Of a DNA stretch of 64,000 nucleotides, positions 1 through 64,000 are shown one piece after another. The translations under genes were made by a program, and so were the position numbers. The notes below the pieces were generated by a model that saw only the letters and a program-made list of their open reading frames with translations, ran no database searches and had not been told where the DNA came from. Location of the stretch: the NCBI GenBank assembly GCA_028820695.1, contig JAPPIB010000055.1, forward strand, positions 64,015 to 128,014, given 5' to 3'. The stretch is from Acidiferrobacterales bacterium. Lineage in GTDB: Bacteria; Pseudomonadota; Gammaproteobacteria; Arenicellales; JAJDZL01. How positions within the stretch are numbered: position 1 is the stretch's first letter; each line of letters begins with the position of its first letter.

Positions 1-1589
1 TCAGCGTAGGATTGGGTGGTATCGCGATCAATTCGCATTACGCGCGCGCCGAGAATCTCACTTCGCAGCAGTTGTTCAATACGCTGCGTCCCCTCTCCCA
101 GCTGACTGATTCGTTCTGACATGCAGTCAGGACATCGGCTTGGCGGCGTGTATCTCGCGAAACAGTGGTGGCAATGCAATTTCTGATCGACAATGTGATA
201 AATGACGTTGGCGTCGCAATTGGCACAAGTTGCTGTCCATTTGCAGTCAAAACAAATGAACACCGGCGCAAATCCACGACGATTGATGAATATCAGGCTC
301 TGTTCCTGACGATGCAGTCGCTTTTCGATTTCGCTCAATAGCGGTACCGCCACGCCGTCTTTGAGAATCGATCTGTTGAGATCGATGAGGTTCATGGACG
401 GCATCCGGATGTTTGTCGCGCGCTCAGGCAAATCAATCGTTTCAAGTCGACCGACCTGCGCGGCGTAGACAGTCTCAATCGACGGCGTCGCAGTCCCGAA
501 AACCAGCGGAATCCTCAACGTCGCGGCTCGGTGGATTGCAACTGACCGTGCGTGATAGCGCACCCGCTCCTGTTGCTTGTACGATGTGTCGTGCTCTTCG
601 TCGATGACGATCATCGCGAGTTTGCGAAATGGAAGAAAGACCGCAGACCGCGTTCCGATCACGACTTTGGCTTCTCCGGTACGAGCGGCCCACCAGGTCT
701 TGTGTCGCTGAAAGTCTGTCATTCCGGAATGAAAGCAGCAAGCAGTGATTCCAAGTGCATGATTGACTCGCTGTTCGAGTTGTGGAGTCAGTCCGATTTC
801 CGGAACCAGCAACAGGGCCTGCCCACCGTCGCGCAAAATCCTGTCTATGGCGTGGAGATACACTTCGGTCTTGCCGCTGCCGGTGACTCCATGGGTCAGG
901 AAACACTGATAGACATCCAGCGTGCTGACAATCGTTTCGACCGCACTGACTTGCGCCGGCGTAAGATCCTGCAACAGGTTCGCGGCGCCGGCGTATTGGG
1001 CACTGTGCAGTGGCTGCGCCTCGACCAGCTGCTTGGACATCAACTGGCGCAGTGCGCTTTGCCAACTTTTTCCAGCGCGACTGATTTGTGTCCGATCGAC
1101 GGGCTCGCCCGCGGACTTCAGTATCTCAACGATGCCACTTTGCACCCTTGCTCTCGACAGTTCGCCGATGTCAAGATTGCATCCGGTCTCGGTCAGAACA
1201 TAACCCATTTCGACGTTTGGCTGTAGTGACTTTCCGTTTCGGATCGCGCTTGGCAACGCCGCCCAGATAAGCTCACTGATCGGTTGGTGGTAGTATTGAG
1301 ATGACCATTGCAAAGTGCGAAGCAGGTCCTCGTCGATGACCGGTTCAGTCTCAATTACTGAAATGATAGACTTGATCTTGCTGGACTCGAATTTCGACTC
1401 GCGCGGGTGTTCGACGATAATCCCCAGACGCGTTCCGCGTCGGAACGGAACAACAACCCGGCACCCCACTTTCGCTGACTCATGAGATTCGCACTGGTAA
1501 TCAAACAGGTCCATGTGACGTATCGGTATCGCGACCCGAACAATGCGCAGTGTTTCGGCATCTGAACTTTGCGATAAAATGCTACTCAA
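1..1589 (-). CDS. priA: Primosomal replication protein N' (PriA helicase); the C-terminal end runs off the window
   Basis: The minus-strand frame is open from TTG at 1589 to position 1. It is absent from the ORF track only because no stop lies in the window. The translation shows Walker A THGVTGSGKTEVY (~860-900), DEAH box MIVIDEEHDTSYKQQ (~570-614) and the Cys-rich zinc region CFDCKWTATCANCD (~200-260). Confidence 0.88.
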   Translation of the reverse strand, partial: MSSILSQSSDAETLRIVRVAIPIRHMDLFDYQCESHESAKVGCRVVVPFRRGTRLGIIVEHPRESKFESSKIKSIISVIETEPVIDEDLLRTLQWSSQYYHQPISELIWAALPSAIRNGKSLQPNVEMGYVLTETGCNLDIGELSRARVQSGIVEILKSAGEPVDRTQISRAGKSWQSALRQLMSKQLVEAQPLHSAQYAGAANLLQDLTPAQVSAVETIVSTLDVYQCFLTHGVTGSGKTEVYLHAIDRILRDGGQALLLVPEIGLTPQLEQRVNHALGITACCFHSGMTDFQRHKTWWAARTGEAKVVIGTRSAVFLPFRKLAMIVIDEEHDTSYKQQERVRYHARSVAIHRAATLRIPLVFGTATPSIETVYAAQVGRLETIDLPERATNIRMPSMNLIDLNRSILKDGVAVPLLSEIEKRLHRQEQSLIFINRRGFAPVFICFDCKWTATCANCDANVIYHIVDQKLHCHHCFARYTPPSRCPDCMSERISQLGEGTQRIEQLLRSEILGARVMRIDRDTTQSYA

Positions 1590-1658
1590 TTTGTGCCTTC
1601 TCCCAATCTCAGCCGGCGGACAGTCTGAATCAATTTTAGACCATCACGCTCGGTCTGT

Positions 1659-2555
1659 ATGACTACAGGTAGCCTGATGGATGCGGTCAATCCGAAAGCA
1701 CCCTTGTGGGACGATGTCAGTGCGTGCCTTCAGGATGAAGTCCGGACTGTCACCGCCCTGTCAAACAGCAGTTTTTCCTGGAATTACGCCATCGAATGCG
1801 AATCCAATCAGTATTTCCTCAAGTTAAGTGCCGACCATGACTATACGGAAGCGGAAGCCGACGGACTGAAAGCGTTGTCGGCCGCGGATTCGATACGGGT
1901 TCCGCGACTCGTGGCTTGCAGCCGGACGCAAGCGTTTGGATTTCTCATCGTCGAATATCTTGCGCTCAATCATAGCCATCCGGACTTCGATCGTCTGGGA
2001 CATGATCTCGCCAGGCTCCACCGTTTGCCCGCTGACGGGTCCTTTGGGTGGCATCGCAAAAACTACCTGGGCGCAACCGTTCAGATCAACTTGAGGCGGC
2101 AAAGCTGGGCGGCGTTCTTCCGCGACATGCGTCTGGATTGTCAGTTCGAACGGGCTTGCAACAACGGGTTCAGCACAAGTGTGGGAGCATTGCGGGATCA
2201 GGTTCTAGACCGTGTCACAGCAATACTTGACTCACACAAGCCCGAACCATCGCTTCTTCATGGCGATCTATGGCGGGGCAACTGTGGATTTATAGATGGT
2301 GGGGTACCGGTTGTATTCGACCCTGCCGTCTATGTCGGGGACCGGGAAACCGATCTTGCCATGACCCGGCTCTTTGGTGGGTTTCCGGAGTCTTTCTACG
2401 AAAGCTATCACAGGGAGTGGCCGCTGCCGTCGGGTTGGGCGCAACGGCAGGTCATCTACAACCTATACCATATCCTCAACCACCTGAATCTGTTTGGCAG
2501 CGGTTACCTGCAACAAGCGCTGTCGATGTGCAGGCAATTGCTGGCTGAGGATTAG
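1659..2555 (+). CDS. Fructosamine/ketosamine kinase family protein
   Basis: 298-aa ORF. It has kinase-like motifs LLHGDLWRGN and VFDPAVYVGDRETDLAM, typical of the fructosamine-3-kinase/YniA family. Confidence 0.75.
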   Translation: MTTGSLMDAVNPKAPLWDDVSACLQDEVRTVTALSNSSFSWNYAIECESNQYFLKLSADHDYTEAEADGLKALSAADSIRVPRLVACSRTQAFGFLIVEYLALNHSHPDFDRLGHDLARLHRLPADGSFGWHRKNYLGATVQINLRRQSWAAFFRDMRLDCQFERACNNGFSTSVGALRDQVLDRVTAILDSHKPEPSLLHGDLWRGNCGFIDGGVPVVFDPAVYVGDRETDLAMTRLFGGFPESFYESYHREWPLPSGWAQRQVIYNLYHILNHLNLFGSGYLQQALSMCRQLLAED

Positions 2556-3091
2556 CGACGCTTCCTGATGATGTCGTCCACGTATGGCCTGTTATCGTTT
2601 GTTTTCAGGCTTTCAAAATAGCGGATGAGACTCTCCCGGACGACCTGGAATGCCAATAGTTCCCAAGGAATCTCATCTTCAGAAAACAGTTCGACCTCGA
2701 GGCTTTCCTCACCTGGCGAATACTCCGGCGATTCGAGATGTGCACGATAGATGCAATAAACCTGGCTGACATGTGGGATGTTATAGACCGCGAACAATTC
2801 ATCGATCTGCGCCACCGCCCTCGCTTCTTCATAGGTTTCTCGTGCGGCCGCTTCGTGAATCGTCTCACCTAGCTCCATAAACCCTGCGGGAATGGTCCAT
2901 AATCCGTATCGCGGGTCAATCGCTCTTCGACACAATAGAATCTTTTCTTCCCATTGCACGATGCAGCCCGTGACGATCTTGGGGTTCTGATAATGTACCG
3001 CGTCACAGCTGTCACAGACATATCGCGGAAGATTATCGCCTCTGGGCACTTTCCTTGATACCGTCTCGCCACAAAAACTGCAATAGTTCAT
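2552..3091 (-). CDS. NUDIX hydrolase with N-terminal Cys4 zinc ribbon
   Basis: It has CSFCG...CDSCD followed by the Nudix box GFMELGETIHEAAARETYEEA. I chose the internal start MNYCSFCG at 3091 because the longer ORF (to 3184) would overlap the divergent transporter gene. Confidence 0.75.
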   Translation of the reverse strand: MNYCSFCGETVSRKVPRGDNLPRYVCDSCDAVHYQNPKIVTGCIVQWEEKILLCRRAIDPRYGLWTIPAGFMELGETIHEAAARETYEEARAVAQIDELFAVYNIPHVSQVYCIYRAHLESPEYSPGEESLEVELFSEDEIPWELLAFQVVRESLIRYFESLKTNDNRPYVDDIIRKRR

Positions 3092-3177
3092 CTTTTTCGA
3101 ATTCCAACTATTTGGCCGACCTGGTCGTGCGATACAGTATAAACCGTGATTCGCAATTTCATCGGATGTCGTAGCGC

Positions 3178-4110
3178 ATGACAACTTTTCTGATCATTAT
3201 TCCCTTCTTCGCTGTGATCGCGTGCGGATTTATTGCGTCGCGGCGGAAAATTATTGATTCCGCGGGACGCACAGGGCTCAATCGATTTGTCTATTATTTC
3301 GCGCTGCCGGTACTGACATTTTCGCTGATGGCTCAGTCTGACCTTGAGGATCAGTTTCAGCTGACATTCGTGGTCGCCTATCTCTGTGTGGCATTCACAC
3401 TGTTCTTTCTGTCTTTTTTGGTTGCCCGACTGGTATTTCAATTGGGACGGAGCCTGTCTGTGGTGTTCGCAACCGCGTGCATATACGGCAATACCGGCTA
3501 TTTCGGCCTGCCCTTTGTGATTATCGCTTTCGGACAGGATGCCAGCGTGCCGGTGATTGTGTGCACGACAATTGATCTTGCCGTCATGCTTCCGCTGGCC
3601 TCGATGATGCTTGAAAAGTCTGAGACCGGCCGCAAAGAATCAAGCAGTAACGTTTACACTGCATCGATCCTGTCGGTGATCAAGAACCCCTTGATTGTTG
3701 CGGCAGTTTTGGGAGCGATGCTCTCATTGTCAGGATTACAGGTTCCGGAAGCAGCTGATCGATTTGTAGTACTGCTTGGATCCGCGGCGGCTCCTTGCGC
3801 GCTGTTCGCACTTGGCTCAAGCATCGATGAGGACCGTGCTGAATTCCTGCAGCTGCAGATTTTTGTCATCAGCCTGATCAAGCTTGTAATCCATCCTCTG
3901 CTGATCTGGTTTGCCATGAGTCATCTGTTTTCCGTTGACGAAGGCTGGGCAAGAAGCGCCGTAATCGCAGCGGCCATGCCGGTTGCCGTCACCGCCTATA
4001 TACTCGCTCAGCAATACAACATCTACGTCGCTCGCACTTCTGCTTCCATACTTCTGTCGACCTTGGTTTCCGTCGCCACCCTGACATTCATTGTGACGCG
4101 TGTCGGCTGA
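3178..4110 (+). CDS. AEC (auxin efflux carrier) family membrane transporter
   Basis: 310-aa polytopic membrane protein of about 10 hydrophobic segments. The N-terminus IIIPFFAVIACGFIASRRKII and the overall layout are typical of the AEC/Mem_trans family. Confidence 0.7.
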   Translation: MTTFLIIIPFFAVIACGFIASRRKIIDSAGRTGLNRFVYYFALPVLTFSLMAQSDLEDQFQLTFVVAYLCVAFTLFFLSFLVARLVFQLGRSLSVVFATACIYGNTGYFGLPFVIIAFGQDASVPVIVCTTIDLAVMLPLASMMLEKSETGRKESSSNVYTASILSVIKNPLIVAAVLGAMLSLSGLQVPEAADRFVVLLGSAAAPCALFALGSSIDEDRAEFLQLQIFVISLIKLVIHPLLIWFAMSHLFSVDEGWARSAVIAAAMPVAVTAYILAQQYNIYVARTSASILLSTLVSVATLTFIVTRVG

Positions 4111-4260
4111 CCTGACAGGTCCGCCCGCGCAGTGCCGGCGAAGCAGTTATCATATTGTCGACTGAGAGCAAGCGACCGCAGTCCGTCCAACTTCAATTCT
4201 CCCAGCTTTTTCATCTTTCATTATTGAGCCAGGCACCTTTGCGCCACAGGAATCGAGATC

Positions 4261-4986
4261 ATGAATCTTCTGGTTGATATCGGTAACCAATACGTCAAGT
4301 GGCTATTTGGAGATCGGCACGGATCGTTTGATTCATCGTCGCTTGAATCTTGCATTACAGAATATTTGCGTCCGCTGGGCGGAGTAACAGGAATTTACTT
4401 CGTCAATGTCGCAGGAACGGATGTATCCGAAAGGTTTCGGAACTGTGTACGTCCGATATGGGGTCTGGATCCGGTTGAGATCTTCTCCCAGCCAGAACAA
4501 TGCGGCGTCAAGAACTGTTACCGGCAAGTCCATCAGCTTGGCGCTGATCGATGGGTGGCCGCCATCGCTGCTTGGCACACAACTCGAACCGCGACGATTA
4601 TTGTCGATTGCGGTACAGCCGTGACTGTCGATGCGCTGTCCGACTCGGCGGAGTTTATCGGCGGATCAATCATGCCAGGAATTGGACTGGCCATGGACTC
4701 TCTTTATCGACGGGCACCGGGCGTCCGTGAATCTTCCGATCAGATGCCTGCCGTGATACCAGCCACAGCAACCACAGAGGCTGTTGCCACCGGTGTGATC
4801 TTCTCATCTGTGGGTGGAATTGAGTTGCTGGTTGACAAGTATCGTGAAGTTGCCGGCGAGTCCTCAAGGCTGTTGATCACTGGCGGAGACGCACCGATCA
4901 TTCAACAACACACCTCAAAGAAGTTCGAATACATGCCGAATCTTGTGCTTGAGGGGATTTCAATCATTGCTGACTCGACGAGTTGA
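4261..4986 (+). CDS. coaX: Type III pantothenate kinase
   Basis: It shows LLVDIGNQYVKW, LGADRWVAAIAAW, IVDCGTAVTVD and GGSIMPG, which are the CoaX/Baf signature blocks. Confidence 0.85.
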   Translation: MNLLVDIGNQYVKWLFGDRHGSFDSSSLESCITEYLRPLGGVTGIYFVNVAGTDVSERFRNCVRPIWGLDPVEIFSQPEQCGVKNCYRQVHQLGADRWVAAIAAWHTTRTATIIVDCGTAVTVDALSDSAEFIGGSIMPGIGLAMDSLYRRAPGVRESSDQMPAVIPATATTEAVATGVIFSSVGGIELLVDKYREVAGESSRLLITGGDAPIIQQHTSKKFEYMPNLVLEGISIIADSTS

Positions 4987-5051
4987 TGGGTGCCTCACAT
5001 CCACCGACAAACAATCCGCCACTCGCAGTCGCCTGCGTGTGACATCGGCAT

Positions 5052-5744
5052 TCAGCTGGATGGCGCAGGTCGAATTTCTGCCAGCGCGTTTGCCACAATC
5101 GACTCATCCACTTCGGAACAGTCGTTCAGATCGACGAAGTGACTGCTGTCCTCAAAGTCGCACTCCGTATATCCGAAGTTGATTGCACAGAATTTCCTCA
5201 GGGCCGAAATTTCAGTCAGCTGGTCAGCGTCCTGTGCACGCAACTTGTCTCGAACCCGCGCATCCAGCACCAGCATGCGGGGTACCAACTCGCCTTCCAT
5301 GGAAAGGCAGCCGCGCATCCTGAATGCCGTAACACCCTTGCAATGATGCAATACAGTCGCCAGTCTCGAAGAAAGCCCCCGCCCTTCGCAATACAGCCCT
5401 GCGTCGGCAATCATGAGACTTGACCGTGATGCGAATTCACTGGCTGACAGCAGACCGCGGGACACTCCTGCGTCCTCATCCAACACCAGGTAGGATAGTT
5501 CGGCCTTGAGGTCCGCGTATTGACGAACGGCCTCCCGGTGACGGATCAGATTTTCGGGCGTTGCTCCGATCAGGATTTTTCTGATACCGGCCGATGCCAT
5601 CACTTCAATGGTAAAACACACGCGGGGAATGTCATCGGCTGATTCTGTACGGTTTCCGGTTACCGTTATGGGCAAAGAAGCCTGCGACTGTCGTCCCAAT
5701 GCAAAGATCAGACCCTTACAGTCCATACCGGGAAGGGGTATCAA
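5052..5744 (-). CDS. RmlA-like nucleotidyltransferase-fold protein with a degenerate active-site loop
   Basis: KGLIFALGRQSQASLP and MASAGIRKILIGATPE align by eye to RmlA KGIILAGGSGTRLYP and LMLAGIRDILIISTPQ. The GxGTR motif is lost. Confidence 0.4.
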   Translation of the reverse strand: MIPLPGMDCKGLIFALGRQSQASLPITVTGNRTESADDIPRVCFTIEVMASAGIRKILIGATPENLIRHREAVRQYADLKAELSYLVLDEDAGVSRGLLSASEFASRSSLMIADAGLYCEGRGLSSRLATVLHHCKGVTAFRMRGCLSMEGELVPRMLVLDARVRDKLRAQDADQLTEISALRKFCAINFGYTECDFEDSSHFVDLNDCSEVDESIVANALAEIRPAPSS

Positions 5745-5849
5745 AAAGTAAATGGAAACTTGGCCCGGATCCCAAACCGCCTTGTATCCGATTGATGAAT
5801 GCGAACGGAATGGTCAAGTCGGTGTGTTTCGAGCCCAACTTGCGGCAGT

Positions 5850-6698
5850 TCACCGAAAGCCCATATAGATCACAAGCGGTTGGTCGTCCGACAGACCGTG
5901 AAAGACTGCCCGCAAGCGGCTCAACTCCTCTACGGATACGCCGTCCGTGAGTGGGCCCAACGCAATCAGGTCATCCCGCTGCACCTGTATGCCTCGATGT
6001 GCCAGCGCGTCGCGCACCTCCAGTACAAGATCCAGAGGATGCTTCGCCGCCGAATGGCGGTAATCGGTAATGGTTGTCTTGTTCTGGTCGTACATTACAA
6101 CCGAGTAGTCGGCAAGCTGATCAATCCAATCTGTGCTGCCAGCAAGTTTCAATTCGCCACCAAGCACGCACATTCGCACTTCCAGGTTTGCTGCAGAGGT
6201 TACCGCATGGTGGTGTTGCGTACCGTCGGCCAAAAGGGCATCGGACAACCGAACCCCTGGAATTACAGATTGCAGTGATGCCAGCGCTTCTGTTCTGTCG
6301 ATCGCATCATTCAGTTCGGCAGAACCGACACGAAACAGCAGTTCCGGCGCAGCTCGCATGTCAATTCCATACGAGCGATCGATGACCGAGCGAGTGCCGG
6401 TGAACATGTTTTCCAGCAGGATTCCGGTCAGCGGGCTTTCGCTGCCACCGACGCTGACCGCCGAGAATCCGACATCCATCCCCCAGGTCGGTCGCAGCAA
6501 GGCAATGTAGTAATCCTGAACCGCGACGCCCGCGACAGGACTGACATCCAGACCAGTTTCGAGTTGATTGGTCTTGGTGAAGGCCTTGAATAGTCTGTTC
6601 GCGGTTTCCTCAATCGAGGACGCGCCGGCCAGGTTGCAGAATACAACCGTCAGTGACAGCCAGGTGATCAGACAAGCTGCGGAGAATCGGGTGCTCAT
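5850..6698 (-). CDS. Secreted protein resembling the 2-keto-4-pentenoate hydratase / FAH superfamily
   Basis: It has an N-terminal signal-like segment (FSAACLITWLSLTVVFCNLAGA). The spacing of its blocks (PLTGILLENMF, APELLFRVG, HPLDLVLEVRDALAHRGIQVQRDDLIALGPLT) recalls MhpD-type hydratases. The similarity is weak and judged by eye only. Confidence 0.35.
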   Translation of the reverse strand: MSTRFSAACLITWLSLTVVFCNLAGASSIEETANRLFKAFTKTNQLETGLDVSPVAGVAVQDYYIALLRPTWGMDVGFSAVSVGGSESPLTGILLENMFTGTRSVIDRSYGIDMRAAPELLFRVGSAELNDAIDRTEALASLQSVIPGVRLSDALLADGTQHHHAVTSAANLEVRMCVLGGELKLAGSTDWIDQLADYSVVMYDQNKTTITDYRHSAAKHPLDLVLEVRDALAHRGIQVQRDDLIALGPLTDGVSVEELSRLRAVFHGLSDDQPLVIYMGFR

Positions 6699-6801
6699 GA
6701 AGGAGCCATTTCTGATATCAATCGCGGTAACCCAATGCGATGAATTTGAATAAAATAAGCGTGATGTCGCAATTTTTTCTTCGTTTTTTCAAGGTCATAA
6801 A

Positions 6802-7428
6802 ATGATACTATCTAGCACAGATTTTGACAATGGAGAGCAAATTCCGGAATTGCTGGCTTTCTGCAAGCCAGACTCCAATTCCCATGCCGGGCTTTCTTCC
6901 AATCGCAATCCGCACCTCAAATGGGCTGACGTACCGAGCGGAGTCAAGTCTTTCGCGCTGCTTTGCTGTGACCCGGACGTTCCGAGTCGCCCTGACGATG
7001 TCAACCAGGCCGGAAAAACAGTACCTGCGGATTTGCCAAGAATTGATTTCTATCATTGGGTACTGGCTGATATCCCGGCATCAGAGTCCGAAATTGCTTC
7101 GGGGTCCCATAGCAACGAGGTCACGCCTTGCGGAAAATCGGCGGATGCTGTGCCGTCAGGCATGCGTCATGGCGTCAATGATTACACACTTTGGTTTGCT
7201 GGTGATGAAGCCATGGGTGGTGAGTATTTTGGCTACGACGGTCCCTGCACGCCATGGAACGACAGCATCATTCACCACTACCATTTCACAATCTATGCAT
7301 TGGATGTTCAATGCCTGTCGGTCAGTGGCTCATTTACAGGACAGGAAGTTGTTGAGGCCATGCAGGGCCACATCCTCGATCAAGCTTCGCTGGTCGGCAC
7401 CTACACGCTCAACCCGGCATTGTCGTAA
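6802..7428 (+). CDS. YbhB/YbcL family Raf-kinase-inhibitor-like (PEBP) protein
   Basis: It carries the PEBP signature motifs CCDPDVPS, FYHWVLADIP, GVNDY and YDGPCTPWNDSIIHHYHFTIYALD. Confidence 0.8.
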   Translation: MILSSTDFDNGEQIPELLAFCKPDSNSHAGLSSNRNPHLKWADVPSGVKSFALLCCDPDVPSRPDDVNQAGKTVPADLPRIDFYHWVLADIPASESEIASGSHSNEVTPCGKSADAVPSGMRHGVNDYTLWFAGDEAMGGEYFGYDGPCTPWNDSIIHHYHFTIYALDVQCLSVSGSFTGQEVVEAMQGHILDQASLVGTYTLNPALS

Positions 7429-7431
7429 CCA

Positions 7432-8157
7432 GTGAAAGTTTGCACACGTCACATCTTGTGCGTCCTCGCCGTCTCATCGTTTTGGGCGCTCACCGGCTGT
7501 GCGACACTTCAAACGCCGGTCGCCTGCAACGCACTGGATCCGGAAGAATACCAAGAGACGCATGATCCGCTCGAATCATTCAATCGCGACATGTTTGAGT
7601 TTAACGAGAGTACGGACAAAGCGATCTATCAACCTGTCGCCAGAACATACAAAGCAATAACACCCGATCCGGTGGAAACCAGTGTTTCCAGTTTTTACAG
7701 AAACCTCAAGGAACCGAGAAATATAGTCTCGTCCCTGTTGGCGGGAAGGACGGATATAACGGCCGAATCCAGCATACGATTCACAATGAATTCGACTCTG
7801 GGTTTGCTTGGCCTGATTGATCTGGCAGGTCATGCTGGAATTCCGTACAACGACTACGATTTTGGCCATATGCTAGGGGCCTGGGGAGTCGGTGAGGGTC
7901 CGTACGTTGTCTGGCCATTTACAGGTCCGAGCAATATGAGAGATACTGCCGGCTCTGCGATCCATCTGCAAGTGACCTATGTGGAAAAACGTATCAAGAA
8001 GTCAGAACATCAACTCTTTGTCCAAGTCGGTTCTGCGGTTGATAGCCGGGCCCGTCTGTTGCCATTCACCGAGCTGCTTGACCAGCAACCAGACCCGTAT
8101 CTGTTTGCCCGGGAAAGCTATCGGCAAGCCCGCCTGAACACGATCTGTAATCCTTAG
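7432..8157 (+). CDS. mlaA: Phospholipid-transport lipoprotein MlaA (VacJ)
   Basis: GTG start and lipobox ALTGC. DPLESFNRDMFEFNESTDKAIYQPVARTYKAITP and NLKEPRNIVSSLL match the conserved MlaA N-terminal blocks. Confidence 0.8.
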   Translation: MKVCTRHILCVLAVSSFWALTGCATLQTPVACNALDPEEYQETHDPLESFNRDMFEFNESTDKAIYQPVARTYKAITPDPVETSVSSFYRNLKEPRNIVSSLLAGRTDITAESSIRFTMNSTLGLLGLIDLAGHAGIPYNDYDFGHMLGAWGVGEGPYVVWPFTGPSNMRDTAGSAIHLQVTYVEKRIKKSEHQLFVQVGSAVDSRARLLPFTELLDQQPDPYLFARESYRQARLNTICNP

Positions 8158-8189
8158 GATTCCTCACTCTCCTTCGAACACCTTTGTGC

Positions 8190-9002
8190 ATGGCAACTTA
8201 TGCTGTCGGCGACATTCAGGGTCGCTACAACGATCTATTGCGTCTACTTGACCGCATCCGGTTTTCGCCTGAAAGCGATCGTCTGATCCTGCTTGGGGAC
8301 CTGGTCAATCGCGGCCCGAATTCCTTGGATGTGGTACGTTTTGCCATGTCCCATGCGTCCTCGGTCAGGACTGTGCTCGGCAACCACGACCTTTATCTGC
8401 TTGGCGTGCTGGAAAACATTGTCGAGGCGCGCGAACGCGATACCTTTACCGATGTACTTTCCGCACCTGACCGCGAGGAAATTCTTGCGTGGGTCTGCCG
8501 ACAGCCGTTGGTGATTGACGAACCGGAACTGAACATTCTTGCGGTACATGCCGGTGTTCATCCTTTCTGGACCCATGACGATATTCTGATGCACGCAAAA
8601 CAGGCCGAGCAGGTGATCGCCGGTTCCGGGCGCGCGGAATTTCTGATGCATATGCTTGGAAACAAGCCCCGTCGCTGGTCGGATACCCTGGCTGGCTGGG
8701 ACCGCATGCGTATCCTGGTCAACGTCTTCACCCGCATGCGATATGTGAAGCGAAACGGAAAACTTGACTTCAAGGAAGTTCGGACCCGAGGCAAGCAACA
8801 GAAAAACCTCGTACCGTGGTTTGAGTTTCCAGGACGAGTGAAAATCAGACCGACGATCGTATTTGGTCACTGGTCGACGCTTGGCGTCTATCAGCAGCCT
8901 GGAATCCTTGCCATGGATTCAGGTTGTTGCTGGGGACGTTGCCTGAGCGCGGCACGTCTGGATGGCGAGTCGTTTGCCATCACCCAGGTCGCCTGCAAGT
9001 AA
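8190..9002 (+). CDS. apaH: Bis(5'-nucleosyl)-tetraphosphatase, symmetrical
   Basis: MATYAVGDIQGRYNDL, LLGDLVNRGPNSLDV, GNHDLYLL, FTRMRY and FGHWSTL are collinear with E. coli ApaH. I chose the ATG at 8190 inside the TTG-initiated ORF. Confidence 0.9.
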   Translation: MATYAVGDIQGRYNDLLRLLDRIRFSPESDRLILLGDLVNRGPNSLDVVRFAMSHASSVRTVLGNHDLYLLGVLENIVEARERDTFTDVLSAPDREEILAWVCRQPLVIDEPELNILAVHAGVHPFWTHDDILMHAKQAEQVIAGSGRAEFLMHMLGNKPRRWSDTLAGWDRMRILVNVFTRMRYVKRNGKLDFKEVRTRGKQQKNLVPWFEFPGRVKIRPTIVFGHWSTLGVYQQPGILAMDSGCCWGRCLSAARLDGESFAITQVACK

Positions 9003-9107
9003 CCGGCTTGCCCTTGACCGGAACACGGAATACTCTGAAACTTGATCAACTGATCGAAAATTTACATCTTACAATTAATGGTTGAACAGCACCGAGTCAC
9101 GAATACC

Positions 9108-9485
9108 ATGACCGACGTCCACAAGATCGACATACAAGTCGAAACGCACTACATAGCCGAAAATTCCAAACCGGCAGAACATAACTTCTTGTTTGCCTAT
9201 GTCATTACAATCACCAACGCGGGAACCGTTGGCGTGCAGTTGATGACGCGACATTGGATCATTACCGACGGCAACGGTGAAGTGGAGCACGTTCGCGGAG
9301 ATGGAGTAGTCGGTGAGCAGCCTCATCTGTTGCCGGGACATGCCTTCGAATACACGAGTGGTGCCGTGCTGCAGACGCCGGTGGGGACGATGAAAGGAAG
9401 TTATCACATGGTCACCGATAAGGGCGAGAGCTTCGACGCGGAAATTCCGCAATTCGTGCTGTCCGCGCACAGCACCCTGCACTGA
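9108..9485 (+). CDS. apaG: ApaG (DUF525) protein
   Basis: FLFAYVITITNAGTVGVQLMTRHWIITDGNG..VRGDGVVGEQPHLLPG..YTSG matches ApaG throughout. Starting at MTDVHKIDI gives the usual ~125 aa. Confidence 0.85.
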   Translation: MTDVHKIDIQVETHYIAENSKPAEHNFLFAYVITITNAGTVGVQLMTRHWIITDGNGEVEHVRGDGVVGEQPHLLPGHAFEYTSGAVLQTPVGTMKGSYHMVTDKGESFDAEIPQFVLSAHSTLH

Positions 9486-9497
9486 CAGCGGGAAGGT

Positions 9498-11954
9498 TTA
9501 GATATCCAGATTCTGGACTGACAGTGCCTCGGTCTCGATGAACTCGCGTCTTGGAAGCACATCGTCGCCCATCAGCACCTCAAATGCCCTGTCTGTTCGC
9601 ATGGCGTCTTCGATCCTGACTTTCCGTAGCATACGCTCGCTGGTATCCATCGTAGTCTCTCGCAACTGATCTGCGTTCATTTCGCCGAGTCCCTTGTAGC
9701 GCTGGATGGAAATGCCGTCGCGTGCGTCATCAAGCAGCCAGTCGAGCGCTTTGGAAAAGCTCAAGTTACTGACAGACTTGCCGCCCTTGATGACTTCGAC
9801 CGTGCCTTGCGCATACTTGCTCAACTCTTGCTCGAGTCTGACAATCGACTTGAAGGCTTGTGATCGGATGAATTTGTCGTCAACCCTGAACTCAACTTTG
9901 TCGCCGAGATTCTCCTTGACGATTCGCAACCGGTAACGCTCATGCCCGTTCTTCCCGCCGTCCGACTCGACTTCAACTTCGTAGTGCGCATTGCCATTGA
10001 GTTCCTGCGCCAGATTTTCCCTTAATTCCCGCGCAACCGTATTCACGTAGGATTCATCTTCGAATCTTGCTGCGTCCAGCACTGATGTCTTGCTGATCAC
10101 ACTGAGAACATCGCTGTCAAGCGTTCGTTTCAGTGAATTGAAGGCGTTCCTGGCGGTGACATGAAGCTGACACAGCCGTTCCAGCGCATCGCCGGTCAGG
10201 GACTGTTGGTTCACGTCGTCTGCGCCGCTGAATCGGATTTCGCTGTCGTTGACCGCGACTTCCAGGATGTACCCGTTCAATTCCTGATCGTCGTTAAGGT
10301 ACTTTTCCGTCTTGCGGTATTTCGCCTTGTAAAGCGGTGGTTGGGCGATATACAGATGACCACCCTCGATCAGGGCGGGCATCTTGTTGTAAAAGAACGT
10401 GAGAAGCAAGGTGCGTATATGTGACCCGTCCACATCGGCATCCGTCATGATGATGATTCGGTGATAGCGCAATTTATCGATCTCAAAATCAGGCTGTACA
10501 CCTGTGCCCAATGCGGCAATCAGGGTCTGAATCTCATCGGAGCGCACAATCTTGTCAATCGAGGCTTTCTGGACATTCAGGATTTTCCCCTTCAATGGCA
10601 GAATCGCCTGGAACTTACGATCCCTGGCCTGTTTGGCCGAGCCGCCGGCGGATTCGCCCTCGACAAGGAACAGTTCGCTTTCAGCCGGATCCTTCTCCTG
10701 ACAGTCAGCCAGCTTTCCGGGCAGACTGGTCGACTCAAAGGCGCTCTTGCGGGCCATCGCCTTTTCCTTTTGCGATTTCTCCCGAATGGCTGCCGCGTTG
10801 TTGACCTTCTCGCCGATCAGTTTGGCGATTTTCGGATTCTCTTCCAGGTATTCGGCCAGTTTTTCCGATACGACTGACTGCACTGCACCCTCGACGTTCG
10901 AAGAAACCAGCTTGTCCTTGGTCTGGGAAGAGAACTTCGGATCGTGAAACTTGATCGACAGGATCGCGGTCAGGCCTTCCCGGGTATCTTCCCCGGTCAC
11001 CTTGACCTTCTTGCTGAGCCCGTGATTGTCCATGTATCCCCTGATGGTCCTGGTAACCGCGGTGCGGAATCCGGTGTTGTGGGTACCGCCGTCGCGCTGA
11101 TACACATTGTTGGTGTAGCAACGGATGTTCTCGTTGTAATATTGCTGACACCATTGCAGGGCAGCGCTGACCTGGACTCCATCCTTGTCATCGCTTACCG
11201 AAATCACCGTCTCGTTCAGCGGATGTCGCAAACGATTCATTTCCGAGACAAACTCAACGATACCGCCTTCGTGACACATGACCTGATGCTGGCCGTCACG
11301 TTCATCAATCAGTTCAATCTGTACGCCGGGATTCAGATACGACAGCTCCCTCAGCCGCTCGCGCAGAATATCGAATCGGAATTCGATATCTGAAAACACT
11401 TCGACAGAGGGCAGGAATCGGATTGTGGTGCCTGCAAGTTCGGTTTCACCGATCACTTTCAGCGGCTCCACCGGTACGCCGTCACGAAATTCCTGGAAGT
11501 GAATCTCGCCCTCGCGATGAATGGTCATGGACAGATACTCTGACAGTGCATTGACAACCGACACGCCGACACCGTGCAACCCGCCCGATGTATCGTAGGA
11601 GAGATCGTCAAATTTCGCACCGGCATGCAGGATCGTCATGATGATCGTGGCACCTGGCAAGTCTTCGCCATTCTCGCCCTCGCCCTCCATGATTCCGGTC
11701 GGAATTCCGCGGCCGTTATCAGATACTGAGACTGAGCCGTCGGCGTGCACGGTCGTAATGATCTGATCACAAAATCCCTGTGAGGCCTCGTCGATCGAAT
11801 TATCGACCACTTCCGTTACCATGTGGTGCAGGCCGGTACCGTCATCGGTATCCCCGATATACATGCCCGGCCGGGTGCGCACCGGTTCGAGCCCGCGCAG
11901 TACCTGGATCTTAGTGTGATCGTAGCTGTCGTTCAAAGGTTTGTCTGAAGTCAT
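9498..11954 (-). CDS. gyrB: DNA gyrase subunit B
   Basis: 818-aa ORF with YDHTKIQVLRGLEPVRTRPGMYIGDT, GLHHMV.EVVDNSIDE, the Toprim blocks ELFLVEGESAGGSAKQARDR and IMTDADVDGSHIRTLLLTFF, and the long gamma-type insertion. Confidence 0.97.
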   Translation of the reverse strand: MTSDKPLNDSYDHTKIQVLRGLEPVRTRPGMYIGDTDDGTGLHHMVTEVVDNSIDEASQGFCDQIITTVHADGSVSVSDNGRGIPTGIMEGEGENGEDLPGATIIMTILHAGAKFDDLSYDTSGGLHGVGVSVVNALSEYLSMTIHREGEIHFQEFRDGVPVEPLKVIGETELAGTTIRFLPSVEVFSDIEFRFDILRERLRELSYLNPGVQIELIDERDGQHQVMCHEGGIVEFVSEMNRLRHPLNETVISVSDDKDGVQVSAALQWCQQYYNENIRCYTNNVYQRDGGTHNTGFRTAVTRTIRGYMDNHGLSKKVKVTGEDTREGLTAILSIKFHDPKFSSQTKDKLVSSNVEGAVQSVVSEKLAEYLEENPKIAKLIGEKVNNAAAIREKSQKEKAMARKSAFESTSLPGKLADCQEKDPAESELFLVEGESAGGSAKQARDRKFQAILPLKGKILNVQKASIDKIVRSDEIQTLIAALGTGVQPDFEIDKLRYHRIIIMTDADVDGSHIRTLLLTFFYNKMPALIEGGHLYIAQPPLYKAKYRKTEKYLNDDQELNGYILEVAVNDSEIRFSGADDVNQQSLTGDALERLCQLHVTARNAFNSLKRTLDSDVLSVISKTSVLDAARFEDESYVNTVARELRENLAQELNGNAHYEVEVESDGGKNGHERYRLRIVKENLGDKVEFRVDDKFIRSQAFKSIVRLEQELSKYAQGTVEVIKGGKSVSNLSFSKALDWLLDDARDGISIQRYKGLGEMNADQLRETTMDTSERMLRKVRIEDAMRTDRAFEVLMGDDVLPRREFIETEALSVQNLDI

Positions 11955-12042
11955 CTGGACAGAAACTGATATATTCTAAATATGCATCGGCCTTCGGCTG
12001 GATCGTCGGCCGGATGGGCTGGCCAAAACCAAGCTCTCGGTC

Positions 12043-13233
12043 TTAGCGATCCTTCAACAGCATCACAAGAAAACTTGAGGACTCATTTCCCGGAAATTTG
12101 AGCAGGCATGCTGACTGGGCGTTTTTCAGGTTGAACTCGACTTTGTCGTATTCTTTCATGACCTCGAAAATGTCCAGCAGATACTTGCCGTTGACCTGAA
12201 ACAACAGGGCTTCCCCGTGCTGTTCAATGCCCAGCAGTTCATCGATCTCAGCTTGTGAATTTCGGGATGACTGGGCATGAAGTCTCAAGGTGCCGTCCTC
12301 AACTTTCATGGTTGCCGGCACCTCCGGTCCCAGAATCCCGACAACTCTGCGAAGCGACGCAGTTATGCTTTCCCGGGTGACCTGGAACACACGCGATAGA
12401 TTCGCCGGAATCACACCCCGCCAGTCCGGATAGGTTCCTTCCAGAAGTTTCGAGGTGAACGTGATGTTCGGTGTGCCCGCCCGGACGTGGTTTTCGTTGA
12501 ACTGCAATGTAATCGGCGAGGAAAAGTCGCCGAGCAGCTTGCTCAGGTCCAACACGGTTTTTCGAGGCACAATGGCGCGGTGTGTGCTTTCGTTCAGTCC
12601 GGTCACCACTTCAGTGTGGCACACGGCCATTCTATGGCCATCTGTAGCCACCGTCCGCAACTCGGAATCGGTCATCTCGAAAAGCATTGCGTTGAGGTAG
12701 TAACGCAAATCCTGCGATCCCATCGCGTGCTGGGCGCGCTGTACAATGGTCATCAGGTCGGACCGACTGATCTGAAAGCTGATGTCCCAATTGCCTGTGT
12801 CCAGGATCGGAAACGGGCCGACTGATGAATCCTGCATCATAGTCTGCAGGCTCAGATGGCTGCGACGGCTCTCCACGTCGGAACTTTCAGCGGCTTCGGA
12901 TTCAGAACCGGTAGCGTCGTCCAGCTTGTTGATGTTCACCATCCCGTCTGAAAACTCAAACTTCAATCTGCAGCCTTTCGGTTGCTGCCGACAGAATTCC
13001 TGCACGGTCAGTCCGAGAAAAGCGACTTTTCCGGACTCGGTCACCTCTACATCGCGTACGTGCTCACTGATCTCGATCTCAATATTGGAACCCGTCAGCT
13101 GGAACCCGTTTTTATCTTCATCAACAGTCAGTAGAATATTGGCAATAATCGGAATGGTGGGGTTGCGATCAACAACGGTGTTGACTCGGGTCAGCGGATT
13201 GAGAATCTGATCTCGTTCAACAATAAAGTGCAT
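12043..13233 (-). CDS. dnaN: DNA polymerase III beta sliding clamp
   Basis: MHFIVERDQILNPL...PIIANILL, RYYLNAMLFE, ATDGHRMA and LLEGTYPDW are collinear with DnaN. At 396 aa it carries an acidic loop insertion (see findings). Confidence 0.93.
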   Translation of the reverse strand: MHFIVERDQILNPLTRVNTVVDRNPTIPIIANILLTVDEDKNGFQLTGSNIEIEISEHVRDVEVTESGKVAFLGLTVQEFCRQQPKGCRLKFEFSDGMVNINKLDDATGSESEAAESSDVESRRSHLSLQTMMQDSSVGPFPILDTGNWDISFQISRSDLMTIVQRAQHAMGSQDLRYYLNAMLFEMTDSELRTVATDGHRMAVCHTEVVTGLNESTHRAIVPRKTVLDLSKLLGDFSSPITLQFNENHVRAGTPNITFTSKLLEGTYPDWRGVIPANLSRVFQVTRESITASLRRVVGILGPEVPATMKVEDGTLRLHAQSSRNSQAEIDELLGIEQHGEALLFQVNGKYLLDIFEVMKEYDKVEFNLKNAQSACLLKFPGNESSSFLVMLLKDR

Positions 13234-13271
13234 AAAACTTCTAAAGGAATTAATTATGTTTTTGTTAGGCT

Positions 13272-13434
13272 TGTGTATAAGCGGAACAAGTGAAACTCAG
13301 CCAACACAATCATACAGTTAGGTCGACTGATGCCTGTTCAGAACTTTCTGAAAAAAGGTTGGGAAAATGTGTATCGACAAACCTGTTTTTCGGTTTTTGA
13401 AGAACCTCGAAAACTTATGCACACATTATACACT
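13272..13434. promoter_or_regulatory. Cluster of DnaA-box-like 9-mers in the dnaA-dnaN intergenic region (candidate oriC part or dnaN control region)
   Basis: Against the consensus TTATCCACA I see four 9-mers. TGTGTATAA at 13272-13280 (reverse complement TTATACACA) scores 8/9. TGTGTATCG at 13368-13376 scores 6/9. TTATGCACA at 13415-13423 scores 8/9. TTATACACT at 13426-13434 scores 7/9. The surrounding 252-bp spacer is AT-rich. Confidence 0.45.
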
Positions 13435-13485
13435 GAAATACGTACAGACCGCTGTCAAAAAAATCGTCGATGGTGGCTGAACAGG

Positions 13486-14856
13486 TCAGGACGACAGGAT
13501 GTCTTTCAGGGTGTTGAACTCGGTCTTGAATTCGCTGTCTTTCTCCAGCAGGGTGTCGATTTTCTTGCTTGCGTGAACCACTGTTGTGTGGTTCTTGCCG
13601 CCGATCTCCCTGGCAATTCGGGGAAGGCTGTGGGTTGTCAGGTTTCTCGACAGGACCATGGCGACATGCCGGGCCCGCGCAATGTTCGCCTTGCGGCTGT
13701 TTGAAAGAATGTCGTCCACCCGGATTCGGTAAAACCGGGCAACTTCCCGCACGATCGTCGGGATGTCGATGGGGCGAGCATTGAACTCGAGCATGTCATA
13801 AAGGACTTGCTTGACGACGGTGATGGTGATTCCCTTGTTGGTGAATCGGTGACTGGCGATCAGCTGGTTGAGTGCGCCTTCAAGTTCGCGCACACTGCCG
13901 TAAATCTTCTCGGCGACAAACCTTGACACTTCCGGATCCAGTTCCACGCCGCGTCTTTCGGCCTTGGATTCCAGGATGGCGATGCGGGTCTCGAGCTCCG
14001 GCGGCTTGACCCGGATCGCGATACCCTGTCCAAGCCTGGACTTGAGCCGGTCCTCCACACTCTGGATCTCCTTGAAAAACCGGTCGCTCGTGATGATGAT
14101 CTGCTTGTTTCCTTCCAGCAATGCGTTGAAGGTATGCAGGAATTCCTGCTGCGAGACATCCGCGCCGGCAAAGTGATGAATATCGTCAATCAGCAGGACA
14201 TCAAGATCGTGGTAGAAATTCTTGAACCGCTCAATGCTCTCGCTGTCCTTTCTTTTCATCAGTGTGACCAGATGACGCACAAAGTTGTTGGCCCGAACGT
14301 AGCGTGTCTGCTTGTCCGGGAATCGCCGCATCAGTTCGTGTCCGGCGGCCTGCATCAGATGTGTTTTTCCGTTCCCGACATCCCCATAGATGAAAAGCGG
14401 GTTGTGGTCACGCAGCCCCGGTTCCTCAGCTGCTCTTTGTGCCATGTATCGCGCCAGCTGATTGGACTCTCCCACCACGTGCTGGTCGAAGGTGTATTCT
14501 GCGGTAAGTTTTTCGAATCCAAACGGTTGTCTGTGGCTCGTTGCCGCCGTATGGCGGCTGCTTGAATTGGATTTACGACTGAACGAGTCTTTTTCGGCAA
14601 TGACCGCGGAATTTGACGCCATGCCGATCTTGACTGAAATATCGTACTTCTGGCCGGTGAGAAACTCAGCGATTTCGGCAATTTTCGGAAGGTAGTTTGA
14701 TTCGATTTTCCGTTTGGTAAAGCGGTTCGGTGCGTTCAGTACAAGGGAAGTGCCCGACTCTACCGCGCTCAGGGAGCGCAGCCAAGCCGTCACTTCGGCC
14801 TCATTGTGATCCTGCTCTAAACGAGAAAGAGTTTGTTTCCATAGAGTAGAAGGCAT
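13486..14856 (-). CDS. dnaA: Chromosomal replication initiator protein DnaA
   Basis: It has the N-terminus LWKQTLSRLE, AAA+ Walker A NPLFIYGDVGNGKTHL, Walker B LLIDDIHHF, sensor SVRELEGAL and the C-terminal DNA-binding block RHVAMVLSRNLT..SLPRIAREIGGKNHTTVVHA. Confidence 0.97.
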   Translation of the reverse strand: MPSTLWKQTLSRLEQDHNEAEVTAWLRSLSAVESGTSLVLNAPNRFTKRKIESNYLPKIAEIAEFLTGQKYDISVKIGMASNSAVIAEKDSFSRKSNSSSRHTAATSHRQPFGFEKLTAEYTFDQHVVGESNQLARYMAQRAAEEPGLRDHNPLFIYGDVGNGKTHLMQAAGHELMRRFPDKQTRYVRANNFVRHLVTLMKRKDSESIERFKNFYHDLDVLLIDDIHHFAGADVSQQEFLHTFNALLEGNKQIIITSDRFFKEIQSVEDRLKSRLGQGIAIRVKPPELETRIAILESKAERRGVELDPEVSRFVAEKIYGSVRELEGALNQLIASHRFTNKGITITVVKQVLYDMLEFNARPIDIPTIVREVARFYRIRVDDILSNSRKANIARARHVAMVLSRNLTTHSLPRIAREIGGKNHTTVVHASKKIDTLLEKDSEFKTEFNTLKDILSS

Positions 14857-15389
14857 AACTTTCAGACCATTTCTAATTCTTTAATTCGGTTCGAAAGGCA
14901 ACTTTTGTTGCACGAAAATCCGGTGCTTTGGCACTCGGGTCGAGTGTGATGCTCGTTAGTCGATTGTAACGCACAGTTCGGGCAGTCTGTCAACATTTTT
15001 GAGTGCGATTTTTCATGCTGTTGCTAACAGATTGATTTTATAAGCCGTTCGAATTTTCGATCCCCGATCCCCGGCGTGATTCCATGAATGTGATGGACGA
15101 AAAGTTTGATTGAAAGTCAATCCGAGGGTAGTTTTCAGGTAGTTTGACAGCAATTCTATGCGAGCTTAAGTGATTGATTCGGAACACGAAAACACAAGAT
15201 AATTGGACGATTCTGATTCATCCATGCCGGTTTGATCACAAACAATCCTCACCGCCGGGACCAGAAGCGGACCGCATGAGCAATCAGGCAACCTGTTATG
15301 TTGGTATACTGTCTGAATTCAATGCGGGTCGGGTTCAGTTCAATATAATCGACCGAAAAGCCATCAGACTGAATAACGGAGGGTGAATT

Positions 15390-16499
15390 TTGCAGACGAA
15401 CGCTGCGGTAGCCTATGAAGCAGGCAAACCACTTGAAATTGAGACGATAAATCTTGACGGCCCCAAGGCCGGAGAGGTCATGGTGGAGATCAAGGCCACC
15501 GGCATTTGCCATACCGATGAATTCACACTGTCCGGTGCAGATCCCGAAGGACTGTTTCCGGCGGTACTGGGTCATGAAGGCGCAGGTGTGGTGGTTGAGG
15601 TGGGTGAAGGAGTGACCAGCGTAAAGGTTGGTGATCATGTCATTCCCCTATACACGCCCGAGTGCCGGCAATGTGAGTACTGTACCAGCGGGAAGACCAA
15701 CCTGTGCCAGGCGATTCGGGAAACACAGGGTCAGGGCCTCATGCCTGATGGATCCAGCCGATTTTCACTGGGCGGCAAGCCTCTGTTTCACTATATGGGA
15801 ACATCAACATTTTCGAATTACACGGTCGTACCTGAAATCGCGGTTGCGAAAATTCGCGAGGATGCACCGTTCGACAAGGTGTGTTACATCGGTTGCGGCG
15901 TGACCACCGGAATCGGTGCGGTCATGAATACCGCCAAGGTACAACCGGGCGATAATGTGGTCGTGTTTGGTCTTGGCGGAATCGGTCTTAACGTTGTCCA
16001 GGGCGCGCGGATTGCCGGTGCTGACATGATTATCGGGGTGGACATCAATCCGGCACGCGAAGTCCTTGCGGAAAGTTTCGGGATGACCCATTTCGTCAAT
16101 CCGAATGAGGTTGAAGGCGACATTGTGCCGTATCTGGTGTCACTGACAGGCGGCGGCGCTGACTTCAGTTTTGAGTGTGTCGGGAGCGTTGAGCTGATGC
16201 GGCAAGCGCTCGAATGCTGTCATAAAGGCTGGGGTGAGAGTATCATCATCGGTGTTGCCGGCGCGGGTCAGGAAATCAGCACGCGACCATTTCAGCTTGT
16301 CACCGGCCGGGTCTGGCGCGGCACTGCGTTTGGTGGTGCCAAGGGTCGGACCGATGTTCCCAGGATAGTCGATTGGTATATGGATGGAAAGATCAACATT
16401 GATGATCTGATCACCCACAAGATGCCCTTGAACAAGATCAATGATGCGTTTGATCTGATGCATGCGGGCAAGTCCATCCGCAGCGTCGTCGAGTTCTAG
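15390..16499 (+). CDS. frmA: S-(hydroxymethyl)glutathione dehydrogenase / class III alcohol dehydrogenase
   Basis: TTG start 6 nt after GGAGGG (15378-15383). It shows [56 protein letters not shown] and the GLGGIGL Rossmann motif. Confidence 0.92.
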
Positions 16500-16509
16500 C
16501 AGTTTCGTC

Positions 16510-17337
16510 ATGGAAGTTGTCAGCGAGCACCGCTGTTTCGGCGGTGTGCAGGGCATTTATCGCCACCAGTCCCGGCATACCCGGACCCCGATGCAATTTT
16601 CGGTGTTTGTATCCTCATCAGCCGGGCGGGGGAAACTTCCTGTTTTGTGGTTCCTGTCCGGACTGACATGTACCGAAGAGAATTTTACGGTCAAGTCAGG
16701 TGCACAGAAATTTGCCGAGGAGCATGGAATGATTATTGTGGCCCCTGACACCAGTCCGAGAGGTGCCGGTATTGAGAGCGAGGATGACGACTTCGGCTCG
16801 GGAGCCGGTTTTTACGTGGATGCCACCCAGGCGCCCTGGAGTGATCACTACCGGATGTATTCGTATATCACCGAGGAACTCCAATATACAGTTTGCGAAC
16901 GATTTCCTGTCGATTCGTCAAGACAGGGAATTACCGGGCATTCGATGGGCGGGCATGGTGCATTGACCATCGGTTTGAGAAATCCGCAGCTTTTCCGATC
17001 GATTTCCGCCTTCTCACCGATCTGTTCGCCGACTCGATGTCCGTGGGGCCAAAAAGCGCTGAGCGGGTATCTTGGTGATGACAGCAGCGCCTGGGCTCAA
17101 TACGATGCAGTGGAATTGATCGGCAACGGTCACCGAAGCGGTAAGATTCTTGTTGATCAGGGAGATGCTGACAATTTTCTCACCGATCAGCTCAAACCGG
17201 AACTGCTGTCGTCCATTTGCAATGATAATGGCCAACCTCTCGAATTGCGCATGCAGCCGGGCTATGATCACAGCTATTATTTCATCTCCAGTTTCATTGC
17301 CGACCACATTGCGTTCCACGCTTCGAATCTGAAGTAG
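16510..17337 (+). CDS. fghA: S-formylglutathione hydrolase (esterase D)
   Basis: It shows HRCFGG.QG.YRH.S, LPVLWFLSGLTCTEENF and the catalytic GHSMGGHGAL, ending in QPGYDHSYYFI. It sits directly downstream of frmA. I chose the internal ATG at 16510. Confidence 0.9.
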   Translation: MEVVSEHRCFGGVQGIYRHQSRHTRTPMQFSVFVSSSAGRGKLPVLWFLSGLTCTEENFTVKSGAQKFAEEHGMIIVAPDTSPRGAGIESEDDDFGSGAGFYVDATQAPWSDHYRMYSYITEELQYTVCERFPVDSSRQGITGHSMGGHGALTIGLRNPQLFRSISAFSPICSPTRCPWGQKALSGYLGDDSSAWAQYDAVELIGNGHRSGKILVDQGDADNFLTDQLKPELLSSICNDNGQPLELRMQPGYDHSYYFISSFIADHIAFHASNLK

Positions 17338-17494
17338 ACTGACCTGCCCCTGCCGTCGGCGGCTGGAAATTTTAAGTCCGTTTGGTACTGGATTGCTATA
17401 ATTTGGCAGTTGCAATCCATTCCAGGGAACACGGATTGCGTTGTCGAAACATCCGGACAGCACAATTGAAAACAGAATATCGTGGTTTGAAATT

Positions 17495-17629
17495 ATGAAA
17501 CGTACCTTTCAACCGAGCAATTTGAAGAGAAAACGCAAACACGGGTTTCGTGCCCGCATGCGAACCCGTGGCGGTCGGGCCGTGATCAATGCACGACGAG
17601 CGAAAGGCCGCTCAAGGCTCAGTGCATGA
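17495..17629 (+). CDS. rpmH: 50S ribosomal protein L34
   Basis: [44 protein letters not shown] is a canonical 44-aa L34. Confidence 0.96.
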
Positions 17630-17990
17630 AAAACACCCGACACCGAGAGAACATTGCTTTCCAGGAAGCCTCCGAATAAAGCGGCGTGCTGATTATCGGA
17701 CGGTTTTCGACAACAACAGGCAGTATTCAAACCGGTATTTTCGGGTTCTGGTGCACGGCGGAACCAACCGAACAGGCCCACGTCTGGGGGTTGTTGTTTC
17801 GCGCCGGGTATCGAAAAAGTCAGTTGAGCGAAATCGAATCAAGCGTCAGATCCGTGAGTGTTTCCGAACCCATCGGCACAATCTGATCGATCGCGACATG
17901 GTGATCATTGCGCACCGTGCCTGTGAATCAGCTCCGAATTCTGAATTGCGAAACAGACTGATCAAACTATTCAAACAGTTGGAAAATTGA
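17622..17990 (+). CDS. rnpA: RNase P protein component
   Basis: It lies immediately after rpm[14 protein letters not shown] and [21 protein letters not shown] form the RnpA RNR motif. The start is ambiguous: GTG at 17622 (overlapping the rpmH stop) or ATG at 17589. Confidence 0.85.
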
Positions 17991-18214
17991 GAAGAATCTT
18001 TATTCTGGCCATCCGTGGCTACCAATATCTAATCAGCCCGCTGTTCGGTCCGTGCTGCCGATTTCACCCGACATGCTCCAGCTATGCGGTCGAGGCGATC
18101 AGTCAACACGGCGCGATGAAAGGTTCGTTCCTCGCGATCTGTCGGATCGGCCGATGCCATCCCTGGCATCCAGGCGGATTTGACCCGGTACCGCAAGCCG
18201 GCAAGGAGCAGTGA
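17987..18214 (+). CDS. yidD: Membrane protein insertion efficiency factor YidD
   Basis: [36 protein letters not shown] and [14 protein letters not shown] match YidD. The start is a TTGA overlap with the rnpA stop. Confidence 0.9.
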
Positions 18215-19932
18215 TGGACTTTCGGCGTGCACTTTTGGCCATTTCGCTCGGGCTGATCCTGATGCTGATCTGGCAGGCGTGGCTGAATTTTCAGGACGAA
18301 AAGGCGCGGGTTGCGCAGGTTACCCAAACCGACGCGGCTCCGGGTGTTCCGACATCACCCTCCTCGACAGACCAGCCCCAGAGTGCCGCAACCGGTGAGG
18401 TTTCCGATGCGCCTGCCGTTCCATCCGCACCTTCGGCACCTGTACCGGCGGTTGGAGGTTCAGCCGAGAGTTCTGCGCTGGAATCAACACAACGGATCAA
18501 GATTCTGACTGATCTCCTGAAAGTTGAGATTGATACCTATGGCGGTGAGATACGGGAAGCGAAGCTGCCCGAATACCCAGTTGAGGTTGATATGCCGGAT
18601 GTGCCGTTCAGGTTGCTGACGGATACCGGTCCCGGAATCCTGGTTGCGCAGTCAGGCCTGGTCGGAACGGGTGGTGCATTTCCAAATCACAAGACAGAAT
18701 TTACCGCCGAGGCGCAGTCCTATGTACTGTCTGATTCGGACAGTTCGCTTGAGGTGCCATTGCGCTGGACATCTCCTGAAGGCGTCAACTATTTGAAAAC
18801 CTTCACATTCTATCGGGACAGCTATCTCATTGATGTTGAATTCACCGTCGACAACCAAAGCGGAAGTCGATTGGAAGCCTATCAATATGGACAATATCTG
18901 AGCACCGAGTATGTCGAGGAGTCCGAGGGATTCCTGTTTTTCAAGGCTTTGCCAAGCTACAAGGGAGCGGCGCTTTATACGCCTGAGAACAAATACGATA
19001 AGATCGACTACAAGGAAATTCGAAATGACAGTCCGGCGTTTGAGACGGAATCCGGATGGGTGGCAATGCTGCAGCATTACTTCATGACCGCGTGGCTGCC
19101 TTACGAAAACGCACCATATGAGTTCTATACCAGGCCGCTTCGTGATGCCAGCGGAGAGACACGCTATCTCGCCGGCTACGTCGCCCGAACCCCGACTGTA
19201 GTCGAGAACAACTCGGTCGCATCACTGCGAACCCAGATTTATGTGGGGCCAAAGGAGCAGGACCGGATCAAGGATCCCTCAGAAGGTCTGATCCTGACGG
19301 TAGATTATGGCTGGCTGACGCCAGTATCCTCGCCTCTATTCTGGGTGTTGCAGAAAATCAATGATGTCGTGAAAAACTGGGGATGGTCAATCATTCTTCT
19401 GACACTGTTGGTGAAAATTGTGTTCTATCCGCTGTCGGCTGCCAGTTACAAGTCGATGGCCAAAATGAAAAAACTTCAGCCGAGGCTCAAGACCCTGAAG
19501 GAGCGATATGGTGATGACAAGCAGAAACTGAATCAGGAGATGATGCAGATCTATAAGAAAGATAAGATCAATCCGCTCGGTGGCTGTCTTCCAATATTGA
19601 TTCAAATACCTGTTTTCATTGCGCTTTACTGGGTCTTGCTTGAGAGTGTCGAGTTGCGCCAGGCGCCGTTCATCTTCTGGCTTAACGACCTGTCTCGAGC
19701 CGATCCGTTCTACGTGTTGCCGGTATTGATGGGCGCATCAATGTTTGCACAGCAATTTCTGAATCCAACTCCATTGGACTCGCTGCAGAAAAACATCATG
19801 ATGAGCCTGCCGATCGTGTTTACATTTTTCTTCTTGTGGTTCCCGTCCGGCCTTGTGCTCTACTGGCTCGTCAATAATGTACTCTCAATTGCGCAGCAGT
19901 GGTACATCACCAAAAAGTTGGCGGCGATCTGA
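18211..19932 (+). CDS. yidC: Membrane protein insertase YidC
   Basis: 573 aa with an N-terminal TM, a large periplasmic domain and the conserved C-terminal core [52 protein letters not shown]. Confidence 0.95.
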
Positions 19933-21278
19933 TTGCTGAAGCCGATACCATAGCGGCGATATCAACCCCTGCCGGGATCGGTGGCATTGGAATCATCCGG
20001 GTTTCGGGGCCGAAGGCATCCGATCTGGCGCGTGCCGTAACACGCCGGGACGTGGTTGCGCGACAGGCGATATTCAGTGGATTCTTTAGCGACAATGGCA
20101 GCCTGATCGACGAGGGCGTTTTACTTTTCTTTCCTGCGCCTGGCTCCTACACCGGCGAAGACGTATGTGAATTCCAATGCCACGGAAGTCCGGTTGTGCT
20201 CAATGTGCTTGTGTCGAGGCTGCAGGAACTGGGCGCAAGACTGGCGGACCCGGGAGAATATACCCGCCGGGCATTTCTGAATGGCAAGCTGGATCTGGCT
20301 CAGGCCGAAGCGGTGGTTGATCTGATCAATAGCTCGACCGCGGTCGCTGCGCAATCTGCCATGCGCTCCCTGAGCGGGGAGTTTTCCGAACGGGCACACC
20401 GGATTGTGGAGAAAATCGTCAATCTGAGGATGTTCATCGAGGCGGCAATCGATTTCCCGGAAGAGGAGATTGATTTCCTGGCGAATTCCGATATTGCCGC
20501 GTCAATCAGTCAGATCCACCAGGACCTGACCGACCTGATCGACCGGTCAACCGCGGGCAATCTGTTGCGCGAGGGGATTACGGTTGTGATAGCAGGCCGC
20601 CCTAATGCTGGAAAATCAAGTCTTTTCAACCGGTTGGCACTGCAGGAACGGGCTATTGTAACGCCACAGCCCGGAACTACCCGCGATACGGTCGATGTGA
20701 CTGTCGATGTGAGCGGACTGGCGGTACGGCTGGTTGATACAGCGGGTTTGCGTGATGTTTCCGACGCGATTGAAAAGGAGGGGATCTCGCGTGCCAGGCA
20801 GGCGATGCAGTCGGCGGACATCGTGCTTTACGTGATCGACAGCGAGCAGGGGGCGAATGATGAGGACTTGAAGGAGATCGGGAAATTGGACCGCGCGCAT
20901 TGCGCCGTTGTATGGAACAAGACAGACCTGATCGGGGATGTTCGCCCGGCGATCGAGTCGGAATCGTGCCTACAGGTCCATGTTTCCGCGTTAACTGGCT
21001 TGGGTATGAAAAAAGTTTATAAAATAATAAAGCGGATTGCGGGCTATGAAGTGAATGAAGAAGGGCTTTTCCTCGCACGGCGACGACATCTTTCCGCAAT
21101 GAGACGTGCCAGTGAATTCGTTGCGCAGGCGCACGAAGCGCTCGCGCAACGGTCGGCAGGCGAGCTTGCAGCCCAGGATTTGTGGGATGCGATGAAGTCG
21201 CTCGACGAGATTACGCAAACACCTTCCTCGGATCAGTTGCTTGGCGAGATATTCGCAAATTTCTGCATCGGAAAGTAA
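19899..21278 (+). CDS. mnmE: tRNA modification GTPase MnmE (TrmE)
   Basis: It shows DTIAAISTPAG.GGIGIIRVSG, G1 GRPNAGKSSLFN, DTAGLR and the terminal FCIGK motif. GTG start with a 34-nt overlap with yidC. Confidence 0.93.
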   Translation: MVHHQKVGGDLIAEADTIAAISTPAGIGGIGIIRVSGPKASDLARAVTRRDVVARQAIFSGFFSDNGSLIDEGVLLFFPAPGSYTGEDVCEFQCHGSPVVLNVLVSRLQELGARLADPGEYTRRAFLNGKLDLAQAEAVVDLINSSTAVAAQSAMRSLSGEFSERAHRIVEKIVNLRMFIEAAIDFPEEEIDFLANSDIAASISQIHQDLTDLIDRSTAGNLLREGITVVIAGRPNAGKSSLFNRLALQERAIVTPQPGTTRDTVDVTVDVSGLAVRLVDTAGLRDVSDAIEKEGISRARQAMQSADIVLYVIDSEQGANDEDLKEIGKLDRAHCAVVWNKTDLIGDVRPAIESESCLQVHVSALTGLGMKKVYKIIKRIAGYEVNEEGLFLARRRHLSAMRRASEFVAQAHEALAQRSAGELAAQDLWDAMKSLDEITQTPSSDQLLGEIFANFCIGK

Positions 21279-21351
21279 ACGAGGCAGTTGACACCCTGTC
21301 CGGCCTGATCCGCATTGATGGTCCCGCGACCGAACTGGCGTTGAATACAAA

Positions 21352-22281
21352 ATGACGAATCTGAACAAATCCCAAGCGGTTCTTTTGCAGATGCTGATCG
21401 TGCTGGCGGCAGTCGCTTCGGTGATTATCTGGCAGTATGACTATCTGGCGGACCTTTATATTCGAAACCAGGTGACCCGAGTCGGTCTGATCGTCAATAT
21501 TTCGATCATGGCCCTTTTTGTTGCGGGTCTTTCGCAGTTGGTACGGCTGTTTCTTCTCTATGGTCGCGAGGAGAAAGCGCTCAAGCAGTTCAGCGACGCA
21601 GTTTCGTCGGAAGATGTGGAGCACCAACTCGATCAAATCCCTGAAGGCACCATCATCGGGCAACGCTACCGGATTGTGAGTGATTTTTTCAGTACCCGCA
21701 CGGAGTTCAATCACAACGCGCTGGCCGCAACATTGCTTGCTCAGGAGGCCAGCCGCACCAGTTTCGCCAAGTTTGTCAACAACATACTGATCCTGACAGG
21801 GGTTTTCGGCACGATCATATCGCTGACCGTGGCGCTTTTGGGTGCATCAACTGCGATTTCCGATGCCAACAGCCTGCGAGGTATCGATATTGTCATTCAC
21901 GGCATGTCGACAGCGCTGTCCACTACGATGACCGCAATCCTGGCCTATTTTCTGTTCGGCTACTTCTACCTGAAACTGCTTGACACCCAATCCTACGTGC
22001 TGGGGAAAATTGAACACATTACCGCTACAGTGCTGGTGCCGCGGTACCAGGCCGCGACTCGGTCACCCGAGCAGAATCTGAGTGCGATGCTCGCAGGCAC
22101 CGTTGAGACGATCAACAAGTTTGACACCTTCATTCGTCAAATTCAGGAAATCAGTGCCAAACAAGACGAGGTTTTTGCCAACTTTGAGAAGTTAACCGAC
22201 CAGAATATGCATCTGCTGACGGATATTCGCGGCATACTGCGTGCGGGATTCAGGTTGCGCGACGAGTCCGACAAGAACTGA
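21352..22281 (+). CDS. MotA/TolQ/ExbB-family proton-channel-like protein (4-TM MotA-type layout) with a ~100-aa helical C-terminal tail
   Basis: There are two N-terminal TMs, a ~75-aa loop, then LILTGVFGTIISLTVALLG ... GMSTALSTTMTAILAYFLFGYFY. This matches the family signature (GLLGT..G ... AL.TT..GL..AIP) by eye. Confidence 0.62.
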   Translation: MTNLNKSQAVLLQMLIVLAAVASVIIWQYDYLADLYIRNQVTRVGLIVNISIMALFVAGLSQLVRLFLLYGREEKALKQFSDAVSSEDVEHQLDQIPEGTIIGQRYRIVSDFFSTRTEFNHNALAATLLAQEASRTSFAKFVNNILILTGVFGTIISLTVALLGASTAISDANSLRGIDIVIHGMSTALSTTMTAILAYFLFGYFYLKLLDTQSYVLGKIEHITATVLVPRYQAATRSPEQNLSAMLAGTVETINKFDTFIRQIQEISAKQDEVFANFEKLTDQNMHLLTDIRGILRAGFRLRDESDKN

Positions 22282-22293
22282 CCCCGGAGGGGG

Positions 22294-24342
22294 ATGGACA
22301 TGACCTGGAACACTGGCGGATTCGTTGACCTTCGCGTTCATCGGGCATCCGAGGCCAGTCACTCAGACGATAGCATCTGGCCGTCATTCACCGACATCAT
22401 GATGGTGATCGTGATGATCTTTCTGATGGCTTCAGTCATATTCATGCTGCGCAATGTTCAATTGGGCAAAGATCTGCAGTCATCTCTCTCGTCCGAGGGC
22501 GAAGCGCTCCAAGAGATCAGCTCTCTACGGGATAGAGCCGCCTATCTATCGGAAATCATTAGACAAACTGAGCAACGAGCGGTCGATTCAGAGCGTCTTC
22601 AGAAAGAAGCGAGCCTGCTGGCGGAACAGCGCGGTACCCGAATTGCCGAGCTTGAGTATGAGACAGCCGATCTTTACCGTACGCAGGCGCAGTTGAACCT
22701 GGAACTGGAAGATCTTGGCGCCGAGCTCACCGAATCCCGTGCATTGCGGACGCAGCTGACCGAACGAATCGCATCGATGAATTTGACTATCGCGGACCTG
22801 GAATCCGTGAGCGAGAGCAAGTCGCAGGCGCTGGCTGCTGTGCAGCAGGAGCTTGACGACAAGTTGGGCGAACTTCGGACCGTTCAGATGACCCTTGAGG
22901 AGACACTGATTGAGGTCACCAGTCTGAACGAATCACTGGAAAATCTGCGGATGGTTGAACTTGAGCAGCAACAGAGCATTGCCGAGCTGATTGAGACCCG
23001 GGTCTCACTGGAGTCACTGACCGGTTTGCAGGAATCACAAATAACACAACTGATTCAATTACATAATGAACTCGAACAACAGTCAGGACAGCAACAGACA
23101 CAGATTGCACAACTGACGCAGGAGCGAGACGAGCTGGGATTGCTGAGCGACGATCAGGCGGAACGCATCGCGACCCTGATTGATGACCGAAGCGCGCTTG
23201 AGGCGACGACACAGGAGCAATTGGTACAGATTACCGAGCAGGAGCGCAAGCGTATCGAGCTTGAGAAGCTTGTCGCAGTACAGAATGAGCACATTGAGCA
23301 GCTGAGCCGCACACAGGACGAGCTGGAAAGTCGCAGCACGGAACTTACATCGAATGTTGCGCGGCTGAATGCGACCATTGAGAATCTGGAATCTCTGCGC
23401 AGCGAACAGTTGCAACAGGTCGCACAATTGATCGCGACGCGAAAGCAGCTTGAGGAAGCGGGTCAGGAGCAAACGTCGCAGATTATTCAACTGACGCAAC
23501 AACGTACCGAACTGGAAAGACAGATTGACGATCTGAATACGAGAAATTCTGAGTACCAGCGCCAGCTTTCGGAGCTTAATCAAACACTTGGGAGCATTCG
23601 CACAGCGGAACGTGAATTGCGGGAGCAGTCAACTGCTCACGAGGAACAAATCGATACACAGCAAACCCAGATCGCGAGTCTGGAGCGTGACCTTTCGACC
23701 ATGTTTCAGGAAAGAACTGATCTTCAGAACCTGAGTCAGGCCCTGGAAACAGAGTTGTCATTTCTAAGACGCCGTCAATCCGACCAGGAAGCGCAGCTTG
23801 ACACATTGCGCTCCATAACCGATCGGCTGGGCACGGACATTGAGGGCAGACAGCGGCAGATCGATACATTGACAAGTCAGAGGGACGCCTTGCAATCTGA
23901 CCGACAGAAGTCGCAGGACGAACTTGAGGAACTGAAGCAAGCCTATCAGGAACGACTGAGCGAATTGGCCGAACTGGAGGTTGCATTTGCCGAAAGCAGC
24001 CAGGAAGCACGAAGTCTGAGATCGGACCTGGTCGAGCTTAAGGAAGAGGCGCAGCTGATGCTGCGTCCGGCGAGAAGCCCCGCGAACCGTTATATTGTCG
24101 ATGTGCGTTACACAAAAGATGATTCCGGCAATCAGATTCTTTCTTACAAGTTGCCGGACCAGACTGTGGCGACGTTTGTTGATCGGCAGCAATTGGATGA
24201 GATTCTGACCCGATTGAAGTCCGAGCGGCCGGAAGGGTTGTATACTCGCATTGTGTTTCCCCAGCAGGAACTCCTGACATTCGAAGAGGCCTGGGGATTT
24301 ACCCAGCAAATCCTTTCACAATATGACTATTATCACCAATAA
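22294..24342 (+). CDS. ExbD/TolR/MotB-like single-pass protein with a ~530-aa coiled coil inserted between the TM and the C-terminal ExbD-like domain
   Basis: The start lies 12 nt after the MotA-like ORF, behind GGAGGGGG. The TM IWPSFTDIMMVIVMIFLMASVIF carries Asp34 (22393-22395), as in ExbD/TolR. Residues ~60-590 are heptad-rich and Q/E/L-rich. The last ~85 aa (YIVDVRY...LYTRIVFPQQELLTFEEAWGFTQQIL) fit the ExbD/TolR periplasmic-domain pattern. Confidence 0.55.
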   Translation: MDMTWNTGGFVDLRVHRASEASHSDDSIWPSFTDIMMVIVMIFLMASVIFMLRNVQLGKDLQSSLSSEGEALQEISSLRDRAAYLSEIIRQTEQRAVDSERLQKEASLLAEQRGTRIAELEYETADLYRTQAQLNLELEDLGAELTESRALRTQLTERIASMNLTIADLESVSESKSQALAAVQQELDDKLGELRTVQMTLEETLIEVTSLNESLENLRMVELEQQQSIAELIETRVSLESLTGLQESQITQLIQLHNELEQQSGQQQTQIAQLTQERDELGLLSDDQAERIATLIDDRSALEATTQEQLVQITEQERKRIELEKLVAVQNEHIEQLSRTQDELESRSTELTSNVARLNATIENLESLRSEQLQQVAQLIATRKQLEEAGQEQTSQIIQLTQQRTELERQIDDLNTRNSEYQRQLSELNQTLGSIRTAERELREQSTAHEEQIDTQQTQIASLERDLSTMFQERTDLQNLSQALETELSFLRRRQSDQEAQLDTLRSITDRLGTDIEGRQRQIDTLTSQRDALQSDRQKSQDELEELKQAYQERLSELAELEVAFAESSQEARSLRSDLVELKEEAQLMLRPARSPANRYIVDVRYTKDDSGNQILSYKLPDQTVATFVDRQQLDEILTRLKSERPEGLYTRIVFPQQELLTFEEAWGFTQQILSQYDYYHQ

Positions 24343-24360
24343 TGCAACGGTAGCTGACGG

Positions 24361-26247
24361 ATGAGACATCCACAGGAATATGACGTTGTGGTGGTCGGCG
24401 GCGGTCATGCCGGGGTCGAGGCTGCAATGGCGGCCGCGCGCACCGGCAGTGAGACATTGTTGCTCACCCAGAGCATTGAGACCATCGGACAGATGTCGTG
24501 CAATCCCGCAATCGGCGGGATCGGCAAAGGACATATCGTACGCGAGATAGATGCTTTGGGCGGCGTCATGGCGAGAGCGATCGACAAAAGCGGCATACAG
24601 TTCAGGCGTCTGAATGTCAGAAAAGGCCCCGCGGTTCGGGCCACCCGCGCCCAAGCTGATCGCACACTGTACAAATCCGCGGTTCGGACCTTGCTGGAAC
24701 GACAAGACCGTCTCACCATCTTTCAACAAGAAGTGGAGGACCTTCTGGTTGAAGATGGCATGGTCCGGGGCGTATTGACGCGATTCGGCATCCGGATCAA
24801 GGCAAGTGCCGTCATACTGGCAACCGGCACTTTTCTCGGCGGTACCATTCATATCGGTCTTGAGAATCATAGTGGCGGACGCGCGGGCGATGCCGCTTCA
24901 AACCGGCTCTCGAAGCGGCTCAGACGGATGATGTTCCACGTGGAACGTCTCAAAACCGGCACACCGCCCCGAATTGACAGCAGGACCATTGACTACTCCA
25001 GGCTTGAGGTGCAAACCGGCGATGATCCATCATTGGTATTTTCGTTCATGGGCAGTTCCGATGAGCATCCTCGGCAGATCTCCTGCCACATCGCACGCAC
25101 CAATGAGCGTACTCACGACATCATTCGAGGCGCACTTGACCAGTCCGCCATGTACGGCGGAGCAATTGACTCGATTGGTCCAAGATATTGTCCGTCGGTG
25201 GAGGACAAGATTGTTCGATTTGCGGATCGTGCGTCACATCAGATATTTGTTGAGCCGGAAGGGCTGGACTCAATCGAGATCTATCCGAATGGCATATCCA
25301 CGAGTTTGCCGTTTGATGTTCAGTGCAGGTTCGTAAGGTCGATTGAGGGATTTGAAAATGCGACGCTGACACGTCCCGGCTATGCGATTGAGTACGATTT
25401 TCTTGACCCGACTGATCTCAAGCCGACTCTGGAGTCGAAGCTGATGCCCGGATTGTTTCTGGCCGGACAGATCAACGGAACCACCGGATACGAGGAGGCC
25501 GCTTGTCAGGGACTGATCGCGGGGCTGAATGCGTCGAGGACGGCGCAGTCCATGTTGCCCTGGTGGCCGGGTCGAGACGAGGCGTATATCGGTGTCCTGA
25601 TTGATGATCTGGTGACCAAGGGGGCCGATGAGCCTTATCGAATGTTCACGTCCAGGGCCGAACATCGACTGATTCTGCGCGAGGACAATGCGGATCTGCG
25701 ACTGACCGGAAAAGGCCGTGAGCTCGGACTCGTATGTGATGAGCGCTGGGCGAGGTTTACTGAAAAACGCAATGCACTGTCACGTGAGCGCGACCGCTTG
25801 CAGCAACATACGGTCACACCATCCAAGACCAATCAGAAAGCGATCTATGAGGCATTGGGGCGGAACCTGACGGCCGATTCGACTTTGTTCGATTTGCTGC
25901 GCGATAACAATGTCAGCTATGAATCTGTGATGAGAATTCCAGGCACCGGTACGCCTGTCGAAGATCAGACGATCACTGAACAACTTGAAATCGAGGCACG
26001 TTACGAAGGATACATCGATCGACAGCGATCCGCGATTAACAGGGCCTCGCATGCACAAGGCATACGACTGCCCGATTCGATGGACTACACTCAGGTGCAC
26101 GGATTATCCAATGAGGTCCGACAGAAACTGCAGTCAAAAAGACCCGACAATCTCGGTATGGCTTCGCGGATACCCGGTGTGACACCGGCCGCAATCGCCG
26201 CTCTTTCCGTACATCTGAAAAAGCAGGCGATGTTGAAGTCTGCCTGA
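24361..26247 (+). CDS. mnmG: tRNA uridine 5-carboxymethylaminomethyl modification enzyme MnmG (GidA)
   Basis: [45 protein letters not shown] and RPGYAIEYD match full-length GidA (628 aa). Confidence 0.96.
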
Positions 26248-26274
26248 AGTCCGATTGTGGCCTCTTGCGACCCG

Positions 26275-26967
26275 ATGGAAAATCTGATTGACAGGCCAGT
26301 CTTGGAACAGGACAGCGCCACTTTGGCAATCAATCGGCGCCAGGCGGATGTAATATTACGTAAGGGGTTGATAACATTAAATATAACCCTTCAGGAGAGT
26401 GCCATCGACCGCTGCCTTGATCATGCCGAGATGTTGCTGCGTTGGAATCGTGTCCATAATCTTTCGGCGATCAGAAATCTGGGCGATGTTGTGGTCAGGC
26501 ATCTGCTGGACAGTTTTTCGATTGTCGAGCACGTCAAGGGGAAGGAAGTCATTGACATCGGAAGCGGCGCGGGATATCCCGGTATTCCGATTGCCCTGGC
26601 CAGACCGGATTCGCATGTTGTTCTATTGGATTCGAGCATGAAGAAGTCCGAGTTTCTCAGGCATTGTGTTGCGCAGATGGGGTTGTGCAATGTGACTGTG
26701 CTGTGCGAACGGGTACAGGAACTGTCGAAGGACTGTCGAAGTTTTGATACGGTCTTGGTACGGGCATTGGGTTCACTGGCTACAGTCGCCGAGTGTGAGT
26801 TGCCGATCCTGACGTCGAATGGACGGATTCTCGCAATGAAGGGCAAGTATCCGAAACGAGAGCTTGAGACGATTCGATCAATCTGTGACTGTGCCGTTCA
26901 TCAGTTGTCGGTACCAGGCTTGAGTGAGAGCAGGCATCTTGTTGTTATAAAAAGAAAAACGAATTGA
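26275..26967 (+). CDS. rsmG: 16S rRNA (guanine527-N7)-methyltransferase RsmG (GidB)
   Basis: It follows mnmG and shows LLRWNRVHNLSAIR, HLLDS and the SAM motif VIDIGSGAGYPGIPIA. I chose the start at MENL (26275); the GTG-extended ORF begins at 26257. Confidence 0.9.
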   Translation: MENLIDRPVLEQDSATLAINRRQADVILRKGLITLNITLQESAIDRCLDHAEMLLRWNRVHNLSAIRNLGDVVVRHLLDSFSIVEHVKGKEVIDIGSGAGYPGIPIALARPDSHVVLLDSSMKKSEFLRHCVAQMGLCNVTVLCERVQELSKDCRSFDTVLVRALGSLATVAECELPILTSNGRILAMKGKYPKRELETIRSICDCAVHQLSVPGLSESRHLVVIKRKTN

Positions 26968-26982
26968 GTGCAGATGAATATC

Positions 26983-27753
26983 ATGAGCCGTGTACTAGCC
27001 ATAGCAAATCAGAAGGGCGGGGTTGGCAAAACAACGACCGGCATCAATCTCGCAGCCTCGCTGGCGCGTGCGAAACGCAAGGTCTTGTTGATTGACCTGG
27101 ACTCACAGGCAAACGCTTCTGCCGGAATGGGGCATGCGACAACAGATGCGGACGCGAAGGGCATCTATGATGTGCTCATTGGCGCGGCAACCATTGCGGA
27201 GGTCGTCGGCCGGACAGACTTTGGCGTAGATGCAGTGTACGCGAGCAGGGACCTTGCCGGCGCACAGGTGGAACTGCTCAATCTGGAAAATCGAGAATAC
27301 CAGCTCAGACGCGCGCTGAGCTCACTTAAAAACACCTATGGTTACATCCTGATCGACTGCCCGCCATCGCTGAACATACTGACGATCAACGCTCTGACGG
27401 CAGCCGACGGAGTTATCGTTCCCACTCAATGCGAATTTTTTTCCTTGCAGGGATTGGTTGACTTGCTTGATACAATTGCATCTGTTCGTCAGTCGTTCAA
27501 CCCGAATCTGCAACTGGAAGGAATTCTGCGAACCATGCACGACCGCAGAAACAAGCTGCACCAAGAAGTATCTGAAGAATTGAACAACCATTTCAATGAT
27601 CAGGTCTATCGTACCTTCATTCCGCGAAACGTCAAGCTCGCTGAAGCGCCAAGCCATGGCAAGTGTGTGCTTGATTACGATAAAAAATGTGCCGGATCAT
27701 TGGCTTACCTGGCATTAGCGGGTGAAGTGCTGAGTAGGGAAGAGCGAAGATGA
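26983..27753 (+). CDS. parA: Chromosome partitioning ATPase ParA (Soj)
   Basis: It shows the deviant Walker [20 protein letters not shown], then [12 protein letters not shown] and ILIDCPPSL. The start was chosen at MSRVLAI. Confidence 0.92.
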
Positions 27754-28619
27754 GCAGTCAGGAAAGATTAGGCCAGGGCTTGAGTGCGTTGCTTGGGTCG
27801 GCCGCGACGAAAGCGACGACAGCTCCGATTGATCATGTGAGCATGATCGCGATTGAAAAGCTGCACTCAGGTGCCTATCAGCCGCGTATGGAAATAGAAG
27901 ACGAGCCGTTGCGACAGCTGGCCGACTCAATCAGGGCCCATGGCATCATTCAGCCAATTCTCGCGCGCGAGTCGGACAGCGGCACTGGATTTGAGATCAT
28001 TGCCGGAGAACGAAGATGGCGGGCGGCGCAGATGGCGGGTCTGCACGAAGTGCCGGTCATTGTCCGTACGCTGAACGATCAGTCGAGTATGGCGATGGCA
28101 CTGATTGAAAACATTCAGAGGGAGGACCTGAACCCGGTTGAAGAGGCGAACATGATCAGAAGACTGGTTGAGGAGTTCAATCTCTCGCACGCTCAGGTCG
28201 GTGAGAATGTCGGCAAGTCGCGAGCCACCATCACCAATATACTGAGACTATTGTCATTGGCTGAACCTGTGTTGGAAATGCTTCAAAACCGTCAGATTGA
28301 GACGGGTCACGCCAAAGTCCTGCTTGCGCTTGCCAAGACCGATCAGATTGAGGCGGCACGGGTTGTCGTGCAAAATGCCCTGAATGTGCGAAAAACAGAG
28401 GATTTGGTCAAACGCTGGGGCGAACGCGGGCGCAAGTCGGGTAAAATAGCGAAACCCAAGGATTCCGACATTTCCAGGCTTGAGCGAGAATTGTCAGAAA
28501 AAGTTGGAGCGAAAGCCGATATTCATGATCGGAATGGAAAAGGATACATCAGGATTCACTACGGAAATCTTGATGAGCTTGACGGGATACTTGAACGAAT
28601 GAATCTGAACATCGAGTGA
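27750..28619 (+). CDS. parB: Chromosome partitioning protein ParB (Spo0J)
   Basis: [43 protein letters not shown] and [17 protein letters not shown] are the ParB boxes. It has an ATGA overlap with parA. Confidence 0.93.
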
Positions 28620-28657
28620 AGGCACAAACAGTTATGGAAACCGTCACAAAGTCACAG

Positions 28658-29767
28658 ATGAACCACGTTGCCAAACTGACTGTGGTCATTTTCTCAGCAC
28701 TGGTCATCACCGGTTGCGCGGAATTTGGTGGTAAACAACTGTCGTTGCTGCAGTCGTCCCGAGTGTTGGACCCGCTGGAAGTTCCACCGGGCCTGTCCCC
28801 CCTCCCGGAAGCTGAGCAGTTCCAGATTCCCGGTGAGTACAATCCGGCTGAACTTGCTCCCGAGGATCTTTCTCCAGAACAGTTCAGAAACTATGGGACG
28901 TGGGTTGAATTCGAGAAATTCCAGGAGTTTCAAAGAGCGGACAAGGGTATTGGTGTTGACGCGGATCAGTATCGCGAGGCCGTCGAACGCGGCGAGGACT
29001 TCTTCAAGGTAACGGTGATTGATACCGGAGAGAACGCGATACGATTGCGGGTGGTCGATTCAGCACAGGCCGTGTTTGAGCGGATGAAGGTTGCGCTCCA
29101 CAACATGGATGTCAAGGTGAACAGTGCCGATGAGGAAATCGGTAAATTCGTTGTTTCCGGGGTTGATATCAAGAAGTTGCCCACCCTGCTGCAGCGAATA
29201 GGATTCAAGGAATACAAAGGAAGAATCGATGAGTTGCACGTAGTAACGACGAGTGCCACCGAGACGCAGGTGGTCGCCAAGACTGAGTTCAACGTCGAGG
29301 TGAATGCCGAGGGCAGCAAGGAATTCCTGACCCGACTCAGGTACTATCTGCTTACGAGCTATCAGCAGGATGAGTCCGGCACAGCACTGGCGAGCGCGGT
29401 TTCCAATAAATCGATTACAGTGATCGAAGGACGGCAGACCATTGTAATTTCAGAGAATTTTGATTCGGCTTGGGTACGGGTTGGACGAACGCTGGAAGCT
29501 TCAGGTGTAAACATCGATGATCTGGATCGAAGCCAGGGTCTATATCTCGTCAGCTTCAGCCATCTGGAAAAAGACAAAAAGAAAAGATGGCGACTCGCAT
29601 TTTGGAGAAAAGACAAAAAAGAAGTAGCACAGAAGCATTTCAGGGTACTGGTCACCGACCATGGATCCCAGACAAGAATTCATGTTGAGGGCTCCGGGGA
29701 CGACGAGTCGGATGATCAATACGGCGAACAGTTGTTGGGGATCATTTACGAACGCTTGCTAACCTGA
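28658..29767 (+). CDS. BamC (NlpB)-like outer-membrane lipoprotein
   Basis: It has the lipobox VITGC, LDPLEVPPGLSPL, and FDSAWVRVGRTLEASGVNIDDLDRSQGLYLVSF resembling the BamC helix-grip domains. The start (28616, 28634 or 28658) is uncertain, and the family call is by eye. Confidence 0.45.
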   Translation: MNHVAKLTVVIFSALVITGCAEFGGKQLSLLQSSRVLDPLEVPPGLSPLPEAEQFQIPGEYNPAELAPEDLSPEQFRNYGTWVEFEKFQEFQRADKGIGVDADQYREAVERGEDFFKVTVIDTGENAIRLRVVDSAQAVFERMKVALHNMDVKVNSADEEIGKFVVSGVDIKKLPTLLQRIGFKEYKGRIDELHVVTTSATETQVVAKTEFNVEVNAEGSKEFLTRLRYYLLTSYQQDESGTALASAVSNKSITVIEGRQTIVISENFDSAWVRVGRTLEASGVNIDDLDRSQGLYLVSFSHLEKDKKKRWRLAFWRKDKKEVAQKHFRVLVTDHGSQTRIHVEGSGDDESDDQYGEQLLGIIYERLLT

Positions 29768-30063
29768 TCGGCCGGGGGTCATTTCCAGACTGAGCCTGGC
29801 ATCATCCATCCTTGTCAGCCCGCAGATCTGACCTTTGGAAAATCATCCAGCGCGCCCGACGGCGGAATAATTCACAATACGGTGCGCTTCATATCGCCGA
29901 TCGCAGCTGGACGTCAACGGCGGCCGATGGTGACAGTTCCTGCGCAAGACCAGCCAGACGGTGCTGTCCTTGCAATTGATTACTGCGACATTCCAGATAT
30001 TCGTTACCCGTTCGTGGCTTGCATCTTGCGCCCCAGAGCCATCTTGAGCGAACTCAGTCTGTG

Positions 30064-30105
30064 CTCCAGCCGCCTCAATCAAATGAATGCAGAGAAACGA
30101 ACATG
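30064..30105. repeat. Left copy of a 42-bp imperfect direct repeat flanking the AAA ATPase gene
   Basis: CTCCAGCCGCCTCAATCAAATGAATGCAGAGAAACGAACATG matches 31975-32016 at 37 of 42 positions in the same orientation. Confidence 0.8.
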
Positions 30106-30107
30106 TT

Positions 30108-30144
30108 ATGCACAAAATGCAAATACTATATGCATATTGTGCAT
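30108..30144. promoter_or_regulatory. AT-rich 14-bp-arm palindrome 20 bp upstream of the ATPase start (candidate operator)
   Basis: The arms ATGCACAAAATGCA (30108-30121) and TGCATATTGTGCAT (30131-30144) are reverse complements with one mismatch, separated by 9 nt. Confidence 0.4.
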
Positions 30145-30164
30145 GACAATGTACAATTGAAGTT

Positions 30165-31901
30165 ATGATTGATCGAGCTATCGCTTCGCGTCTTGTCAGG
30201 CTCTTTGAGCAGTATCCTTTCGTAACCGTGACCGGTCCGCGTCAATCCGGCAAGACAACACTGTGCCGCGCTGTGTTCCCTCATCTGAGGTACGTTAATC
30301 TAGAGTCACCGGATGTGCGGGAATTTGCTCAAAGCGATCCTCGCGGATTCTTGTCTGAAATTGACGATGGCGCAATTATTGATGAAGTTCAGCGTGTCCC
30401 GGAACTTCTTTCATACCTGCAGGTTCTGTCAGACGATAAAGGGCGTAGTAGCCTGTTTGTTCTGACAGGCAGCGAACACTTCAAACTCTCAAACACAATC
30501 AGTCAGTCCCTGGCAGGCCGAACCGGTTTACTTTACCTGCTTCCCTTAACCATTGCTGAACGCGACAGCACGGGTGCCGGCCAATCAATCGAAGACATTC
30601 TCTATTCGGGATTTTATCCACGCATATATGACCAGCAGCTTGATGCAAACCAAGCCTACTCTGACTACTTTGAGACTTACGTTGAACGGGACATACTGCG
30701 GATAGGCCAAATTCGCAATCGGCAGGAATTTCGGCGTTTCGTTCGTCTGTGTGCCGGCAGAATCGGACAGATCGCGAACTTGAGCACAATTGGAGCAGAT
30801 GCAGGTATATCGCACACAACAGCACAACAGTGGCTCAATCTTCTGGAAACCAGTTTCATTGCTTTCAGATTGCCTCCATTTCGTGCCAATCTTCGCAAGC
30901 GTCTCGTCAAGTCACCAAAAATCTATTTTTACGATGTAGGGCTCGCGGCCTATCTGATCGGTATCAACCAGCCGGAACAGATCAGCACCCACCCGATGCG
31001 AGGAGCGTTATTTGAGAACATGGTCGTCGTAGAAACCATGAAGTATTGTTTCAATAACGGGAAACGAGAAATTCTTTCTTTTTTTCGTGACAGTCGAGGT
31101 TTGGAGTGCGACTTGCTGTTCGAGACAGGCGATGAAATATTCGCGATCGAGATCAAATCGGGAGCAACGATCGCAACCGACTATTTCAAGCCGTTTGACA
31201 GAATTGGAGATCTGATTCCGAAAATATCAAGAAAAATCATTGTCTATGGCGGTTCGGCTCGCCAAACCCAAAGTTCAGTTGAGGTGGTGCCTTTCGGTGA
31301 CCTGTCTGATGTGCTTGATCGTTTTCAAGCTGAAAAAGAAATGTCATCCATTGCACGAACTGGTCTGTCCGATTTGCCCGATTCGTCTGACCGCGGCACA
31401 CTGGACGCAGTGTTTTACGCATACATCAGACCCACGCTTGATCATCTTGAGCAACTGCTGAGCGAGCATGTGAAACCGCTATTTCAAAGATATCACGCCG
31501 GCTCGAAACTTAGTGTCAGGGATCGAACAATCAACTCGGCTACCCTCTTCGAGCCCTCGCGCTGGGAGTCAATCAAAGAGCAAGAATTCGCATTTGTGGG
31601 ATTTAGAATCGAAAAATTGCAGCCACTGATATTCGTTCACAGTCTGGAGTTGAAGAATTTAGTTACCAACCTCAACCTTAACTTGACCGTTTCGTTGAAA
31701 TGGACTTTCGACACTGAAGCGTTGACACTTACGATTGATGTCGATGGAAATCAATGTACTGGGCTGTCGGGCCTGCGATGGCCTCATTCCCAAATCGGAA
31801 TCCAAAGTGCAAAAATTGACTTCATCTGTTCGACAGTCCTGAAATCAATCAAACTCGCGATTCAGCAAAATGCTTTGAGCGATTCTGACAGCCGCAAGTA
31901 A
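30165..31901 (+). CDS. AAA+ ATPase of the COG1373 type (AAA_14 + DUF4143-like) with a ~180-aa uncharacterised C-terminal extension
   Basis: It has Walker A VTGPRQSGKTTL, Walker B AIIDEVQRVPEL, then LTGSEHFKLS, GR...L.LLPL and FENMVV.E. This is the usual order in this ATPase family, but at 578 aa it is longer than the roughly 400 aa I recall as typical. Confidence 0.7.
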   Translation: MIDRAIASRLVRLFEQYPFVTVTGPRQSGKTTLCRAVFPHLRYVNLESPDVREFAQSDPRGFLSEIDDGAIIDEVQRVPELLSYLQVLSDDKGRSSLFVLTGSEHFKLSNTISQSLAGRTGLLYLLPLTIAERDSTGAGQSIEDILYSGFYPRIYDQQLDANQAYSDYFETYVERDILRIGQIRNRQEFRRFVRLCAGRIGQIANLSTIGADAGISHTTAQQWLNLLETSFIAFRLPPFRANLRKRLVKSPKIYFYDVGLAAYLIGINQPEQISTHPMRGALFENMVVVETMKYCFNNGKREILSFFRDSRGLECDLLFETGDEIFAIEIKSGATIATDYFKPFDRIGDLIPKISRKIIVYGGSARQTQSSVEVVPFGDLSDVLDRFQAEKEMSSIARTGLSDLPDSSDRGTLDAVFYAYIRPTLDHLEQLLSEHVKPLFQRYHAGSKLSVRDRTINSATLFEPSRWESIKEQEFAFVGFRIEKLQPLIFVHSLELKNLVTNLNLNLTVSLKWTFDTEALTLTIDVDGNQCTGLSGLRWPHSQIGIQSAKIDFICSTVLKSIKLAIQQNALSDSDSRK

Positions 31902-31974
31902 GTCATGCGGCACCGGCTGATCGGGCAGTCAGTTCGATCGGTTCCAACACTCAATGGATACCGCGTCGCCGCAA

Positions 31975-32016
31975 CTCCAGCCGCCTCAATTGACTGGATG
32001 CAGAGAAACGAAAATG
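31975..32016. repeat. Right copy of the 42-bp imperfect direct repeat flanking the AAA ATPase gene
   Basis: CTCCAGCCGCCTCAATTGACTGGATGCAGAGAAACGAAAATG matches 30064-30105 at 37 of 42 positions. Confidence 0.8.
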
Positions 32017-32160
32017 CCTGTATCTCAAGCGTAACTGAGGAATCTTTGCCCGGGCGAGTTTGGAACGCCAGGCAACATCATGTAGCGAAAGCATTGAGAC
32101 TGTTGGAATGATGGCTGAATCCTGCCTGGTCACAGACAGTATCCATTGTCCGGGACTGTG

Positions 32161-32475
32161 TTATTCGCCGGTTTGATTGACGGGCTGGGCATCCGGGTTG
32201 TTTCGAAGCCATTCCTGATATTTCTGGTACTCTTGCCACTCTTTCCAGAGCAAGTATTCCTGATAAGCTGGATCGTCTTCACCGGGGCCGAGCCGCCCAC
32301 CGCCTTGATTGAACAAAAACAGCGGCGAACCTTGGATATCTCCCCCTCCTTTCGGGTTATCTGGAACAGGAGGGTGACTTGACTTCCGGTCTGACTGCCT
32401 GTCTCCACATCCCAACAGGGCACCTAGTGTAAATACCACCGTAGCGAATAGAATCAAGGAAGACTTTTTTGACAT
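32161..32475 (-). CDS. Small lipoprotein, W/Y/Q/E-rich C-terminus
   Basis: The internal start MSKKSSLILFATVVFTLGALLGCGD gives a signal peptide plus lipobox. I see no recognisable family. Confidence 0.5.
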   Translation of the reverse strand: MSKKSSLILFATVVFTLGALLGCGDRQSDRKSSHPPVPDNPKGGGDIQGSPLFLFNQGGGRLGPGEDDPAYQEYLLWKEWQEYQKYQEWLRNNPDAQPVNQTGE

Positions 32476-32530
32476 TTCAATGACTGCCTGCTCAGAATTT
32501 TCAGCACATGACCTTACAAACCGGTGGTTA

Positions 32531-33232
32531 TTATATTGAACAATTTGACAACTGGGGCAGTTCGTCAGAAGTTTGCGACGACGCAATCTGTTGAATCAGC
32601 TGCCCGACATACGGAGCGATTCGGCCGACAATCAAGTCAACACCCGCCTCATTCGGATGAATGCCATCGTTTTGATTCAATGACGGTTCGGTTGCGACGC
32701 CGTCAAGAAAAAAAGGATAGAACAGCAAACCAAACTCCTCGGCGAGGTCCGGGTAGATGCTGTCGAACCTTTCGTAGTAGTCTGCTCCAAGATTGCGGGG
32801 CGCCTTCGCACCGAAAAACAATATGGGCAACCCTCTGGACTGGATTTTCCTGATTATTTCGGTCAGGTTGTGACGAACGGACTCAACCGGTACAGCTCGA
32901 AACGCGTCGTTGTAGCCCAGGAACACAATCACGCCCGAGTATGGATCGGACAGCACCCAGTCGACCCGCGCGAGTCCGCCGCCAGTGGTATCACCGGACA
33001 CGCCGGAGTTGACGATGCTGACCGGGCAGCCTCTCTCCTTCAGTGTGTTCTGCAGTTTTGACGTAAACCCGTGTTCGGACGCGAGTCCGTAACCTGCGAT
33101 CAGACTGTCGCCGATTGCGACAATCCTTATTGATTCCGGGGAGGCAGCGTCAGTTTCGGCCGGCAGCAAACCTGCAACAACAAAAATGACTGCTGCCAGG
33201 CCCGGAAACGAACCGAAGAACGTGTTATTCAT
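32531..33232 (-). CDS. SGNH/GDSL hydrolase, TesA-like (acyl-CoA thioesterase I / lysophospholipase L1 family)
   Basis: A signal peptide is followed by IVAIGDSLIAGYG (block I), NSGVSGDTT (block II), GYNDA (block III) and DGIHPN (block V). Confidence 0.78.
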   Translation of the reverse strand: MNNTFFGSFPGLAAVIFVVAGLLPAETDAASPESIRIVAIGDSLIAGYGLASEHGFTSKLQNTLKERGCPVSIVNSGVSGDTTGGGLARVDWVLSDPYSGVIVFLGYNDAFRAVPVESVRHNLTEIIRKIQSRGLPILFFGAKAPRNLGADYYERFDSIYPDLAEEFGLLFYPFFLDGVATEPSLNQNDGIHPNEAGVDLIVGRIAPYVGQLIQQIASSQTSDELPQLSNCSI

Positions 33233-33296
33233 AATCGCTGCTGATTGAAGTGAGTCGGGTTTTTTAATGACCTGGAATCCATCCGGCAAGACGTTT

Positions 33297-34001
33297 TCAA
33301 CGCTGCGTCCTGGAAGGCCGAGGCCCGAACAGTGCGGTGCCGATGCGGACGTGGGTTGAGCCTTGACTGATCGCAACCTCCATGTCTGCCGTCATGCCCA
33401 TGGACAGAGTATCCAGCGGATGCCCCTGCTTGATCGCCAGTTCCAGCCACTGTCTCAATCGGGCAAAAACCGCGCGTTGCCGCTCAACCGTGTCGACAGG
33501 TTCCGGTATGATCATCAAACCCCGAATACGAACGCGGGGGAGACTCGCGATCTCGTCCAGCAACGGCAACAACTGCTCACCAGCCACGCCCGACTTTGTC
33601 GCCTCGCCTTGCAGATTGGTCTGGACACACAGATTCAATGGCGGCAGATCATCAGGGCGCTGATCGTTCAGCCTCCTGGCAATCTTGTATCGGTCGACAC
33701 TGTGTACCCAGGAAAAGTGATTGGCAATATCCTTGGTCTTGTTGCTCTGTATGCTTCCGATGAAATGCCATTCAAGTTGCAGATCAGACAGCATCCGCTG
33801 CTTGCCGATCGCTTCCTGGACAAAATTCTCCGCGAAAATGCGCTGGCCACATTCAGCCAGGGTCCTGACGGCTTGTGCCGGGTGCAGTTTTCCGACCGCC
33901 ACCAGACTTACAGAGCCGGCTTGCCTGCCCGCCTGCCTTTCGGCCGCGTGAATCCGGTCCACTACGGTTCGATAATTTTCGGCGAGATTCGAATTGTTCA
34001 T
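33297..34001 (-). CDS. yggS: YggS-family pyridoxal-phosphate homeostasis protein
   Basis: It shows LVAVGKLHP, FAENFVQE, EWHFIGSIQSNKTK, LSMGMT.D...AI..GST.VRIGTALFG. The start was chosen at MNNSNL. Confidence 0.88.
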   Translation of the reverse strand: MNNSNLAENYRTVVDRIHAAERQAGRQAGSVSLVAVGKLHPAQAVRTLAECGQRIFAENFVQEAIGKQRMLSDLQLEWHFIGSIQSNKTKDIANHFSWVHSVDRYKIARRLNDQRPDDLPPLNLCVQTNLQGEATKSGVAGEQLLPLLDEIASLPRVRIRGLMIIPEPVDTVERQRAVFARLRQWLELAIKQGHPLDTLSMGMTADMEVAISQGSTHVRIGTALFGPRPSRTQR

Positions 34002-34200
34002 GAATGGCTGTTGACAATTACGGGCGCACGCGATACCGGATGCCTCGCATACACCTATTATTATCGCCAATCAGGTTACGCGAGTGTGATGTTAGATGCA
34101 TAATTGTCCATTGACCACTACAATAGTCTGCGCCAGTTGCCGCGCTGGCATATAGAGTAATCAGCCTGAAAGAATCGACAGTTTCGGAGATCTCCAACCA

Positions 34201-35277
34201 GTGAGGGAATCTGCCTTGCAAGTTTTGACCGACCCGTTTTTTGTGCTTGGATTTGTGCTGATTTTGGCGTGGGTCTCATTTGTGTTGCTCAGACGTTCAT
34301 CGGCCCGCAACAGCCACGACGATAGATTCGACCTGCTTGAGCAAATCACCGAAAAACTCGCCGCCCAGGAACGAGTGTTGACAGGATTGCTGGATCAGCG
34401 TCTGGAAAGAACCGGAATTGATGTTCGACAGACTCTTGAGAAAACGTCCCAAGAGACGTCGGTAACGCTAGGTGACCTCAGACAAAGGCTTGGGGAGATT
34501 ACGGTATATCAGGGCAAAATCACGGATTTGTCGACGAGGGTCAACCGATTGCATGAGGTGCTCGCAAGTACCAAGCACAAAGGTATATTCGGAGAACAGC
34601 AACTTGCAGACATCATCCGCAACGTGTTGCCGGCACAGAGCTATGAGTTTCAGTCTTCGCTTTCGAACGCCAGACGGGCTGACCTGATACTGAAGTTGCC
34701 GAATCCACCCGGCTCGATCTGCGTCGACTCAAAATTTCCGCTTCAATCCTTTCAGGACATTCAGGACGCACGCGAGACCAAGGACGTAGACGGAGCACGC
34801 CGAAAGTTCAAGACTGCAGTCCGGAAGCACATCGTGGACATTGCGAACAAGTACATCGTAGCCGGTGAAACCAGTGAATTCGCGCTGATGTTTGTACCGT
34901 CCGAAGCAATTTTCGCGGAAATTCAGGACGCTCACCAGGATCTTGTGAAGGAGTCACACGATGCCCGGGTATATATTGTGTCGCCGACAACCATGATGGC
35001 GACCGTAACCGCGATTCGCGGTATTGTCAGAGATGCCGAACTGAGCCATCAGGCGCAACAGGTCAGGGAAGTCTTGCTGAAAGTCGCCGTTGAGGTCGAA
35101 AAACTGGACGAACTGGCAAAAAAACTCCAAAAGAACTTCGACCGGCTGCAGGGCGATGTATCCCGGATCACCCGCAGAACACACAGTGTGAGGGAAAGGA
35201 TCGATGTGATCGGTGACGCTCACCGCGAAGAAGAGACGGGTCAGGACGGATCGCGGGAACCGAGTGTACAGCCATGA
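34201..35277 (+). CDS. rmuC: DNA recombination protein RmuC
   Basis: An N-terminal TM and coiled coil are followed by RADLILKLPN....CVDSKFPL, ALMFVPSEAIFAEI and YIVSPTTMMA, the RmuC nuclease-like core. Confidence 0.85.
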   Translation: MRESALQVLTDPFFVLGFVLILAWVSFVLLRRSSARNSHDDRFDLLEQITEKLAAQERVLTGLLDQRLERTGIDVRQTLEKTSQETSVTLGDLRQRLGEITVYQGKITDLSTRVNRLHEVLASTKHKGIFGEQQLADIIRNVLPAQSYEFQSSLSNARRADLILKLPNPPGSICVDSKFPLQSFQDIQDARETKDVDGARRKFKTAVRKHIVDIANKYIVAGETSEFALMFVPSEAIFAEIQDAHQDLVKESHDARVYIVSPTTMMATVTAIRGIVRDAELSHQAQQVREVLLKVAVEVEKLDELAKKLQKNFDRLQGDVSRITRRTHSVRERIDVIGDAHREEETGQDGSREPSVQP

Positions 35278-35387
35278 TTCTTGAGCCCTATCAAGCCGGA
35301 CCCGCCTGACTGTACCCGATGAACCCCGATGCAATGCCGTATCGCTGACGCCGAGTCTCCCACAATAGTTCTGACATCCGCATCGTC

Positions 35388-35885
35388 ATGGCTGACGTAT
35401 TTGACAAAGCGAAACGAAGCCGGATCATGGCGTCCATTACCGCGAAGGATACCAAGCCGGAAATGACAATCCGCAAGGCGCTGCATCGCAACGGTTACCG
35501 GTACCGACTTCATGACCGGACCCTTCCCGGCACACCGGATCTGACATTTCGGAAGTTCAAGGCAGTGATTATGGTTCACGGATGCTTCTGGCATGGACAT
35601 GATTGCACCTTGTTCAGGATGCCGGCAACGAATCAGAAGTACTGGAGCGACAAGATCAGCAACAACCAAAAACGTGATCAGAAAGTCCGGCAAGAATTGC
35701 TTGACTTGGGATGGCGCGTGCTCATCATCTGGGAGTGCAGCATGAAGGGTAGACATCGAACGGTATTGGATGACCTGATCCCGGCAATAGAAAACTGGTT
35801 GCTGAGCGACCATCGTGAGCTTGAGATCAGCGGCGGATCATCGATCTCGGGAGCCGAGCCGCCAAACTTGCATTGCAACAGTTGA
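35388..35885 (+). CDS. vsr: Very short patch repair endonuclease
   Basis: MADVFDKAKRSRIMASI..KDTKPE, LPGTPDL, HGCFWHGH.C..F..P and LGWRVLIIWEC are collinear with E. coli Vsr. Confidence 0.88.
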   Translation: MADVFDKAKRSRIMASITAKDTKPEMTIRKALHRNGYRYRLHDRTLPGTPDLTFRKFKAVIMVHGCFWHGHDCTLFRMPATNQKYWSDKISNNQKRDQKVRQELLDLGWRVLIIWECSMKGRHRTVLDDLIPAIENWLLSDHRELEISGGSSISGAEPPNLHCNS

Positions 35886-35993
35886 AAATAACCCGAATAA
35901 CCACATCTATCCGTGTGCTGGTGATTCACATCCGCGGCCGTCCTCACCAGTTTTCCGATCAGGATGGTTTGATTTGTCCGTGCCAATCCGGGA

Positions 35994-36695
35994 ATGAAGA
36001 TGGTTAACAAAGAAAATGAGCCTATCGTTGCGCTCAACGATCTGTGGTTGGTACTCAAAAGCCAGGCAGGGAGTGTTGAGATACTTCGAGGGGTCAATCT
36101 CAACGTAAGGTACGGCGAGAGTGTCAGTATTTCGGGACCGTCAGGTGCCGGCAAAACCAGTTTGATGATGATTATCGGCGGCATGGAAAAAGCCACCCGT
36201 GGACAGGCCGTTGTTGCAGGAGTGCGAATTAACGACTCGACTGAAGATGAGCTTGCCAGGTTCCGCAGACAGCATGTCGGGATTGTCTTTCAGTCCTTTC
36301 ATCTGATTCCAACCATGACGGCCTTGGAGAACGTCGCAATTCCACTCGAATTGTCCGGAGACAAGGATGCATTCGATCGGGCGAGAAGCGAGCTCGCCGA
36401 GGTCGGCCTTCTGTCCAGACTCGGTCACTATCCGAGCCAACTGTCAGGTGGCGAGCAACAACGCGTCGCCATCGCCCGTGCGTTGATTGCGCAACCTGAC
36501 CTGATTCTTGCGGACGAGCCCACCGGCAACCTGGACATGACGAACAGCGAACGAATCATGGATCTTCTGATTCAACGTTGTGCTGACAAGAACGCGACGC
36601 TGCTTCTCATTACCCATCAAAGGGAACTCGCGCAACGTTGCACCCGACATGTGGAAATTTCCGACGGCCGAATCATCGCCAATACGGACGGATAG
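35994..36695 (+). CDS. ABC transporter ATP-binding protein (YbbA/LolD-like)
   Basis: It has Walker [11 protein letters not shown], the Q-loop, signature [15 protein letters not shown], Walker [12 protein letters not shown] and the H-loop ITH. Confidence 0.88.
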
Positions 36696-36701
36696 AGTCT
36701 G

Positions 36702-39227
36702 ATGAACCTCACCGTCCTCAAAGTTGCATACCGCGATCTGCGACGCGGACATCGCGGCTTTTGGATTTTTCTGAGTTGCCTCGCACTCGGTGTGGCTGCA
36801 ATCACTGCGGTCATGACCATGTCAGCCAGTCTGGTCAATGGAATCGAGAGAGATGGCAGGATACTGCTCGGTGGCGAGATCGCGATCGGACAGCAGTTTC
36901 ATGACCTGACCGACGAACAGCTTCTGGAAATTCAGCAATACTCGGAATCCAGCACCAGATTTTTGGAAATGCGGACCCTGTTGCGTAGCGACGATGTTCG
37001 CAGAAGTGGACTCATTTCGTTAAAGGCGATCGACGACAACTATCCCGTTTACGGAGAGTTTGTTGTTCGCGACGGCGGAAATATCAGCGAATTGATCGCC
37101 TGGAACGGGGAAACATGGGGCGCGATTGTCGATCCAGTCCTGATTGAGTCAGGCCGGGTGTCGGTCGGTGAGCAGGTTTTCCTGGGAAACGCCATCTTCA
37201 CGGTTACCGCAGTGATCGAAAATGAACCGGACCGCATCGGCAGTACAGGAAGCTTCGGTTTCTGGCCGCGGGTGATTGTCAGTGACGAGGCGGTCAAGGC
37301 GGCCGGATTGGTGGTGGAAGGCAGTCGCACGTACTTCGACTACCGGATCAAGCTGAAACAGGGAGTCGACCCCCGCGAGCTCAAGACGCGCTGGTCGGAG
37401 CAGTATCCGAATCTGGACGTTCGAGACTATTCCAACGCGTCGCCGAACCTGGCCGAGGTGATCGAGCGGATCGGTGTGCTGCTGGCACTTGCCGGACTGA
37501 CAACACTGCTGATCGGCGGAGTAGGCGTAAGCAATGCGATTCGCGCCTATATGGACACCCGACTTTCGACGATTGCCATACTCAAGTGTGTCGGCGCGTC
37601 GCAGCGCCTCGTCTTTAGGATCTATCTGACTCAGATTCTGTTGCTTTCCGGTGTCGGTATCGCACTGGGTATGACGTTCGGGACCGCCCTGTCATTGGTG
37701 AGCGGGACGATCATTGCGAACCTGTATTCAGTTCCCATTGCGTACTCGTTCAGTCTTTACATCGCGATGATCATCATCACGTATGGCATGCTTACAGCCA
37801 TATTGTTCACATTATGGCCGCTTGCCTGCGCCCTCAACACGATGCCCTCGGCTCTTTTCAGAAATGCGGCGACCGCAGAAAGACGCACCGCCTCGTGGAT
37901 CTATGGTGTGATTTCCGCGCTGTTGGCTGTCGTGCTGGCCGGGATTGTAATCACGACCGCATACGAAACCCGATTTGCGGTTTGGTTTGTCATCTGCGTC
38001 AGTGTCGCCTGGGCCGCATTCAGGCTGGTAGGGCTGATCATCACCGTGATGTCAAGAAAATTCGGATTCCGGCATCTGCCCGCGCTTCGTCTGGCCATCG
38101 CCAACCTCCACCGTCCCGGGGCAGCCACCTCCGATATCGTGCTGGCAATCGGTCTGGGACTGTCGGTCCTGGTGGCGACCGCCATGGTATCGGCCAACAT
38201 GGACGAGCAGATCAACAATCTGATTCCGGACAACGCACCGACTTTCTTTTTCCTGGGCATTCAGTCAGAGCAGCTCAATGAATTCGAAAATCTGATTGAA
38301 GCGGCCGATGGCACCTCCGACTTGAATATTCTGCCCTATATTCCAGGCCGGATCACGCAGATCAAGGGAATGAACCCACTTGATGCCCTGGTGGACGAAG
38401 ACAGCCGCTGGCTGGTCGATGACGACGGTGAGCGCATATTCTCCTACACCGCGGTTCCGCTTGAGGGTGGCGAGATGATCAAGGGTGACTGGTGGAGCCC
38501 TGAATACTCAGGACCGCCTCTTCTTTCCATTCATAAGGATGTTGCGGAAGGTTTTGATGTCGACATCGGTGATACGATCACCATGAACATCCTGGGTCGG
38601 GAAATAACCGGTACCGTTCACAATATCCGCGATCTGGAATGGCGGTCAATGCGTCTGAATTTTGCCATTATGCTGTCACCGCATCCTCTGAATACGATCC
38701 CGCACTCGAATGTCGGTACGGTTCGCGCGCCCCCTGAAGTCGACTTTGTGCTGCAGGAGCACGTTGCGAGCAGTTACGCCAACATAACCGTGATTCGAAT
38801 CAAGGATGCCTTGGACCGTGTTGCCAACCTTATGGCACAGGCAAGAACTGTAGCCGGCAGCATCAGTACGGTTACAGTCCTGGCGGGAATCTTGGTGCTG
38901 GCGGGCATTGTCATCTCGGAGAATCGTCGACGGGCGTACGAGAGCGTACTGCTGAAGACAATCGGAGCCTCGAGAAAATACGTACTGGCAGCATTTTCGT
39001 TCGAATATCTGCTGCAGGGCGTAATCACCGCAGTGGTTGCGATCATATTTGGAACGGCCGCATCATGGGCAGTTGTTTCCGGGCTGATGGGTTGGGACTG
39101 GCAGCTGATACCGCTTCCCGCTTTGAATACAGCGATTCTGGGTTTGGCCATTTCTTTGGTTCTGGGCATGTTCGGCATCCTGAGAGCGTTGAGACAACGT
39201 CCGCTGACGTATCTGAGAAACGGATGA
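36702..39227 (+). CDS. FtsX-family ABC transporter permease with duplicated 4-TM modules (YbbP-like)
   Basis: 841 aa. It has two FtsX-like TM bundles, each preceded by a large extracytoplasmic domain, and sits immediately after the LolD-like ATPase. Confidence 0.8.
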   Translation: MNLTVLKVAYRDLRRGHRGFWIFLSCLALGVAAITAVMTMSASLVNGIERDGRILLGGEIAIGQQFHDLTDEQLLEIQQYSESSTRFLEMRTLLRSDDVRRSGLISLKAIDDNYPVYGEFVVRDGGNISELIAWNGETWGAIVDPVLIESGRVSVGEQVFLGNAIFTVTAVIENEPDRIGSTGSFGFWPRVIVSDEAVKAAGLVVEGSRTYFDYRIKLKQGVDPRELKTRWSEQYPNLDVRDYSNASPNLAEVIERIGVLLALAGLTTLLIGGVGVSNAIRAYMDTRLSTIAILKCVGASQRLVFRIYLTQILLLSGVGIALGMTFGTALSLVSGTIIANLYSVPIAYSFSLYIAMIIITYGMLTAILFTLWPLACALNTMPSALFRNAATAERRTASWIYGVISALLAVVLAGIVITTAYETRFAVWFVICVSVAWAAFRLVGLIITVMSRKFGFRHLPALRLAIANLHRPGAATSDIVLAIGLGLSVLVATAMVSANMDEQINNLIPDNAPTFFFLGIQSEQLNEFENLIEAADGTSDLNILPYIPGRITQIKGMNPLDALVDEDSRWLVDDDGERIFSYTAVPLEGGEMIKGDWWSPEYSGPPLLSIHKDVAEGFDVDIGDTITMNILGREITGTVHNIRDLEWRSMRLNFAIMLSPHPLNTIPHSNVGTVRAPPEVDFVLQEHVASSYANITVIRIKDALDRVANLMAQARTVAGSISTVTVLAGILVLAGIVISENRRRAYESVLLKTIGASRKYVLAAFSFEYLLQGVITAVVAIIFGTAASWAVVSGLMGWDWQLIPLPALNTAILGLAISLVLGMFGILRALRQRPLTYLRNG

Positions 39228-39382
39228 TTGTTGAGTTTAATCAATGTTGAGGAGCACGGCCGATGTCGACAATCGCAGGGCCTGATCACAGCTGTTGCGG
39301 AATTTGGGTGCCAATCGGCGAGTCCAATCATTTAAAATTTGCAAGGCACTTCATTTTTTGACCGCAGACGGAGCATTCTAAA

Positions 39383-40594
39383 CTGACTTATTCTTTTGAG
39401 GAATCGCTTGATCTCATCCGTCGCGGAACCGATGAGATTCTGCTGGATTCAGAACTGAACGATCGAATTCGTAAAGGGCGTCCGCTTTGTGTCAAGGCAG
39501 GATTTGATCCCACAGCACCCGACTTGCACTTGGGTCACGTCGTTCTGCTGGAAAAAATGCGGCAGTTTCAGGATCTGGGACACCGAGTCGTCTTCCTGAT
39601 CGGCGACTTCACCGGACGCATCGGAGATCCGTCCGGAAAGAACGCTACGCGCCCGCCAATGTCCACCGAACAGATTGAAGCCAATGCGGCAACCTACCGA
39701 AAGCAGGTGTCCATGGTGCTCGATCCGGACAAGACTGTTGTTCGGTTCAACTCGGAGTGGTATTCAGAGGAAAATTCCGCCATGATGATTCAGCTGGCGT
39801 CCCAATACACGGTTGCCAGAATGCTCGAACGCGATGACTTCAAAAAACGGTTCGCGGATCAGCAGTCAATCGCCATTCATGAATTTCTCTATCCTCTGGT
39901 TCAGGGTTACGATTCTGTGGTACTCAAGGCCGATGTCGAACTGGGCGGCACAGATCAGAAGTTCAATCTCCTGGTCGGAAGAGACTTGCAGCGACAGTAT
40001 GGCCAGCCGCAGCAGGTCGTAATCACCGTTCCGATTCTGGAAGGGCTGGATGGCGTTCAGAAAATGTCAAAATCCCTCGGTAACTACATCGGAATCGATG
40101 AGCCGCCGGACGAAATATTCGGCAAGTTGATGTCGGTCTCCGACGAGCTGATGTGGAGATACTTCGAATTGCTGAGTAAGCGGCCGATGAAGGAGATCCA
40201 ACAGTTCCGACAGCAGGCGTCTGAAGGAGCCAATCCTCGCGATTTCAAGGTTCTGCTGGCGATGGAAATGGTTGAACGGTTCCACTCTGGAAGTGCCGCG
40301 CAAAGCGCGCATGCACAGTTTATCGCCAGATTTCAGCAGGGCATGGACCCAGACGATATCGAGCACAAGGACATTTTCATTGAGCGGTCGGGCATAGCGC
40401 TCGCGAATCTGCTCAAGGACGCAGGGCTGGTCGCGTCAACTTCGGATGCCCATCGCATGGTTGATCAGGGTGCTGTTCGAATCGATGGTGAGCGTGTCAG
40501 TGACTCAAGGCAGGAAATTGCTGCAGGAACCTCACATGTCATTCGGGTGGGCAAGCGGCGGATCGCCCGGGTTTCAGTGCAGGCAAGCCAATAA
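39383..40594 (+). CDS. tyrS: Tyrosine--tRNA ligase (type 2)
   Basis: It has the HIGH motif [11 protein letters not shown], the KMSKS motif and a C-terminal S4 domain. The conserved N-terminus [22 protein letters not shown] lies upstream of the listed TTG (39524). The only plausible initiator is CTG at 39383, 9 nt after GGAG. Confidence 0.88.
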
Positions 40595-40612
40595 TCGGCA
40601 GCGGCATCCGCC

Positions 40613-41341
40613 TCAAGCCCTGCACTGGTCCATCCAGTTCCGATAAAGTATCTGTGCTGTAGACGACAGATTTTCCTGGTACTGCTGTGCTTCGACTCTG
40701 AGACTGTCAGCACCATCGACTCCAAAAGTTGCGGTCAGCGCCTGTTCATATTCCGGAACCGCGTTCCACTCGTCGATTGTCTGAGGTCCGGTCTCGACGT
40801 GGAACTGAATGCCCAGCGAAGCGTCCCCGATGGCAAATGACTGTACAGCACACACCGGCGACGACATCAGCACACTGGCATCATCAGGAAGAGACTTCAC
40901 TTCCGCACCATGCCATTGCAGGGTCTTGAAACACTGAGGCAGATCCTTTCCGAGCACATGAGCCTGGCCTGCATCGGTCAAGTTGACGTCGAGCATGCCG
41001 ACTTCCGGTGTCTGCGCCTTCCCGACCGATCCGCCGGCGGCCTCAGCGAGCAGCTGGTGCCCCAGACATACTCCGAGAAATGGCATGCGGCGTACCCGGA
41101 CCGCTTCATGAATCGCCTCTTTTTCCGCAGCCAGCCAGGGAAACTGGTCTTCTTGCCAGACATCCATCGGGCCGCCCATTGATATCATCGCGTCGTAGCG
41201 TGAGATGTCGGGCACCTTCTCGCCTTCGTCCAGCTCAACAGCGTCCCACCTGATACCGTCGTGGCGCATGAAGTCCCGGAAAATCCCCGGGTGCTCGCAG
41301 GCGATGTGCTGGAAAACAACAATTCGGAAATCACTTGCCAT
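40613..41341 (-). CDS. Class I glutamine amidotransferase-like protein
   Basis: It has the catalytic-Cys context FLGVCLGHQLLA and the C-terminal GIQFHVE (His-Glu). I chose the ATG at 41341 inside the TTG-initiated ORF. Confidence 0.75.
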   Translation of the reverse strand: MASDFRIVVFQHIACEHPGIFRDFMRHDGIRWDAVELDEGEKVPDISRYDAMISMGGPMDVWQEDQFPWLAAEKEAIHEAVRVRRMPFLGVCLGHQLLAEAAGGSVGKAQTPEVGMLDVNLTDAGQAHVLGKDLPQCFKTLQWHGAEVKSLPDDASVLMSSPVCAVQSFAIGDASLGIQFHVETGPQTIDEWNAVPEYEQALTATFGVDGADSLRVEAQQYQENLSSTAQILYRNWMDQCRA

Positions 41342-41683
41342 GTTACATACCTTCAATCGAAGACTCGATGCGTTGATTATGTCCTATTTTCTCAAACCTG
41401 TCATCTTCTCGAAAACTGCATACCGATCCGGCTCGACTGATTGTCAGTACAGTCGGGTTTGTGAGCAATCCGACTTCGATGGGCCGCGACCGCGAAAGCA
41501 TTGTGCACACATATCCACATCCGACTGCACTGGTTCCTCACTGCGTCTGAATGAGATCTGCCGTTGTCTGCCAATGCTGGAATTCGCCAGTCGATGTTAC
41601 ATCAAATATAATGCAAGGTTACTGTGACGCCTGATCAAAATATACCGAAGTGCAGTCAATGGCTGAGGAAGGGTTGAACCACT

Positions 41684-42139
41684 GTGAGCGTATTGAGACT
41701 TCATTCCGAGCCCCTTCAGGATTCCTGGCTGGATGCCTACGGACACCTCAACGAAGCCTATTACCTTGTCCCATTCACCAACACAACGTGGATCATGCAG
41801 GATCATTTCGGGATTGGTGTTGACTACTTTGAGAGAACTGGCTGTGCGCTTTACACCGTTGAAACGCATCTGCGATACCTTAAGGAAGTCAGGAAACCCG
41901 CCAATATTGAGGTGGAAACAATAATACTGGGGTCAGACGCCAAGAAAATATGGTTTGCCCACTTGATGCGGGTGGCGGAGAAGTTATGTGCGACAGCAGA
42001 ATTCATGATTCTCCACTACAGTACTCGAGAAAATAAGACAATACCCTTGCCGCAGGAGGTTCAGGCGATGCTGTCTGCGGCGGAAATTGACTCACGGCCA
42101 GATTGGGTGGGCAGACGCATATCCATGGCAAGGCAATGA
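41684..42139 (+). CDS. Hotdog-fold acyl-CoA thioesterase (4HBT/YbgC-like)
   Basis: At 151 aa, D.YGHLNEAYYL..F and the overall length and pattern are typical of 4HBT-type thioesterases. Confidence 0.65.
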   Translation: MSVLRLHSEPLQDSWLDAYGHLNEAYYLVPFTNTTWIMQDHFGIGVDYFERTGCALYTVETHLRYLKEVRKPANIEVETIILGSDAKKIWFAHLMRVAEKLCATAEFMILHYSTRENKTIPLPQEVQAMLSAAEIDSRPDWVGRRISMARQ

Positions 42140-42314
42140 AGCGCAGTTCGAGGACCGGTTGGCCAAAGGACGTACAGCTTCACGGTCTGAACATCACTTG
42201 CTGTTTTGGCAGCTTGTCTCAACTGGCATTTTGATGTGCTTTGGTGTGGAGACTATCTGATTGGAAACGCGGTCACGTCCGAGCAGAAAATTAAGAAAAA
42301 TCAGTATTGAAGAC

Positions 42315-42881
42315 ATGTTGAGAGTTTTGTATGCCGTCGTATTCGGGCTCGTTCTGGTGCCAGTGCCATCAATCGGGCAGGATAGGTCTGCTGACTGCAA
42401 TCCTTCCATAAACATTGACATTGACGAGACGTCGTTTACCCGTGAAGAAGTGATTGCGCTGATAGACGAACTTTTCTATGAGTCACTGGCCGAGTATCAG
42501 GAATGTCTCGGAGGCGGCGCAAGCGGTGGTGCTGTCGCAAGCGGCGCAACCAGCGGCGGACAGACTTCAGGATCTATTGAGTCTGTAGCGGCATCGGGCG
42601 TTCAGGGTACAGATTCGCCGTCGCTCGAGCCTATTGAAGAAGAAAGTGTCAGCACTTTCCAATCTGACTTGCCGCCCGCAGACAATGGCAAGATTCCTGA
42701 AGACTTGCCGCTCGCAGACAATGGCAAGATTCCTGAAGACATTCCGCCCGCAGACAACGACAGCGTCCTCGCGGCACAGATCCGTCTCGCGGCGGAAAAT
42801 GAGACCGATCCGGCGGCACAGGCAGCCCTGTGGAACGAATATCGAAAGGTCAAGGGCATTAAAGTAAGGGAAGTCAAATAG
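42315..42881 (+). CDS. Secreted protein with tandem DLPxADNGKIPE repeats (first gene of the stator/vWA cluster)
   Basis: The signal-like N-terminus MLRVLYAVVFGLVLVPVPSIG is followed by a G/S/A-rich segment, the repeats and an acidic tail. I recognise no family. Confidence 0.45.
   Translation: MLRVLYAVVFGLVLVPVPSIGQDRSADCNPSINIDIDETSFTREEVIALIDELFYESLAEYQECLGGGASGGAVASGATSGGQTSGSIESVAASGVQGTDSPSLEPIEEESVSTFQSDLPPADNGKIPEDLPLADNGKIPEDIPPADNDSVLAAQIRLAAENETDPAAQAALWNEYRKVKGIKVREVK
42666..42762 (+). repeat. 36-bp in-frame tandem repeat, 2.7 copies
   Basis: Units at 42666-42701 and 42702-42737 differ at 2 positions. A partial third unit runs to about 42762. They encode DLPPADNGKIPE / DLPLADNGKIPE / DIPPADND. 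Confidence 0.85.
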
Positions 42882-42912
42882 CGAGAAACCGAATGTATTG
42901 GAGAATGGTCAA

Positions 42913-44136
42913 ATGAAAAAGATCTTTTTTATGCTGTGCTTGAGTCTGAGCGCATTGTCACTGGTCAGTTGTGTTGGCGGTGGGTCCGGCGGGCAGGTTT
43001 CTTCTTTGAGCAAGACGCCGTTCGGCGTCAGTCTTGAGGACTCACCAGGTAGCAAGACCGCAAGTCATTACGCGGGTGTCAAGCTCGACGTCATTGTTCC
43101 TGTATTCGACCCCAACATTCCTGAGGACCCCGACGAATACGAAAAACTTGGCGTGTGGCCAGAACTTCGAAGAACTGAATCGGTTCGGTTCGCTCAGGCG
43201 ATGAAATTGGCCCTGCAGGATACCATGGCTTTTGGCGATGTCCGCATCGCACCCGATGTGGCCGTCGCCGGCGACTTGTACGTAATCGGCAGAGTCGACA
43301 AGTCCAATGGTGAGGACATCGAAATCTACATCCAGGTCTACGATGCGAGCGGAAAAAGGTGGTCGAAAAAGACCTTCAAGCACCGCGTCAAGGAGTATCA
43401 CTGGAGGGATGTGCGTCAGAAAGATAAAGATCCGTATCAACCAGTTTTCTCGAAGGCTGCCGAACATATTGTCAGTCTGCTCAAGAAGGTTCCGCAACAA
43501 AGACTCGGAGATGTGAGAGCGATTACAGAAATCAAGTTTGCCAGTGCCTTTGTTCCGGGCGTGTACTCGGATCACGTAACAGTTGAGAATAACAAGATCC
43601 AACTCGTTTCCCTGCCGCCGGAAAACGACCCCATGCTTGAGCGTACCAGGGCGATCAGAGTGGTTGATGGGCTGTTCATGGATAAGATGCAGACTCACTA
43701 CAACAGTCTGGTACGGGACACGAACGACAGTTATGTCTCATGGCAGGAGCACAGCCTGACTTCTGCAAAACAGGCTCGAGAAGCAAAATCCAAGGCCGCA
43801 GGGCAAGCGATTCTAGGTGGGTTGCTGTTGCTGGGCGCTGCGTATGCGGCGTCCGAAAGTGACTCAACGGGCGATCAACTGGTAACCGCCGGTTTGGCTA
43901 CCGGAGGTGTATTGATGTTGCAGGACAGTTTCAGTGCCAACGCTGAAGGCAAATTCCACCAGGAAAATCTGATGGAGTTGGGACAGACGCTGAACTTTGA
44001 AGTGGCTCCACAAATTGTGGAGTTCGAAAATACGACTCTTGAGCTTCGAGGAGGAGTCAAGTCCCAGTATCGTCAATGGCTGACTGTGCTCGGAGACCTT
44101 TACGAGCGTGAAAGGATTCCTGATATTCAGCTTTGA
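42913..44136 (+). CDS. Lipoprotein with a C-terminal Gly/Ala-rich hydrophobic hairpin
   Basis: It has the lipobox LSLVSC and a large soluble domain, then AILGGLLLLGAAYAA...LVTAGLATGGVLML. I recognise no family. Confidence 0.5.
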   Translation: MKKIFFMLCLSLSALSLVSCVGGGSGGQVSSLSKTPFGVSLEDSPGSKTASHYAGVKLDVIVPVFDPNIPEDPDEYEKLGVWPELRRTESVRFAQAMKLALQDTMAFGDVRIAPDVAVAGDLYVIGRVDKSNGEDIEIYIQVYDASGKRWSKKTFKHRVKEYHWRDVRQKDKDPYQPVFSKAAEHIVSLLKKVPQQRLGDVRAITEIKFASAFVPGVYSDHVTVENNKIQLVSLPPENDPMLERTRAIRVVDGLFMDKMQTHYNSLVRDTNDSYVSWQEHSLTSAKQAREAKSKAAGQAILGGLLLLGAAYAASESDSTGDQLVTAGLATGGVLMLQDSFSANAEGKFHQENLMELGQTLNFEVAPQIVEFENTTLELRGGVKSQYRQWLTVLGDLYERERIPDIQL

Positions 44137-44206
44137 TGCCGAAGCCGACGTAGGAAGTTATTGCAGCGAGCCATGATTCAGTGGGTGTTGATGGTACTGA
44201 ACGAGC

Positions 44207-46294
44207 ATGCCCGCGACAGATGACATCACAACCCCAAAACAGAATCGTATTTCAACACGAACTCTGTTATTGACCGCCATCTTGCTCGTCGTTGTGTTGG
44301 CCGGCGGTGTCTGGCTTGCGCGAATGTATACGATCGATGACCTCGCGGGCATGGTGACTGATTCTTCGACCTGGCTTGACGACCCGCTTGATTCTCGAGA
44401 TGATTCAGCTGATCCAGTTCAGCTGAACCAGCGTTACCAGCAGCTGCATGCAGACCTGCAGGCTGCACTGAATTCAGATCAAAGTGAGAAACTTCGCAAT
44501 TTCGGGAGAGCAAAATTCCGCGAGCAGGTCGCTTTGGGGTTGATTCGTGCACAAGACGCTTTCAATGCCGGCGACGTCGACGATGCGCTGCGGCATTTGG
44601 AATTATCTGCAGAGCACTGGCGCCAGGCAGTCTCAGAAATCGATGCAATGTCCTCTGGTTCAGGAACTGTGCAACAGATTCAGGCGGGTCTTTCTGACAG
44701 ACAGACAGACGGCGTGTCTGATGATTCATCGAAGTCAGCATCAGAACAGAATCGAATGGATGAGGGAGGAGACTTATCACTTGATCACGATCAGCCCGGT
44801 GAGGTATCGATAGCGAATGTAATCCTTTCAATACCCATAGGTGAGCAAAGATCAGACGGTGATCTGGCGCAGGGCAACCGGCAATCGGTGGAGTTGCCGA
44901 TTTCGGACGCGGAACCAGAATTTACTGACGGCAGCAACATAGCGGATTCCGCTGAGGTGTCCGACCGGGAAGTTTCCGCATTGAGTCCACAAACGAACTT
45001 CGAAACCGAGGGCTCACAGCCAAGCGAAACAGAACATCAACGCGACACCGCGCCAGACAACGAAAATCTGGCCAGACTGGAGTACGAATTTTTGATGTCG
45101 GAACTGAATCGCGTTTTACCAACCGTTCAGGAAAACCAGAATCTTGTACCGCAAAACAAAAGCATCATTGAAACGGCGCAGCAAAATTTCACCAAGGCAA
45201 AAGATGCTTATCGAGTGCAGAGGTTCAGCGATGCAAAGCGATTCGCTGTTATCGCACTCGCTGACGCAAACAAGGCAGTCGAGCACGAAGAGCGGCATTA
45301 TCATCTGAGTCTGGCAGCTGCCAAGGATGCGTATGCAGACCGCAATGTCGAAATTGCCGCGCAGGCAATTGATCGGGCTGTTGCGTTGCGACCGAACAGT
45401 CATGAAGCGGCTCACTGGCACGATCAGATTGAATCATTGCCAAATCTGATCGAAGCGCAGCAAGACGCAGACTCTGCCCGCGACTCGGGCCAGTTGCACA
45501 AGGAAGTTGAAGCCCTCGAACGAGTCGTACTGTATTCGAACGACACCGATTGGACCGAACAACGCATCGCAGAACTTAAGCAATTGATCAGTGACAGGCA
45601 GTTCTTCAGCACCATTAGTCGGGGGCTTACGGCTTTATCGGATGGCAATATTGAACAGGCAAGAACCGAACTCTCGAACGCCAGGAATCAACGGCCATCT
45701 TCATCGGAAACCGCAAGATTGCAAAGTGGCATTGAACACGCAGAGCGACAACACAGGATCTCTGAACTCCTCGAAGCTGCCACACGCGCTTGGGAACAGG
45801 ATAACTGGAACAATGCACTTGTTCACTATCAGAAAGTCTTGTCCATCGATCCGGATCGTGATGAGGCCGTCCAAGGTCGTGAATTTGCAACCAGGATTAT
45901 CGCACTGCAAAGTGCAATGGATGATTTTCTCAACAGACCCCATCGACTGAGCTCGCCCAATATAGCCGCTTCTGCCAATTCAGCCGTTGAGAGTGCCGCG
46001 CCGTTGGGCGTTTTCAGCCGCAGACTCGAGTTGACTGCCAACTCGCTGGCAGATGCAATTCTCGAGTGGCAGACACCTGTGCTGGTAAGGGTGCTGTCAG
46101 ACGGAAAGACGGAAATCGGGATCCGGGGGGTCGGTCGCATCGGAAGGACGAAAGAAAAGTCAATCACATTGCGTCCTGGCACCTACGTTTTTGAAGGACG
46201 AAGAGAAGGATATCGCTCGACCCTGATAGAAATCGTCGTGGCAAGCAGCGAAATTGCACAGGAAATAACCGTGATCTGCAGTGAGCGAAGTTGA
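44207..46294 (+). CDS. N-terminally membrane-anchored protein: acidic disordered region, TPR-like helical repeats, C-terminal PEGA-like beta domain (TolA-like layout)
   Basis: The TM is TLLLTAILLVVVLAGGVWLA and residues ~150-290 are D/E/S-rich. TPR-like units include AKDAYRVQRFSDAKRFA and NWNNALVHYQKVLSIDPDRDEA. The C-terminus reads VLVRVLSDGKTEIGIRG...LRPGTYVFEGRREGYRS. Confidence 0.5.
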   Translation: MPATDDITTPKQNRISTRTLLLTAILLVVVLAGGVWLARMYTIDDLAGMVTDSSTWLDDPLDSRDDSADPVQLNQRYQQLHADLQAALNSDQSEKLRNFGRAKFREQVALGLIRAQDAFNAGDVDDALRHLELSAEHWRQAVSEIDAMSSGSGTVQQIQAGLSDRQTDGVSDDSSKSASEQNRMDEGGDLSLDHDQPGEVSIANVILSIPIGEQRSDGDLAQGNRQSVELPISDAEPEFTDGSNIADSAEVSDREVSALSPQTNFETEGSQPSETEHQRDTAPDNENLARLEYEFLMSELNRVLPTVQENQNLVPQNKSIIETAQQNFTKAKDAYRVQRFSDAKRFAVIALADANKAVEHEERHYHLSLAAAKDAYADRNVEIAAQAIDRAVALRPNSHEAAHWHDQIESLPNLIEAQQDADSARDSGQLHKEVEALERVVLYSNDTDWTEQRIAELKQLISDRQFFSTISRGLTALSDGNIEQARTELSNARNQRPSSSETARLQSGIEHAERQHRISELLEAATRAWEQDNWNNALVHYQKVLSIDPDRDEAVQGREFATRIIALQSAMDDFLNRPHRLSSPNIAASANSAVESAAPLGVFSRRLELTANSLADAILEWQTPVLVRVLSDGKTEIGIRGVGRIGRTKEKSITLRPGTYVFEGRREGYRSTLIEIVVASSEIAQEITVICSERS

Positions 46295-48296
46295 ACGAAT
46301 TCTGAACCTAGCACAGCGCAGCCACCGAAAACGGGCGGTCATCGCTACGGCAGTTGTAGTGTCGATCTGTGCGCTGGCAGGGGTGTTGTACTTCGCAACT
46401 GTGGTAATCGGGAAAGTATCTGTTGTCATAACACCGACGGAGGCATCCAATTCGGCCCAAATTGCAGTCACGCAGGGCAAGGGCTATGTGACGGGCTCCA
46501 GAATCTGGGGACTGAAAGGCGATATGATCATCCGGATATCAGCCGACGGGTATGAAACCGAGGAATTCTCGATCACACACGCGACATGGGAGCGGGAGAA
46601 GGTGGATGTGATCATGCGAGAAGTTCTCGCCACTCTGAAAGCAGTCGCCACACCCCGACTTCCTGACATCCGATGGCATCTGAATGATAACCTTGTCGGA
46701 CAAGGCGATTCGCTGGACATGAAACTGAACTCCGGAGATTACCGTATCAGTGCTGTACACCCCTATTATGTTCCGCAGACATCGGTATTTTCTGTGAACA
46801 GGGGCGAACGATACAATCTTGATCTGACACTGAAGCCGATGAAGGGAGAAATTTTCATCACATCGGCACCAGGCGGCGCTGAAGTGGCATCGGATCAAGA
46901 GGTGTTAGGCAGGACTCCGTTGAATCTGCAAGTCGAAGGCGGCGTTCATCACCTGACCGTTTCCGCTGACAGATACGACACCAAGACAGATTCGATATCA
47001 GTCAGCAATTCCTCTCCGACGGTCAAACGGCACTACGAGCTGAAAAGAACGTTGCGGCCGGTGTCGTTGATCCTTTCTCCAAAAGGAGGCGTCATCTCAT
47101 TGGACGATGAAGTCATATCGGTACCAACCGGCAAATTGCTCCTGCCCGTTGGAAGCCAGCACAGCCTGCGCTATTCCAAGCAAGGATTCAGCACGAAGGG
47201 CGAGAAGTTCACAGTCAATGAAAGCGGGAATTCGGTCGCGCTTGAGCTAAAGCCCATATACGGAGTGGTGAGAATCGATTCGCACCCGCGTGCGAAAATC
47301 GAGATTGGCGGTACGGACTATGGACAAACCCCCCAACTGCTGAAAATTCACGCCGTTGAACAGACTGTTGCGCTGAGCGCGCCCGGCTACCAGACACAGT
47401 TCAGAAAGTTTGTCCCGGACGAAAATGTCCCATTGGAGATGTTTGTCACACTGGAGACGAAAAGTGCCTACAGATTGAGAAATTCACCGGCGCAGTACTC
47501 GAACAGTGCGGGCATGGAGATGAAGCTGTTCAAAACCGCAGATACGATCACAGTGGGTTCACCGCGAGGTGAGATCGATCGACGGGCGAACGAGTTTCTC
47601 AGGGAGGTCAGGCTTTCAAGGCCGTTCTATGCCGGTGTTCATGAAGTATCGGTCGAGCAATACAACAAGTTCAAGTCGCCCGACGCGGCCGGCTCGGGAA
47701 ACCGTCATCCCATTGTCGGCATAGACTGGATTTCGGCCGCAAAGTTCTGTAATTGGCTTAGCAGGCAAGAAGGGCTTGAACCGGTTTATCTGTTCCCGGA
47801 CGGGCAATTTACCGGGAGCGATCCGTCCGCCGACGGTTATCGAATGCTGACCGAGGCTGAATGGGAGTGGCTGGCAAGAAAGGCAGGACGCGTTGAGCAG
47901 TCCATTTTTACGTGGGGTAACAGCAGGACAATACCCAAGAATTCCGGTAATCTCGCAGATGAATCAGCAACGGGAAAGGTGGAGTCATACATTCCCAACT
48001 ACAGCGATGGTGCACCGTCACTTTCCGAAACGGGACGTTTTTCGTCCAACCCGTCCGGACTGCATGATCTGACCGGGAATGCAAGGGAATGGGTACATGA
48101 TGCCTACAGCTTGCGGCCGCCGAGGGAGGGCGAGGTGAAAGATGACGTCCTGGACAGCGACGATTCGTTGCGGCGAACCTTCAAGGGATCAAGTTTCAGG
48201 TCGGCAGACCCTGCTGAGTTACGTGCTTCGTGGCGGGACGGCAGCGACTCGTCGGCCGATGACATTGGATTTCGAGTTGCCCGCTACCTTTACTGA
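46281..48296 (+). CDS. Membrane-anchored protein with several PEGA domains and a C-terminal FGE-sulfatase (SUMF1-like) domain
   Basis: GTG start overlapping the previous ORF by 14 nt; the TM is VIATAVVVSICALAGVLYFATVVI. PEGA units include GEIFITSAPGGAEVASDQEVLGRTPL and VVRIDSHPRAKIEIGGTDYGQTP. The FGE-type blocks are PFYAGVHEVSVEQYNKF, HPIVGIDWISAAKFCNWLS, YRMLTEAEWEW, NAREWVHD and GSSFRS...DIGFRVAR. Confidence 0.62.
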   Translation: MSEVERILNLAQRSHRKRAVIATAVVVSICALAGVLYFATVVIGKVSVVITPTEASNSAQIAVTQGKGYVTGSRIWGLKGDMIIRISADGYETEEFSITHATWEREKVDVIMREVLATLKAVATPRLPDIRWHLNDNLVGQGDSLDMKLNSGDYRISAVHPYYVPQTSVFSVNRGERYNLDLTLKPMKGEIFITSAPGGAEVASDQEVLGRTPLNLQVEGGVHHLTVSADRYDTKTDSISVSNSSPTVKRHYELKRTLRPVSLILSPKGGVISLDDEVISVPTGKLLLPVGSQHSLRYSKQGFSTKGEKFTVNESGNSVALELKPIYGVVRIDSHPRAKIEIGGTDYGQTPQLLKIHAVEQTVALSAPGYQTQFRKFVPDENVPLEMFVTLETKSAYRLRNSPAQYSNSAGMEMKLFKTADTITVGSPRGEIDRRANEFLREVRLSRPFYAGVHEVSVEQYNKFKSPDAAGSGNRHPIVGIDWISAAKFCNWLSRQEGLEPVYLFPDGQFTGSDPSADGYRMLTEAEWEWLARKAGRVEQSIFTWGNSRTIPKNSGNLADESATGKVESYIPNYSDGAPSLSETGRFSSNPSGLHDLTGNAREWVHDAYSLRPPREGEVKDDVLDSDDSLRRTFKGSSFRSADPAELRASWRDGSDSSADDIGFRVARYLY

Positions 48297-48407
48297 CTTC
48301 AGGCTGTCTATGAAAATTCACGATAGTTCCCAGGTAGTATAATCGACATGAACAGTAGTGAGATGTTGGCAAAAAGACAACTGCCTGTTCCAACAGGAGT
48401 CTGAGAT

Positions 48408-48569
48408 TTGTTTGGAATTCGTTCGAAATCGCGTATGTACGCGCTGATTCTTCTCACATCGCTGGCTATTGCTGTACTGGGAGTAAGCTACTACCTCTCT
48501 GAGCCCGCGCGTAGCCAGAATAGTCAAATCAGCCTGAATTCTCCGGTCAGCTTCCCGGTGGACATATGA
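48408..48569 (+). CDS. Small (53-aa) single-pass membrane protein, not in the ORF track
   Basis: TTG at 48408 lies 8 nt after AGGAG (48395-48399). The TM is MYALILLTSLAIAVLGVSYYL, and the stop TGA at 48567-48569 is 1 nt before the ATG of the MotA-like gene. An alternative ATG start is at 48435. Confidence 0.4.
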   Translation: MFGIRSKSRMYALILLTSLAIAVLGVSYYLSEPARSQNSQISLNSPVSFPVDI

Positions 48570-48570
48570 T

Positions 48571-49326
48571 ATGAAGCACACGGTTCGCAGTTTTGCGATA
48601 CTGGCAACTTCTGCGCTTGGTGTCCATCTTTTTTACATTGAGTTCATCAGACCGAAGGCTGAGATCGTTATCGAAGCCGCCCGCCGGGCCGGGCAGTCCG
48701 CCCCCCGGGAATGGGTTGTCATTCTTAAGGATTGGGAACAGGAAATCTGCATCATCCTGATGCTGTTCTGCATAGTGCAGATTGTTCTGAAACTCAGGGA
48801 GGTCGCCAAAGAACAATATCTGTTCAAAGTCGATCTCTTTGCGGCCGCGGATCAGGAGGAAACCCCGCTTGCTGACACCCTGGAAGAGCTGGAATCACTT
48901 CCCGATCACATTGGACGCACCCAGCTCTTGGAGACGCTGAAGGCCAGTCTGCGCCGCTACCGCATAACAGAAGATGTTCAGAACACCTCTGATGCCATAC
49001 AGACAAGTGTAGAGGCATTGTCTATGCGTCTGGAGGCGGACAATACGATGATCAGATATGTTATTTGGGCCATACCTTCCATCGGGTTCATCGGTACTGT
49101 TCGCGGTATCGGTACCGCGCTGTCGCAGGCTGACAAAGCATTGGCAGGCGATATTTCAGATATGACCGCCAGCCTTGGAATTGCGTTCAACTCAACTTTC
49201 GTCGCGCTGGTAATCAGTATAGTGCTCATGCTGCTGTTGCATTCCTTACAGCGGGCACAGGACAAAAGACTGGTTGACATTCAGAACTATTGCGAAGAAT
49301 TCCTGCTCAAACGCATCAGTCGTTGA
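48571..49326 (+). CDS. MotA/TolQ/ExbB-family proton-channel-like protein
   Basis: It has a 4-TM layout with a ~85-aa loop. IPSIGFIGTVRGIGTAL ... ASLGIAFNSTFVALVISIVLMLL matches the family signature by eye. Confidence 0.65.
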   Translation: MKHTVRSFAILATSALGVHLFYIEFIRPKAEIVIEAARRAGQSAPREWVVILKDWEQEICIILMLFCIVQIVLKLREVAKEQYLFKVDLFAAADQEETPLADTLEELESLPDHIGRTQLLETLKASLRRYRITEDVQNTSDAIQTSVEALSMRLEADNTMIRYVIWAIPSIGFIGTVRGIGTALSQADKALAGDISDMTASLGIAFNSTFVALVISIVLMLLLHSLQRAQDKRLVDIQNYCEEFLLKRISR

Positions 49327-49339
49327 CTTGTGATTCGCC

Positions 49340-50404
49340 ATGAGGAAAACTCGGCGCAGTCAAGGCAGCACACTCGCATTTCTTGACGTAATGGCGTGTG
49401 GCCTGGGCGTGGCCATCCTGCTATTCCTGATCGTCAAGCACAACACCGGTGCAGTCGAGGATCAGTCAAGTCAGGTGGAATCAGATGCGAATCAAGTCGA
49501 GTTGCTAAGCCAGTTGGAAGAGCACGAGTCGCAGCTTTCCCGCGAGCTTGAACTCGCACGGCAAGCCGAATCAGCGGCGCGCAACGAATCCCGGCGACTC
49601 GACGAACTTGAGAAGAAACAAAATCAACTGGCAATACTCCAGAGCCAGTTGGAATCCGAACGTGTGCGAAAGACCCGACTGCAAGATGAAATAGTTTCGA
49701 TACAGCCTCGACAGGCAGCCGATGTACTAGAAAATTCCCAGGTTGGCGAAGAGAAATATCTCTTGGGACTGGAAGTCAAAGGGCGCAACATCGCAATATT
49801 GATCGATCGCAGTGCGTCCATGACAGACAACTTGCTGGTCGATATCATCAGTCGAAAAGTTCGATCCGACACCATAAAAAAACAGGGCCCCAAGTGGAAA
49901 CGTACAGTACGGACTGCGAAGTGGCTGTTGAATCGAGTCCCCGAAGACTCGAATGTGATCGTGGTCGCATTCAACGATCAGGCGCAGATATTGAATGAAG
50001 GTCGCTGGGCCAAGGGACGGGACAGCGAATCGCTTCAGGGGATCGTCGACGAGTTGGCTCAGCTGGTCCCCACAGGCGCAACGAATCTGGAGTCTGCATT
50101 ACGGGAATTGAAATCCGCATCGCCATTTGCAAGCGACCTGTATGTCATTACCGATGGTTTGCCGACCCAAAGCTTGTCTCGACCGGTGTTGTTCTCCAGT
50201 TGCAGGAACAGGTCGAATACGGTCAGCGGCAGTTGTCGCAAGGCATACTTTCACAGCAGCCTGGTTGTGGTGCCGGAATCAGGAACAGTCGTTAACGTGA
50301 TATTGTTGCCTCTGGAGGGAGATCCCGAAGCCGCGCCCGAATACTGGTCGTGGGCCGCGGTGACTGGAGGCACAATGCTGGTTCCGGCGGAAAATTGGCC
50401 ATGA
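49340..50404 (+). CDS. ExbD/TolR-like TM(Asp) - coiled coil - vWA (MIDAS) protein
   Basis: The basic N-terminus is followed by the TM STLAFLDVMACGLGVAILLFLIV with Asp16 (49385-49387) and a ~100-aa heptad region. The vWA domain has DRSAS (49805-49819), GATN and ITDG. Confidence 0.65.
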   Translation: MRKTRRSQGSTLAFLDVMACGLGVAILLFLIVKHNTGAVEDQSSQVESDANQVELLSQLEEHESQLSRELELARQAESAARNESRRLDELEKKQNQLAILQSQLESERVRKTRLQDEIVSIQPRQAADVLENSQVGEEKYLLGLEVKGRNIAILIDRSASMTDNLLVDIISRKVRSDTIKKQGPKWKRTVRTAKWLLNRVPEDSNVIVVAFNDQAQILNEGRWAKGRDSESLQGIVDELAQLVPTGATNLESALRELKSASPFASDLYVITDGLPTQSLSRPVLFSSCRNRSNTVSGSCRKAYFHSSLVVVPESGTVVNVILLPLEGDPEAAPEYWSWAAVTGGTMLVPAENWP

Positions 50405-51339
50405 AAAAGAAAAGACAAGGTACAGAAGTCTTCAGCCTGGCGTTTTTGGACATTGTAACTTGCGGATTTGGTGCAATCATTCTGCTGTTGCTGATTACAA
50501 GACCGATCCCGGTCGAAGTTGATGCTGTTCAGGAATCTGTTGACCTGACGTCCTCCATACAACTCGTGTTGACGACCATTGCCAGGTTGGAAACCGAGTT
50601 GGCATCAATGAGCATGACCAAGCTGGAAGTTCCCAAGACCCGGCCCGGTGACACGGAGACGCTTGACCAATCCATTGCACAAGCCGGCGCTGAGCTTTCC
50701 GATTTGAAAGCTGACAATCTGGGCCTTGAACAAGTCGTCGAGTCATTGAAGCGGATAACAATCCGAGCAACCACAGAACCAGAGCAGCGAGCCCCGGAAG
50801 TCGGCGGAATTCCGGTTGACAGCGATCACGTCATATTCATTGTTGACACGTCGGGGAGCATGATGGCAATCTGGGACCAGGTCATCGATGTCATATATAA
50901 AGTGATCGACATCCATCCAAAAGTGAACGGATTTCAAATATTGAATGACAACGGAAGTTATCTGATTCAGGGCACTCGACGCAAGTGGATTCCGGATACG
51001 CCAATCACGCGAAAAAACGTCAAGGGCGTATTGTCTTCGTGGGCCAGTTTTTCCAACAGCAGTCCCGTCGAGGGTTTGGAAGTTGCGTTGAGGACCTACG
51101 CCAAACGCAAGGAGAACATATCAGTCTATATTTTCGGAGATGAGTTTACCGGCTCATCCTATGACGCGGTGATTGACACCGTAGATCGTTTGAATATCGA
51201 CAACTCGACCGAAAAAGCGATCGCACGTATACACGCAGTCGGATTCATTTCGGGGTACAGCGGTGACCGCTATGCGACATTAATGAGATATGTGACTGAA
51301 AGAAATCGCGGGTCATTTATTGGGTTGCCTTTGAGGTGA
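50401..51339 (+). CDS. Second ExbD/TolR-like TM(Asp) - coiled coil - vWA protein (paralogue of the preceding gene)
   Basis: It has an ATGA overlap with the previous ORF. The TM is FSLAFLDIVTCGFGAIILLLLIT with Asp17 (50449-50451), followed by a helical linker. The vWA-like domain has DTSGS (50845-50859) and IFGDE. Confidence 0.6.
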   Translation: MKKKRQGTEVFSLAFLDIVTCGFGAIILLLLITRPIPVEVDAVQESVDLTSSIQLVLTTIARLETELASMSMTKLEVPKTRPGDTETLDQSIAQAGAELSDLKADNLGLEQVVESLKRITIRATTEPEQRAPEVGGIPVDSDHVIFIVDTSGSMMAIWDQVIDVIYKVIDIHPKVNGFQILNDNGSYLIQGTRRKWIPDTPITRKNVKGVLSSWASFSNSSPVEGLEVALRTYAKRKENISVYIFGDEFTGSSYDAVIDTVDRLNIDNSTEKAIARIHAVGFISGYSGDRYATLMRYVTERNRGSFIGLPLR

Positions 51340-51567
51340 GCCAATGAACTTCGGCTTGTTGCGATGCGGTTGTTTTCGCCGCGGATCAGGCTTGTTCCGA
51401 TACTTCTTTTTCACAATCTCAATATAGATGTAAATATCGAAGCTGTGGAAGTGCTGATAATGGAATATGACAGGAACAAGTCAAGAGCAGACCAAGAAGA
51501 TCACGGGTTGACTTATAGTTGGAGAGACAATCCTCATCTTGAACGCGCCTGCGCTTCATAAATCAGC

Positions 51568-51769
51568 ATGGCGTCGCATGACAGGAAATTGTCAAAATTG
51601 TTGAAAGACAATGGATGGGTAATCGATAGACAGCCACGTGGCAGTCACTAAACGGTCATGATTGGTGTCATTCTTCCCGCACAATGAAAACAATTTTCAA
51701 GGCAAATGTGGCGCTCATCTGCATAATTCCCTTCAGAAAGCGATGTGTGGATTCAGTCAGAGAATCTGA
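51568..51769 (+). pseudogene. Degraded hicA-type toxin gene remnant
   Basis: ATG 51568 to TAA 51649-51651 encodes MASHDRKLSKLLKDNGWVIDRQPRGSH, matching the HicA N-terminal half up to the GSH motif before a premature stop. A shifted frame (51662-51769) reads LVSFFPHNENNFQGK...SLQKA, weakly like the HicA C-terminal half. No hicB partner is present. Confidence 0.4.
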
Positions 51770-52509
51770 CTGAGAAATTCCTTGGTTCGAGGATCCTTTG
51801 CCTCGGAAAAGAATGTTGATGGCGGTCCATACTCAACGATTACTCCGCGATCGGTAAAGTAGATACAGTCCGCAACCTCACGCGCGAAACCCATCTCGTG
51901 AGTGACCAATATGCATGTCATTCCATCTTCTGCCAGATCCTTGATCGTGACGAGGACTTCCTTGACTGTTTCCGGATCAAGAGCTGCTGTTACCTCATCG
52001 AACAGCATAACCCGCGGATTCATTGCCAGCGACCGGGCGATCGCGACTCGCTGTTGCTGCCCTCCCGACAGTTCTCCCGGAAAACTGTCCTCCTTGCCAG
52101 TCAGGTTGACCCGTTTCATAAGGTGGACTGCGCGTTCCCTGACTTGTTCAGGATCTTGCTTGAGCACTTTCACCGGTGCCATCATGATGTTCTGCAATGC
52201 GGTACGGTGCGGAAACAGATTGTATTGCTGAAACACCATGCCGACCTTCTTGCGCAGCTCAAGCTTGTCGAGCTTCGGATCGTGCACCTCCTGCCCTTCC
52301 ACCCTGATCGAACCGGAATTGATGTCATTCAGTGCATTGATGCAGCGAATCAGGGTTGACTTGCCCGAACCGGAAGGACCGATCACGCAGACCACCTCGC
52401 CTGCCATGACATCCATTGAGATTCCTTTGAGAACCTCAAGTGAACCGAATGACTTGTACAAGTCCCGGATCGAAACGATAGGTTCGGATTCTGTCCAGTT
52501 CATAACCAT
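51757..52509 (-). CDS. Polar amino acid ABC transporter ATP-binding protein (GlnQ/ArtP type)
   Basis: It has Walker [11 protein letters not shown], signature [16 protein letters not shown], Walker [14 protein letters not shown] and TKEFLSQIL at the C-terminus. Confidence 0.9.
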
Positions 52510-52563
52510 TCGTTTCCATTTGCAGCCGGTAGTCCGGCGGCGGTTGGCAGCGTCGCGACCATG

Positions 52564-53460
52564 TCAAAGCTTGACGGCATAACGTTTCTCCAGTCGAATC
52601 GTCAGTCGTGCGATAGGATAACAATATACGAAGAATATCATTAACGCGAAACTGTAAAACGGCACAAGCAGTTCCGGATGGTTGTTTTCCGACTCGATTG
52701 CCTGCCTGCTCAAGGTGATCAGTTCTTCCACGCCCAGCAGCGAGCACAACGGCGTGGCCATCGTCAGGATCGCATACCAGTTCATCCATGGTGGAATCAT
52801 CCGCTTGAAACATTGAGGCAGAATGATCTGCCAAAGAATCTGCCTTCTGCTGAAAGCCAACGACTCGGCCGCTTCCCACTGGCCTGTCGGTACCGACTGG
52901 ATTGCGCCGCGAACCACTTCAGATATGTTCGCCATGATGGGCAATGACAATCCGAACACCGCTTTGAACCAGTCGGGTACAGAAATGATCATTCCGCCTA
53001 TCGTAATCTCGAACGGTAACGCCAGCAGCACGATGAACAGAAGCACCAACCATGGAGAATTGCGAAATAACTGGGTCGTGAACTTGGCCGCAAACCGGAT
53101 TGCCCAAATCGGTGAAATCTGGGCGATTCCCAATAGAACGCCGGCCATGGTGCCGATCATCATGGTCAGAACCGAGATCAGCAGATTGAACAGAAAACCA
53201 CTCAAGAATAGAAAAGGAAGCCACTTGAACAGCGCCTTGATCGCATCGTCATATCCATAACCTGCGGCCAGCGCGGTGAGCGGCCAGATCAGGCACAGCG
53301 CAAAGGCGACTGGAACAATCCAGGGAGCGGCGCTGACCAGCCAGCTGCTGAATCCAACCAGTCCATTTTCGTCAGTTCCCCGATATCGGTAAGGCAACAG
53401 TACCGGCAAGTCGGTGCTCGCGCGCGCCTGAAGCCCGGGTATGGGCCGTGAACCCCTCAT
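52564..53460 (-). CDS. Amino acid ABC transporter permease (HisM/GlnP type)
   Basis: It shows FRNSPWLVLLFIV and the EAA-loop EAAESLAFSRRQILWQIILPQ. I chose the start MRGSRP at 53460, which forms an ATGA overlap with the upstream permease; the listed ORF extends to 53607. Confidence 0.85.
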   Translation of the reverse strand: MRGSRPIPGLQARASTDLPVLLPYRYRGTDENGLVGFSSWLVSAAPWIVPVAFALCLIWPLTALAAGYGYDDAIKALFKWLPFLFLSGFLFNLLISVLTMMIGTMAGVLLGIAQISPIWAIRFAAKFTTQLFRNSPWLVLLFIVLLALPFEITIGGMIISVPDWFKAVFGLSLPIMANISEVVRGAIQSVPTGQWEAAESLAFSRRQILWQIILPQCFKRMIPPWMNWYAILTMATPLCSLLGVEELITLSRQAIESENNHPELLVPFYSFALMIFFVYCYPIARLTIRLEKRYAVKL

Positions 53461-54218
53461 GATGATCCGTAGCCTGGAATCTTCATGGAATGCTCCCACT
53501 TGTGCATGCCAGCGACAAGAATCCCCACCAGTATGATGAAAACAACGAACAGCACCGTCATCGTCGGATAAAGTGCGCTTGGATAGTCGTTCCAGATGCC
53601 CACGCATTCGTAGAGCAGTTCGGGTACCGCAATTCCGATCGCCTGGGTAGTGGTCTTGATCAGGTTCACCAGATTGTTGTTCAGTGCCGGCAGGGAGACC
53701 CGAAATGCCAGCGGCAGAATCAGTTCCACGTAAGACTGGAATCTGGAAAACCCCAGTGAATCAGCAGCCTCCCGGGTGGACTCCGGAACTGCCTCAATGC
53801 CGGCCCTGAAAATCTCAACGTTGAACGATCCGGCAAAAAACGACAGTGAGATGATCGCCCAGCCGACATTCGAGATCAAAGGCACTTCGGTCCAGCCATC
53901 GGGACCGGTGATCGTGGGTGTGATCTGCCCCAGCGCGAAGTAAAAGAACAGCAACTGGACAAATGGCGGTGTGTTGCGGAAGAACTGGATGTATCCCTGT
54001 ACCAGCAACCGCACCCAGCGCTTGGGTGAGCCTTGCAGCCAGGCACCGACGATGCCGATGACGACCGACAGCAGCACACAGGCGACGGACAACAGGACCG
54101 TCATTTTCAATCCGCCTACAAGTCGCCACCATTGAAACGAATCGTAAAAGAAAATGAAGTTCCAGCGAGGATAGTCGTCCGCCAGCTGGAGAAAAAATGA
54201 CGTGATCGTCTCAATCAT
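53457..54218 (-). CDS. Amino acid ABC transporter permease
   Basis: It shows FFRNTPPFVQLLFFYF and the EAA-loop EAADSLGFSRFQSYVELILP. Confidence 0.85.
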   Translation of the reverse strand: MIETITSFFLQLADDYPRWNFIFFYDSFQWWRLVGGLKMTVLLSVACVLLSVVIGIVGAWLQGSPKRWVRLLVQGYIQFFRNTPPFVQLLFFYFALGQITPTITGPDGWTEVPLISNVGWAIISLSFFAGSFNVEIFRAGIEAVPESTREAADSLGFSRFQSYVELILPLAFRVSLPALNNNLVNLIKTTTQAIGIAVPELLYECVGIWNDYPSALYPTMTVLFVVFIILVGILVAGMHKWEHSMKIPGYGSS

Positions 54219-54252
54219 TCAAACAGCCTGTCGATTCTGCCTGTACAGACTG

Positions 54253-54287
54253 ATACCGGCGTTGAGGCGATGCCTCACCGCCGGTAT
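54253..54287 (-). other. Strong intercistronic stem-loop between the binding-protein gene and the first permease gene
   Basis: ATACCGGCG-T-TGAGGC / GAT / GCCTCA-C-CGCCGGTAT forms 9 + 6 bp with one mismatch and a 3-nt loop. No U-tract follows. Confidence 0.5.
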
Positions 54288-54300
54288 GAAACACTTTGGG

Positions 54301-55136
54301 CTATTTGCTCAGCCAGTCCGTGAACTTCTCGTTGTGGTCGACTAGAAATGCGGTGGGCTTGATGCCCCACTTCTTCTCCCATTCGATCAGCTGGCCACTC
54401 TGATGCCAACTGAAGACCATACCGGACATGAAGCGGCCGAATATGCAATCATTCTCGGCAAGCGGCACAGCCAGCCCCCATGGATTGTCATCTTCAGACA
54501 TGAGCGGCATTTCGAACGCATCGAATCTCCTGATGCCAGATCGGAGCCGATCGAGGAATCGTCATACACCCAGGCGACGCACTTTTTGTCGCGCAAAGCC
54601 TGTTTGGCTTCCGCATTGCCTGTGAATGCGACGATATTCACGCCGTACCGTTCGGTGACAATCTTGTTATAGAAAGCCCCCTGTTTTCCGCATACCGACT
54701 TGCCGCGCAATTCCTCCCATTCCTTGAAACCAAGTGCTTTGGGCGACATGATGTTGGTGCCTGATGTGTAGTAGTTCGGCTGAGGAATGCCGACAATTTT
54801 CCGCCGGTCCTCGCGATCTGACATCGTCGCGATGAACATGTCAGTCTTTCCCTGTTCAAGAAACTGCATGCGGTTGGATGACTGGACTGGGACCAATTCC
54901 ACTTCCACGCCCAAGGTGGAGCCGACATCCATCGCCATGTCAATTTCCATACCGACCAGACTCCCATCGGAATCACGGTATCCCCAAGGCTTGTAGTCCG
55001 CCTTGACACCGATCACAATCTTGCCGCGATTCATGATCTTGTTCCAGACGTCATTCGTACACTCGGCAACAACTATGCCGGCCCATCCAAATGTCAATGC
55101 AATCAGTGTCGTCAGTGTTATAGCTTTCTTCTTCAT
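54301..55136 (-). pseudogene. Amino acid ABC transporter substrate-binding protein, reading frame broken near 54515-54540
   Basis: ORF 54387-55136 reads a signal peptide plus the SBP body up to VYDDSSIGSDLAS, then turns into Cys/Arg-rich out-of-frame sequence. The conserved C-terminus (RRFDAFEMPLMSEDDNPWGLAVPLAEND...KWGI) continues in a different frame as ORF 54301-54510. Confidence 0.65.
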
Positions 55137-55591
55137 GATGTCCTCCTTAAATTATTCTCAAAGATAAATTCAGATGCGGGTGTCCTTGCCTGCCTCAGGC
55201 CTGTGGACTTGATCGGATATACAGTCAGTGCCATACCCACACAGAATCAACGCAACAGTACCGAAACCGATACGCCCTTGATGAATTAAGTATAGCCACT
55301 CGCGACTTCTATTTCAGCAGTGTCTATCCGTTCTAATCCGCAGATAGAGAGTGTAGGCGGTACCTGCGGCGTAGAGTTCAGTTCTCAGACGGTTTGTCGC
55401 ACCAAACCCTGATCAGCTGACAATCCTCACCCTCAACCGCGGTTGATTTGCCTCTTGCAAGACACAGGTTCAGAATCATCAGGAGGTGATTCAATCTTTT
55501 CTGTCCCATCTGCGATCTCTCTTGATTAAGTCCGTTAGTTGCTACAGTTATATACTAGTGACACAGCTGTCAACCTTCCTGCCGGTTATCT

Positions 55592-56977
55592 GTGGACTAC
55601 ATCAGCACACGAGGGAATTCCCCTGTCATTGACTTTGAGCATGCCGCGACCTGTGGACTCGCAGCCGACGGCGGCTTGTACGTGCCGGCATCGTGGCCGA
55701 AGTTCAGCCGCGACGAAATCGCCACACTGAAAGGGTTGTCCTATACACAGATCGCCGAAAGGGTAATCGCCCGCTTTGTGGGCGACACCATCTCCCCCCA
55801 ACAGTTGGGACTGCTGATTGAATCCGCTTACGAGGACTTCGATGACCCGCAGATTGCACCTGTCCGCGAGCTTCGGGAAGGGCTGTACCTGCTGGAACTG
55901 TTCCACGGACCGACACTGTCGTTCAAGGACTACGCATTGCAGTTTCTGGGACGTTTCATGGACTGGAGCCTTCGGCGAAACAGTCAGCGGCTCACAGTAG
56001 TTGGAGCGACATCCGGTGATACCGGGTCTGCTGCAATCAGTGCGGTTGGCGGATGTCCGGTGATCGAACTTTATATGCTGCACCCGTTTCAAAAGGTGTC
56101 AGACATGCAACGACGTCAAATGACAACCAATCAGGACCACAACATATTCAACTACGCGGTCGACGGCACTTTCGATGACTGTCAGGCAATGGTCAAGGAA
56201 ATTTTCAACGACAACGAAATGCGCATGCACCGATCACTCGGTGCCGTAAACTCCATCAATTGGGGAAGAATAACCGCGCAGGTTGTCTACTACTTTCACG
56301 CGGCCGTTCAGTTAGGTGCGCCACAAACAGCGGTTTCCTTTGCCGTGCCCACCGGGAACTTCGGCAATGTTTTCGCAGGGTATACCGCATCCTGTATGGG
56401 GCTGCCGATCGAGAGGATGATTGTGTGCTCCAACGAGAACGATATTCTGACCCGATTCTTTGAGACCGGTGTGATGAAAAAACAGGGCGTGAGACAAACC
56501 GTGACTCCGAGCATGGATATTGAGGTGTCGAGCAACTTTGAAAGGTTTCTGTTTGACTTGCTCGATCGCGACGGTCACGAGGTGACAGAACTGATGCGCC
56601 AGTTGCGGGAAAATGGACAATTTGAGGTTGATCCGGATACGCTGCACAGAGCTCGCAGCCACTTCGATGCTATTCGTGCGGACCAACGGGAGACCTGTGA
56701 TGCGATTGCCAGGCTGTATTCGGAAACCGGCATGATTATCGATCCGCATAGTGCTGTCGCCCTTTCAGCCGTTGATCATTTTGACTCCGATTCCGACAGT
56801 CCGTTGGTCGTGATATCAACCGCCCATCCGGCCAAGTTTCCAGATACCATCGAACGATCAGTCAGTGCCGGTGTGCAGGTTCCGTCACGGTTGGCGGGCC
56901 TGCTGGACATGCCGGAGCGTTACAGGCGAATTTCCAGCAATCCGGACGAACTGAAAAAACTGATGCTTGCTGCCTGA
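55592..56977 (+). CDS. thrC: Threonine synthase
   Basis: It has YISTRG, DGGLYVP and the PLP-lysine context FHGPTLSFKDYALQ, then SGDTGSAA. At 461 aa it is the long ThrC type. Confidence 0.93.
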   Translation: MDYISTRGNSPVIDFEHAATCGLAADGGLYVPASWPKFSRDEIATLKGLSYTQIAERVIARFVGDTISPQQLGLLIESAYEDFDDPQIAPVRELREGLYLLELFHGPTLSFKDYALQFLGRFMDWSLRRNSQRLTVVGATSGDTGSAAISAVGGCPVIELYMLHPFQKVSDMQRRQMTTNQDHNIFNYAVDGTFDDCQAMVKEIFNDNEMRMHRSLGAVNSINWGRITAQVVYYFHAAVQLGAPQTAVSFAVPTGNFGNVFAGYTASCMGLPIERMIVCSNENDILTRFFETGVMKKQGVRQTVTPSMDIEVSSNFERFLFDLLDRDGHEVTELMRQLRENGQFEVDPDTLHRARSHFDAIRADQRETCDAIARLYSETGMIIDPHSAVALSAVDHFDSDSDSPLVVISTAHPAKFPDTIERSVSAGVQVPSRLAGLLDMPERYRRISSNPDELKKLMLAA

Positions 56978-56980
56978 ACG

Positions 56981-57862
56981 ATGCGCCGGACAGGAAACAT
57001 CACCGTGTCTGGAATTTCGAGTGCTGTCGTTGCGCTTTTTGCACTTTGGCTGCCACTCGCTTTCAGTCCGGCCGGTGCTGAGATCAGGTCGGATGCGTCA
57101 ACCGGGGCCTCGCTCGACGGAAGTTTTACCCAGGGCGGGCTGATTATCGGTACCACCAGGCCCGGCGCGAAAGTCGTGTTCAACGGGAATCCGGTACGTG
57201 TCTCCGGACAGGGCAAGTTTCTGATCGGATTCGGACGCGATGCAAAGCCCTTGTGGCCACTGGTCATCGAGTACCCTGATGGCCAACTTTTCACGAGTGA
57301 AGTTGAGATATCGAAACGTGAATATGACATCCAGCGCATTGATGGCCTTGCGCCGAGCATGGTTACCCCCTCGGAAGAGGACCTTGAAAGAATTGTTCAG
57401 GAAACCGCACTCATAAATAAAGCACGGAAGATTGATGATGAAAGAACGGATTTTCTCGAACCGTTTGACTGGCCGGTCCATGGAATCATCACCGGTGTAT
57501 ACGGCAGCCAGCGAATCCTGAATGGTGAGCCGCGAAGACCACATTATGGCATTGACATCGCGGTGCCTGCCGATACGCCTGTGCGCGCACCGGCATCCGG
57601 CATTGTTACCGTTGCACACCCTGATATGTACTTTTCAGGCGGCACAGTGATCATTGATCACGGACATGGATTGTCCTCAGCCTTCTTGCATCTTGGAGGA
57701 ATTCTTGTCACAGAGGGGGAGCATGTGAAGAAAGGACAGCCGTTTGCGACCGTCGGGTCATCGGGCAGAAGTACCGGCGCACACCTCGATTGGCGAATCA
57801 ATCTTTTTTCGAGTCGGCTTGATGTCGGACTGCTTGTCGGCGAGATGCCGCCGCTCGACTGA
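56981..57862 (+). CDS. M23 family metallopeptidase
   Basis: A signal peptide is followed by HYGIDIAVP..TPVRAPASGIV and HLDWR (the HxxxD and HxH zinc motifs of LytM-type peptidases). Confidence 0.85.
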   Translation: MRRTGNITVSGISSAVVALFALWLPLAFSPAGAEIRSDASTGASLDGSFTQGGLIIGTTRPGAKVVFNGNPVRVSGQGKFLIGFGRDAKPLWPLVIEYPDGQLFTSEVEISKREYDIQRIDGLAPSMVTPSEEDLERIVQETALINKARKIDDERTDFLEPFDWPVHGIITGVYGSQRILNGEPRRPHYGIDIAVPADTPVRAPASGIVTVAHPDMYFSGGTVIIDHGHGLSSAFLHLGGILVTEGEHVKKGQPFATVGSSGRSTGAHLDWRINLFSSRLDVGLLVGEMPPLD

Positions 57863-57886
57863 TCCGCTTCAATCACAAGACTTGCC

Positions 57887-58438
57887 ATGCAATCGGTCCG
57901 GAACTATCGCGGCATCGCTATTGGCATCGTGGCGATGGGTACCGTCATCACCATCTCCAATGTGCTGGTCCAATACCCGATCAATGACTGGCTGACATGG
58001 GGCCATTTCAGTTTTCCCATCACCTTCCTGATCGCCGATCTGCTGAACCGCAAATTGGGCCCCTCCCACGCCCGTATCGTTGCATATGCCGGATTTGTTG
58101 CTGCTGTGATGCTGTCAATCTGGCTGGCGACACCGCGCATCGCACTGGCATCAGGGCTCGCCTTCATCTCAGGACAGCTGACAGACATTGCGGTCTTCCA
58201 CCGCCTGCGAAAACTCAAATGGTGGCGAGCGCCGCTGATCTCCTCAAGTATTGCTTCGACTGTCGACACGATCATCTTCTACTCGATTGCGTTCGCCGCC
58301 ACCGGAATGCCCTGGATCACGTGGGCGATCGGTGATTATGCAGTCAAACTCCTCACCGCTGTGTTTCTCCTCCTGCCGTTTTTTGTCATCACAAACAGAA
58401 TCTGGTCCGGCCAAGGTACATCGGCAGACCAGGCGTGA
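57887..58438 (+). CDS. yhhQ: Queuosine precursor transporter (YhhQ/VUT family)
   Basis: This polytopic protein shows ISNVLVQYPIN, FPITFLIADLLN, SGQLTDIAVFHRLR and DTIIFYSIAF, typical of YhhQ/DUF165. Confidence 0.72.
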   Translation: MQSVRNYRGIAIGIVAMGTVITISNVLVQYPINDWLTWGHFSFPITFLIADLLNRKLGPSHARIVAYAGFVAAVMLSIWLATPRIALASGLAFISGQLTDIAVFHRLRKLKWWRAPLISSSIASTVDTIIFYSIAFAATGMPWITWAIGDYAVKLLTAVFLLLPFFVITNRIWSGQGTSADQA

Positions 58439-58493
58439 CAGGCTGTTTTCGGGAGGTTTGGACGGGTAGCCGATCGAGTCGTTCGGACCTGGA

Positions 58494-59300
58494 TCAGCTG
58501 CCCATACCGACACAGAATCGGCACCGATAGCCAGATGGCCGGGAGCGTACGAGCTCCTCGGCCTGCTCTTCGGACTTGACCGCCGCAAACACCGCTCCGC
58601 CTGAACCGGTCATCTTGGCCTCCCCGTGTTGTCCAAGCCACTCCAGGGCCAGCCTGACTTCGGGGTAAAGTCGACAGGCAGTCTGCTCCAGGTCGTTGCA
58701 GACGGCACCGTCGTAGAAATCCTGCATCGAAATTCGGTCGCGATAAGGCGACAGATCGCACTGCGAGAAAACTCGTCGGGTAGAGACCTCGACCGGCGGT
58801 ACAACTACCAGGTAAAGCTGCTCAGACAGGGAAATCCCTGATAGGTGTTCCCCGATGCCTTGCGCCCACGCGTTTGTTCCGTGGATGAACACTGGAACGT
58901 CCGCACCGACGTCCGCACCGACTTCAGCGAGTTCAGCGGCTGAAAGATCGAGTTTCCACAGGCTGTTCAATGCGATCAGGGTTGTCGCGGCATCCGAACT
59001 GCCGCCACCCAGTCCGCTCCCGGCAGGGATATTCTTCTTCAGTCGGATATCCACCCCTTCAGTGCCCGGAAACCGGTCTCTCAGCGCGCAGGCCGCTTTC
59101 ACGGTCAGGCATTGTTCTTCCGCAATGCCTGGCACCTCGGATGGCCGCCTTATCCGTCCATCCGGACTGACCTCGAATTCCAGCTCGTCCTTCCAGTCAA
59201 TGAGCTGATAGACGGTTTGCAGTTGGTGATATCCGTTCTCCAGACGGCCTACGACATGAAGAAAGAGGTTCAGCTTGGCCGGGGCGTGCCAGATCTTCAT
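58494..59300 (-). CDS. ispE: 4-diphosphocytidyl-2-C-methyl-D-erythritol kinase
   Basis: It shows APAKLNLFLHVVGR..GYH.L and the GHMP kinase motif KNIPAGSGLGGGSSDAAT. Confidence 0.92.
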   Translation of the reverse strand: MKIWHAPAKLNLFLHVVGRLENGYHQLQTVYQLIDWKDELEFEVSPDGRIRRPSEVPGIAEEQCLTVKAACALRDRFPGTEGVDIRLKKNIPAGSGLGGGSSDAATTLIALNSLWKLDLSAAELAEVGADVGADVPVFIHGTNAWAQGIGEHLSGISLSEQLYLVVVPPVEVSTRRVFSQCDLSPYRDRISMQDFYDGAVCNDLEQTACRLYPEVRLALEWLGQHGEAKMTGSGGAVFAAVKSEEQAEELVRSRPSGYRCRFCVGMGS

Positions 59301-59340
59301 TGAATTCGCCGTTCAGACACCGGTAACGGCTATGGTGGAA

Positions 59341-59970
59341 TTATTCGATTCCCCAATCGGAGATGACAATCCGTATCTCTTCGATTTTCTCACCAGACTC
59401 ATCGGATGTTAACGTTTGTGCATCTTGCACAAGATTCAACCTTGTCGGGAGCTGATAGCCGCCTGCATCGCGGTATTTTGAGAAGCTGACTGTCCAGCCG
59501 GCCTGTTGGACCGAGATCAAGCGACCTTCTACATCCCATACGTTTACCGAACCGAATTTCGGATCAATCGCACCGACCAGCCAGTAAATGAGCGCTTCGA
59601 CCGGCAGCGACTGTCCGGTTCGCTGCTCAAGTACAGCCTGCATGTTCGAGCCGATGATCCTGCGCCCCTGTGTGTCCTCAAGCACAACACCATCTGAATC
59701 CTGAATGATGCGAATTCGCCGCGAGCCGAAATTCCCATAAATCTCCAACTGGTGTGCATCCCCGTTACGGACCCAGAGCAATCTGCCGATCTCGCCCTTC
59801 GACCCCGCTCGGATACTGATCCGACCGCGCAGATTCCAGTGATCGATGGTGGATACGGTCGCGGCATGGGATCGATAGACGTCAAGATCGACTGATTCGA
59901 TTGCGGTCTCAACGGTCGCACAGCCCGTCATGAAGACCAAAGCCAGCGATATGATCAGTGCGCGATTCAT
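59341..59970 (-). CDS. lolB: Outer-membrane lipoprotein LolB
   Basis: The internal start MNRALIISLALVFMTGC provides the lipobox. It sits in the conserved TPR-lolB-ispE arrangement, with W.LRGRISIR..., GQSLPVEALIYWLVG and LPTRLNL. Confidence 0.75.
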   Translation of the reverse strand: MNRALIISLALVFMTGCATVETAIESVDLDVYRSHAATVSTIDHWNLRGRISIRAGSKGEIGRLLWVRNGDAHQLEIYGNFGSRRIRIIQDSDGVVLEDTQGRRIIGSNMQAVLEQRTGQSLPVEALIYWLVGAIDPKFGSVNVWDVEGRLISVQQAGWTVSFSKYRDAGGYQLPTRLNLVQDAQTLTSDESGEKIEEIRIVISDWGIE

Positions 59971-61691
59971 CAGTTGACGAATCTTTCGACTGTTTCTTTC
60001 AATATCCTGTCCTGGGGCGACTTCTTCAGGGCCCGGTCCCAAATGACTCTTGCCTTGCTCTGGTTGCCGATCGCCCAGTACACCTCACCTAGATGAGCCG
60101 CGATAACCGGGTCGTCCCGCCTGTCGAGGGCGGTTTCGAGAAAATCGATCGCAGAATCGGGGTTTCCGAGTTTGAACTGAACCCAACCCATGCTATCGAG
60201 AACATAAGGATCGTTCGGTTTCAAGGCCAGTGCCTTCTCGATCAGTTCCAGGGCCTCGGTCAGCCGATCGGTCTGATCCGCCAGCACGTAACCCAACGAG
60301 TTGAGCGCAGCGGGGTTGTCAGGGTCCTGTTCAAGTATCGCTCTGATGTCAGCTTCCGCCGGTTCGACCTGATTGAGTTCGGCCAGAATATGACTTCGAG
60401 CCAACAGCAACGACGCGTTCCCGGGCAAAATCTCCAACGCCTCATCCAGGGTTTGTCTTGCCTGATCATATCTGTGAGCGTCCAGATAAACCTGACTCTC
60501 GGACAAAGACAGGCGGACACGCTCCCGATCGTCGCTGGGTCTGTATTCTTCCAGCAGCGATATCCCTTCTTCCACACTATCGGTTCTTGCGATGTACTGT
60601 GCGGACAGCGAAATTCTCTGAAAGACAAATCTTGGCGATCTGATTTGATTGATCCACTCCCTGGCTTCATCGTATCTCATCTGTTTAAGCGCGATTTCCG
60701 CGAGTCCCAGCAATACCACCTGATCCCGCGGTCTGAGTTCCCGGTAGCCTAGATAGCTCTCGTACGCCAGATCCGGATAGTTTGCCCGCGAGTGCAGGTC
60801 ACCAAGTTCCAGAAGTGACTCTGCGCTTTCGATCTGCTCAAACTGATCGACAGCTTCCCGGTAATATCCATTATCTGACAGATATTGTGCGTAAGCCTCT
60901 CTCAGTTTCGGCGATTCGGAATTGTATCGAAGATGCCTGACTGCGAATGATTCAGCCTCCTGTTCCCGATTGGTGAAACGAAGCAGGTTGAATTTCGCGT
61001 GGGCCTGCAAGTCGGTATCTTCTATGACATCCTCCAAAGCTTCAAGCAGCGCATCAGTCTCCTCATTGCTCTTGCCGGCAGAAATTGCAAAACTGATCTG
61101 GAACAGACGCCCTTCCTGGTTGTCCGGAAACCGAGACAACACAACGCTGAGGAGATCAAATGCCACATCAGGGCTCAGATTGAGTCTGAGAATCCGCCCG
61201 ATCTGCTGAATCATGTCGGACTGGTCGGGTGCCAATTCCATGGCCTGGAAAAAGTCGGTCGATGCGTCATCATGGTTGCCAGTAATGACCTTGACCGTCC
61301 CTCGCCAGTACCACGCATCAGAATCCTCCGGACTGAGCTCCACCCATAAATCCGTTGTATTGGCTGCGACATCCAACCGGGAATTCTCGACTGCCATTAT
61401 TGAAGCTCTCGCTACAATTCTGGGATCGCGCGTTTCAAACCCGACTTCCTCAAAAATCTCAATGGCGGCGTGAGCATCGTTACGGAAGTAGGACATCTCG
61501 GCGAGCATGAGTTTCGACAACAAGTCTGCATTGAGCTGGACGTCCGGCAGGTTTGCGGTGGTGGAACCGTCGCTGACCTCACCCGGGTCGGGCTGCGGCG
61601 ACATCATGGAGGCAGTACAGCCTCCCAAACTGACCGCCGCTAATACAATGACCGCGAGTTTTCGAATTGGTACTGCCTTCGGTTCTGTCAT
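59970..61691 (-). CDS. Tetratricopeptide-repeat lipoprotein upstream of lolB
   Basis: It has the lipobox SLGGC and many TPR units (for example NPAALNSLGYVLADQ and ALKPNDPYVLDSMGWVQFKLGN). Its position matches the TPR gene that precedes lolB in pseudomonads. Confidence 0.7.
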   Translation of the reverse strand: MTEPKAVPIRKLAVIVLAAVSLGGCTASMMSPQPDPGEVSDGSTTANLPDVQLNADLLSKLMLAEMSYFRNDAHAAIEIFEEVGFETRDPRIVARASIMAVENSRLDVAANTTDLWVELSPEDSDAWYWRGTVKVITGNHDDASTDFFQAMELAPDQSDMIQQIGRILRLNLSPDVAFDLLSVVLSRFPDNQEGRLFQISFAISAGKSNEETDALLEALEDVIEDTDLQAHAKFNLLRFTNREQEAESFAVRHLRYNSESPKLREAYAQYLSDNGYYREAVDQFEQIESAESLLELGDLHSRANYPDLAYESYLGYRELRPRDQVVLLGLAEIALKQMRYDEAREWINQIRSPRFVFQRISLSAQYIARTDSVEEGISLLEEYRPSDDRERVRLSLSESQVYLDAHRYDQARQTLDEALEILPGNASLLLARSHILAELNQVEPAEADIRAILEQDPDNPAALNSLGYVLADQTDRLTEALELIEKALALKPNDPYVLDSMGWVQFKLGNPDSAIDFLETALDRRDDPVIAAHLGEVYWAIGNQSKARVIWDRALKKSPQDRILKETVERFVN

Positions 61692-61909
61692 TGCTGAAGC
61701 TGTGTTTCGGTCATCGTGTGGTCGGGACGATACGCTCGGAAACTGATCGACCGGGTGTGAATCATCTCGTAGTGTCTGAAGTCGATTTAATCACTTCATT
61801 ATAATGATAGAAACCTCTGACATTCGGATTCGTGAGACAGAATCACTGTCGAAACTGCCGATACCAAGTGATTGAATAACTATAAATACCACAGCGATAA
61901 GGCCTGCCA

Positions 61910-62998
61910 ATGAAAGATTCGCTGAGAAATAAGCTTGATACGCTGACCGCCCGCCACGATACATTGAACATTCAGTTGTCAGAACCTGAAAATCTGCGCA
62001 ATCCGGAACGTCTGCGACAGCTTTCGATTGAGCTGTCCGAGATTTCGGAAGTCGTGCGGAAGTACCGCGAGCATTGCAGTCTTGAGGAGCAGCTGGAGGA
62101 GGCCAAAGTCCTGTTACAGGACGACGATCAGCAGATTCAGGCAATGGCTCGCACAGAGATACAGGAACTTGAGGAGGGCATTGAGACTACCAGCGGGCAG
62201 CTGCAACGATTGCTCTTGCCAAAAGATCCCAATGACAAGCGCAATATTTTCCTTGAGATCCGTGCGGGAACCGGAGGGGACGAAGCGGCGATGTTCGCCG
62301 GTGACCTTTACCGAATGTACCGAGTCTATGTGCAAAACCGGGGCTGGAAAATTGAGACAGTCAGCGAGCACGAAGGTGAGTACGGCGGTTATAAGGAAGT
62401 GATTCTCAGAGTGATCGGTACCGGTGCCCATTCACGGTTGAAGTTTGAATCTGGCACGCATCGGGTGCAGCGAGTGCCTAAGACTGAAGCCCAGGGCCGA
62501 ATCCATACATCGGCCTGTACGGTTGCTGTGCTGCCAGAAACAGAGCAGGCCAGCGTTGACATCAATACACAAGACTTGCGGGTGGACACGTATCGCGCCT
62601 CCGGAGCGGGTGGACAGCATGTCAATCGAACCGATTCCGCAGTTCGGATAACGCACCTGCCGTCAGGTATCGTGGTCGAGTGCCAGGATGAGCGTTCGCA
62701 GCATCAGAACCGTGCGCGGGCCATGACCATGCTCCGGACGCGACTGCTACAGGCCGAAATCCAGAAACAACACGATGAGCGCAGCGAAACACGCAGGCTC
62801 ATGGTGGGCTCCGGCGATCGTTCGGAAAGAATTCGAACCTACAATTTTCCGCAGAGTCGGGTTACCGACCATCGGATCAATCTGACGCTGTATCGACTTG
62901 AAGAATTTATTGGCGGGGATATGGATCAGGTCATCGACCCGCTGACCGCGGAACACCAGGCCGCACTGATGGCCGATATGGAAATGGAAGGGCGATGA
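61910..62998 (+). CDS. prfA: Peptide chain release factor 1
   Basis: It has the PKT tripeptide in VQRVPKTE, the GGQ motif [12 protein letters not shown] and the overall RF1 length. Confidence 0.96.
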
Positions 62999-63852
62999 AC
63001 ATTCCGTTGTCGGTGACAGTCGGGCAGGCGCGACGGGCCGGAATCAACCGGCTGCAGTCCATCAGCGATTCCGCAAGGCTCGATGTCGATATCATTCTGT
63101 CGCAAGCCATGCCGATACATCGGAATATGCTGAATCTGGTGTCACATGTCGAGTTGGATGTCGCCCAGCAGAACCGGTTTGAGTCGTTGCTTGCCAGACG
63201 CATGAAAGGCGAGCCCATCGCCTACATTACAGGAATGCGGGAATTCTGGTCACTTGATCTTGTCGTCAGCCCGGCGACGCTGGTGCCGCGCCCGGAAACC
63301 GAACTGGTTGTCGAACGCGCGTTGGCCCGCTGCAGGGAGCTGCAATCACCGCGCATCGCAGACCTCGGAACAGGCAGCGGTGCCATTGCCCTGGCGCTGG
63401 CTTTTGAGCTTGGTAACGCGGACATTACCGCGACCGACATATCACAACAAGCCCTTAAGGTCGCGCGCCGCAATCAGCAGAATCTGAACTTGGACAATGT
63501 GACATTCATTCAGGGCGACTGGACCGACACGTTGTCATCGTTGCGATTTGATGCCATTGTCTCGAATCCACCGTATATCCGGGAAGACGATCCGTGCCTG
63601 ATGGATATATTCATGCAACACGAACCGAGGCTCGCTCTGACCGGCGGTAGTGATGGACTCAGTGCGGTACGCCGGATCATCGAATCTTCGGTCAGATATC
63701 TCAATCCGGATGGCTGGCTGATTGTTGAGCACGGCTTCAATCAGGGCGAGGCGGCTCGCGAGGTGATGACGCGTTGCGGTTATGCTCAGATCCGCACTTT
63801 CAAGGATCTCGCCGGCTTGTCTCGGGTTACCGAGGGACAGGTGGCGGGATAA
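62995..63852 (+). CDS. prmC: Release-factor glutamine N5-methyltransferase PrmC (HemK)
   Basis: It has an ATGA overlap with prfA and shows [18 protein letters not shown], the SAM motif [12 protein letters not shown] and the catalytic NPPY. Confidence 0.92.
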
Positions 63853-63859
63853 GGGTTCT

Positions 63860-64000
63860 CTATAGTGCGAACTGTGCGATCACCGGCGTGTGGTCGGATG
63901 GCCGCTCCAGCTTTCTGGGCTCGATATCGATTGTGCAGCTTGAACAGGTCTTCCGCAGCGCTTCACTGACCATGATGAGATCGATTCGAAGGCCGAGATT
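63860..64000 (-). CDS. xthA: Exodeoxyribonuclease III, C-terminal 46 codons only (the N-terminus is beyond the window)
   Basis: The minus-strand translation [46 protein letters not shown]-stop matches the ExoIII C-terminal RIDLIL.S....C.ID...R....PSDHAPV block. Confidence 0.7.

Follow-up and report, generated by a model that had tools for sequence, protein, structure and literature searches.

Ion-driven membrane motors with a 5:2 architecture are, to our knowledge, the only route by which inner-membrane energy reaches the envelope or a rotor in Gram-negative bacteria, and each further architecture of this kind has brought another use to light, namely in flagella, the Ton and Tol systems, gliding with type IX secretion, and Zorya. 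The described systems closest to the gene pair considered here are TolQ-TolR(-TolA) and ExbB-ExbD(-TonB), ZorA-ZorB, and GldL-GldM and PorL-PorM, in which the B-like dimer itself is a long periplasmic shaft (that of GldM is built of globular domains and not of coiled coil). Two further protein classes share parts of this layout. Proteins of the PRK09039 type ("peptidoglycan-binding protein"), which we take to be those covered by NCBIfam NF006542 and NF006543, combine a MotB-like transmembrane (TM) helix, a coiled coil, and an OmpA domain. The TPH-vWA proteins have a TolQ-like partner, and rotation inside the pentamer has been proposed as a mode of force transduction (PMC12204202, section 8).

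The pair described below, referred to as g1-g2, appears to be an uncharacterised variant of the ion-driven membrane motors behind flagella, Tol, and Ton, and what is new in it is the long rod carried by the B subunit. No description of the pair was found in the literature searched, where only the TPH-vWA class surfaced.

Two genes between mnmE and mnmG

The window analysed here is a stretch of 64,000 nucleotides from the genome of an Acidiferrobacterales bacterium. Two extra genes, g1 and g2, lie in it between mnmE and mnmG on the same strand, and analysis of the open reading frames (ORFs) confirmed, to the nucleotide, the gaps of 73, 12, and 18 nt given in the first-pass annotation. The features of the locus are the following.

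19899-21278, + strand: mnmE, upstream neighbour, context and not part of the machine (NCBIfam NF003661, 426 bits, cutoff 380)
21352-22281, + strand: g1, ATG start, 309 aa; A subunit, similar to MotA, ExbB, TolQ, and ZorA, with four TM helices and a cytoplasmic helical tail
21778-21966, + strand: g1 TM3-TM4 channel region, approximately residues 143-205, holding GVFGTIISL, GMSTALSTTMTAI, and invariant columns
22066-22257, + strand: g1 cytoplasmic tail helix, residues 239-299 (pLDDT 65-74), with the tip motif L296-x-x-G299-F300-R301-L302
22294-24342, + strand: g2, ATG start, 682 aa as an ORF; B subunit, the probable true start being the ATG at 22300
22378-22449, + strand: transmembrane (transpore) helix of g2, WPSFTDIMMVIVMIFLMASVIFML; Asp34 is encoded at 22393-22395, and ZorB1 and 8vvn_B match here
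22450-24063, + strand: stalk of g2, a coiled coil spanning residues 53-590, whose 538 residues leave a remainder of 6 on division by 7
24064-24339, + strand: g2 C-terminal head, residues 591-682 (92 residues, RPARS...YDYYHQ), forming a small α/β domain
24315-24343, + strand: promoter-like site TTCACA-17-AATAAT, located where g2 ends (10 of 12 positions agree with the consensus)
24361-26247, + strand: mnmG, downstream neighbour, context and not part of the machine (NCBIfam TIGR00136, 872 bits)

The rpmH, rnpA, and yidD ORFs are found upstream of the pair, and RsmG, ParA, ParB, and YidC were also identified by NCBIfam among the products of flanking genes. Both g1 and g2 are real genes and not chance ORFs, since the g1 family has 2818 database matches and g2 follows g1 in each of the 78 loci whose sequence extends far enough (gaps mostly 0-58 nt). 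Each of the motifs quoted previously can be found in the translations: GVFGTIISL, STALSTTMTAILAYFLF, and SFTDIMMVIVMIFL, the last of which includes Asp34. Of the two ATG codons at 22294 and 22300, the second is the better fit to the GGAGG sequence at 22286-22290, and the orthologues of g2 start with MTWNTGGF, so that g2 is probably 680 aa long and its transmembrane Asp would be residue 32. No terminator-like sites were found on the + strand in the intergenic gaps of the block, which is consistent with co-transcription of the pair with the housekeeping genes, although there are no expression data. The promoter-like site at the end of g2 could allow independent expression of mnmG, a possibility that rests on a pattern match only.

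The A subunit and its relatives

The AlphaFold2 model of g1 (mean pLDDT 80) contains four TM helices and a helical C-terminal tail, and the MotA-like layout proposed for it earlier is borne out by this model and by fold matches. The top 50 Foldseek matches in the PDB are all ExbB, TolQ, ZorA, or MotA structures (probability 0.99-1.00 each). The best target-normalised TM-score, 0.71, was obtained with TolQ (8vlw_A) and the best E-value with ExbB, MotA structures ranked under those of ExbB, TolQ, and ZorA, and the longest structural alignments (262-308 columns, tail included) were those to ZorA. While the A-subunit fold is thus shared with TolQ and ExbB, those proteins have three TM helices and g1 has four. 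A four-TM A subunit with a C-terminal helical tail is found in ZorA, but the long ZorA tail is absent from g1, in which the modelled tail does not exceed ∼100 residues. The cytoplasmic insert of g1, small in comparison with that of the flagellar stators, comprises only residues ∼66-140, modelled as short helices.

In sequence searches, the Pfam family PF01618 (MotA_ExbB) matches residues 122-210 of g1 with 21.0 bits (E=3e-4), just under the gathering score of 22.9, and precomputed matches to the same family exist for three g1 orthologues (P0061, P0063, and P0067). The best sequence-level matches of both g1 and g2 are to ZorA and ZorB, with the PADLOC ZorA2 profile reaching E=4e-4 on g1; the NCBIfam model antiphage_ZorA_4 yields 8.4 bits, its cutoff being 500. 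When compared with PDB sequences, the g1 family profile found no ExbB or MotA by sequence alone and gave coiled-coil-like matches for the tail; direct searches of the PDB with the g1 and g2 sequences returned only noise, save for a weak ZorB-like match at the N-terminus of g2. The borderline Pfam score and the lack of sequence-level PDB matches would be compatible with a degenerate membrane pair that is no longer a motor and acts as a passive coiled-coil tether. We consider this very unlikely, given that the Asp of g2 and residues G150, G153, T154, T191, and T192 of g1 remain invariant over more than 300 clusters, down to 40% identity. These five g1 positions are invariant in alignment A4 (55 sequences), as are the columns of the tail-tip motif, and the threonines among them are inferred to be equivalent to the threonine ring of ExbB and TolQ.

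The B subunit, its rod, and its head

The single TM helix with Asp34 that had been read from the g2 sequence is supported by matches to the PADLOC ZorB1 profile (E=1e-7, residues 17-104) and to the MotB-related protein 8vvn_B in the PDB, which matches the g2 N-terminus at E=2.5e-6. The WPSFTDIM columns, including the Asp, are at least 90% conserved in alignment A3, and this motif was found in 79 of the 79 g2-type proteins scanned. Such an Asp-bearing transpore helix is a common feature of g2, TolR, and ExbD; hhalign places the g2 Asp opposite D23 of TolR, in an alignment that is not significant. Like D23 of TolR, the Asp stands on the N-terminal side of its helix, right at the start. Counts of positively charged residues fail to orient the protein (on average, 1.6 Lys+Arg in the N-terminal flank versus 1.9 in the C-terminal flank), so that the topology of g2 rests on homology alone. 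The conserved motifs on the cytoplasmic side, LRxGFRL at the tip of the g1 tail and GFVDLR at the N-terminus of g2, suggest an extra cytoplasmic contact.

The coiled coil of g2, estimated in the first-pass annotation at about 530 residues, has 538 according to heptad periodicity and a proline scan. There are no prolines in the 522 stalk residues scanned, the dominant hydrophobic period is 3.5 residues (24 times the mean power), and a single dominant heptad frame extends over residues 123-227 and 323-581. The first ∼20 residues of the stalk (LRNVQLGKDL..., columns 51-68 in A3) are its best conserved part and may form a plug or a bearing. Prolines are just as scarce family-wide (4 in 22,736 stalk residues), and the length of the stalk, which covers an eight-fold range from 139 to 1119 residues, varies almost only by whole heptads. 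Divided by 7, it leaves a remainder of 6 in 69 and of 3 in 20 of the 96 cluster representatives (binomial p=4e-37), and these remainders account for 24 and 10, respectively, of the 42 distinct stalk lengths (139-1119) seen in genome loci. Tandem repeats, with units of 77, 42, or 35 residues depending on the lineage, show that stalks grow by duplication of heptad-multiple units. The modulo-7 quantisation could reflect only selection for a continuous coiled coil, without a mechanical role.

The commonest stalks have 174-202 residues (median of 202), from which, at 0.1485 nm per residue of coiled coil, a rod of ∼26-30 nm is inferred, similar to the width of the periplasm (roughly 20-30 nm). A helical element of periplasmic length is also known from domain II of TolA, but in the pair this long helix is within the B subunit itself, and no TolA or TonB transducer is encoded next to it in the annotated contexts. 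Similarly, both the pair and Zorya have one subunit with a very long coiled coil, which in the pair is on B and is inferred to be periplasmic, whereas in Zorya it is on A and in the cytoplasm. The stalks of this genome and of its relatives of the Arenicellales type comprise 465-1119 residues (∼70-166 nm), and rods of this size exceed any normal periplasm and cannot stand perpendicular in it. This misfit, together with the uninformative positive-inside rule, leaves room for a rod in the cytoplasm, where g2, with the opposite topology or with re-entry, would be a ruler or scaffold, possibly for chromosome or division functions encoded nearby. The pair adjoins mnmG-rsmG-parA-parB in 44 of 80 loci, and the short forms of g2 are auto-named "chromosome segregation ATPase" in databases. 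However, 34 of the 80 loci are nowhere near ori genes, and the name stems from the coiled coil and is an artefact, since no ATPase domain is present and the SMC matches, far below the cutoff, cover the coiled coil only. A cytoplasmic rod is also at odds with the position of the Asp, which is that seen in B subunits whose N-terminus is inside, and with the commonest stalk length being equal to the width of the periplasm; we regard this reading as improbable. A functional tie to mnmE/mnmG or parAB as a property of the whole family was rejected because the 34 loci lack it, and the pair proved not to be always located beside mnmE/mnmG, which is the case in only 46 of 80 loci.

An SMC, Rad50, or myosin identity of g2 was rejected, as the respective matches reflect coiled-coil composition, span the stalk only, and are far below the cutoff (e.g., 53 bits versus 567). 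The interpretation offered in the first-pass annotation would have failed if g2 were a generic SMC-like protein or if profile searches had assigned the genes to unrelated families. The latter did not occur, and the former is contradicted by the ZorB match, the near-invariant transmembrane Asp, and the constant presence of a MotA-like gene before g2.

The head domain is carried by 324 representative clusters, always at the extreme C-terminus and only in this architecture. Its AlphaFold2 model (core pLDDT 82-93) has the order β-β-β-α-β-α, and its best TM-score in the PDB, 0.51, is to TolR (5by4; probability 0.90), with a Foldseek E-value of 0.14 that is not significant; RNase H-like folds, whose strands follow one another in the same order, are matched as well. 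Profile methods did not support the relationship: the head had no matches to Pfam families and, as a family profile searched against PDB sequences, only chance matches to thioesterase, while hhalign to enterobacterial TolR gave a probability of 0.6% (the TolR alignment was shallow, with at least 86% identity, and hence of low sensitivity). The g2 protein of the window is not reached by the ExbD profile PF02472 and matches the TolR model TIGR02801 only at E=0.23. PF02472 was detected at E<0.1 in 4 of 42 family members; the match in P0129 (28.5 bits, gathering score 25.4) covers only the TM-proximal region. The earlier assignment of an ExbD-like C-terminal domain has no more behind it than the succession of strands and helices and the TM-score to TolR, and finds no backing in profile searches or in the Foldseek E-value.

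TolR binds peptidoglycan, and its place as the best structural match by TM-score makes it conceivable that the head is fixed to the cell wall. In such a peptidoglycan-anchored stator, the g1 pentamer would rotate, the rod would be a mere spacer, and the LRxGFRL tip would drive or signal to a cytoplasmic partner, as in a miniature Zorya or flagellar stator; the invariance of this tip and the long alignments with ZorA fit the idea. A passive spacer, however, needs neither a heptad-quantised length nor 26-166 nm, as peptidoglycan is far nearer to the inner membrane. With a g1 tail of this modest size and no conserved gene for a cytoplasmic partner nearby in the annotated contexts, an anchored stator seems unlikely.

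No OmpA family was found in g2 by Pfam or NCBIfam, and the C-terminal fold is different. This sets g2 apart from the B subunits of the flagellar stators MotAB and PomAB, with their OmpA-like peptidoglycan-binding domain, and from PRK09039-type proteins, with which it shares the order of TM helix, coiled coil, and C-terminal globular domain (NF006542 and NF006543 match weakly, at E=0.002 and 0.047, far below the cutoff). The GldL-GldM and PorL-PorM systems resemble the pair in concept only, as there is no detectable sequence relationship. In the TPH-vWA class, as in g2, an Asp-bearing transpore helix is fused directly to the periplasmic effector part without a separate tolR or exbD gene, but in g2 the long heptad rod carries a TolR-like domain of 92 residues and not a VWA domain (Pfam detected none), and the pair has one B gene in place of a heterologous B gene pair. 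A module of this class is present in the window:

48571-51339: TPH-vWA module
49340-50404: VWA-headed B-like protein (VWA_2, E=1.8e-7)
50350-51339: second B-like protein, without a Pfam VWA match, with a DxSxS motif read directly from the sequence

This module, at 48.5-51.3 kb, had been placed in the same long-stalk family as g1-g2, which could not be upheld: its A subunit matches g1 in BLASTP only at E=0.14, and its B-like proteins have VWA heads. Judging by sequence, it matches the separate, already described class of PMC12204202 and is only distantly related to g1-g2.

Distribution and proposed mechanism

Strictly conserved as a pair, g1 and g2 occur in 583 species or more, chiefly marine Gammaproteobacteria and some Zetaproteobacteria, without a link to type IX secretion genes, and the family comprises 324 clusters at 50% identity. 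No conserved third gene accompanies it in the annotated contexts, where its other neighbours include genes for glycerate kinase, Slp, GGDEF, SurA-like, DsbD_2, and MlaC proteins. None of these contexts contained flagellar genes or linked TonB/TolA, TolB/Pal, or TonB-dependent receptor genes, although unlinked partners are not excluded. Within these limits, the reported absence of an OmpA-like domain, a TonB/TolA partner, and flagellar genes stands, and the conclusion that the pair is neither a flagellar stator nor a standard Ton or Tol system is supported, features of each having been looked for and not found.

The affinity to Zorya, seen in the weak ZorA matches and the ZorB1 match from PADLOC and in the ZorAB structures among the best fold matches, raises the possibility of an anti-phage defence sensor. 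Yet ZorB has an OmpA-like domain that g2 does not, the annotated contexts around the pair contain neither genes for ZorC, ZorD, ZorE-like, or other effectors nor signs of mobile elements or defence islands, and no g1 match was obtained in 72,556 plasmid and 50,697 phage records. In addition, the mnmE/mnmG position is kept across lineages with g1 proteins only 40% identical, and the ZorA-type long tail is missing, the long coiled coil being on the other subunit. Since effectors and mobility are both lacking, the defence reading was rejected; we see next to no chance for it.

The interpretation that we prefer, by a narrow measure, is that the pair is an uncharacterised 5:2 proton motor in which the B-subunit dimer itself is a rigid periplasmic shaft; stoichiometry, rotation, and location of the rod are all inferred. 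The pair would then be a member of the superfamily that includes MotAB, ExbBD, TolQR, ZorAB, and GldLM. Five copies of g1 would make up an inner-membrane ring around two g2 TM helices, and proton flow via the g2 Asp and the g1 threonines would turn the ring relative to the g2 dimer. Instead of a short linker and a terminal peptidoglycan-binding domain, as in known B subunits, each TM helix of g2 continues directly into an uninterrupted two-stranded coiled-coil rod, presumably in the periplasm, that ends in the small TolR-like α/β head. The g2 dimer would thereby be axle and periplasmic shaft at once, uniting the TolR/ExbD and TolA/TonB roles in one polypeptide. Through its head, the rod might bind a target in the peptidoglycan or the outer membrane and pass on torque or tension to it, or signal the geometry of the envelope, although neither such a target nor a partner has been identified. 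In the Arenicellales-type clade, the rod has grown longer through tandem duplication of heptad-multiple units.

The family is unannotated and widespread in marine sulfur-oxidising and symbiotic Gammaproteobacteria, and its mechanical signature is unusually clean: a proline-free rod whose length varies eight-fold, almost only by whole heptads. Such a natural shaft opens a long-standing question to direct test, namely if the B dimer turns or passes on torque, and the existence of cultured hosts, such as Sedimenticola selenatireducens DSM 17993, makes genetics and tomography feasible.

A more far-reaching suggestion, which we put forward only tentatively, is that 5:2 motors with a continuous, phase-locked coiled-coil drive shaft made of the B dimer constitute an undescribed class, in which most lineages have a shaft of heptad-quantised length adjusted to the periplasm and rotation or tension reaches the wall or the outer membrane without an adaptor like TolA or TonB. 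Sponge-associated Arenicellales-type lineages would have gained a 3-6 fold longer shaft by tandem heptad duplication. If true, these longer shafts would mean a second mode of use, for example, as rods along the envelope or as a sensor of envelope geometry.

Genomic location and distribution of the g1-g2 pair

The best-supported reading of the two genes located between mnmE and mnmG, g1, which encodes a MotA/ExbB/TolQ/ZorA-like A subunit, and g2, which encodes its B subunit, is that they specify an ion-driven 5:2 motor. The following features were identified in this region:

19899-21278, + strand: mnmE (NCBIfam MnmE, 426 bits)
21352-22281, + strand: g1, ORF of 309 aa
22294-24342, + strand (same strand as g1): g2, ORF of 682 aa
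24315-24343, + strand: promoter-like site TTCACA-17-AATAAT (pattern scan)
24361-26247, + strand: mnmG (NCBIfam MnmG, 872 bits)

RsmG, ParA, ParB, and YidC were also recognized by NCBIfam among the products of the flanking genes, and the upstream ORFs include rpmH, rnpA, and yidD. The spacers of 73, 12, and 18 nt reported around g1 and g2 in the first-pass annotation are exact. Given that no terminator-like site was found on the + strand of these three gaps and that a promoter-like site is present at 24315-24343, co-transcription of mnmE-g1-g2-mnmG is plausible and remains unproven. The favored start of g2 is the ATG at 22300, not the one at 22294, judging from the spacing to the GGAGG sequence at 22286-22290 and from the N-termini of the orthologues (MTWNTGGF...); with this start, the channel Asp would be residue 32. 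Cumulative GC skew, seen in positions 1-14000 of the window, is lowest near 10-12 kb and climbs afterwards, so the replication origin is probably located just upstream of the rpmH-rnpA-yidD-yidC block, ∼10 kb from g1-g2. The parB stop codon is overlapped by a 383-aa ORF (28616-29767) that has a lipoprotein-like signal (LVITGC) and matches no NCBIfam family at E≤1e-5.

The window comes from a metagenome-assembled genome of a gammaproteobacterium. None of the 2818 database relatives of g1 is named, and the database protein identical to it is listed as “hypothetical protein OXI60_11135” (Acidiferrobacterales bacterium). In a scan with one genome per species, the family was found in at least 583 species. 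Among the matches listed, the hosts include Arenicellales-type bacteria, Sedimenticola, “Candidatus Thiodiazotropha,” tubeworm and clam symbionts, a SUP05-type genome, and Zetaproteobacteria, and the closest genomes carry the label Arenicellales. The pairing is obligate: in each of the 78 loci whose sequence extends far enough, g2 comes after g1, and both the N- and C-terminal parts of g2 are conserved. The head domain of g2 (its last 92 residues) forms 324 clusters at 50% identity and is always found at the extreme C-terminus, in proteins of the same architecture only.

Location next to mnmE and/or mnmG holds for 46 of the 80 loci and fails in the other 34, where neither gene is present. Both genes flank the pair in 39 loci; mnmG alone is found 0-31 nt downstream in 5, and mnmE alone, at a contig end, in 2. 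Since this site is kept even where g1 is just 40% identical, and likewise at L084 (L-numbers denote family loci in other genomes), the position appears to be of ancient origin in some Gammaproteobacteria and is not a property of the whole family. Other neighbors vary by lineage and include genes for glycerate kinase, Slp, a response regulator with a GGDEF domain, a SurA-like protein, DsbD_2, and MlaC; no third conserved component was found across the annotated neighborhoods. In the Arenicellales-type loci L030-L032, the distance from g2 to mnmG is ∼4.2-4.5 kb (three minus-strand ORFs in L030, the only one of these loci for which ORFs are listed), so the mnmE-mnmG interval evidently tolerates other insertions besides g1-g2.

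Membrane subunits and their relation to known motors

The Pfam MotA_ExbB model matched residues 122-210 of g1 at 21.0 bits, under the threshold of 22.9 (E=3e-4), and the PADLOC ZorA models gave weak matches. The fold of g1 was assessed with an AlphaFold2 model (alignment of 55 homologues, mean pLDDT 80) with helices at residues 6-27, 29-38, 43-85, 101-115, 121-170, 175-236, and 239-299. The best 50 Foldseek matches in the PDB were all to ExbB, TolQ, ZorA, or MotA, each with a probability of 0.99-1.00; the lowest E-value was 1e-3 (ExbB 6tyi), the highest target-normalized TM-score was 0.71 (TolQ 8vlw), and the longest alignments (262-308 columns) were to ZorA. A passive tether was considered alongside a motor; the channel residues of the family are invariant, in g1 these being G150, G153, T154, T191, and T192.

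The C-terminal L296-x-x-GFRL of g1 is invariant as well. This tip (LRxGFRL, with GFRL at 22246-22257) and the N-terminal GFVDLR of g2 (22318-22335) are alike in motif shape. Both motifs, predicted to be cytoplasmic, hint at a contact in the cytoplasm, and they could touch each other or vie for one site.

In g2, residues 17-104 matched PADLOC ZorB1 (E=1e-7), and the family profile matched PDB entry 8vvn_B, a “MotB-related protein” (E=2.5e-6). In the membrane segment, WPSFTDIM(M/T)V(I/V)VMIFL, conservation is 90% or higher, and hhalign placed its Asp opposite D23 of TolR, without statistical weight. The ∼20 conserved residues right after the membrane (LRN.EL..L) may form a plug or bearing. All matches to SMC, Rad50, and myosin were confined to the coiled coil and far under the cutoffs; a generic SMC/myosin-like protein, one of the outcomes that would have refuted the first-pass interpretation, was rejected.

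No Pfam family matched the head (RPARS...YDYYHQ). In its AlphaFold2 model, the core pLDDT is 82-93 and the elements run in the order β-β-β-α-β-α; no PDB structure matched it at E<1e-3. The top TM-score, 0.51, was to the periplasmic domain of E. coli TolR (5by4; rmsd 4.2 Å, probability 0.90), and the remaining matches listed had query-normalized TM-scores of at most 0.44, many of them to RNase H-like folds that share this order of elements. The C-terminal domain initially described as ExbD-like therefore retains a structural likeness to TolR in the predicted model, but profile tests for ExbD/TolR homology were negative, and membership in that family is undemonstrated.

A peptidoglycan-anchored stator with cytoplasmic output was considered, and a flagellar stator was rejected, as in the first-pass annotation: g1-g2 lacks an OmpA domain, and its cytoplasmic insert is small. 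That annotation was also right to exclude a standard Ton or Tol system, as no transducer is linked to the pair in the annotated neighborhoods. Zorya-like defense, which the ZorA and ZorB1 matches bring to mind, was rejected in the absence of a long ZorA tail, of effectors in the annotated neighborhoods, and of a mobile context; a search of plasmid and phage collections with g1 found nothing. Conceptually, the two closest systems are GldLM, whose B-like dimer also forms a periplasmic shaft, and the TPH-vWA proteins, a class proposed in 2025 in which the head is thought to rotate within a TolQ-like pentamer (PMC12204202). Our literature search found no description of the g1-g2 family, and a survey of the relatives of MotAB published in 2025 (PMC12505986) never uses the word “coiled.”

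Length and continuity of the g2 rod

The g2 stalk, measured from the end of the membrane helix to RPARS, comprises 538 residues in the window protein. Proline is absent from the 522 residues scanned, and the hydrophobic period is 3.5 residues at 24 times the mean power. A single heptad frame prevails in residues 123-227 and 323-581, and shifts of 3 residues in either direction occur between the two stretches.

Stalk statistics were collected without length bias from 96 cluster representatives retrieved with the head alone. The median length is 202 residues (interquartile range, 174-278), the most frequent lengths are 174, 181, 188, 195, and 202, and proline accounts for 4 of 22,736 residues. 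Stalk length is quantized: modulo 7 it equals 6 in 69 of the 96 representatives and 3 in 20 (binomial p=4e-37, a figure inflated by relatedness). The 42 distinct lengths at genome loci (139-1119) include 24 with remainder 6 and 10 with remainder 3. The window stalk has remainder 6, as do those of its closest relatives (468, 482, 699, 783, 811, 825, 965, and 1119). This quantization indicates that the rod is kept continuous, so that the angular phase between membrane helix and head is preserved or shifted by one stutter.

Across loci, g2 proteins measure between 278 and 1261 aa in all; Sedimenticola L060, with 357 aa, is an example of a short form. Long orthologues carry tandem repeats of 77 (L029 and L004), 42 (L002), or 35 (L045) residues, i.e., 11, 6, and 5 heptads, and the L012 lineage has an 81-residue unit. 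These lineage-specific units show that the rod was lengthened by duplication repeatedly and independently, up to the 1261-aa protein. At the standard coiled-coil rise of 0.1485 nm per residue, a stalk of 174-202 residues corresponds to 26-30 nm, roughly the width of the Gram-negative periplasm. The window rod would be ∼80 nm long and the longest one ∼166 nm; a simple spanning model does not accommodate the very long rods of this clade, which are unexplained.

Second motor module and proposed mechanism

The window also carries separate motor genes, with the following features in the surrounding region:

44207-46294: TPR protein, upstream of the module
46281-48296: PEGA and FGE-sulfatase protein, upstream of the module
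48571-49326: TolQ/ExbB-like A gene (MotA_ExbB PF01618, 54 bits)
49340-50404: B-like protein 1 (membrane helix, coiled coil, VWA-type region)
50350-51339: B-like protein 2 (membrane helix, coiled coil, VWA-type region)

An unassigned 412-aa protein is also encoded upstream, within 42898-51339. The helices of the two B-like proteins, LAFLDVM and LAFLDIV, are ExbD-like with an Asp. This module had been pooled with g1-g2 into one family; that grouping cannot be retained, since the two are related only at the superfamily level (BLASTP E=0.14), and the module, with its VWA-type regions, matches the TPH-vWA class (PMC12204202, section 8).

The periplasmic location of the g2 rod is inferred from homology alone, as the positive-inside rule was uninformative for the orientation of g2; a cytoplasmic rod was also considered. 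Under the motor reading, a g1 pentamer would enclose two Asp-bearing g2 helices, with the 5:2 stoichiometry, the rotation, and the target of the head all being inferred. Beyond the membrane, the g2 dimer would extend into a rigid shaft in the periplasm, with the TolR-like head at its end, merging the role of TolR/ExbD with that of TolA/TonB.

Follow-up and report, generated by a model that had tools for sequence, protein, structure and literature searches.

The segment between positions 29768 and 32160 of the DNA analysed here, a 64,000-nt stretch referred to below as the window, carries one long ORF only, 30165-31901 (578 aa), which lies between a bamC-like gene and a small lipoprotein gene and is separated from them by 397 nt on the left and 259 nt on the right. 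The preliminary description of this DNA had reported a sole convincing ORF with about 400 and 260 bp of non-coding flanks and no integrase or transposase in the segment, and both statements hold. The ATPase gene is the sole ORF and its neighbours are the bamC gene, the lipoprotein gene and a GDSL lipase gene; there is no transposase coding sequence in 29768-32160, and blastx of the islet flanks against intact congeneric transposases gave nothing significant. The bamC-like gene, located downstream of parA-parB, is the conserved left anchor of a variable site, and its synteny is kept in 39 of 41 relatives. The small lipoprotein gene, with the GDSL lipase gene next to it, is the conserved right anchor and has no match in Pfam or NCBIfam. 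The gap between the two anchors lies near the replication-origin gene block. The features of the locus and the evidence for each are given below.

28616-29767, plus strand: bamC-like lipoprotein gene (Pfam Lipoprotein_18/NlpB, E 1.3e-15; database homologue named BamC)
29825-29944, minus strand: 3'-terminal remnant of an aldehyde dehydrogenase gene, which comes first in the metabolic island of relatives (nhmmer E 9.1e-5, above all 200 shuffles)
30010-30070, plus strand: remnant of codons ~227-248 of a class-III aminotransferase gene (nhmmer E 0.031, blastx E 0.22, above all 200 shuffles)
30064-30105, plus strand: left 42-nt repeat, an internal fragment of an ISAs1-type IS right end (model positions 480-520; profile E 2.4e-7)
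30104-30148, no strand assigned: palindrome, probable operator of the ATPase gene (arms 30104-30121 and 30131-30148, 16/18 complementary, 9-nt spacer)
30152-30157, plus strand: -10-like hexamer TACAAT with TG just before it (read from the sequence; a generic promoter scan made no call)
30165-31901, plus strand: intact ATPase-nuclease gene, PADLOC PDC-S01 long form (Pfam, PADLOC, 30 homologues, AF2 models, Foldseek)
31922-32020, plus strand: right IS relic, covering the terminal ~100 nt of an ISAs1-type right end (nhmmer E 1.2e-18, envelope from 31902)
32036-32138, plus strand: second remnant of that aminotransferase gene, spanning codons ~355-388 (nhmmer E 4.9e-8, blastx E 5e-4)
32161-32586, minus strand: small lipoprotein gene (tblastn synteny in relatives; lipobox LLGC read from the sequence)

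The protein encoded by the intact gene consists of a P-loop ATPase, a winged helix, a PD-(D/E)XK nuclease and a C-terminal domain of ~190 aa. Pfam assigns residues 18-132 to AAA_14 (E 1.9e-24) and residues 174-333 to DUF4143 (E 5.5e-51), both above the cut-offs, and the Walker A GPRQSGKTT, the Walker B IIDEVQ and the DUF4143 region that had been noticed at first reading are all present. DUF4143 is listed in the PD-(D/E)XK superfamily (PMC3424549). Among 30 full-length homologues with 51-66% identity to the protein, residues G24-T32 (GPRQSGKTT), D73 and E74 are invariant, as are the nuclease residues E314, D316 and K331, while E329 is nearly so. The PADLOC profile of PDC-S01, PDLC04790, matches residues 1-377 over profile positions 11-414 of 422 (E 2.5e-92). 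Foldseek matches are to Can2/VC1899 PD-(D/E)XK nucleases, ORC/Apaf-1 ATPases and MarR/ArsR winged helices. Searches of Pfam, NCBIfam and PDB sequences gave no match for the ~190-aa C-terminal domain, and Foldseek finds no fold match for it despite a confident AF2 model. PDC systems have been described as phage-defence candidates (bioRxiv 10.1101/2024.01.29.577857; PMC12988326), and the candidate PDC-S01 is reported to rank fourth in frequency among the defence systems detected in prokaryotes (PMC12988326). The ATPase is probably an NTP-dependent nuclease directed at invading DNA, the defence role being a prediction for the family as a whole. The earlier statement that such ATPases are often accessory agrees with this assignment to a defence candidate.

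Within the genus, PDC-S01 is found in 12-34 divergent copies per genome, each occurring singly, at a different locus in every genome and often near other accessory genes. The present genome has nine other paralogues of the ATPase, all at most 61% and mostly at most 44% identical, and these values rule out a recent duplicative spread. A strong compositional foreignness of the gene is likewise ruled out. Comparison of GC and codon usage, which had been proposed as a check on the insertion idea, gives a mildly low GC (47.9%, 7th percentile) and GC3 and an ordinary codon usage.

The palindrome in front of the gene, at 30104-30148, is unique in the genome; its first 2 nt coincide with the end of the left repeat, and comparable but different palindromes are found upstream of homologues and paralogues. 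The hexamer TACAAT ends 7 nt before the ATG, there is no Shine-Dalgarno sequence, and the ATPase homologues have TGTATAATTGA at an equal distance from the ATG; from its sequence, the ATPase transcript is predicted to be leaderless or near-leaderless. The ATPase probably binds its own palindrome via the winged helix and so represses its own gene. To the milder version of the module idea taken up below, that the palindrome simply serves autoregulation, we would give an even chance. The ATPase unit, as we define it, extends from the start of the palindrome at 30104 to about 31921, at most 20 nt past the stop codon. That PDC-S01 genes have their own specific palindromes and a promoter abutting the start could make the function of this system testable.

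The ATPase unit is bracketed by a direct repeat of 42 nt, 30064-30105 and 31975-32016, with a spacing of 1911 nt; a repeat search recovered the two copies as one family, and BLAST of the left flank against the right flank gives E 4e-11. The preliminary description was right about the shared orientation, the 37/42 identity (88%) and a perfect block of 16 nt (CTCCAGCCGCCTCAAT); the second perfect block is 15 nt (ATGCAGAGAAACGAA), not 18. Chance expectations of the two halves of the repeat in the window are 0.05 and 0.10, and in 100 shuffles neither half ever reached 2 matches. Pattern, BLAST and nhmmer searches of the whole genome recovered 4 copies of the element, 3 of which extend to about 90-115 nt. 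A REP- or MITE-like family is ruled out by this number. Outside this genome, 40 relatives were searched and the 42-mer element is absent from all but a single congener (G001), where an IS relic occupies an unrelated position, and a scan of GTDB genome contigs for the IS terminus likewise returned only this congener, an Arenicellales MAG.

The origin of the repeat is revealed by these other copies. The two sister copies in the same genome (contigs C10 and C20) lie about 110 nt after ORFs that are C-terminal relics of a DDE transposase, and in the congener the IS end likewise follows such a relic. These relics are 61-74% identical to transposases of congeners that belong to the ISAs1 family (NF033564, 160-202 bits vs a cut-off of 70), in a subgroup with an N-terminal DruA-like domain. 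An intact IS in another relative (G005) is 2115 bp long and has 229 nt between the transposase stop codon and its end, ...CACCTG. The right ends of the elements studied here finish in ...CATGCCTG.

In an nhmmer search with a profile built from the C10, C20 and G001 copies, the right relic aligns to the last 115 profile positions, with an internal deletion of 14 nt. It includes the right 42-mer and reaches the terminus, ...ATGCCTG, which is the exact point where all copies diverge and aminotransferase homology resumes, so that the conserved terminal sequence of the IS is present at a junction with target DNA. At 32020/32021 a true IS terminus abuts aminotransferase sequence, and the homology to the right probably starts directly at it (32021). 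The left copy, in contrast, comprises the core of 41-42 nt only and has neither the upstream IS sequence nor the terminal CCTG. Since it lacks the IS terminus, its right-hand junction cannot be a transposition junction. The identity of the left copy to the C10, C20 and G001 copies is 74-81%; the left and right copies are the closest pair (88% vs 64-81%), with 1-2 shared derived bases only to back their sisterhood. Every copy of the IS in this genome is a right-end stump. There is no intact copy and no left end in the genome, where an inverted left end was sought with up to 5 mismatches, known right ends aside, and no intact copy of this exact sequence type exists in any collection searched. 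No target-site duplication survives, and on the left side the target gene has lost about 300 nt. The repeats are eroded right ends of an extinct ISAs1-family IS, so that the locus holds IS relics, not an IS, and the 42-nt direct repeat is the part of the right end still common to both relics.

The interrupted gene itself belongs to an older layer of the site. Close relatives (bamC 79% and 65% identical at the amino acid level) have a 6.7-kb metabolic island between bamC and the lipoprotein gene, with genes for an aldehyde dehydrogenase, a betaine-type ABC transporter, a GntR regulator and a class-III aminotransferase. Other relatives have a 4.8-kb ABC-transporter island at this place, and more distant congeners have about 290 nt only. 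Searched with a DNA profile of the relatives' island without its flanking genes, and with 200 shuffles of the flanks as null, the islet flanks yield three relics that are colinear with the island, lie on the same strands and exceed all shuffles. The aldehyde dehydrogenase relic has the position and orientation seen in G016, G017, G011 and L061. The left aminotransferase relic is a weak match singly, yet it is colinear and on the expected strand; it shares its final 7 nt, CTCCAGC, with the beginning of the left 42-mer, and in the alignment the relatives read ctgtaCTCCAGC at this junction point. Because the island is at the site in relatives at both distances and has no orthologue elsewhere in this genome, where the best matches are paralogues at 36-48%, it is the ancestral content of the site and has since been lost. 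The ATPase gene and the IS relics thus sit inside a dead aminotransferase gene. None of the relatives compared has the ATPase between bamC and the lipoprotein gene, their sites holding other content, and the suggestion of a derived, accessory single-gene insertion is therefore sustained. In this Arenicellales genus, accessory DNA is exchanged at the gap. The genome studied here, at 2.77 Mb, is the smallest of its genus. No genome closer than 79% (bamC) and no intermediate state was seen in any collection searched, and JGI metagenomes hold no relative of this bamC.

Taken together, the locus is a palimpsest of three layers, and we consider it quite probable that an IS-flanked ATPase unit was inserted and deletions followed, with the gene probably encoding a self-repressing candidate defence nuclease. 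The first layer is the 6.7-kb island, of which three short colinear relics are left. An ISAs1-family IS then transposed into the aminotransferase gene. The third layer is the intact and self-contained ATPase unit between two relics of the IS right end, and we infer that it arrived between two IS copies in direct orientation, either as a composite transposon or as a translocatable unit beside a resident copy. Later deletions would have taken both transposase genes and most of the island, and one of them would have fused the aminotransferase gene with internal IS sequence at the 7-nt microhomology CTCCAGC. The gene is flanked today by two same-orientation fragments of one IS end that are each other's closest relatives and may each once have been a whole IS; their differences at 5 of 42 positions, like the mildly low GC and unremarkable codon usage of the gene, bear on the age of the arrangement. 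Several observations speak against the composite route: no intact IS flanks the gene, no target-site duplication survives, and it takes three separate deletions, with endpoints that coincide neatly with the limits of the unit. The weak score of the left aminotransferase relic taken singly, the missing IS terminus of the left repeat, the thin support for the sisterhood of the two copies and the lack of a relative closer than 79% (bamC) likewise count against the account.

The main competitor to a composite arrival is that a single IS resided in the aminotransferase gene and that DNA carrying the ATPase unit next to the right end of the same IS was captured by recombination. This could occur through a single crossover of a circular molecule within the common IS-end sequence, or through homology-facilitated illegitimate recombination that was anchored in the IS end on one side and joined at an (A)TG microhomology on the other. 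Either event would duplicate the shared IS-end segment, and one later deletion at CTCCAGC would remove the IS body. Such a capture needs fewer deletions than the composite model, and it accounts for the left copy stopping 4 nt before the IS terminus, for the TG overlap with the palindrome and for the IS sequence 5' of the downstream copy. However, the incoming DNA must already have had the ATPase unit adjoining the same rare IS end, from an IS known only from this genome and one congener, and homologous recombination would have a short substrate in the 40-100 nt of shared anchor. The comparison turned up no donor arrangement, the homologue loci sharing no flank sequence with the islet, and we regard capture as unlikely. 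The coincidence of the unit edges with recombination junctions, together with the 12-34 divergent copies per genome, each at a different locus, underlies the idea that PDC-S01 genes may be minimal autonomous modules of a gene-specific palindrome, a promoter for a leaderless transcript and one ORF for ATPase, winged helix and nuclease. In its boldest form, the protein would use its winged helix and nuclease on the palindrome to aid movement or capture of the module. If true, PDC-S01 would be a selfish single-gene element instead of, or besides, a defence gene, an idea to which we attach a slim chance.

The interpretation originally offered reads the 42-mers as scars, of an att or target-duplication kind, left by site-specific insertion; it would call for a single-gene cassette with a recombinase that acted in trans or was lost. 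It drew on direct repeats around a single accessory gene and gains from a site that varies among relatives. It does not survive the identification of the repeats as fragments of an ISAs1-family right end, whose boundaries do not fit. Extra IS sequence flanks the downstream copy left and right but is lacking around the upstream copy, which is the opposite of a target duplication, and 42 nt far exceeds the target duplication of any transposase. The 42-mer is part of a dispersed repeat, present at two further places unrelated to the ATPase gene beside transposase relics and not beside ATPase paralogues, a finding that the preliminary description itself had named as counting against insertion. An empty site with a single 42-mer had been named as a thing to look for; the relatives' sites in G016, G017, G011, G021 and G023 have no similarity to the 42-mer. 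Nor are bracketing repeats a trait of the family: six homologue loci have no flanking direct repeats, the nine other paralogues have none either, and the locus L056 has an inverted 53-nt pair beside another transposase relic. We therefore think an att or target-duplication origin highly improbable. Hardly more credible is a selected functional motif at both ends of the gene, such as a binding site, a small RNA or a terminator/promoter pair, with a coincidental likeness to the IS end. The two copies are indeed more alike than either is to the other IS relics, but they contain no tRNA, tmRNA or known RNA (no Rfam match at E up to 1) and no promoter or terminator call on the strand of the gene, the motif is absent at every homologue and paralogue locus, and its left boundary is a microhomology junction with the pseudogene.

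With this reading of the locus as IS relics in a lost island, what looked like an unknown integration mechanism resolves into an eroded IS and a lost metabolic island, in a genome smaller than any other of its genus, and the case is one of ordinary mobile-element decay. It provides a worked example of how solo IS ends can mimic att sites, of microhomology deletions shaping a streamlined genome, and of the bamC-lipoprotein gap as a place where accessory DNA is swapped. Among known systems, the gene resembles PADLOC PDC-S01 (COG1373, AAA_14 plus DUF4143) in the full-length HMM match over its first ~377 residues and in the kept Walker A/B and PD-(D/E)XK residues; it differs in being the long form of ~575 aa with the extra ~190-aa C-terminal domain. 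The locus shares with att-bounded islets of tyrosine or serine recombinase elements the direct repeats at both ends, the accessory segment and the variable site. It differs from them in having no recombinase, a repeat that derives from an IS rather than from a duplicated target, and no empty site with the repeat. The terminus ...CCTG matches that of the intact 2115-bp ISAs1-family element (NF033564) in G005, whereas the right end is reduced here to pieces of about 100 nt and 42 nt. ISAs1-family elements are not known as classic formers of composite transposons, and unlike a composite transposon the locus has no transposase, left end or target duplication, its upstream piece being an internal 42 nt only. 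The likeness to a decayed composite transposon or translocatable unit consists in a single cargo gene flanked by two same-orientation pieces of one IS, in a genuine IS terminus set against the interrupted target gene at one of the junctions, and in the reduction of all further copies of this IS in the genome to stumps.

The 2.4-kb segment between the bamC-like gene and the small lipoprotein gene carries a single long ORF bracketed by two direct repeats, as the preliminary description had reported, and the ORF listing and the repeat search reproduce both features at the positions claimed. Of the two perfect blocks within the repeat, the 16-nt one stands, while the second is 15 nt and not 18 nt long.

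28616-29767: bamC-like gene (Pfam NlpB/DapX)
30064-30105: upstream copy of the 42-nt repeat, matching only the core of the element described below
30165-31901: ATPase ORF, 578 aa, with AAA_14 and DUF4143 domains
31975-32016: downstream copy of the 42-nt repeat, 37/42 identical to the upstream copy
32161-32586, minus strand: small lipoprotein gene

These copies form the one 42-nt direct-repeat family in 29000-33000, and comparison of the non-coding flanks with each other returns the 42-nt match alone (E 4e-11). Neither half of the repeat occurs anywhere else in the 64-kb window, where chance would give 0.05-0.10 occurrences. We searched the whole assembly (2.77 Mb, 58 contigs), in which the window lies at C55:64015-128014, with the islet by BLAST and found that places on contigs C10 and C20 resemble the downstream copy together with additional sequence on both of its sides. 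The search for further copies proposed earlier, run with a profile, puts their number in the genome at exactly four, three of them long (the downstream copy, C10:31390-31481 and C20:23200-23284) and the fourth being the upstream 42-mer. C-terminal relics of a DDE transposase, in the form of short ORFs, precede the element by about 110 nt on both C10 and C20. The same pairing of relic and element recurs in the congener G001 (E 7.9e-16). With the C20 relic as query, six-frame searching of 40 relatives recovers further relics at 61-74% identity, as well as intact transposase genes encoding roughly 590-625 aa, of which a single genome has up to 17 copies; the intact proteins belong to the ISAs1 family (NF033564, 160-202 bits; cut-off 70 bits). 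An intact IS in the relative G005 is 2115 bp long, its transposase stop lies 229 nt from the right terminus, and it ends ...CACCTG; the elements of the present genome end ...CATGCCTG, where likeness among all copies stops. The pairing with transposase relics, the layout of the G005 element and this shared terminus together identify the element as the right end of an ISAs1-type IS. With a longer profile, the right relic in the window spans 31922-32020 (E 1.2e-18, with an internal gap of 14 nt) and its envelope starts at 31902, immediately after the stop codon of the ATPase gene; the left relic matches model positions 480-520 only.

A search of the whole genome found neither an intact copy nor a left end of this IS, and its remains are right-end stumps only, on C10, on C20 and twice in the window. 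Apart from this genome, the collections searched contain this IS type in G001 alone, an Arenicellales MAG. Intact ISAs1-family elements lie in G005 (locus L050, 898-3011) and at multiple places in the relatives G024, G008 and G009; G005 has ten matches of identical score and G024 about 17. The transposase of the G005 copy carries a DruA-like (Druantia) N-terminal domain besides its ISAs1 family match.

Comparison of the interval 29768-32160 with seven loci of relatives (L027, L028, L029, L030, L031, L060 and L061) reveals that the bamC-lipoprotein gap, which follows parA-parB directly within an origin-proximal block, serves this Arenicellales genus as a swap site, the ATPase islet being one of its contents.

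Contents of the bamC-lipoprotein interval in relatives, with amino acid identity of bamC
G016, G017 and G011 (79%): 6.7-kb aldehyde/betaine/aminotransferase island
L061, a metagenomic relative (65%): the same 6.7-kb island
G021 and L060 (70-71%): 4.8-kb block of a spermidine/putrescine-type ABC transporter
G023, with G005 and G022 similar (52-56%): about 290 nt

No genome closer than 79% in bamC was present in the collections searched. The ATPase is absent from this site in all of the relatives compared, and their best ATPase homologues lie at least 100 kb away from it. In the 6.7-kb island an aldehyde dehydrogenase gene on the minus strand is accompanied by genes for a betaine-type ABC permease, OpuAC, a GntR regulator and a class-III aminotransferase. 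A DNA profile of this island, built without the flanking genes and run against the islet alone, gives three colinear matches on the same strand.

29825-29944: 3' end of the aldehyde dehydrogenase (nhmmer E 9.1e-5)
30010-30070: aminotransferase, codons about 227-248 (nhmmer E 0.031; blastx E 0.22)
32036-32138: aminotransferase, codons about 355-388 (nhmmer E 4.9e-8; blastx E 5e-4)

All three score above the best of 200 flank shuffles, and elsewhere in the genome there are no orthologues of the island genes, the best matches being paralogues at 36-48%. These results indicate that the ATPase gene and both IS relics sit within a dead aminotransferase gene, the final vestige of an island now gone from this lineage.

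The two edges of the inserted material differ. At 32020/32021 the IS terminus meets aminotransferase-like sequence that is about 67% identical to that of the relatives right up to the terminus; this is a true transposition junction. The left edge of the upstream 42-mer falls within a 7-nt microhomology (relatives' aminotransferase ...ctgtaCTCCAGC..., IS ...caaCTCCAGCCGCC..., window ...ctgtgCTCCAGCCGCC...), a sequence signature pointing to a deletion or an illegitimate join and not to transposition. Its right edge lies 4 nt inside the IS terminus and shares TG with the left arm of the palindrome of the ATPase gene. Sequence of the IS beyond the 42-mer is present on both sides of the downstream copy and on neither side of the upstream copy, the opposite of the geometry expected of a target duplication, which we therefore reject. 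The segment is an accessory insertion, as had been proposed, but the repeats derive from an IS and are scars neither of att recombination nor of target duplication.

The islet combines relics of the IS and of the island with one true junction between IS and target, one microhomology junction and an intact, self-contained gene that lies between the relics. We tentatively prefer, at somewhat less than even chances, a history in which the gene would have come between two directly repeated IS copies, either as a composite transposon or as a translocatable unit integrated beside a resident IS copy, and the IS bodies would then have been lost by three deletions; such a course agrees with the erosion by deletion that all other copies of the IS show, and with the small size of this genome. 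Rather unlikely, in our judgement, is a single resident IS that received captured DNA consisting of the gene together with part of the same IS end, through a single crossover or homology-facilitated illegitimate recombination, followed by one deletion. Under either history the 42-mer is a by-product of IS sequence and not an att site. A recent arrival or a recently spreading element is rejected, since the codon usage of the gene is ordinary and its paralogues in the genome are all divergent; the comparison of base composition suggested earlier gives a GC of 47.9% and a GC3 of 49.7%, both mildly low (7th-8th percentile). On these grounds the unit is an old resident.

The protein matches the PADLOC family PDC-S01 over residues 1-377 (E 2.5e-92). 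PDC systems are defence candidates identified by "guilt-by-embedding" (bioRxiv 10.1101/2024.01.29.577857); PDC-S01, described as a fusion of an ATPase with a PD-(D/E)XK domain, is reported to rank fourth among "defence" systems by commonness across prokaryotes (PMC12988326), and DUF4143 is listed within the PD-(D/E)XK nuclease superfamily (PMC3424549). The long form of roughly 575 aa is widespread, with thousands of homologues and a best match at 67% identity. Walker A and B together with E314, D316, E329 and K331 are conserved in 30 homologues. The full-length AF2 model (pLDDT 74.5) has Foldseek matches to the Can2 and VC1899 nucleases, to ORC/Apaf-1-type ATPases and to MarR/ArsR winged helices. 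The C-terminal part of about 190 aa (residues 385-578, window 31317-31898) is predicted to fold confidently (pLDDT 82, pTM 0.76) into an antiparallel sheet with two long helices around it. It belongs to no Pfam family and its model has no significant fold match in the PDB (best Foldseek E 0.028), and I421, F440, W467, W513 and L534 within it are invariant in the 30-sequence full-length alignment.

Among the neighbourhoods of homologues, the gene for P0003 (62% identical; locus L056) is flanked at about 5138-5190 and 7813-7865 by a 53-nt inverted repeat (92%) that adjoins a Transposase_mut relic, another case of IS debris around this family. An SLFN_AlbA_2/HATPase_c_4 gene lies directly downstream in two of the three closest homologues (L056, 8229-9941; L057, 8234-9511), and the third (L055) has an AAA_15/AAA_21 ATPase gene nearby; these neighbourhoods look accessory or defence-like. 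Elsewhere in the assembly, eight contig ends share an identical sequence of 50-55 nt (C20:25363-25417 and ends of C24, C36, C29, C3, C23, C11 and C26), probably a multi-copy repeat left unresolved or an assembly artefact at contig breaks. A 1158-aa ORF on C10 (locus L003, 8985-12461) appears, judging by its sequence, to be a fusion of an FAD-dependent monooxygenase-like N-terminal part with a squalene-hopene-cyclase-like C-terminal part.

Upstream of the ATPase gene lie a palindrome (arms 30104-30121 and 30131-30148) and a TACAAT box (30152-30157), the latter separated from the ATG by 7 nt; the start lacks a Shine-Dalgarno sequence. Homologues in other genomes have TGTATAATTGA at an equal distance from the ATG and different palindromes of their own. 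Inverted repeats scoring at least 12 precede 4 of the 10 paralogues in this genome, whereas 0.7% of 300 control genes score even 10 or more. At PDC-S01 genes, palindromes particular to each gene occur 10-70 nt upstream of the ATG, together with a TGTATAAT-like box whose end lies about 7-9 nt from it, again with no Shine-Dalgarno sequence. This layout is seen at window 30104-30157, at four places in the same genome (C18:8387-9541, C18:6992-8152, C10:137488-138702 and C10:6418-7527) and at loci L056, L057, L013, L009 and L012. This arrangement suggests that the ATPase may repress its own gene via the winged helix and that mRNAs of PDC-S01 genes may be leaderless. The combination of palindrome and promoter is the most useful by-product of this analysis, and suggests simple experiments on a very common family of defence candidates. 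The islet itself is an instance of known things, an accessory gene flanked by solo IS ends and a member of PDC-S01.

What the first reader, a model, noticed from the sequence alone, without database searches (positions are those of the whole stretch)
42261..51339. Eight-gene envelope cluster built around a MotA/ExbB-like channel, two vWA-tipped ExbD-like subunits, a TolA-like protein and a PEGA/FGE-sulfatase protein
Eight co-directional ORFs run from 42315 to 51339. The junctions are +31, +70, -14, +111 (before the unlisted small ORF at 48408-48569), +1, +13 and -4 nt. Every product has a signal peptide, a lipobox or an N-terminal TM, so the whole set is predicted to sit in the cell envelope.

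The composition parallels Tol-Pal/Ton in outline. It has a MotA/TolQ/ExbB-like channel, ExbD/TolR-like partners, a TM-anchored long helical protein with a C-terminal beta domain (like TolA), TPR units (like CpoB) and lipoproteins (like Pal). The domains themselves differ: vWA/MIDAS heads, PEGA repeats and an FGE-sulfatase fold.

The FGE-fold plus ion-driven-motor combination also recalls GldJ/GldK with GldLM in Bacteroidetes gliding/T9SS. A MotAB-like stator outside a flagellar context recalls Zorya anti-phage systems. I do not recognise this gene set as any described system. It is followed by a decayed hicA toxin remnant, which hints at an accessory or mobile neighbourhood.
Basis: partly seen in the sequence, partly recalled or inferred. 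Interest (0 to 1): 0.86.

Follow-up and report, generated by a model that had tools for sequence, protein, structure and literature searches.

The report
Proton-motor envelope operon with vWA-tipped axle
This is a real eight-gene operon, conserved in hundreds of mostly marine bacteria, that most likely builds a proton-driven motor in the inner membrane, joined by adhesive (vWA) heads to a scaffold across the cell envelope; its three-gene core was predicted by computer in 2025, but nobody has tested what it does.

Summary
Eight co-directional, tightly packed genes (42315-51339) are present with the stated junctions, and all products carry a signal peptide, lipobox or N-terminal membrane helix.

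Six of the eight genes (P2, P3, P4, P6, P7, P8) are collinear in 66-80 of 80 related loci. P1 appears in 52. P5 is recognised by its end motif in 73 of 74 loci with enough upstream sequence. The flanking genes are unrelated housekeeping genes.

**Core.** It consists of a divergent MotA/TolQ/ExbB subunit (Pfam 1.6e-14) and two paralogous proteins. Each paralogue has an ExbD-like membrane helix with an invariant Asp, a coiled coil and a vWA head with an intact metal-binding site. This matches the "TolQ-like + paired trans-pore-helix vWA" module predicted in silico by PMC12204202 (2025), whose function is unknown.

**Not found described in the papers searched.**
- Five constant partners accompany the core:
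  - a disordered periplasmic protein;
  - a lipoprotein weakly resembling PelC and the TolB N-domain;
  - a TPR protein ending in a transthyretin-like domain (not TolA-like);
  - a PEGA-stalk protein with a catalytically dead, PorK/GldK-like FGE fold;
  - a 44-aa microprotein ending in "SFPVDI".
- Some lineages add kinase, FHA and TonB_C parts.

It is not Zorya, not T9SS and not mobile. I rate it a new variant of a known kind, of moderate-to-high interest.

The parts
42315..42881 (+). P1: secreted periplasmic protein of 188 aa. It has a signal peptide, an N-terminal motif with two Cys, a long Gly/Ser-rich disordered linker, and a conserved acidic/helical C-terminal motif (NGKxPEDIPxADNDSxLAAQIRxAAxxExDPxxxxLWNEYRKYKG).
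   Evidence: An N-terminal hydrophobic segment is present. Orthologues are found upstream of P2 in 52 of 80 loci. The alignment shows that only the Cys motif and the C-terminal 50 aa are conserved. There is no Pfam, NCBIfam or PDB match.
42913..44136 (+). P2: lipoprotein of 407 aa (lipobox LVSC, Val at +2, so probably outer-membrane). It has an alpha/beta domain, a roughly 70-residue helix, a Gly-rich hydrophobic stretch and a small C-terminal beta/alpha unit.
   Evidence: The lipobox is present. The protein is 100% identical to a MAG protein annotated as hypothetical, from an Acidiferrobacterales bacterium. It is found in 66 of 80 loci. The AF2 model has pLDDT 75. The best Foldseek matches are weak: PelC dodecamer (E 1.3e-3, TM 0.54 on the target), TolB N-domain, PqiC and LptE. 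There is no Pfam or PDB sequence match.
44207..46294 (+). P3: bitopic inner-membrane protein of 695 aa. It has a 17-aa cytoplasmic tip, a membrane helix, a helical segment, a 130-aa disordered insert specific to this lineage, a long TPR-like solenoid and a C-terminal transthyretin/carboxypeptidase-regulatory-like beta-sandwich.
   Evidence: The AF2 model has pLDDT above 90 for residues 283-622 and beta strands at 625-688. Foldseek matches TPR proteins and the C-terminal domains of carboxypeptidases D, N and M. TPR Pfam hits occur in 15 of 38 orthologues. The C-terminus gives a weak CarboxypepD_reg hit in 6 of 23. P3 is found in 67 of 80 loci.
46281..48296 (+). P4: bitopic inner-membrane protein of 671 aa. 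It has a membrane helix, a stalk of PEGA/CarboxypepD_reg beta-sandwich repeats, and a C-terminal FGE-sulfatase (C-type-lectin-like) fold that lacks the catalytic cysteines, as in PorK/GldK.
   Evidence: Pfam gives PEGA 1.4e-24 (three stretches above threshold; further weaker beta-sandwich hits) and FGE-sulfatase 3e-29. NCBIfam GldK scores 58 bits against a cut-off of 350. The closest solved sequences are 5aoh and PorK/GldK at about 3e-9, then human FGE at 1e-6. No Cys lies between the GSS[FWY] and GFR motifs in 0 of 43 orthologues. P4 is found in 76 of 80 loci.
48435..48569 (+). P5: microprotein of 44 aa (53 aa from TTG at 48408). It has an N-terminal signal or anchor helix, a short tether and a near-invariant C-terminal end, ISLNSPVSFPVDI-COOH. 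Its stop codon lies 1 nt before the motor gene.
   Evidence: The translation is shown. Orthologous small ORFs with the same C-terminus occur in 73 of 74 loci, 44 of them ending in "SFPVDI". My estimate of the chance expectation for this motif is below 0.01 per locus. Many orthologues have an AxA-type cleavage site, which would leave a peptide of about 17-20 aa.
48571..49326 (+). P6: MotA/TolQ/ExbB-family subunit of 251 aa, the presumed pentameric proton channel or rotor. It is ExbB/TolQ-like and short, with no Zorya-type tail.
   Evidence: Pfam PF01618 scores 1.6e-14, 54 bits against a cut-off of 22.9. NCBIfam gives exbB2 1.7e-5 and tolQ 3.3e-5. Orthologues are 66-93% identical across more than 100 clusters. 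The invariant motif WAIPSIGFxGTVRGIG aligns T176 with TolQ T145. S208 and T209 are invariant in the last helix.
49340..50404 (+). P7: trans-pore-helix vWA protein of 354 aa. It has an ExbD/TolR-like N-terminal helix with invariant Asp16, a coiled coil of about 100 aa and a periplasmic vWA domain with a complete MIDAS (metal-ion-dependent adhesion site) of D156-x-S158-x-S160, T248 and D272. It also has conserved Cys288/Cys299 and a conserved C-terminal WP.
   Evidence: VWA_2 scores 1.8e-7. The invariant columns are listed. The N-terminal motif sFLDvMsCGlGA is present in all orthologues. DxSxS is present in 67 of 67. Coiled-coil-type PDB matches fall over residues 35-125. The family has 718 representatives at 50% identity, 217 of them with E <= 1e-30 and all about 350 aa long.
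50401..51339 (+). P8: paralogue of P7, 312 aa. It has the same Asp-bearing helix (Asp17), a coiled coil and a divergent vWA domain with a MIDAS-like D149-x-S151-x-S153, S220 and D247.
   Evidence: hhalign of P8 against P7 gives probability 99.7%, E 8.6e-26. Twelve of 39 orthologues hit VWA_2. The invariant columns are listed. DxSxS is present in 78 of 79; the exception is cut off by a contig end. P8 overlaps the P7 stop codon by 4 nt.

Best explanation
The operon encodes a self-contained machine that spans the cell envelope and runs on the proton-motive force. It is a relative of the Ton and Tol systems.

**Motor (inferred assembly).** P6 forms the pentameric MotA/TolQ/ExbB-type channel in the inner membrane. 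One P7 and one P8 insert their Asp-bearing N-terminal helices into its pore as the dimeric axle, taking the place of ExbD, TolR or MotB. Proton flow through the Asp/Thr site drives relative rotation.

**Output (inferred).** The P7/P8 heterodimeric coiled coil is about 15 nm long. It carries two vWA heads into the periplasm. Their metal-ion-dependent adhesion sites (MIDAS) latch onto an acidic ligand in a partner protein.

**Scaffold (inferred).** The partners are encoded in the same operon.
- P4 is a membrane-anchored stalk of PEGA beta-sandwiches ending in a non-catalytic, PorK/GldK-like lectin fold.
- P3 is a membrane-anchored TPR solenoid with a beta-sandwich tip.
- P2 is an outer-membrane lipoprotein with a PelC/TolB-N-like domain.
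- P1 is a disordered periplasmic protein with an acidic C-terminal motif.
- P5 is a microprotein. Its invariant C-terminal SFPVDI-COOH is a candidate ligand for the vWA MIDAS or for the TPR domain, or a plug or assembly factor sitting at the motor's periplasmic mouth.

**Function.** The motor would pull on or turn this scaffold to do mechanical work near the peptidoglycan and outer membrane. My best guess for that work is outer-membrane or cell-wall maintenance, or handling of a surface structure. The actual cellular function is untested.

**What is shown and what is inferred.** Shown: operon conservation, family memberships, the conserved Asp, Thr and MIDAS residues, and loss of the FGE catalytic Cys pair. 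Inferred: 5:2 stoichiometry, topology, who binds whom, and the physiological output.
For: **Conservation**
- The eight genes are collinear in up to 80 loci from Alpha-, Gamma- and Zetaproteobacteria, Nitrosomonadaceae, Desulfobacterota and Binatia, and their flanks are not conserved.
- At least 592 species-level genomes carry the motor gene.

**Motor**
- P6 is a MotA/TolQ/ExbB member above the Pfam cut-off. Its GxxGT motif aligns to TolQ T145.
- P7 and P8 carry an invariant Asp in an FLDvM helix in every orthologue.
- No ExbD, TolR or MotB gene is present.

**Output heads**
- The MIDAS DxSxS motif is retained in 67 of 67 P7 orthologues and 78 of 79 P8 orthologues.
- P7 and P8 are paralogues.

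**Literature**
- PMC12204202 reports AF3 models for this type of module. In them, two vWA-protein helices sit inside a TolQ-like pentamer, with the Asp pair ringed by conserved Thr.

**Envelope location**
- All eight products have export or anchor signals.
- Conserved Cys pairs in P1 and P7 fit a periplasmic location.

**Scaffold**
- P4's FGE fold is closest to the T9SS ring protein PorK and lacks the catalytic Cys pair.
- P2 weakly resembles ring-forming outer-membrane lipoproteins.

**Variants**
- Variant operons add a TPR + TonB_C protein (7 loci), which fits a Ton-like force-transduction logic.
Against: - There is no experimental datum for any component.
- I could not model the complex here. 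The 5:2 assembly rests on analogy and on another group's AF3 models of a reference (Idiomarina) whose orthology to this window I could not check by sequence.
- Sequence similarity of P6 to solved TolQ is marginal (E = 1).
- P2's fold matches are weak (E >= 1e-3).
- The operon encodes no peptidoglycan-binding OmpA-like domain, no outer-membrane beta-barrel and no obvious cargo, so the object acted on is unknown.
- Proposing P5, P1 or P4 as vWA ligands is speculation. Loci where P5's Asp is replaced by Asn keep an intact MIDAS, so that comparison gives no covariation support.
- Kinase/FHA variants suggest that signalling, rather than pure mechanics, may be central.
Confidence: 0.6

Rival explanations
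1. It is an envelope sensor or signalling device. The motor and vWA heads probe the state of the periplasm, peptidoglycan or outer membrane. They report to the cytoplasm through the short N-terminal tails of P3 and P4, in the manner of the T6SS threonine-phosphorylation pathway, in which the kinase PpkA has a periplasmic vWA domain. Mechanical work is secondary.
For: - In the Woeseiaceae-type locus L069 the P3 orthologue carries an N-terminal Ser/Thr kinase domain (Pkinase 6e-29).
- The extra gene between the motor gene and P7 (10 loci) carries an FHA domain in L069, the only copy in which Pfam detects one (5.4e-12).
- A distant P3 relative, P0247, also combines Pkinase with TPR.
- P4 orthologues share a conserved basic cytoplasmic motif before the membrane helix (seen in the sequences printed).
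- FGE-like folds and vWA domains are common ligand-binding sensor modules (PMC7159879).
Against: - About 70 of the 80 loci, including this window, have no cytoplasmic signalling domain. The P3 and P4 cytoplasmic tips are only about 17-24 aa.
- No response regulator, sigma or anti-sigma factor, or other output gene is conserved next to the operon.
- A proton-driven motor is an expensive sensor.
Confidence: 0.15
2. It is a proteobacterial analogue of the T9SS/gliding core (PorKLMN/GldKLMN). An inner-membrane motor would drive a periplasmic, outer-membrane-proximal ring built from the PorK-like domain of P4 and the lipoprotein P2, to secrete or move a surface adhesin.
For: - P4's FGE fold hits GldK (8.5e-16) and GldJ models. 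Solved PorK/GldK structures are among its best PDB relatives.
- Like PorK, it lacks the FGE catalytic cysteines.
- P2 weakly resembles ring-forming lipoproteins such as PelC and PqiC.
- vWA adhesins take part in Myxococcus gliding (PMC9946355).
Against: - The GldK score is 58 bits against a cut-off of 350, so P4 is not a GldK orthologue.
- No GldL/PorL, GldM/PorM, GldN/PorN, Sov/SprA translocon or CTD cargo was detected.
- The motor is TolQ/ExbB-type, not GldL-type.
- P4 is anchored in the inner membrane rather than being an outer-membrane lipoprotein.
- No adhesin or beta-barrel gene is linked.
Confidence: 0.12
3. It is a Zorya-like anti-phage defence system or another conflict system that uses a MotAB-like sensor.
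For: - P6 gives weak local matches to ZorA models (PADLOC 1.2e-4; NCBIfam ZorA_4 0.028).
- A truncated hicA remnant lies 229 nt downstream.
- vWA, FGE-like, FHA and kinase domains recur in conflict systems (PMC7159879).
Against: - The ZorA match covers only the shared MotA core. P6 is 251 aa and lacks the long ZorA tail.
- PADLOC finds no ZorB, ZorC, ZorD or ZorE, nor any effector, for any other product.
- Flanks in the window and in 69 neighbouring genes elsewhere are metabolic housekeeping genes with no defence or mobility genes.
- No homologue is found on 72,556 plasmids or 50,697 phages.
- The strong conservation and fixed architecture (P6 at 66-93% identity across orders) are unlike rapidly diversifying defence loci.
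Confidence: 0.04
4. It is a chance juxtaposition of unrelated envelope genes, or an annotation artefact.
For: Several products have no Pfam match (P1, P2, P5) or only a faint one (P8). Promoter and terminator scans show no enrichment.
Against: The same order and strand recur across phyla, with overlapping or 1-13 nt junctions. Only these genes are shared between loci.
Confidence: 0.01

Closest known systems
TolQ-like motor with paired trans-pore-helix (TPH) vWA proteins, predicted in silico by PMC12204202 (Mol Biol Evol 2025, Fig. 4c-d; reference organism Idiomarina loihiensis)
   Same: - A tolQ-like gene lies next to two heterologous membrane-anchored vWA genes, with no tolR/exbD.
- The vWA proteins have a helix with a conserved Asp and no SHLS motif.
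- The module is found in Proteobacteria.
- Its function is unknown.

Every defining feature given in the paper is met here.
   Different: - The paper's text and legends describe only the three-gene core. They do not mention PEGA, FGE or sulfatase, a lipoprotein or a microprotein.
- This work shows a constant eight-gene operon, intact MIDAS sites, and kinase/FHA/TonB_C variants.
- I could not check direct orthology to the Idiomarina reference, because the supplement text held here contains no sequence for it.
Ton (ExbB-ExbD-TonB) and Tol-Pal (TolQ-TolR-TolA-TolB-Pal-CpoB)
   Same: - It has a MotA/TolQ/ExbB-family channel.
- The partner helix has an Asp in an FxDVM-type motif.
- It combines bitopic inner-membrane proteins that span the periplasm, a TPR protein and a lipoprotein.
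- P2's alpha/beta domain weakly resembles the TolB N-domain.
   Different: - No ExbD/TolR periplasmic domain is present.
- The core operon has no TolA/TonB C-terminal domain and no SHLS helix.
- There is no TolB beta-propeller and no Pal OmpA-like domain.
- The axle itself carries the output domains (vWA heads), instead of a separate TonB or TolA bound at the side of the motor.
- According to PMC12204202's supplement, Idiomarina has a normal tol-pal locus as well, so this system is additional rather than a replacement.
T9SS/gliding core PorK/GldK with the PorLM/GldLM motor
   Same: A proton-driven inner-membrane motor is combined with a non-catalytic FGE-sulfatase-fold protein that should sit near the outer membrane. 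PorK is among P4's best solved relatives.
   Different: - The motor family differs (TolQ/ExbB-type, not GldL).
- There are no GldM, GldN or Sov components.
- The FGE fold sits at the tip of an inner-membrane-anchored PEGA stalk, not on a lipoprotein.
- The system is found in Proteobacteria and Binatia, not Bacteroidota.
Zorya (ZorAB plus effectors)
   Same: It is a non-flagellar MotA-family protein outside a Ton/Tol context, with weak ZorA model matches.
   Different: - There is no ZorA tail.
- There is no ZorB peptidoglycan-binding domain.
- There are no ZorC, ZorD or ZorE components.
- The locus is not in a defence island and is not mobile.
T6SS threonine-phosphorylation pathway (PpkA kinase with periplasmic vWA domain, Fha1) and Myxococcus Agl-Glt with the vWA adhesin CglB
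   Same: Envelope machines that combine vWA domains with a Hanks-type kinase/FHA module (as in variant loci) or with TolQR-type motors (PMC9946355).
   Different: - In this system the vWA domains are fused to the motor's own axle helices.
- No T6SS or Glt components are linked.
- The kinase and FHA parts occur only in a minority of lineages.

Membership tests
MotA/TolQ/ExbB proton-channel family (PF01618) | Profile match above the curated cut-off | tested here: met
   P6 scores 54.2 bits against a cut-off of 22.9, E 1.6e-14, covering profile positions 9-125 of 127.
MotA/TolQ/ExbB proton-channel family (PF01618) | Conserved pore-lining Thr in the last two membrane helices (TolQ T145/T178, ExbB T148/T181) | tested here: met
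   T176 is invariant in GFxGTVRGIG and aligns to TolQ T145. S208 and T209 are invariant in the last helix; in the ungapped HMMER alignment they lie one residue from the TolQ T178 column.
MotA/TolQ/ExbB proton-channel family (PF01618) | 5:2 assembly with an Asp-bearing partner helix | not testable with these tools
   No multimer modelling is available here. PMC12204202 reports AF3 models for this module type.
ExbD/TolR family (PF02472) | ExbD/TolR periplasmic domain detectable by profile | tested here: not met
   There is no ExbD hit for P7 or P8 or among 39 P8 orthologues. PADLOC and NCBIfam give none.
ExbD/TolR family (PF02472) | Single N-terminal membrane helix with the essential Asp (ExbD D25, TolR D23) | tested here: met
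   The Asp is invariant in the sFLDvMsCGxGA helix of every P7 and P8 orthologue. The resemblance to ExbD's PFIDVM rests on my memory of that sequence, and BLASTP finds no alignment.
TolQ-like + paired TPH-vWA module (PMC12204202) | tolQ homologue adjacent to membrane-tethered vWA genes, with no tolR/exbD nearby | tested here: met
   P6, P7 and P8 are adjacent in 79 of 80 loci, and no ExbD/TolR family is seen in the operon or flanks.
TolQ-like + paired TPH-vWA module (PMC12204202) | vWA genes occur as a heterologous pair | tested here: met
   P7 and P8 are distinct paralogues (hhalign E 8.6e-26, 18% identity), and both are present in 79 of 80 loci.
TolQ-like + paired TPH-vWA module (PMC12204202) | Trans-pore helix with a conserved Asp and without the SHLS motif of TonB/TolA | tested here: met
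   The Asp is invariant, and no Ser-His-Leu-Ser is present in the helices.
TolQ-like + paired TPH-vWA module (PMC12204202) | Orthology to the paper's reference proteins (Idiomarina loihiensis) | not tested
   The supplement text held here contains no sequence for them. Alteromonadales loci (Glaciecola, Opacimonas, Alteromonadaceae) are in my syntenic set.
vWA domain with MIDAS | DxSxS ... T ... D metal-site residues | tested here: met
   P7 has D156, S158, S160, T248 and D272, invariant or nearly so. P8 has D149, S151, S153 and D247, with S220 in place of Thr. DxSxS is present in 67 of 67 P7 and 78 of 79 P8 orthologues.
Formylglycine-generating enzyme (active FGE) | Catalytic Cys pair between the GGS[FYW] and GFR motifs (human C336/C341; from established knowledge) | tested here: not met
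   No Cys occurs in that segment in the window protein or in any of 43 orthologues with both motifs. The fold itself is present (PF03781, 3e-29).
T9SS PorK/GldK (TIGR03525) and GldLMN | Equivalog-level match to GldK and presence of GldL, GldM and GldN | tested here: not met
   GldK scores 58 bits against a cut-off of 350. No GldL, GldM or GldN family is hit by any operon product.
Tol-Pal | TolA C-terminal domain, TolB beta-propeller and Pal OmpA-like domain | tested here: not met
   P3's C-terminus is a transthyretin-like beta-sandwich. P2 resembles only the TolB N-domain, and weakly. No OmpA-like domain is present.
Zorya | ZorA with a long C-terminal tail, ZorB with a peptidoglycan-binding domain, and ZorC/D or ZorE effectors | tested here: not met
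   ZorA matches are local only (E 1.2e-4 over 90 residues). NCBIfam ZorA_4 scores 13 bits against a cut-off of 500. The other seven products give no defence-system family: six have no PADLOC hit, and P3 has one chance-level hit to a candidate family (E 0.019).

The most novel reading that the evidence does not exclude
The eight genes would encode a previously uncharacterised, self-contained class of proton-driven envelope machine, distinct from the Ton, Tol, flagellar stator, Agl-Glt, T9SS and Zorya systems. In it the motor's own axle ends in two MIDAS adhesion heads. These heads would grip and move a dedicated periplasmic and outer-membrane scaffold made of a PorK-like lectin fold on a PEGA stalk, a TPR protein and a PelC-like lipoprotein. 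A secreted microprotein with an invariant SFPVDI-COOH end would act as ligand, plug or assembly cofactor. In some lineages the machine would be wired to Ser/Thr-kinase/FHA signalling.
Probability: 0.4. Interest if true: 0.85.

Novelty: new variant of a known kind. Interest (0 to 1): 0.64.

Why it matters
**Why a new system of this kind is worth studying.** Ion-driven 5:2 motors power flagella, Ton-dependent nutrient import, Tol-Pal envelope maintenance, gliding with type IX secretion, and Zorya immunity. Each newly understood output has opened a field.

**What is unusual here.** The system is present in at least 592 species-level genomes of mostly marine Proteobacteria and Binatia, including sponge symbionts. 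It replaces the usual ExbD/TolR/MotB partner with two vWA adhesion proteins. A mechanism in which the rotating or pulling element is itself the adhesive head would be new.

**What this analysis adds.**
- It defines the full parts list of eight proteins, including an overlooked microprotein.
- It identifies conserved residues to mutate: the helix Asp, the pore Thr, the MIDAS residues and the SFPVDI end.
- It names cultured hosts: Magnetovibrio blakemorei, Sneathiella, Glaciecola, Aestuariispira, Denitrobaculum and Opacimonas.

**Consequence.** The open question of what this motor does becomes directly testable. The outcome could reveal a third Tol/Ton-like route for energising the outer membrane.

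Tried and rejected
**Searches that found nothing useful**
- Profile and sequence searches of P1, P2, the P3 C-terminus, P6, P7 and P8 against solved structures gave no significant hits. The exception was a marginal TolQ hit for P6 (E = 1).
- A short query of the P4 C-terminus against PDB returned only designed TIM barrels, which was uninformative. I settled the catalytic-Cys question by motif inspection across orthologues instead.
- Promoter and terminator scans were not above the shuffled expectation. There are no tRNA or Rfam hits in the window.
- The word-indexed protein search for P3 returned only 7 hits, so the P3 model rests on a shallow alignment. Its TPR and beta-sandwich parts are still confident.
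- Literature searches for PEGA, FGE or SUMF1 together with a MotA-family protein and vWA found no paper on the accessory genes. Two early searches failed on term syntax.

- No multimer modelling was possible.

**Tests with a negative result**
- Covariation between P5's C-terminal Asp and the MIDAS: three loci with Asn instead of Asp keep intact MIDAS sites, so there is no signal either way.
- Recurrent neighbours that might hint at function: all-versus-all clustering and a Pfam census of 69 flanking genes found none.

**Readings rejected**
- Zorya or defence island.
- T9SS membership.
- Active FGE enzyme.
- TolA homology of P3.
- Mobile-element context.

Full report
**1. What is in the sequence**

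ORF listing and translation confirm eight co-directional genes between 42315 and 51339 on the + strand. I chose start codons that agree with the orthologues. The genes are:

| Gene | Coordinates | Length |
|---|---|---|
| P1 | 42315-42881 | 188 aa |
| P2 | 42913-44136 | 407 aa |
| P3 | 44207-46294 | 695 aa |
| P4 | 46281-48296 | 671 aa |
| P5 | 48435-48569 | 44 aa (ORF opens at 48408) |
| P6 | 48571-49326 | 251 aa |
| P7 | 49340-50404 | 354 aa |
| P8 | 50401-51339 | 312 aa |

Each product begins with a hydrophobic segment, and P2 has a lipobox (LVSC).

P2 and P3 are 100% identical to proteins annotated as "hypothetical" in a MAG labelled Acidiferrobacterales bacterium, on a 200,475-bp contig.

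The flanks are ordinary chromosome. Upstream lie a MacB/FtsX-type ABC transporter, tyrosyl-tRNA synthetase, a GATase and a thioesterase. Downstream lie an amino-acid ABC transporter, threonine synthase and an M23 peptidase.

**2. It is a conserved operon, not a chance cluster**

The motor protein P6 has thousands of relatives, with more than 100 clusters at 66-93% identity. A scan of one genome per GTDB species found at least 592 loci.

In the 80 loci fetched, tblastn finds P6 in 80, P7 in 79, P8 in 79, P4 in 76, P3 in 67, P2 in 66 and P1 in 52. All lie on the same strand and in the same order. Most gaps are where contigs end. None of the window's flanking genes is conserved.

All-versus-all clustering of every ORF in these loci shows that only the operon genes recur. 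A Pfam census of 69 immediately neighbouring genes finds no family in more than 3 of them, and all are housekeeping.

Hosts span:
- Gammaproteobacteria: Arenicellales, Methylophaga, Alteromonadaceae, Pseudomonadales and Woeseiaceae.
- Alphaproteobacteria: Sneathiella, Magnetovibrio, Rhodospirillales and Rickettsiales-like.
- Zetaproteobacteria, Nitrosomonadaceae, Desulfobacterota and Binatia.

No homologue of P7 occurs in the plasmid or phage collections.

**3. The motor core**

P6 matches MotA_ExbB well above the Pfam cut-off (54 bits against 22.9). Among named models it is nearest to ExbB and TolQ. Its invariant WAIPSIGFxGTVRGIG motif places T176 on TolQ T145, and the last helix carries invariant S208 and T209.

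P7 and P8 are paralogues (hhalign 99.7%, E 8.6e-26) with the same plan:
- A basic tip.
- A membrane helix with the motif sFLDvMsCGxGA, whose Asp is invariant in every orthologue of both proteins.
- About 100 residues that match coiled-coil proteins.
- A vWA domain: VWA_2 at 1.8e-7 for P7, and 12 of 39 P8 orthologues hit VWA_2.

The metal-site residues are conserved. DxSxS is present in 67 of 67 P7 and 78 of 79 P8 orthologues, along with the downstream Thr (Ser in P8) and Asp.

There is no ExbD, TolR or MotB gene in or near the operon, and P7/P8 have no ExbD domain. The P7 family is compact and uniform: 718 representatives at 50% identity, about 350 aa each.

**4. The five partners**

*P4.* This protein is a membrane helix, PEGA/CarboxypepD_reg beta-sandwich repeats and an FGE-sulfatase fold. 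Among solved structures that fold is closest to 5aoh and to the T9SS ring protein PorK/GldK (E about 3e-9), ahead of true FGE. The segment that holds the two catalytic cysteines in FGE contains no Cys in any of 43 orthologues. It is therefore a binding or structural module.

*P3.* The AF2 model shows:
- a membrane helix;
- a lineage-specific disordered insert (residues 151-282);
- a confident TPR-like solenoid (residues 283-622, pLDDT above 90);
- a C-terminal beta-sandwich that matches carboxypeptidase regulatory/transthyretin-like domains.

It does not match TolA or TonB.

*P2.* This is a lipoprotein with no sequence relatives of known function. The model (pLDDT 75) has an alpha/beta domain that weakly matches the PelC dodecamer, the TolB N-domain, PqiC and LptE (best E 1.3e-3). 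It also has a long helix and a Gly-rich hydrophobic stretch.

*P1.* This is a secreted, mostly disordered protein. Only an N-terminal motif with two Cys and an acidic/helical C-terminal motif are conserved.

*P5.* This is the surprise. tblastn missed it, but a small ORF with an N-terminal signal or anchor helix and the end "...SLNSPVSFPVDI-stop" sits immediately upstream of the motor gene in 73 of 74 loci. Many orthologues have an AxA-type cleavage site, which would release a peptide of about 17-20 residues.

**5. Variants**

In ten Pseudomonadales- and Woeseiaceae-type loci, an extra 380-470-aa gene lies between the motor gene and P7. Pfam detects a C-terminal FHA domain in the L069 copy (5.4e-12) but found none in the L067 copy.
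- In L069 the P3 orthologue gains an N-terminal Ser/Thr kinase domain (6e-29).
- Seven loci add an upstream TPR + TonB_C protein and two downstream lipoprotein-like genes.

These variants tie the system both to Ton-like force transduction and to phospho-signalling.

**6. How it most likely works**

*Shown:* the conserved gene set, the family memberships, the Asp, Thr and MIDAS residues, and loss of FGE catalysis.

*Inferred:*
- A P6 pentamer surrounds a P7/P8 heterodimeric axle.
- Proton flow through the Asp/Thr site drives rotation.
- The coiled coil, about 15 nm long, presents two MIDAS heads in the periplasm.
- The heads grip an acidic ligand in the P1-P5 scaffold. That scaffold reaches from the inner membrane (P3, P4) to the outer membrane (P2).

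Candidate ligands are P5's C-terminus, P1's PEDIPPADND motif and P4's lectin fold. Alternatively, P5-COOH could bind the P3 TPR groove, as EEVD-type tails bind TPR clamps (established knowledge), or it could act as a plug.

The physiological output is unknown. I favour envelope mechanics (outer-membrane or cell-wall maintenance, or handling of a surface structure) at about 0.6 for the motor-transducer framework. The rivals are:
- a signalling device (0.15);
- a T9SS-like secretion or gliding analogue (0.12);
- defence (0.04).

**7. Comparison with what is known**

PMC12204202 (2025) describes, from genomics and AF3 models, a "second family" of membrane-tethered vWA proteins. They co-occur tightly with tolQ homologues and lack tolR/exbD. 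They come in heterologous pairs and carry a trans-pore helix with a conserved Asp. They are found mainly in Proteobacteria and Verrucomicrobia, and no function is known. The window's P6-P8 meet every stated feature, so the core is not new.

That paper's text does not mention PEGA, FGE or sulfatase domains. I found no other paper on the partners and no experimental work.

The system is not a member of the ExbD/TolR, Tol-Pal, GldKLMN or Zorya families, nor an active FGE. In each case a defining feature was tested and not met (see the membership table).

**8. Verdict**

The finding is real and well observed.

I rate novelty as a new variant of a known kind. It is an uncharacterised 5:2-motor system whose core was recently predicted. 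Here it is extended to a full eight-component parts list, with a conserved microprotein and signalling variants. Interest is 0.64.

Noticed in passing
window 51568-51651 (+): A truncated hicA toxin remnant. The 27-aa ORF MASHDRKLSKLLKDNGWVIDRQPRGSH-stop matches HicA_toxin positions 2-22 of 58 (E 6.7e-5, below the Pfam cut-off). No hicB is visible nearby. It lies 229 nt after the operon and is not conserved in other loci.
   Followed up: partly
L069:1734-4079, L069:7767-9134, L067:10760-11899, L067:2240-3682, L067:13977-15448: Pseudomonadales- and Woeseiaceae-type versions of the operon carry extra parts. A Ser/Thr kinase domain is fused to the P3 orthologue in L069. An extra gene lies between the motor gene and P7 in 10 loci; Pfam detects a C-terminal FHA domain in the L069 copy but found none in the L067 copy. 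An upstream TPR + TonB_C protein and two downstream lipoprotein-like genes occur in 7 loci each.
   Followed up: partly
window 44657-45052 (P3 residues about 151-282): The window's P3 carries a disordered, acidic/Ser-rich insert of about 130 aa that most orthologues lack (median about 495 aa). The closest relatives (P0242-P0245) are longer still, at 889-1024 aa. The region appears to expand and contract quickly.
   Followed up: no
window 42720-42800 (P1 C-terminal part): In this genome P1 contains a tandem duplication of the acidic unit ADNGKIPEDxP, just before the conserved C-terminal motif.
   Followed up: no
L043:7758-11229 (- strand); L071:7544-8986: Two rearranged loci. In a Rickettsiales-like MAG the P1-P3 genes lie downstream on the opposite strand. 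In L071 a FAD-dependent oxidoreductase (DAO) gene is inserted between P4 and the motor gene.
   Followed up: no
window 30165-31901 (+): An AAA_14/DUF4143 ATPase gene sits in the only low-GC stretch of the window (GC 0.48 against about 0.53). This may be an inserted element. It is unrelated to the operon.
   Followed up: no
window 46281-46350 and orthologues (P4 N-terminus): P4 orthologues share a short basic cytoplasmic motif (about LxxAQxRxxR) just before the membrane helix. It could be a contact point for the motor's cytoplasmic face or for regulators.
   Followed up: no
window 43042-43698 (- strand): A 218-aa antisense ORF lies inside P2. It is very probably spurious, since it overlaps a conserved coding region on the other strand.
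   Followed up: no
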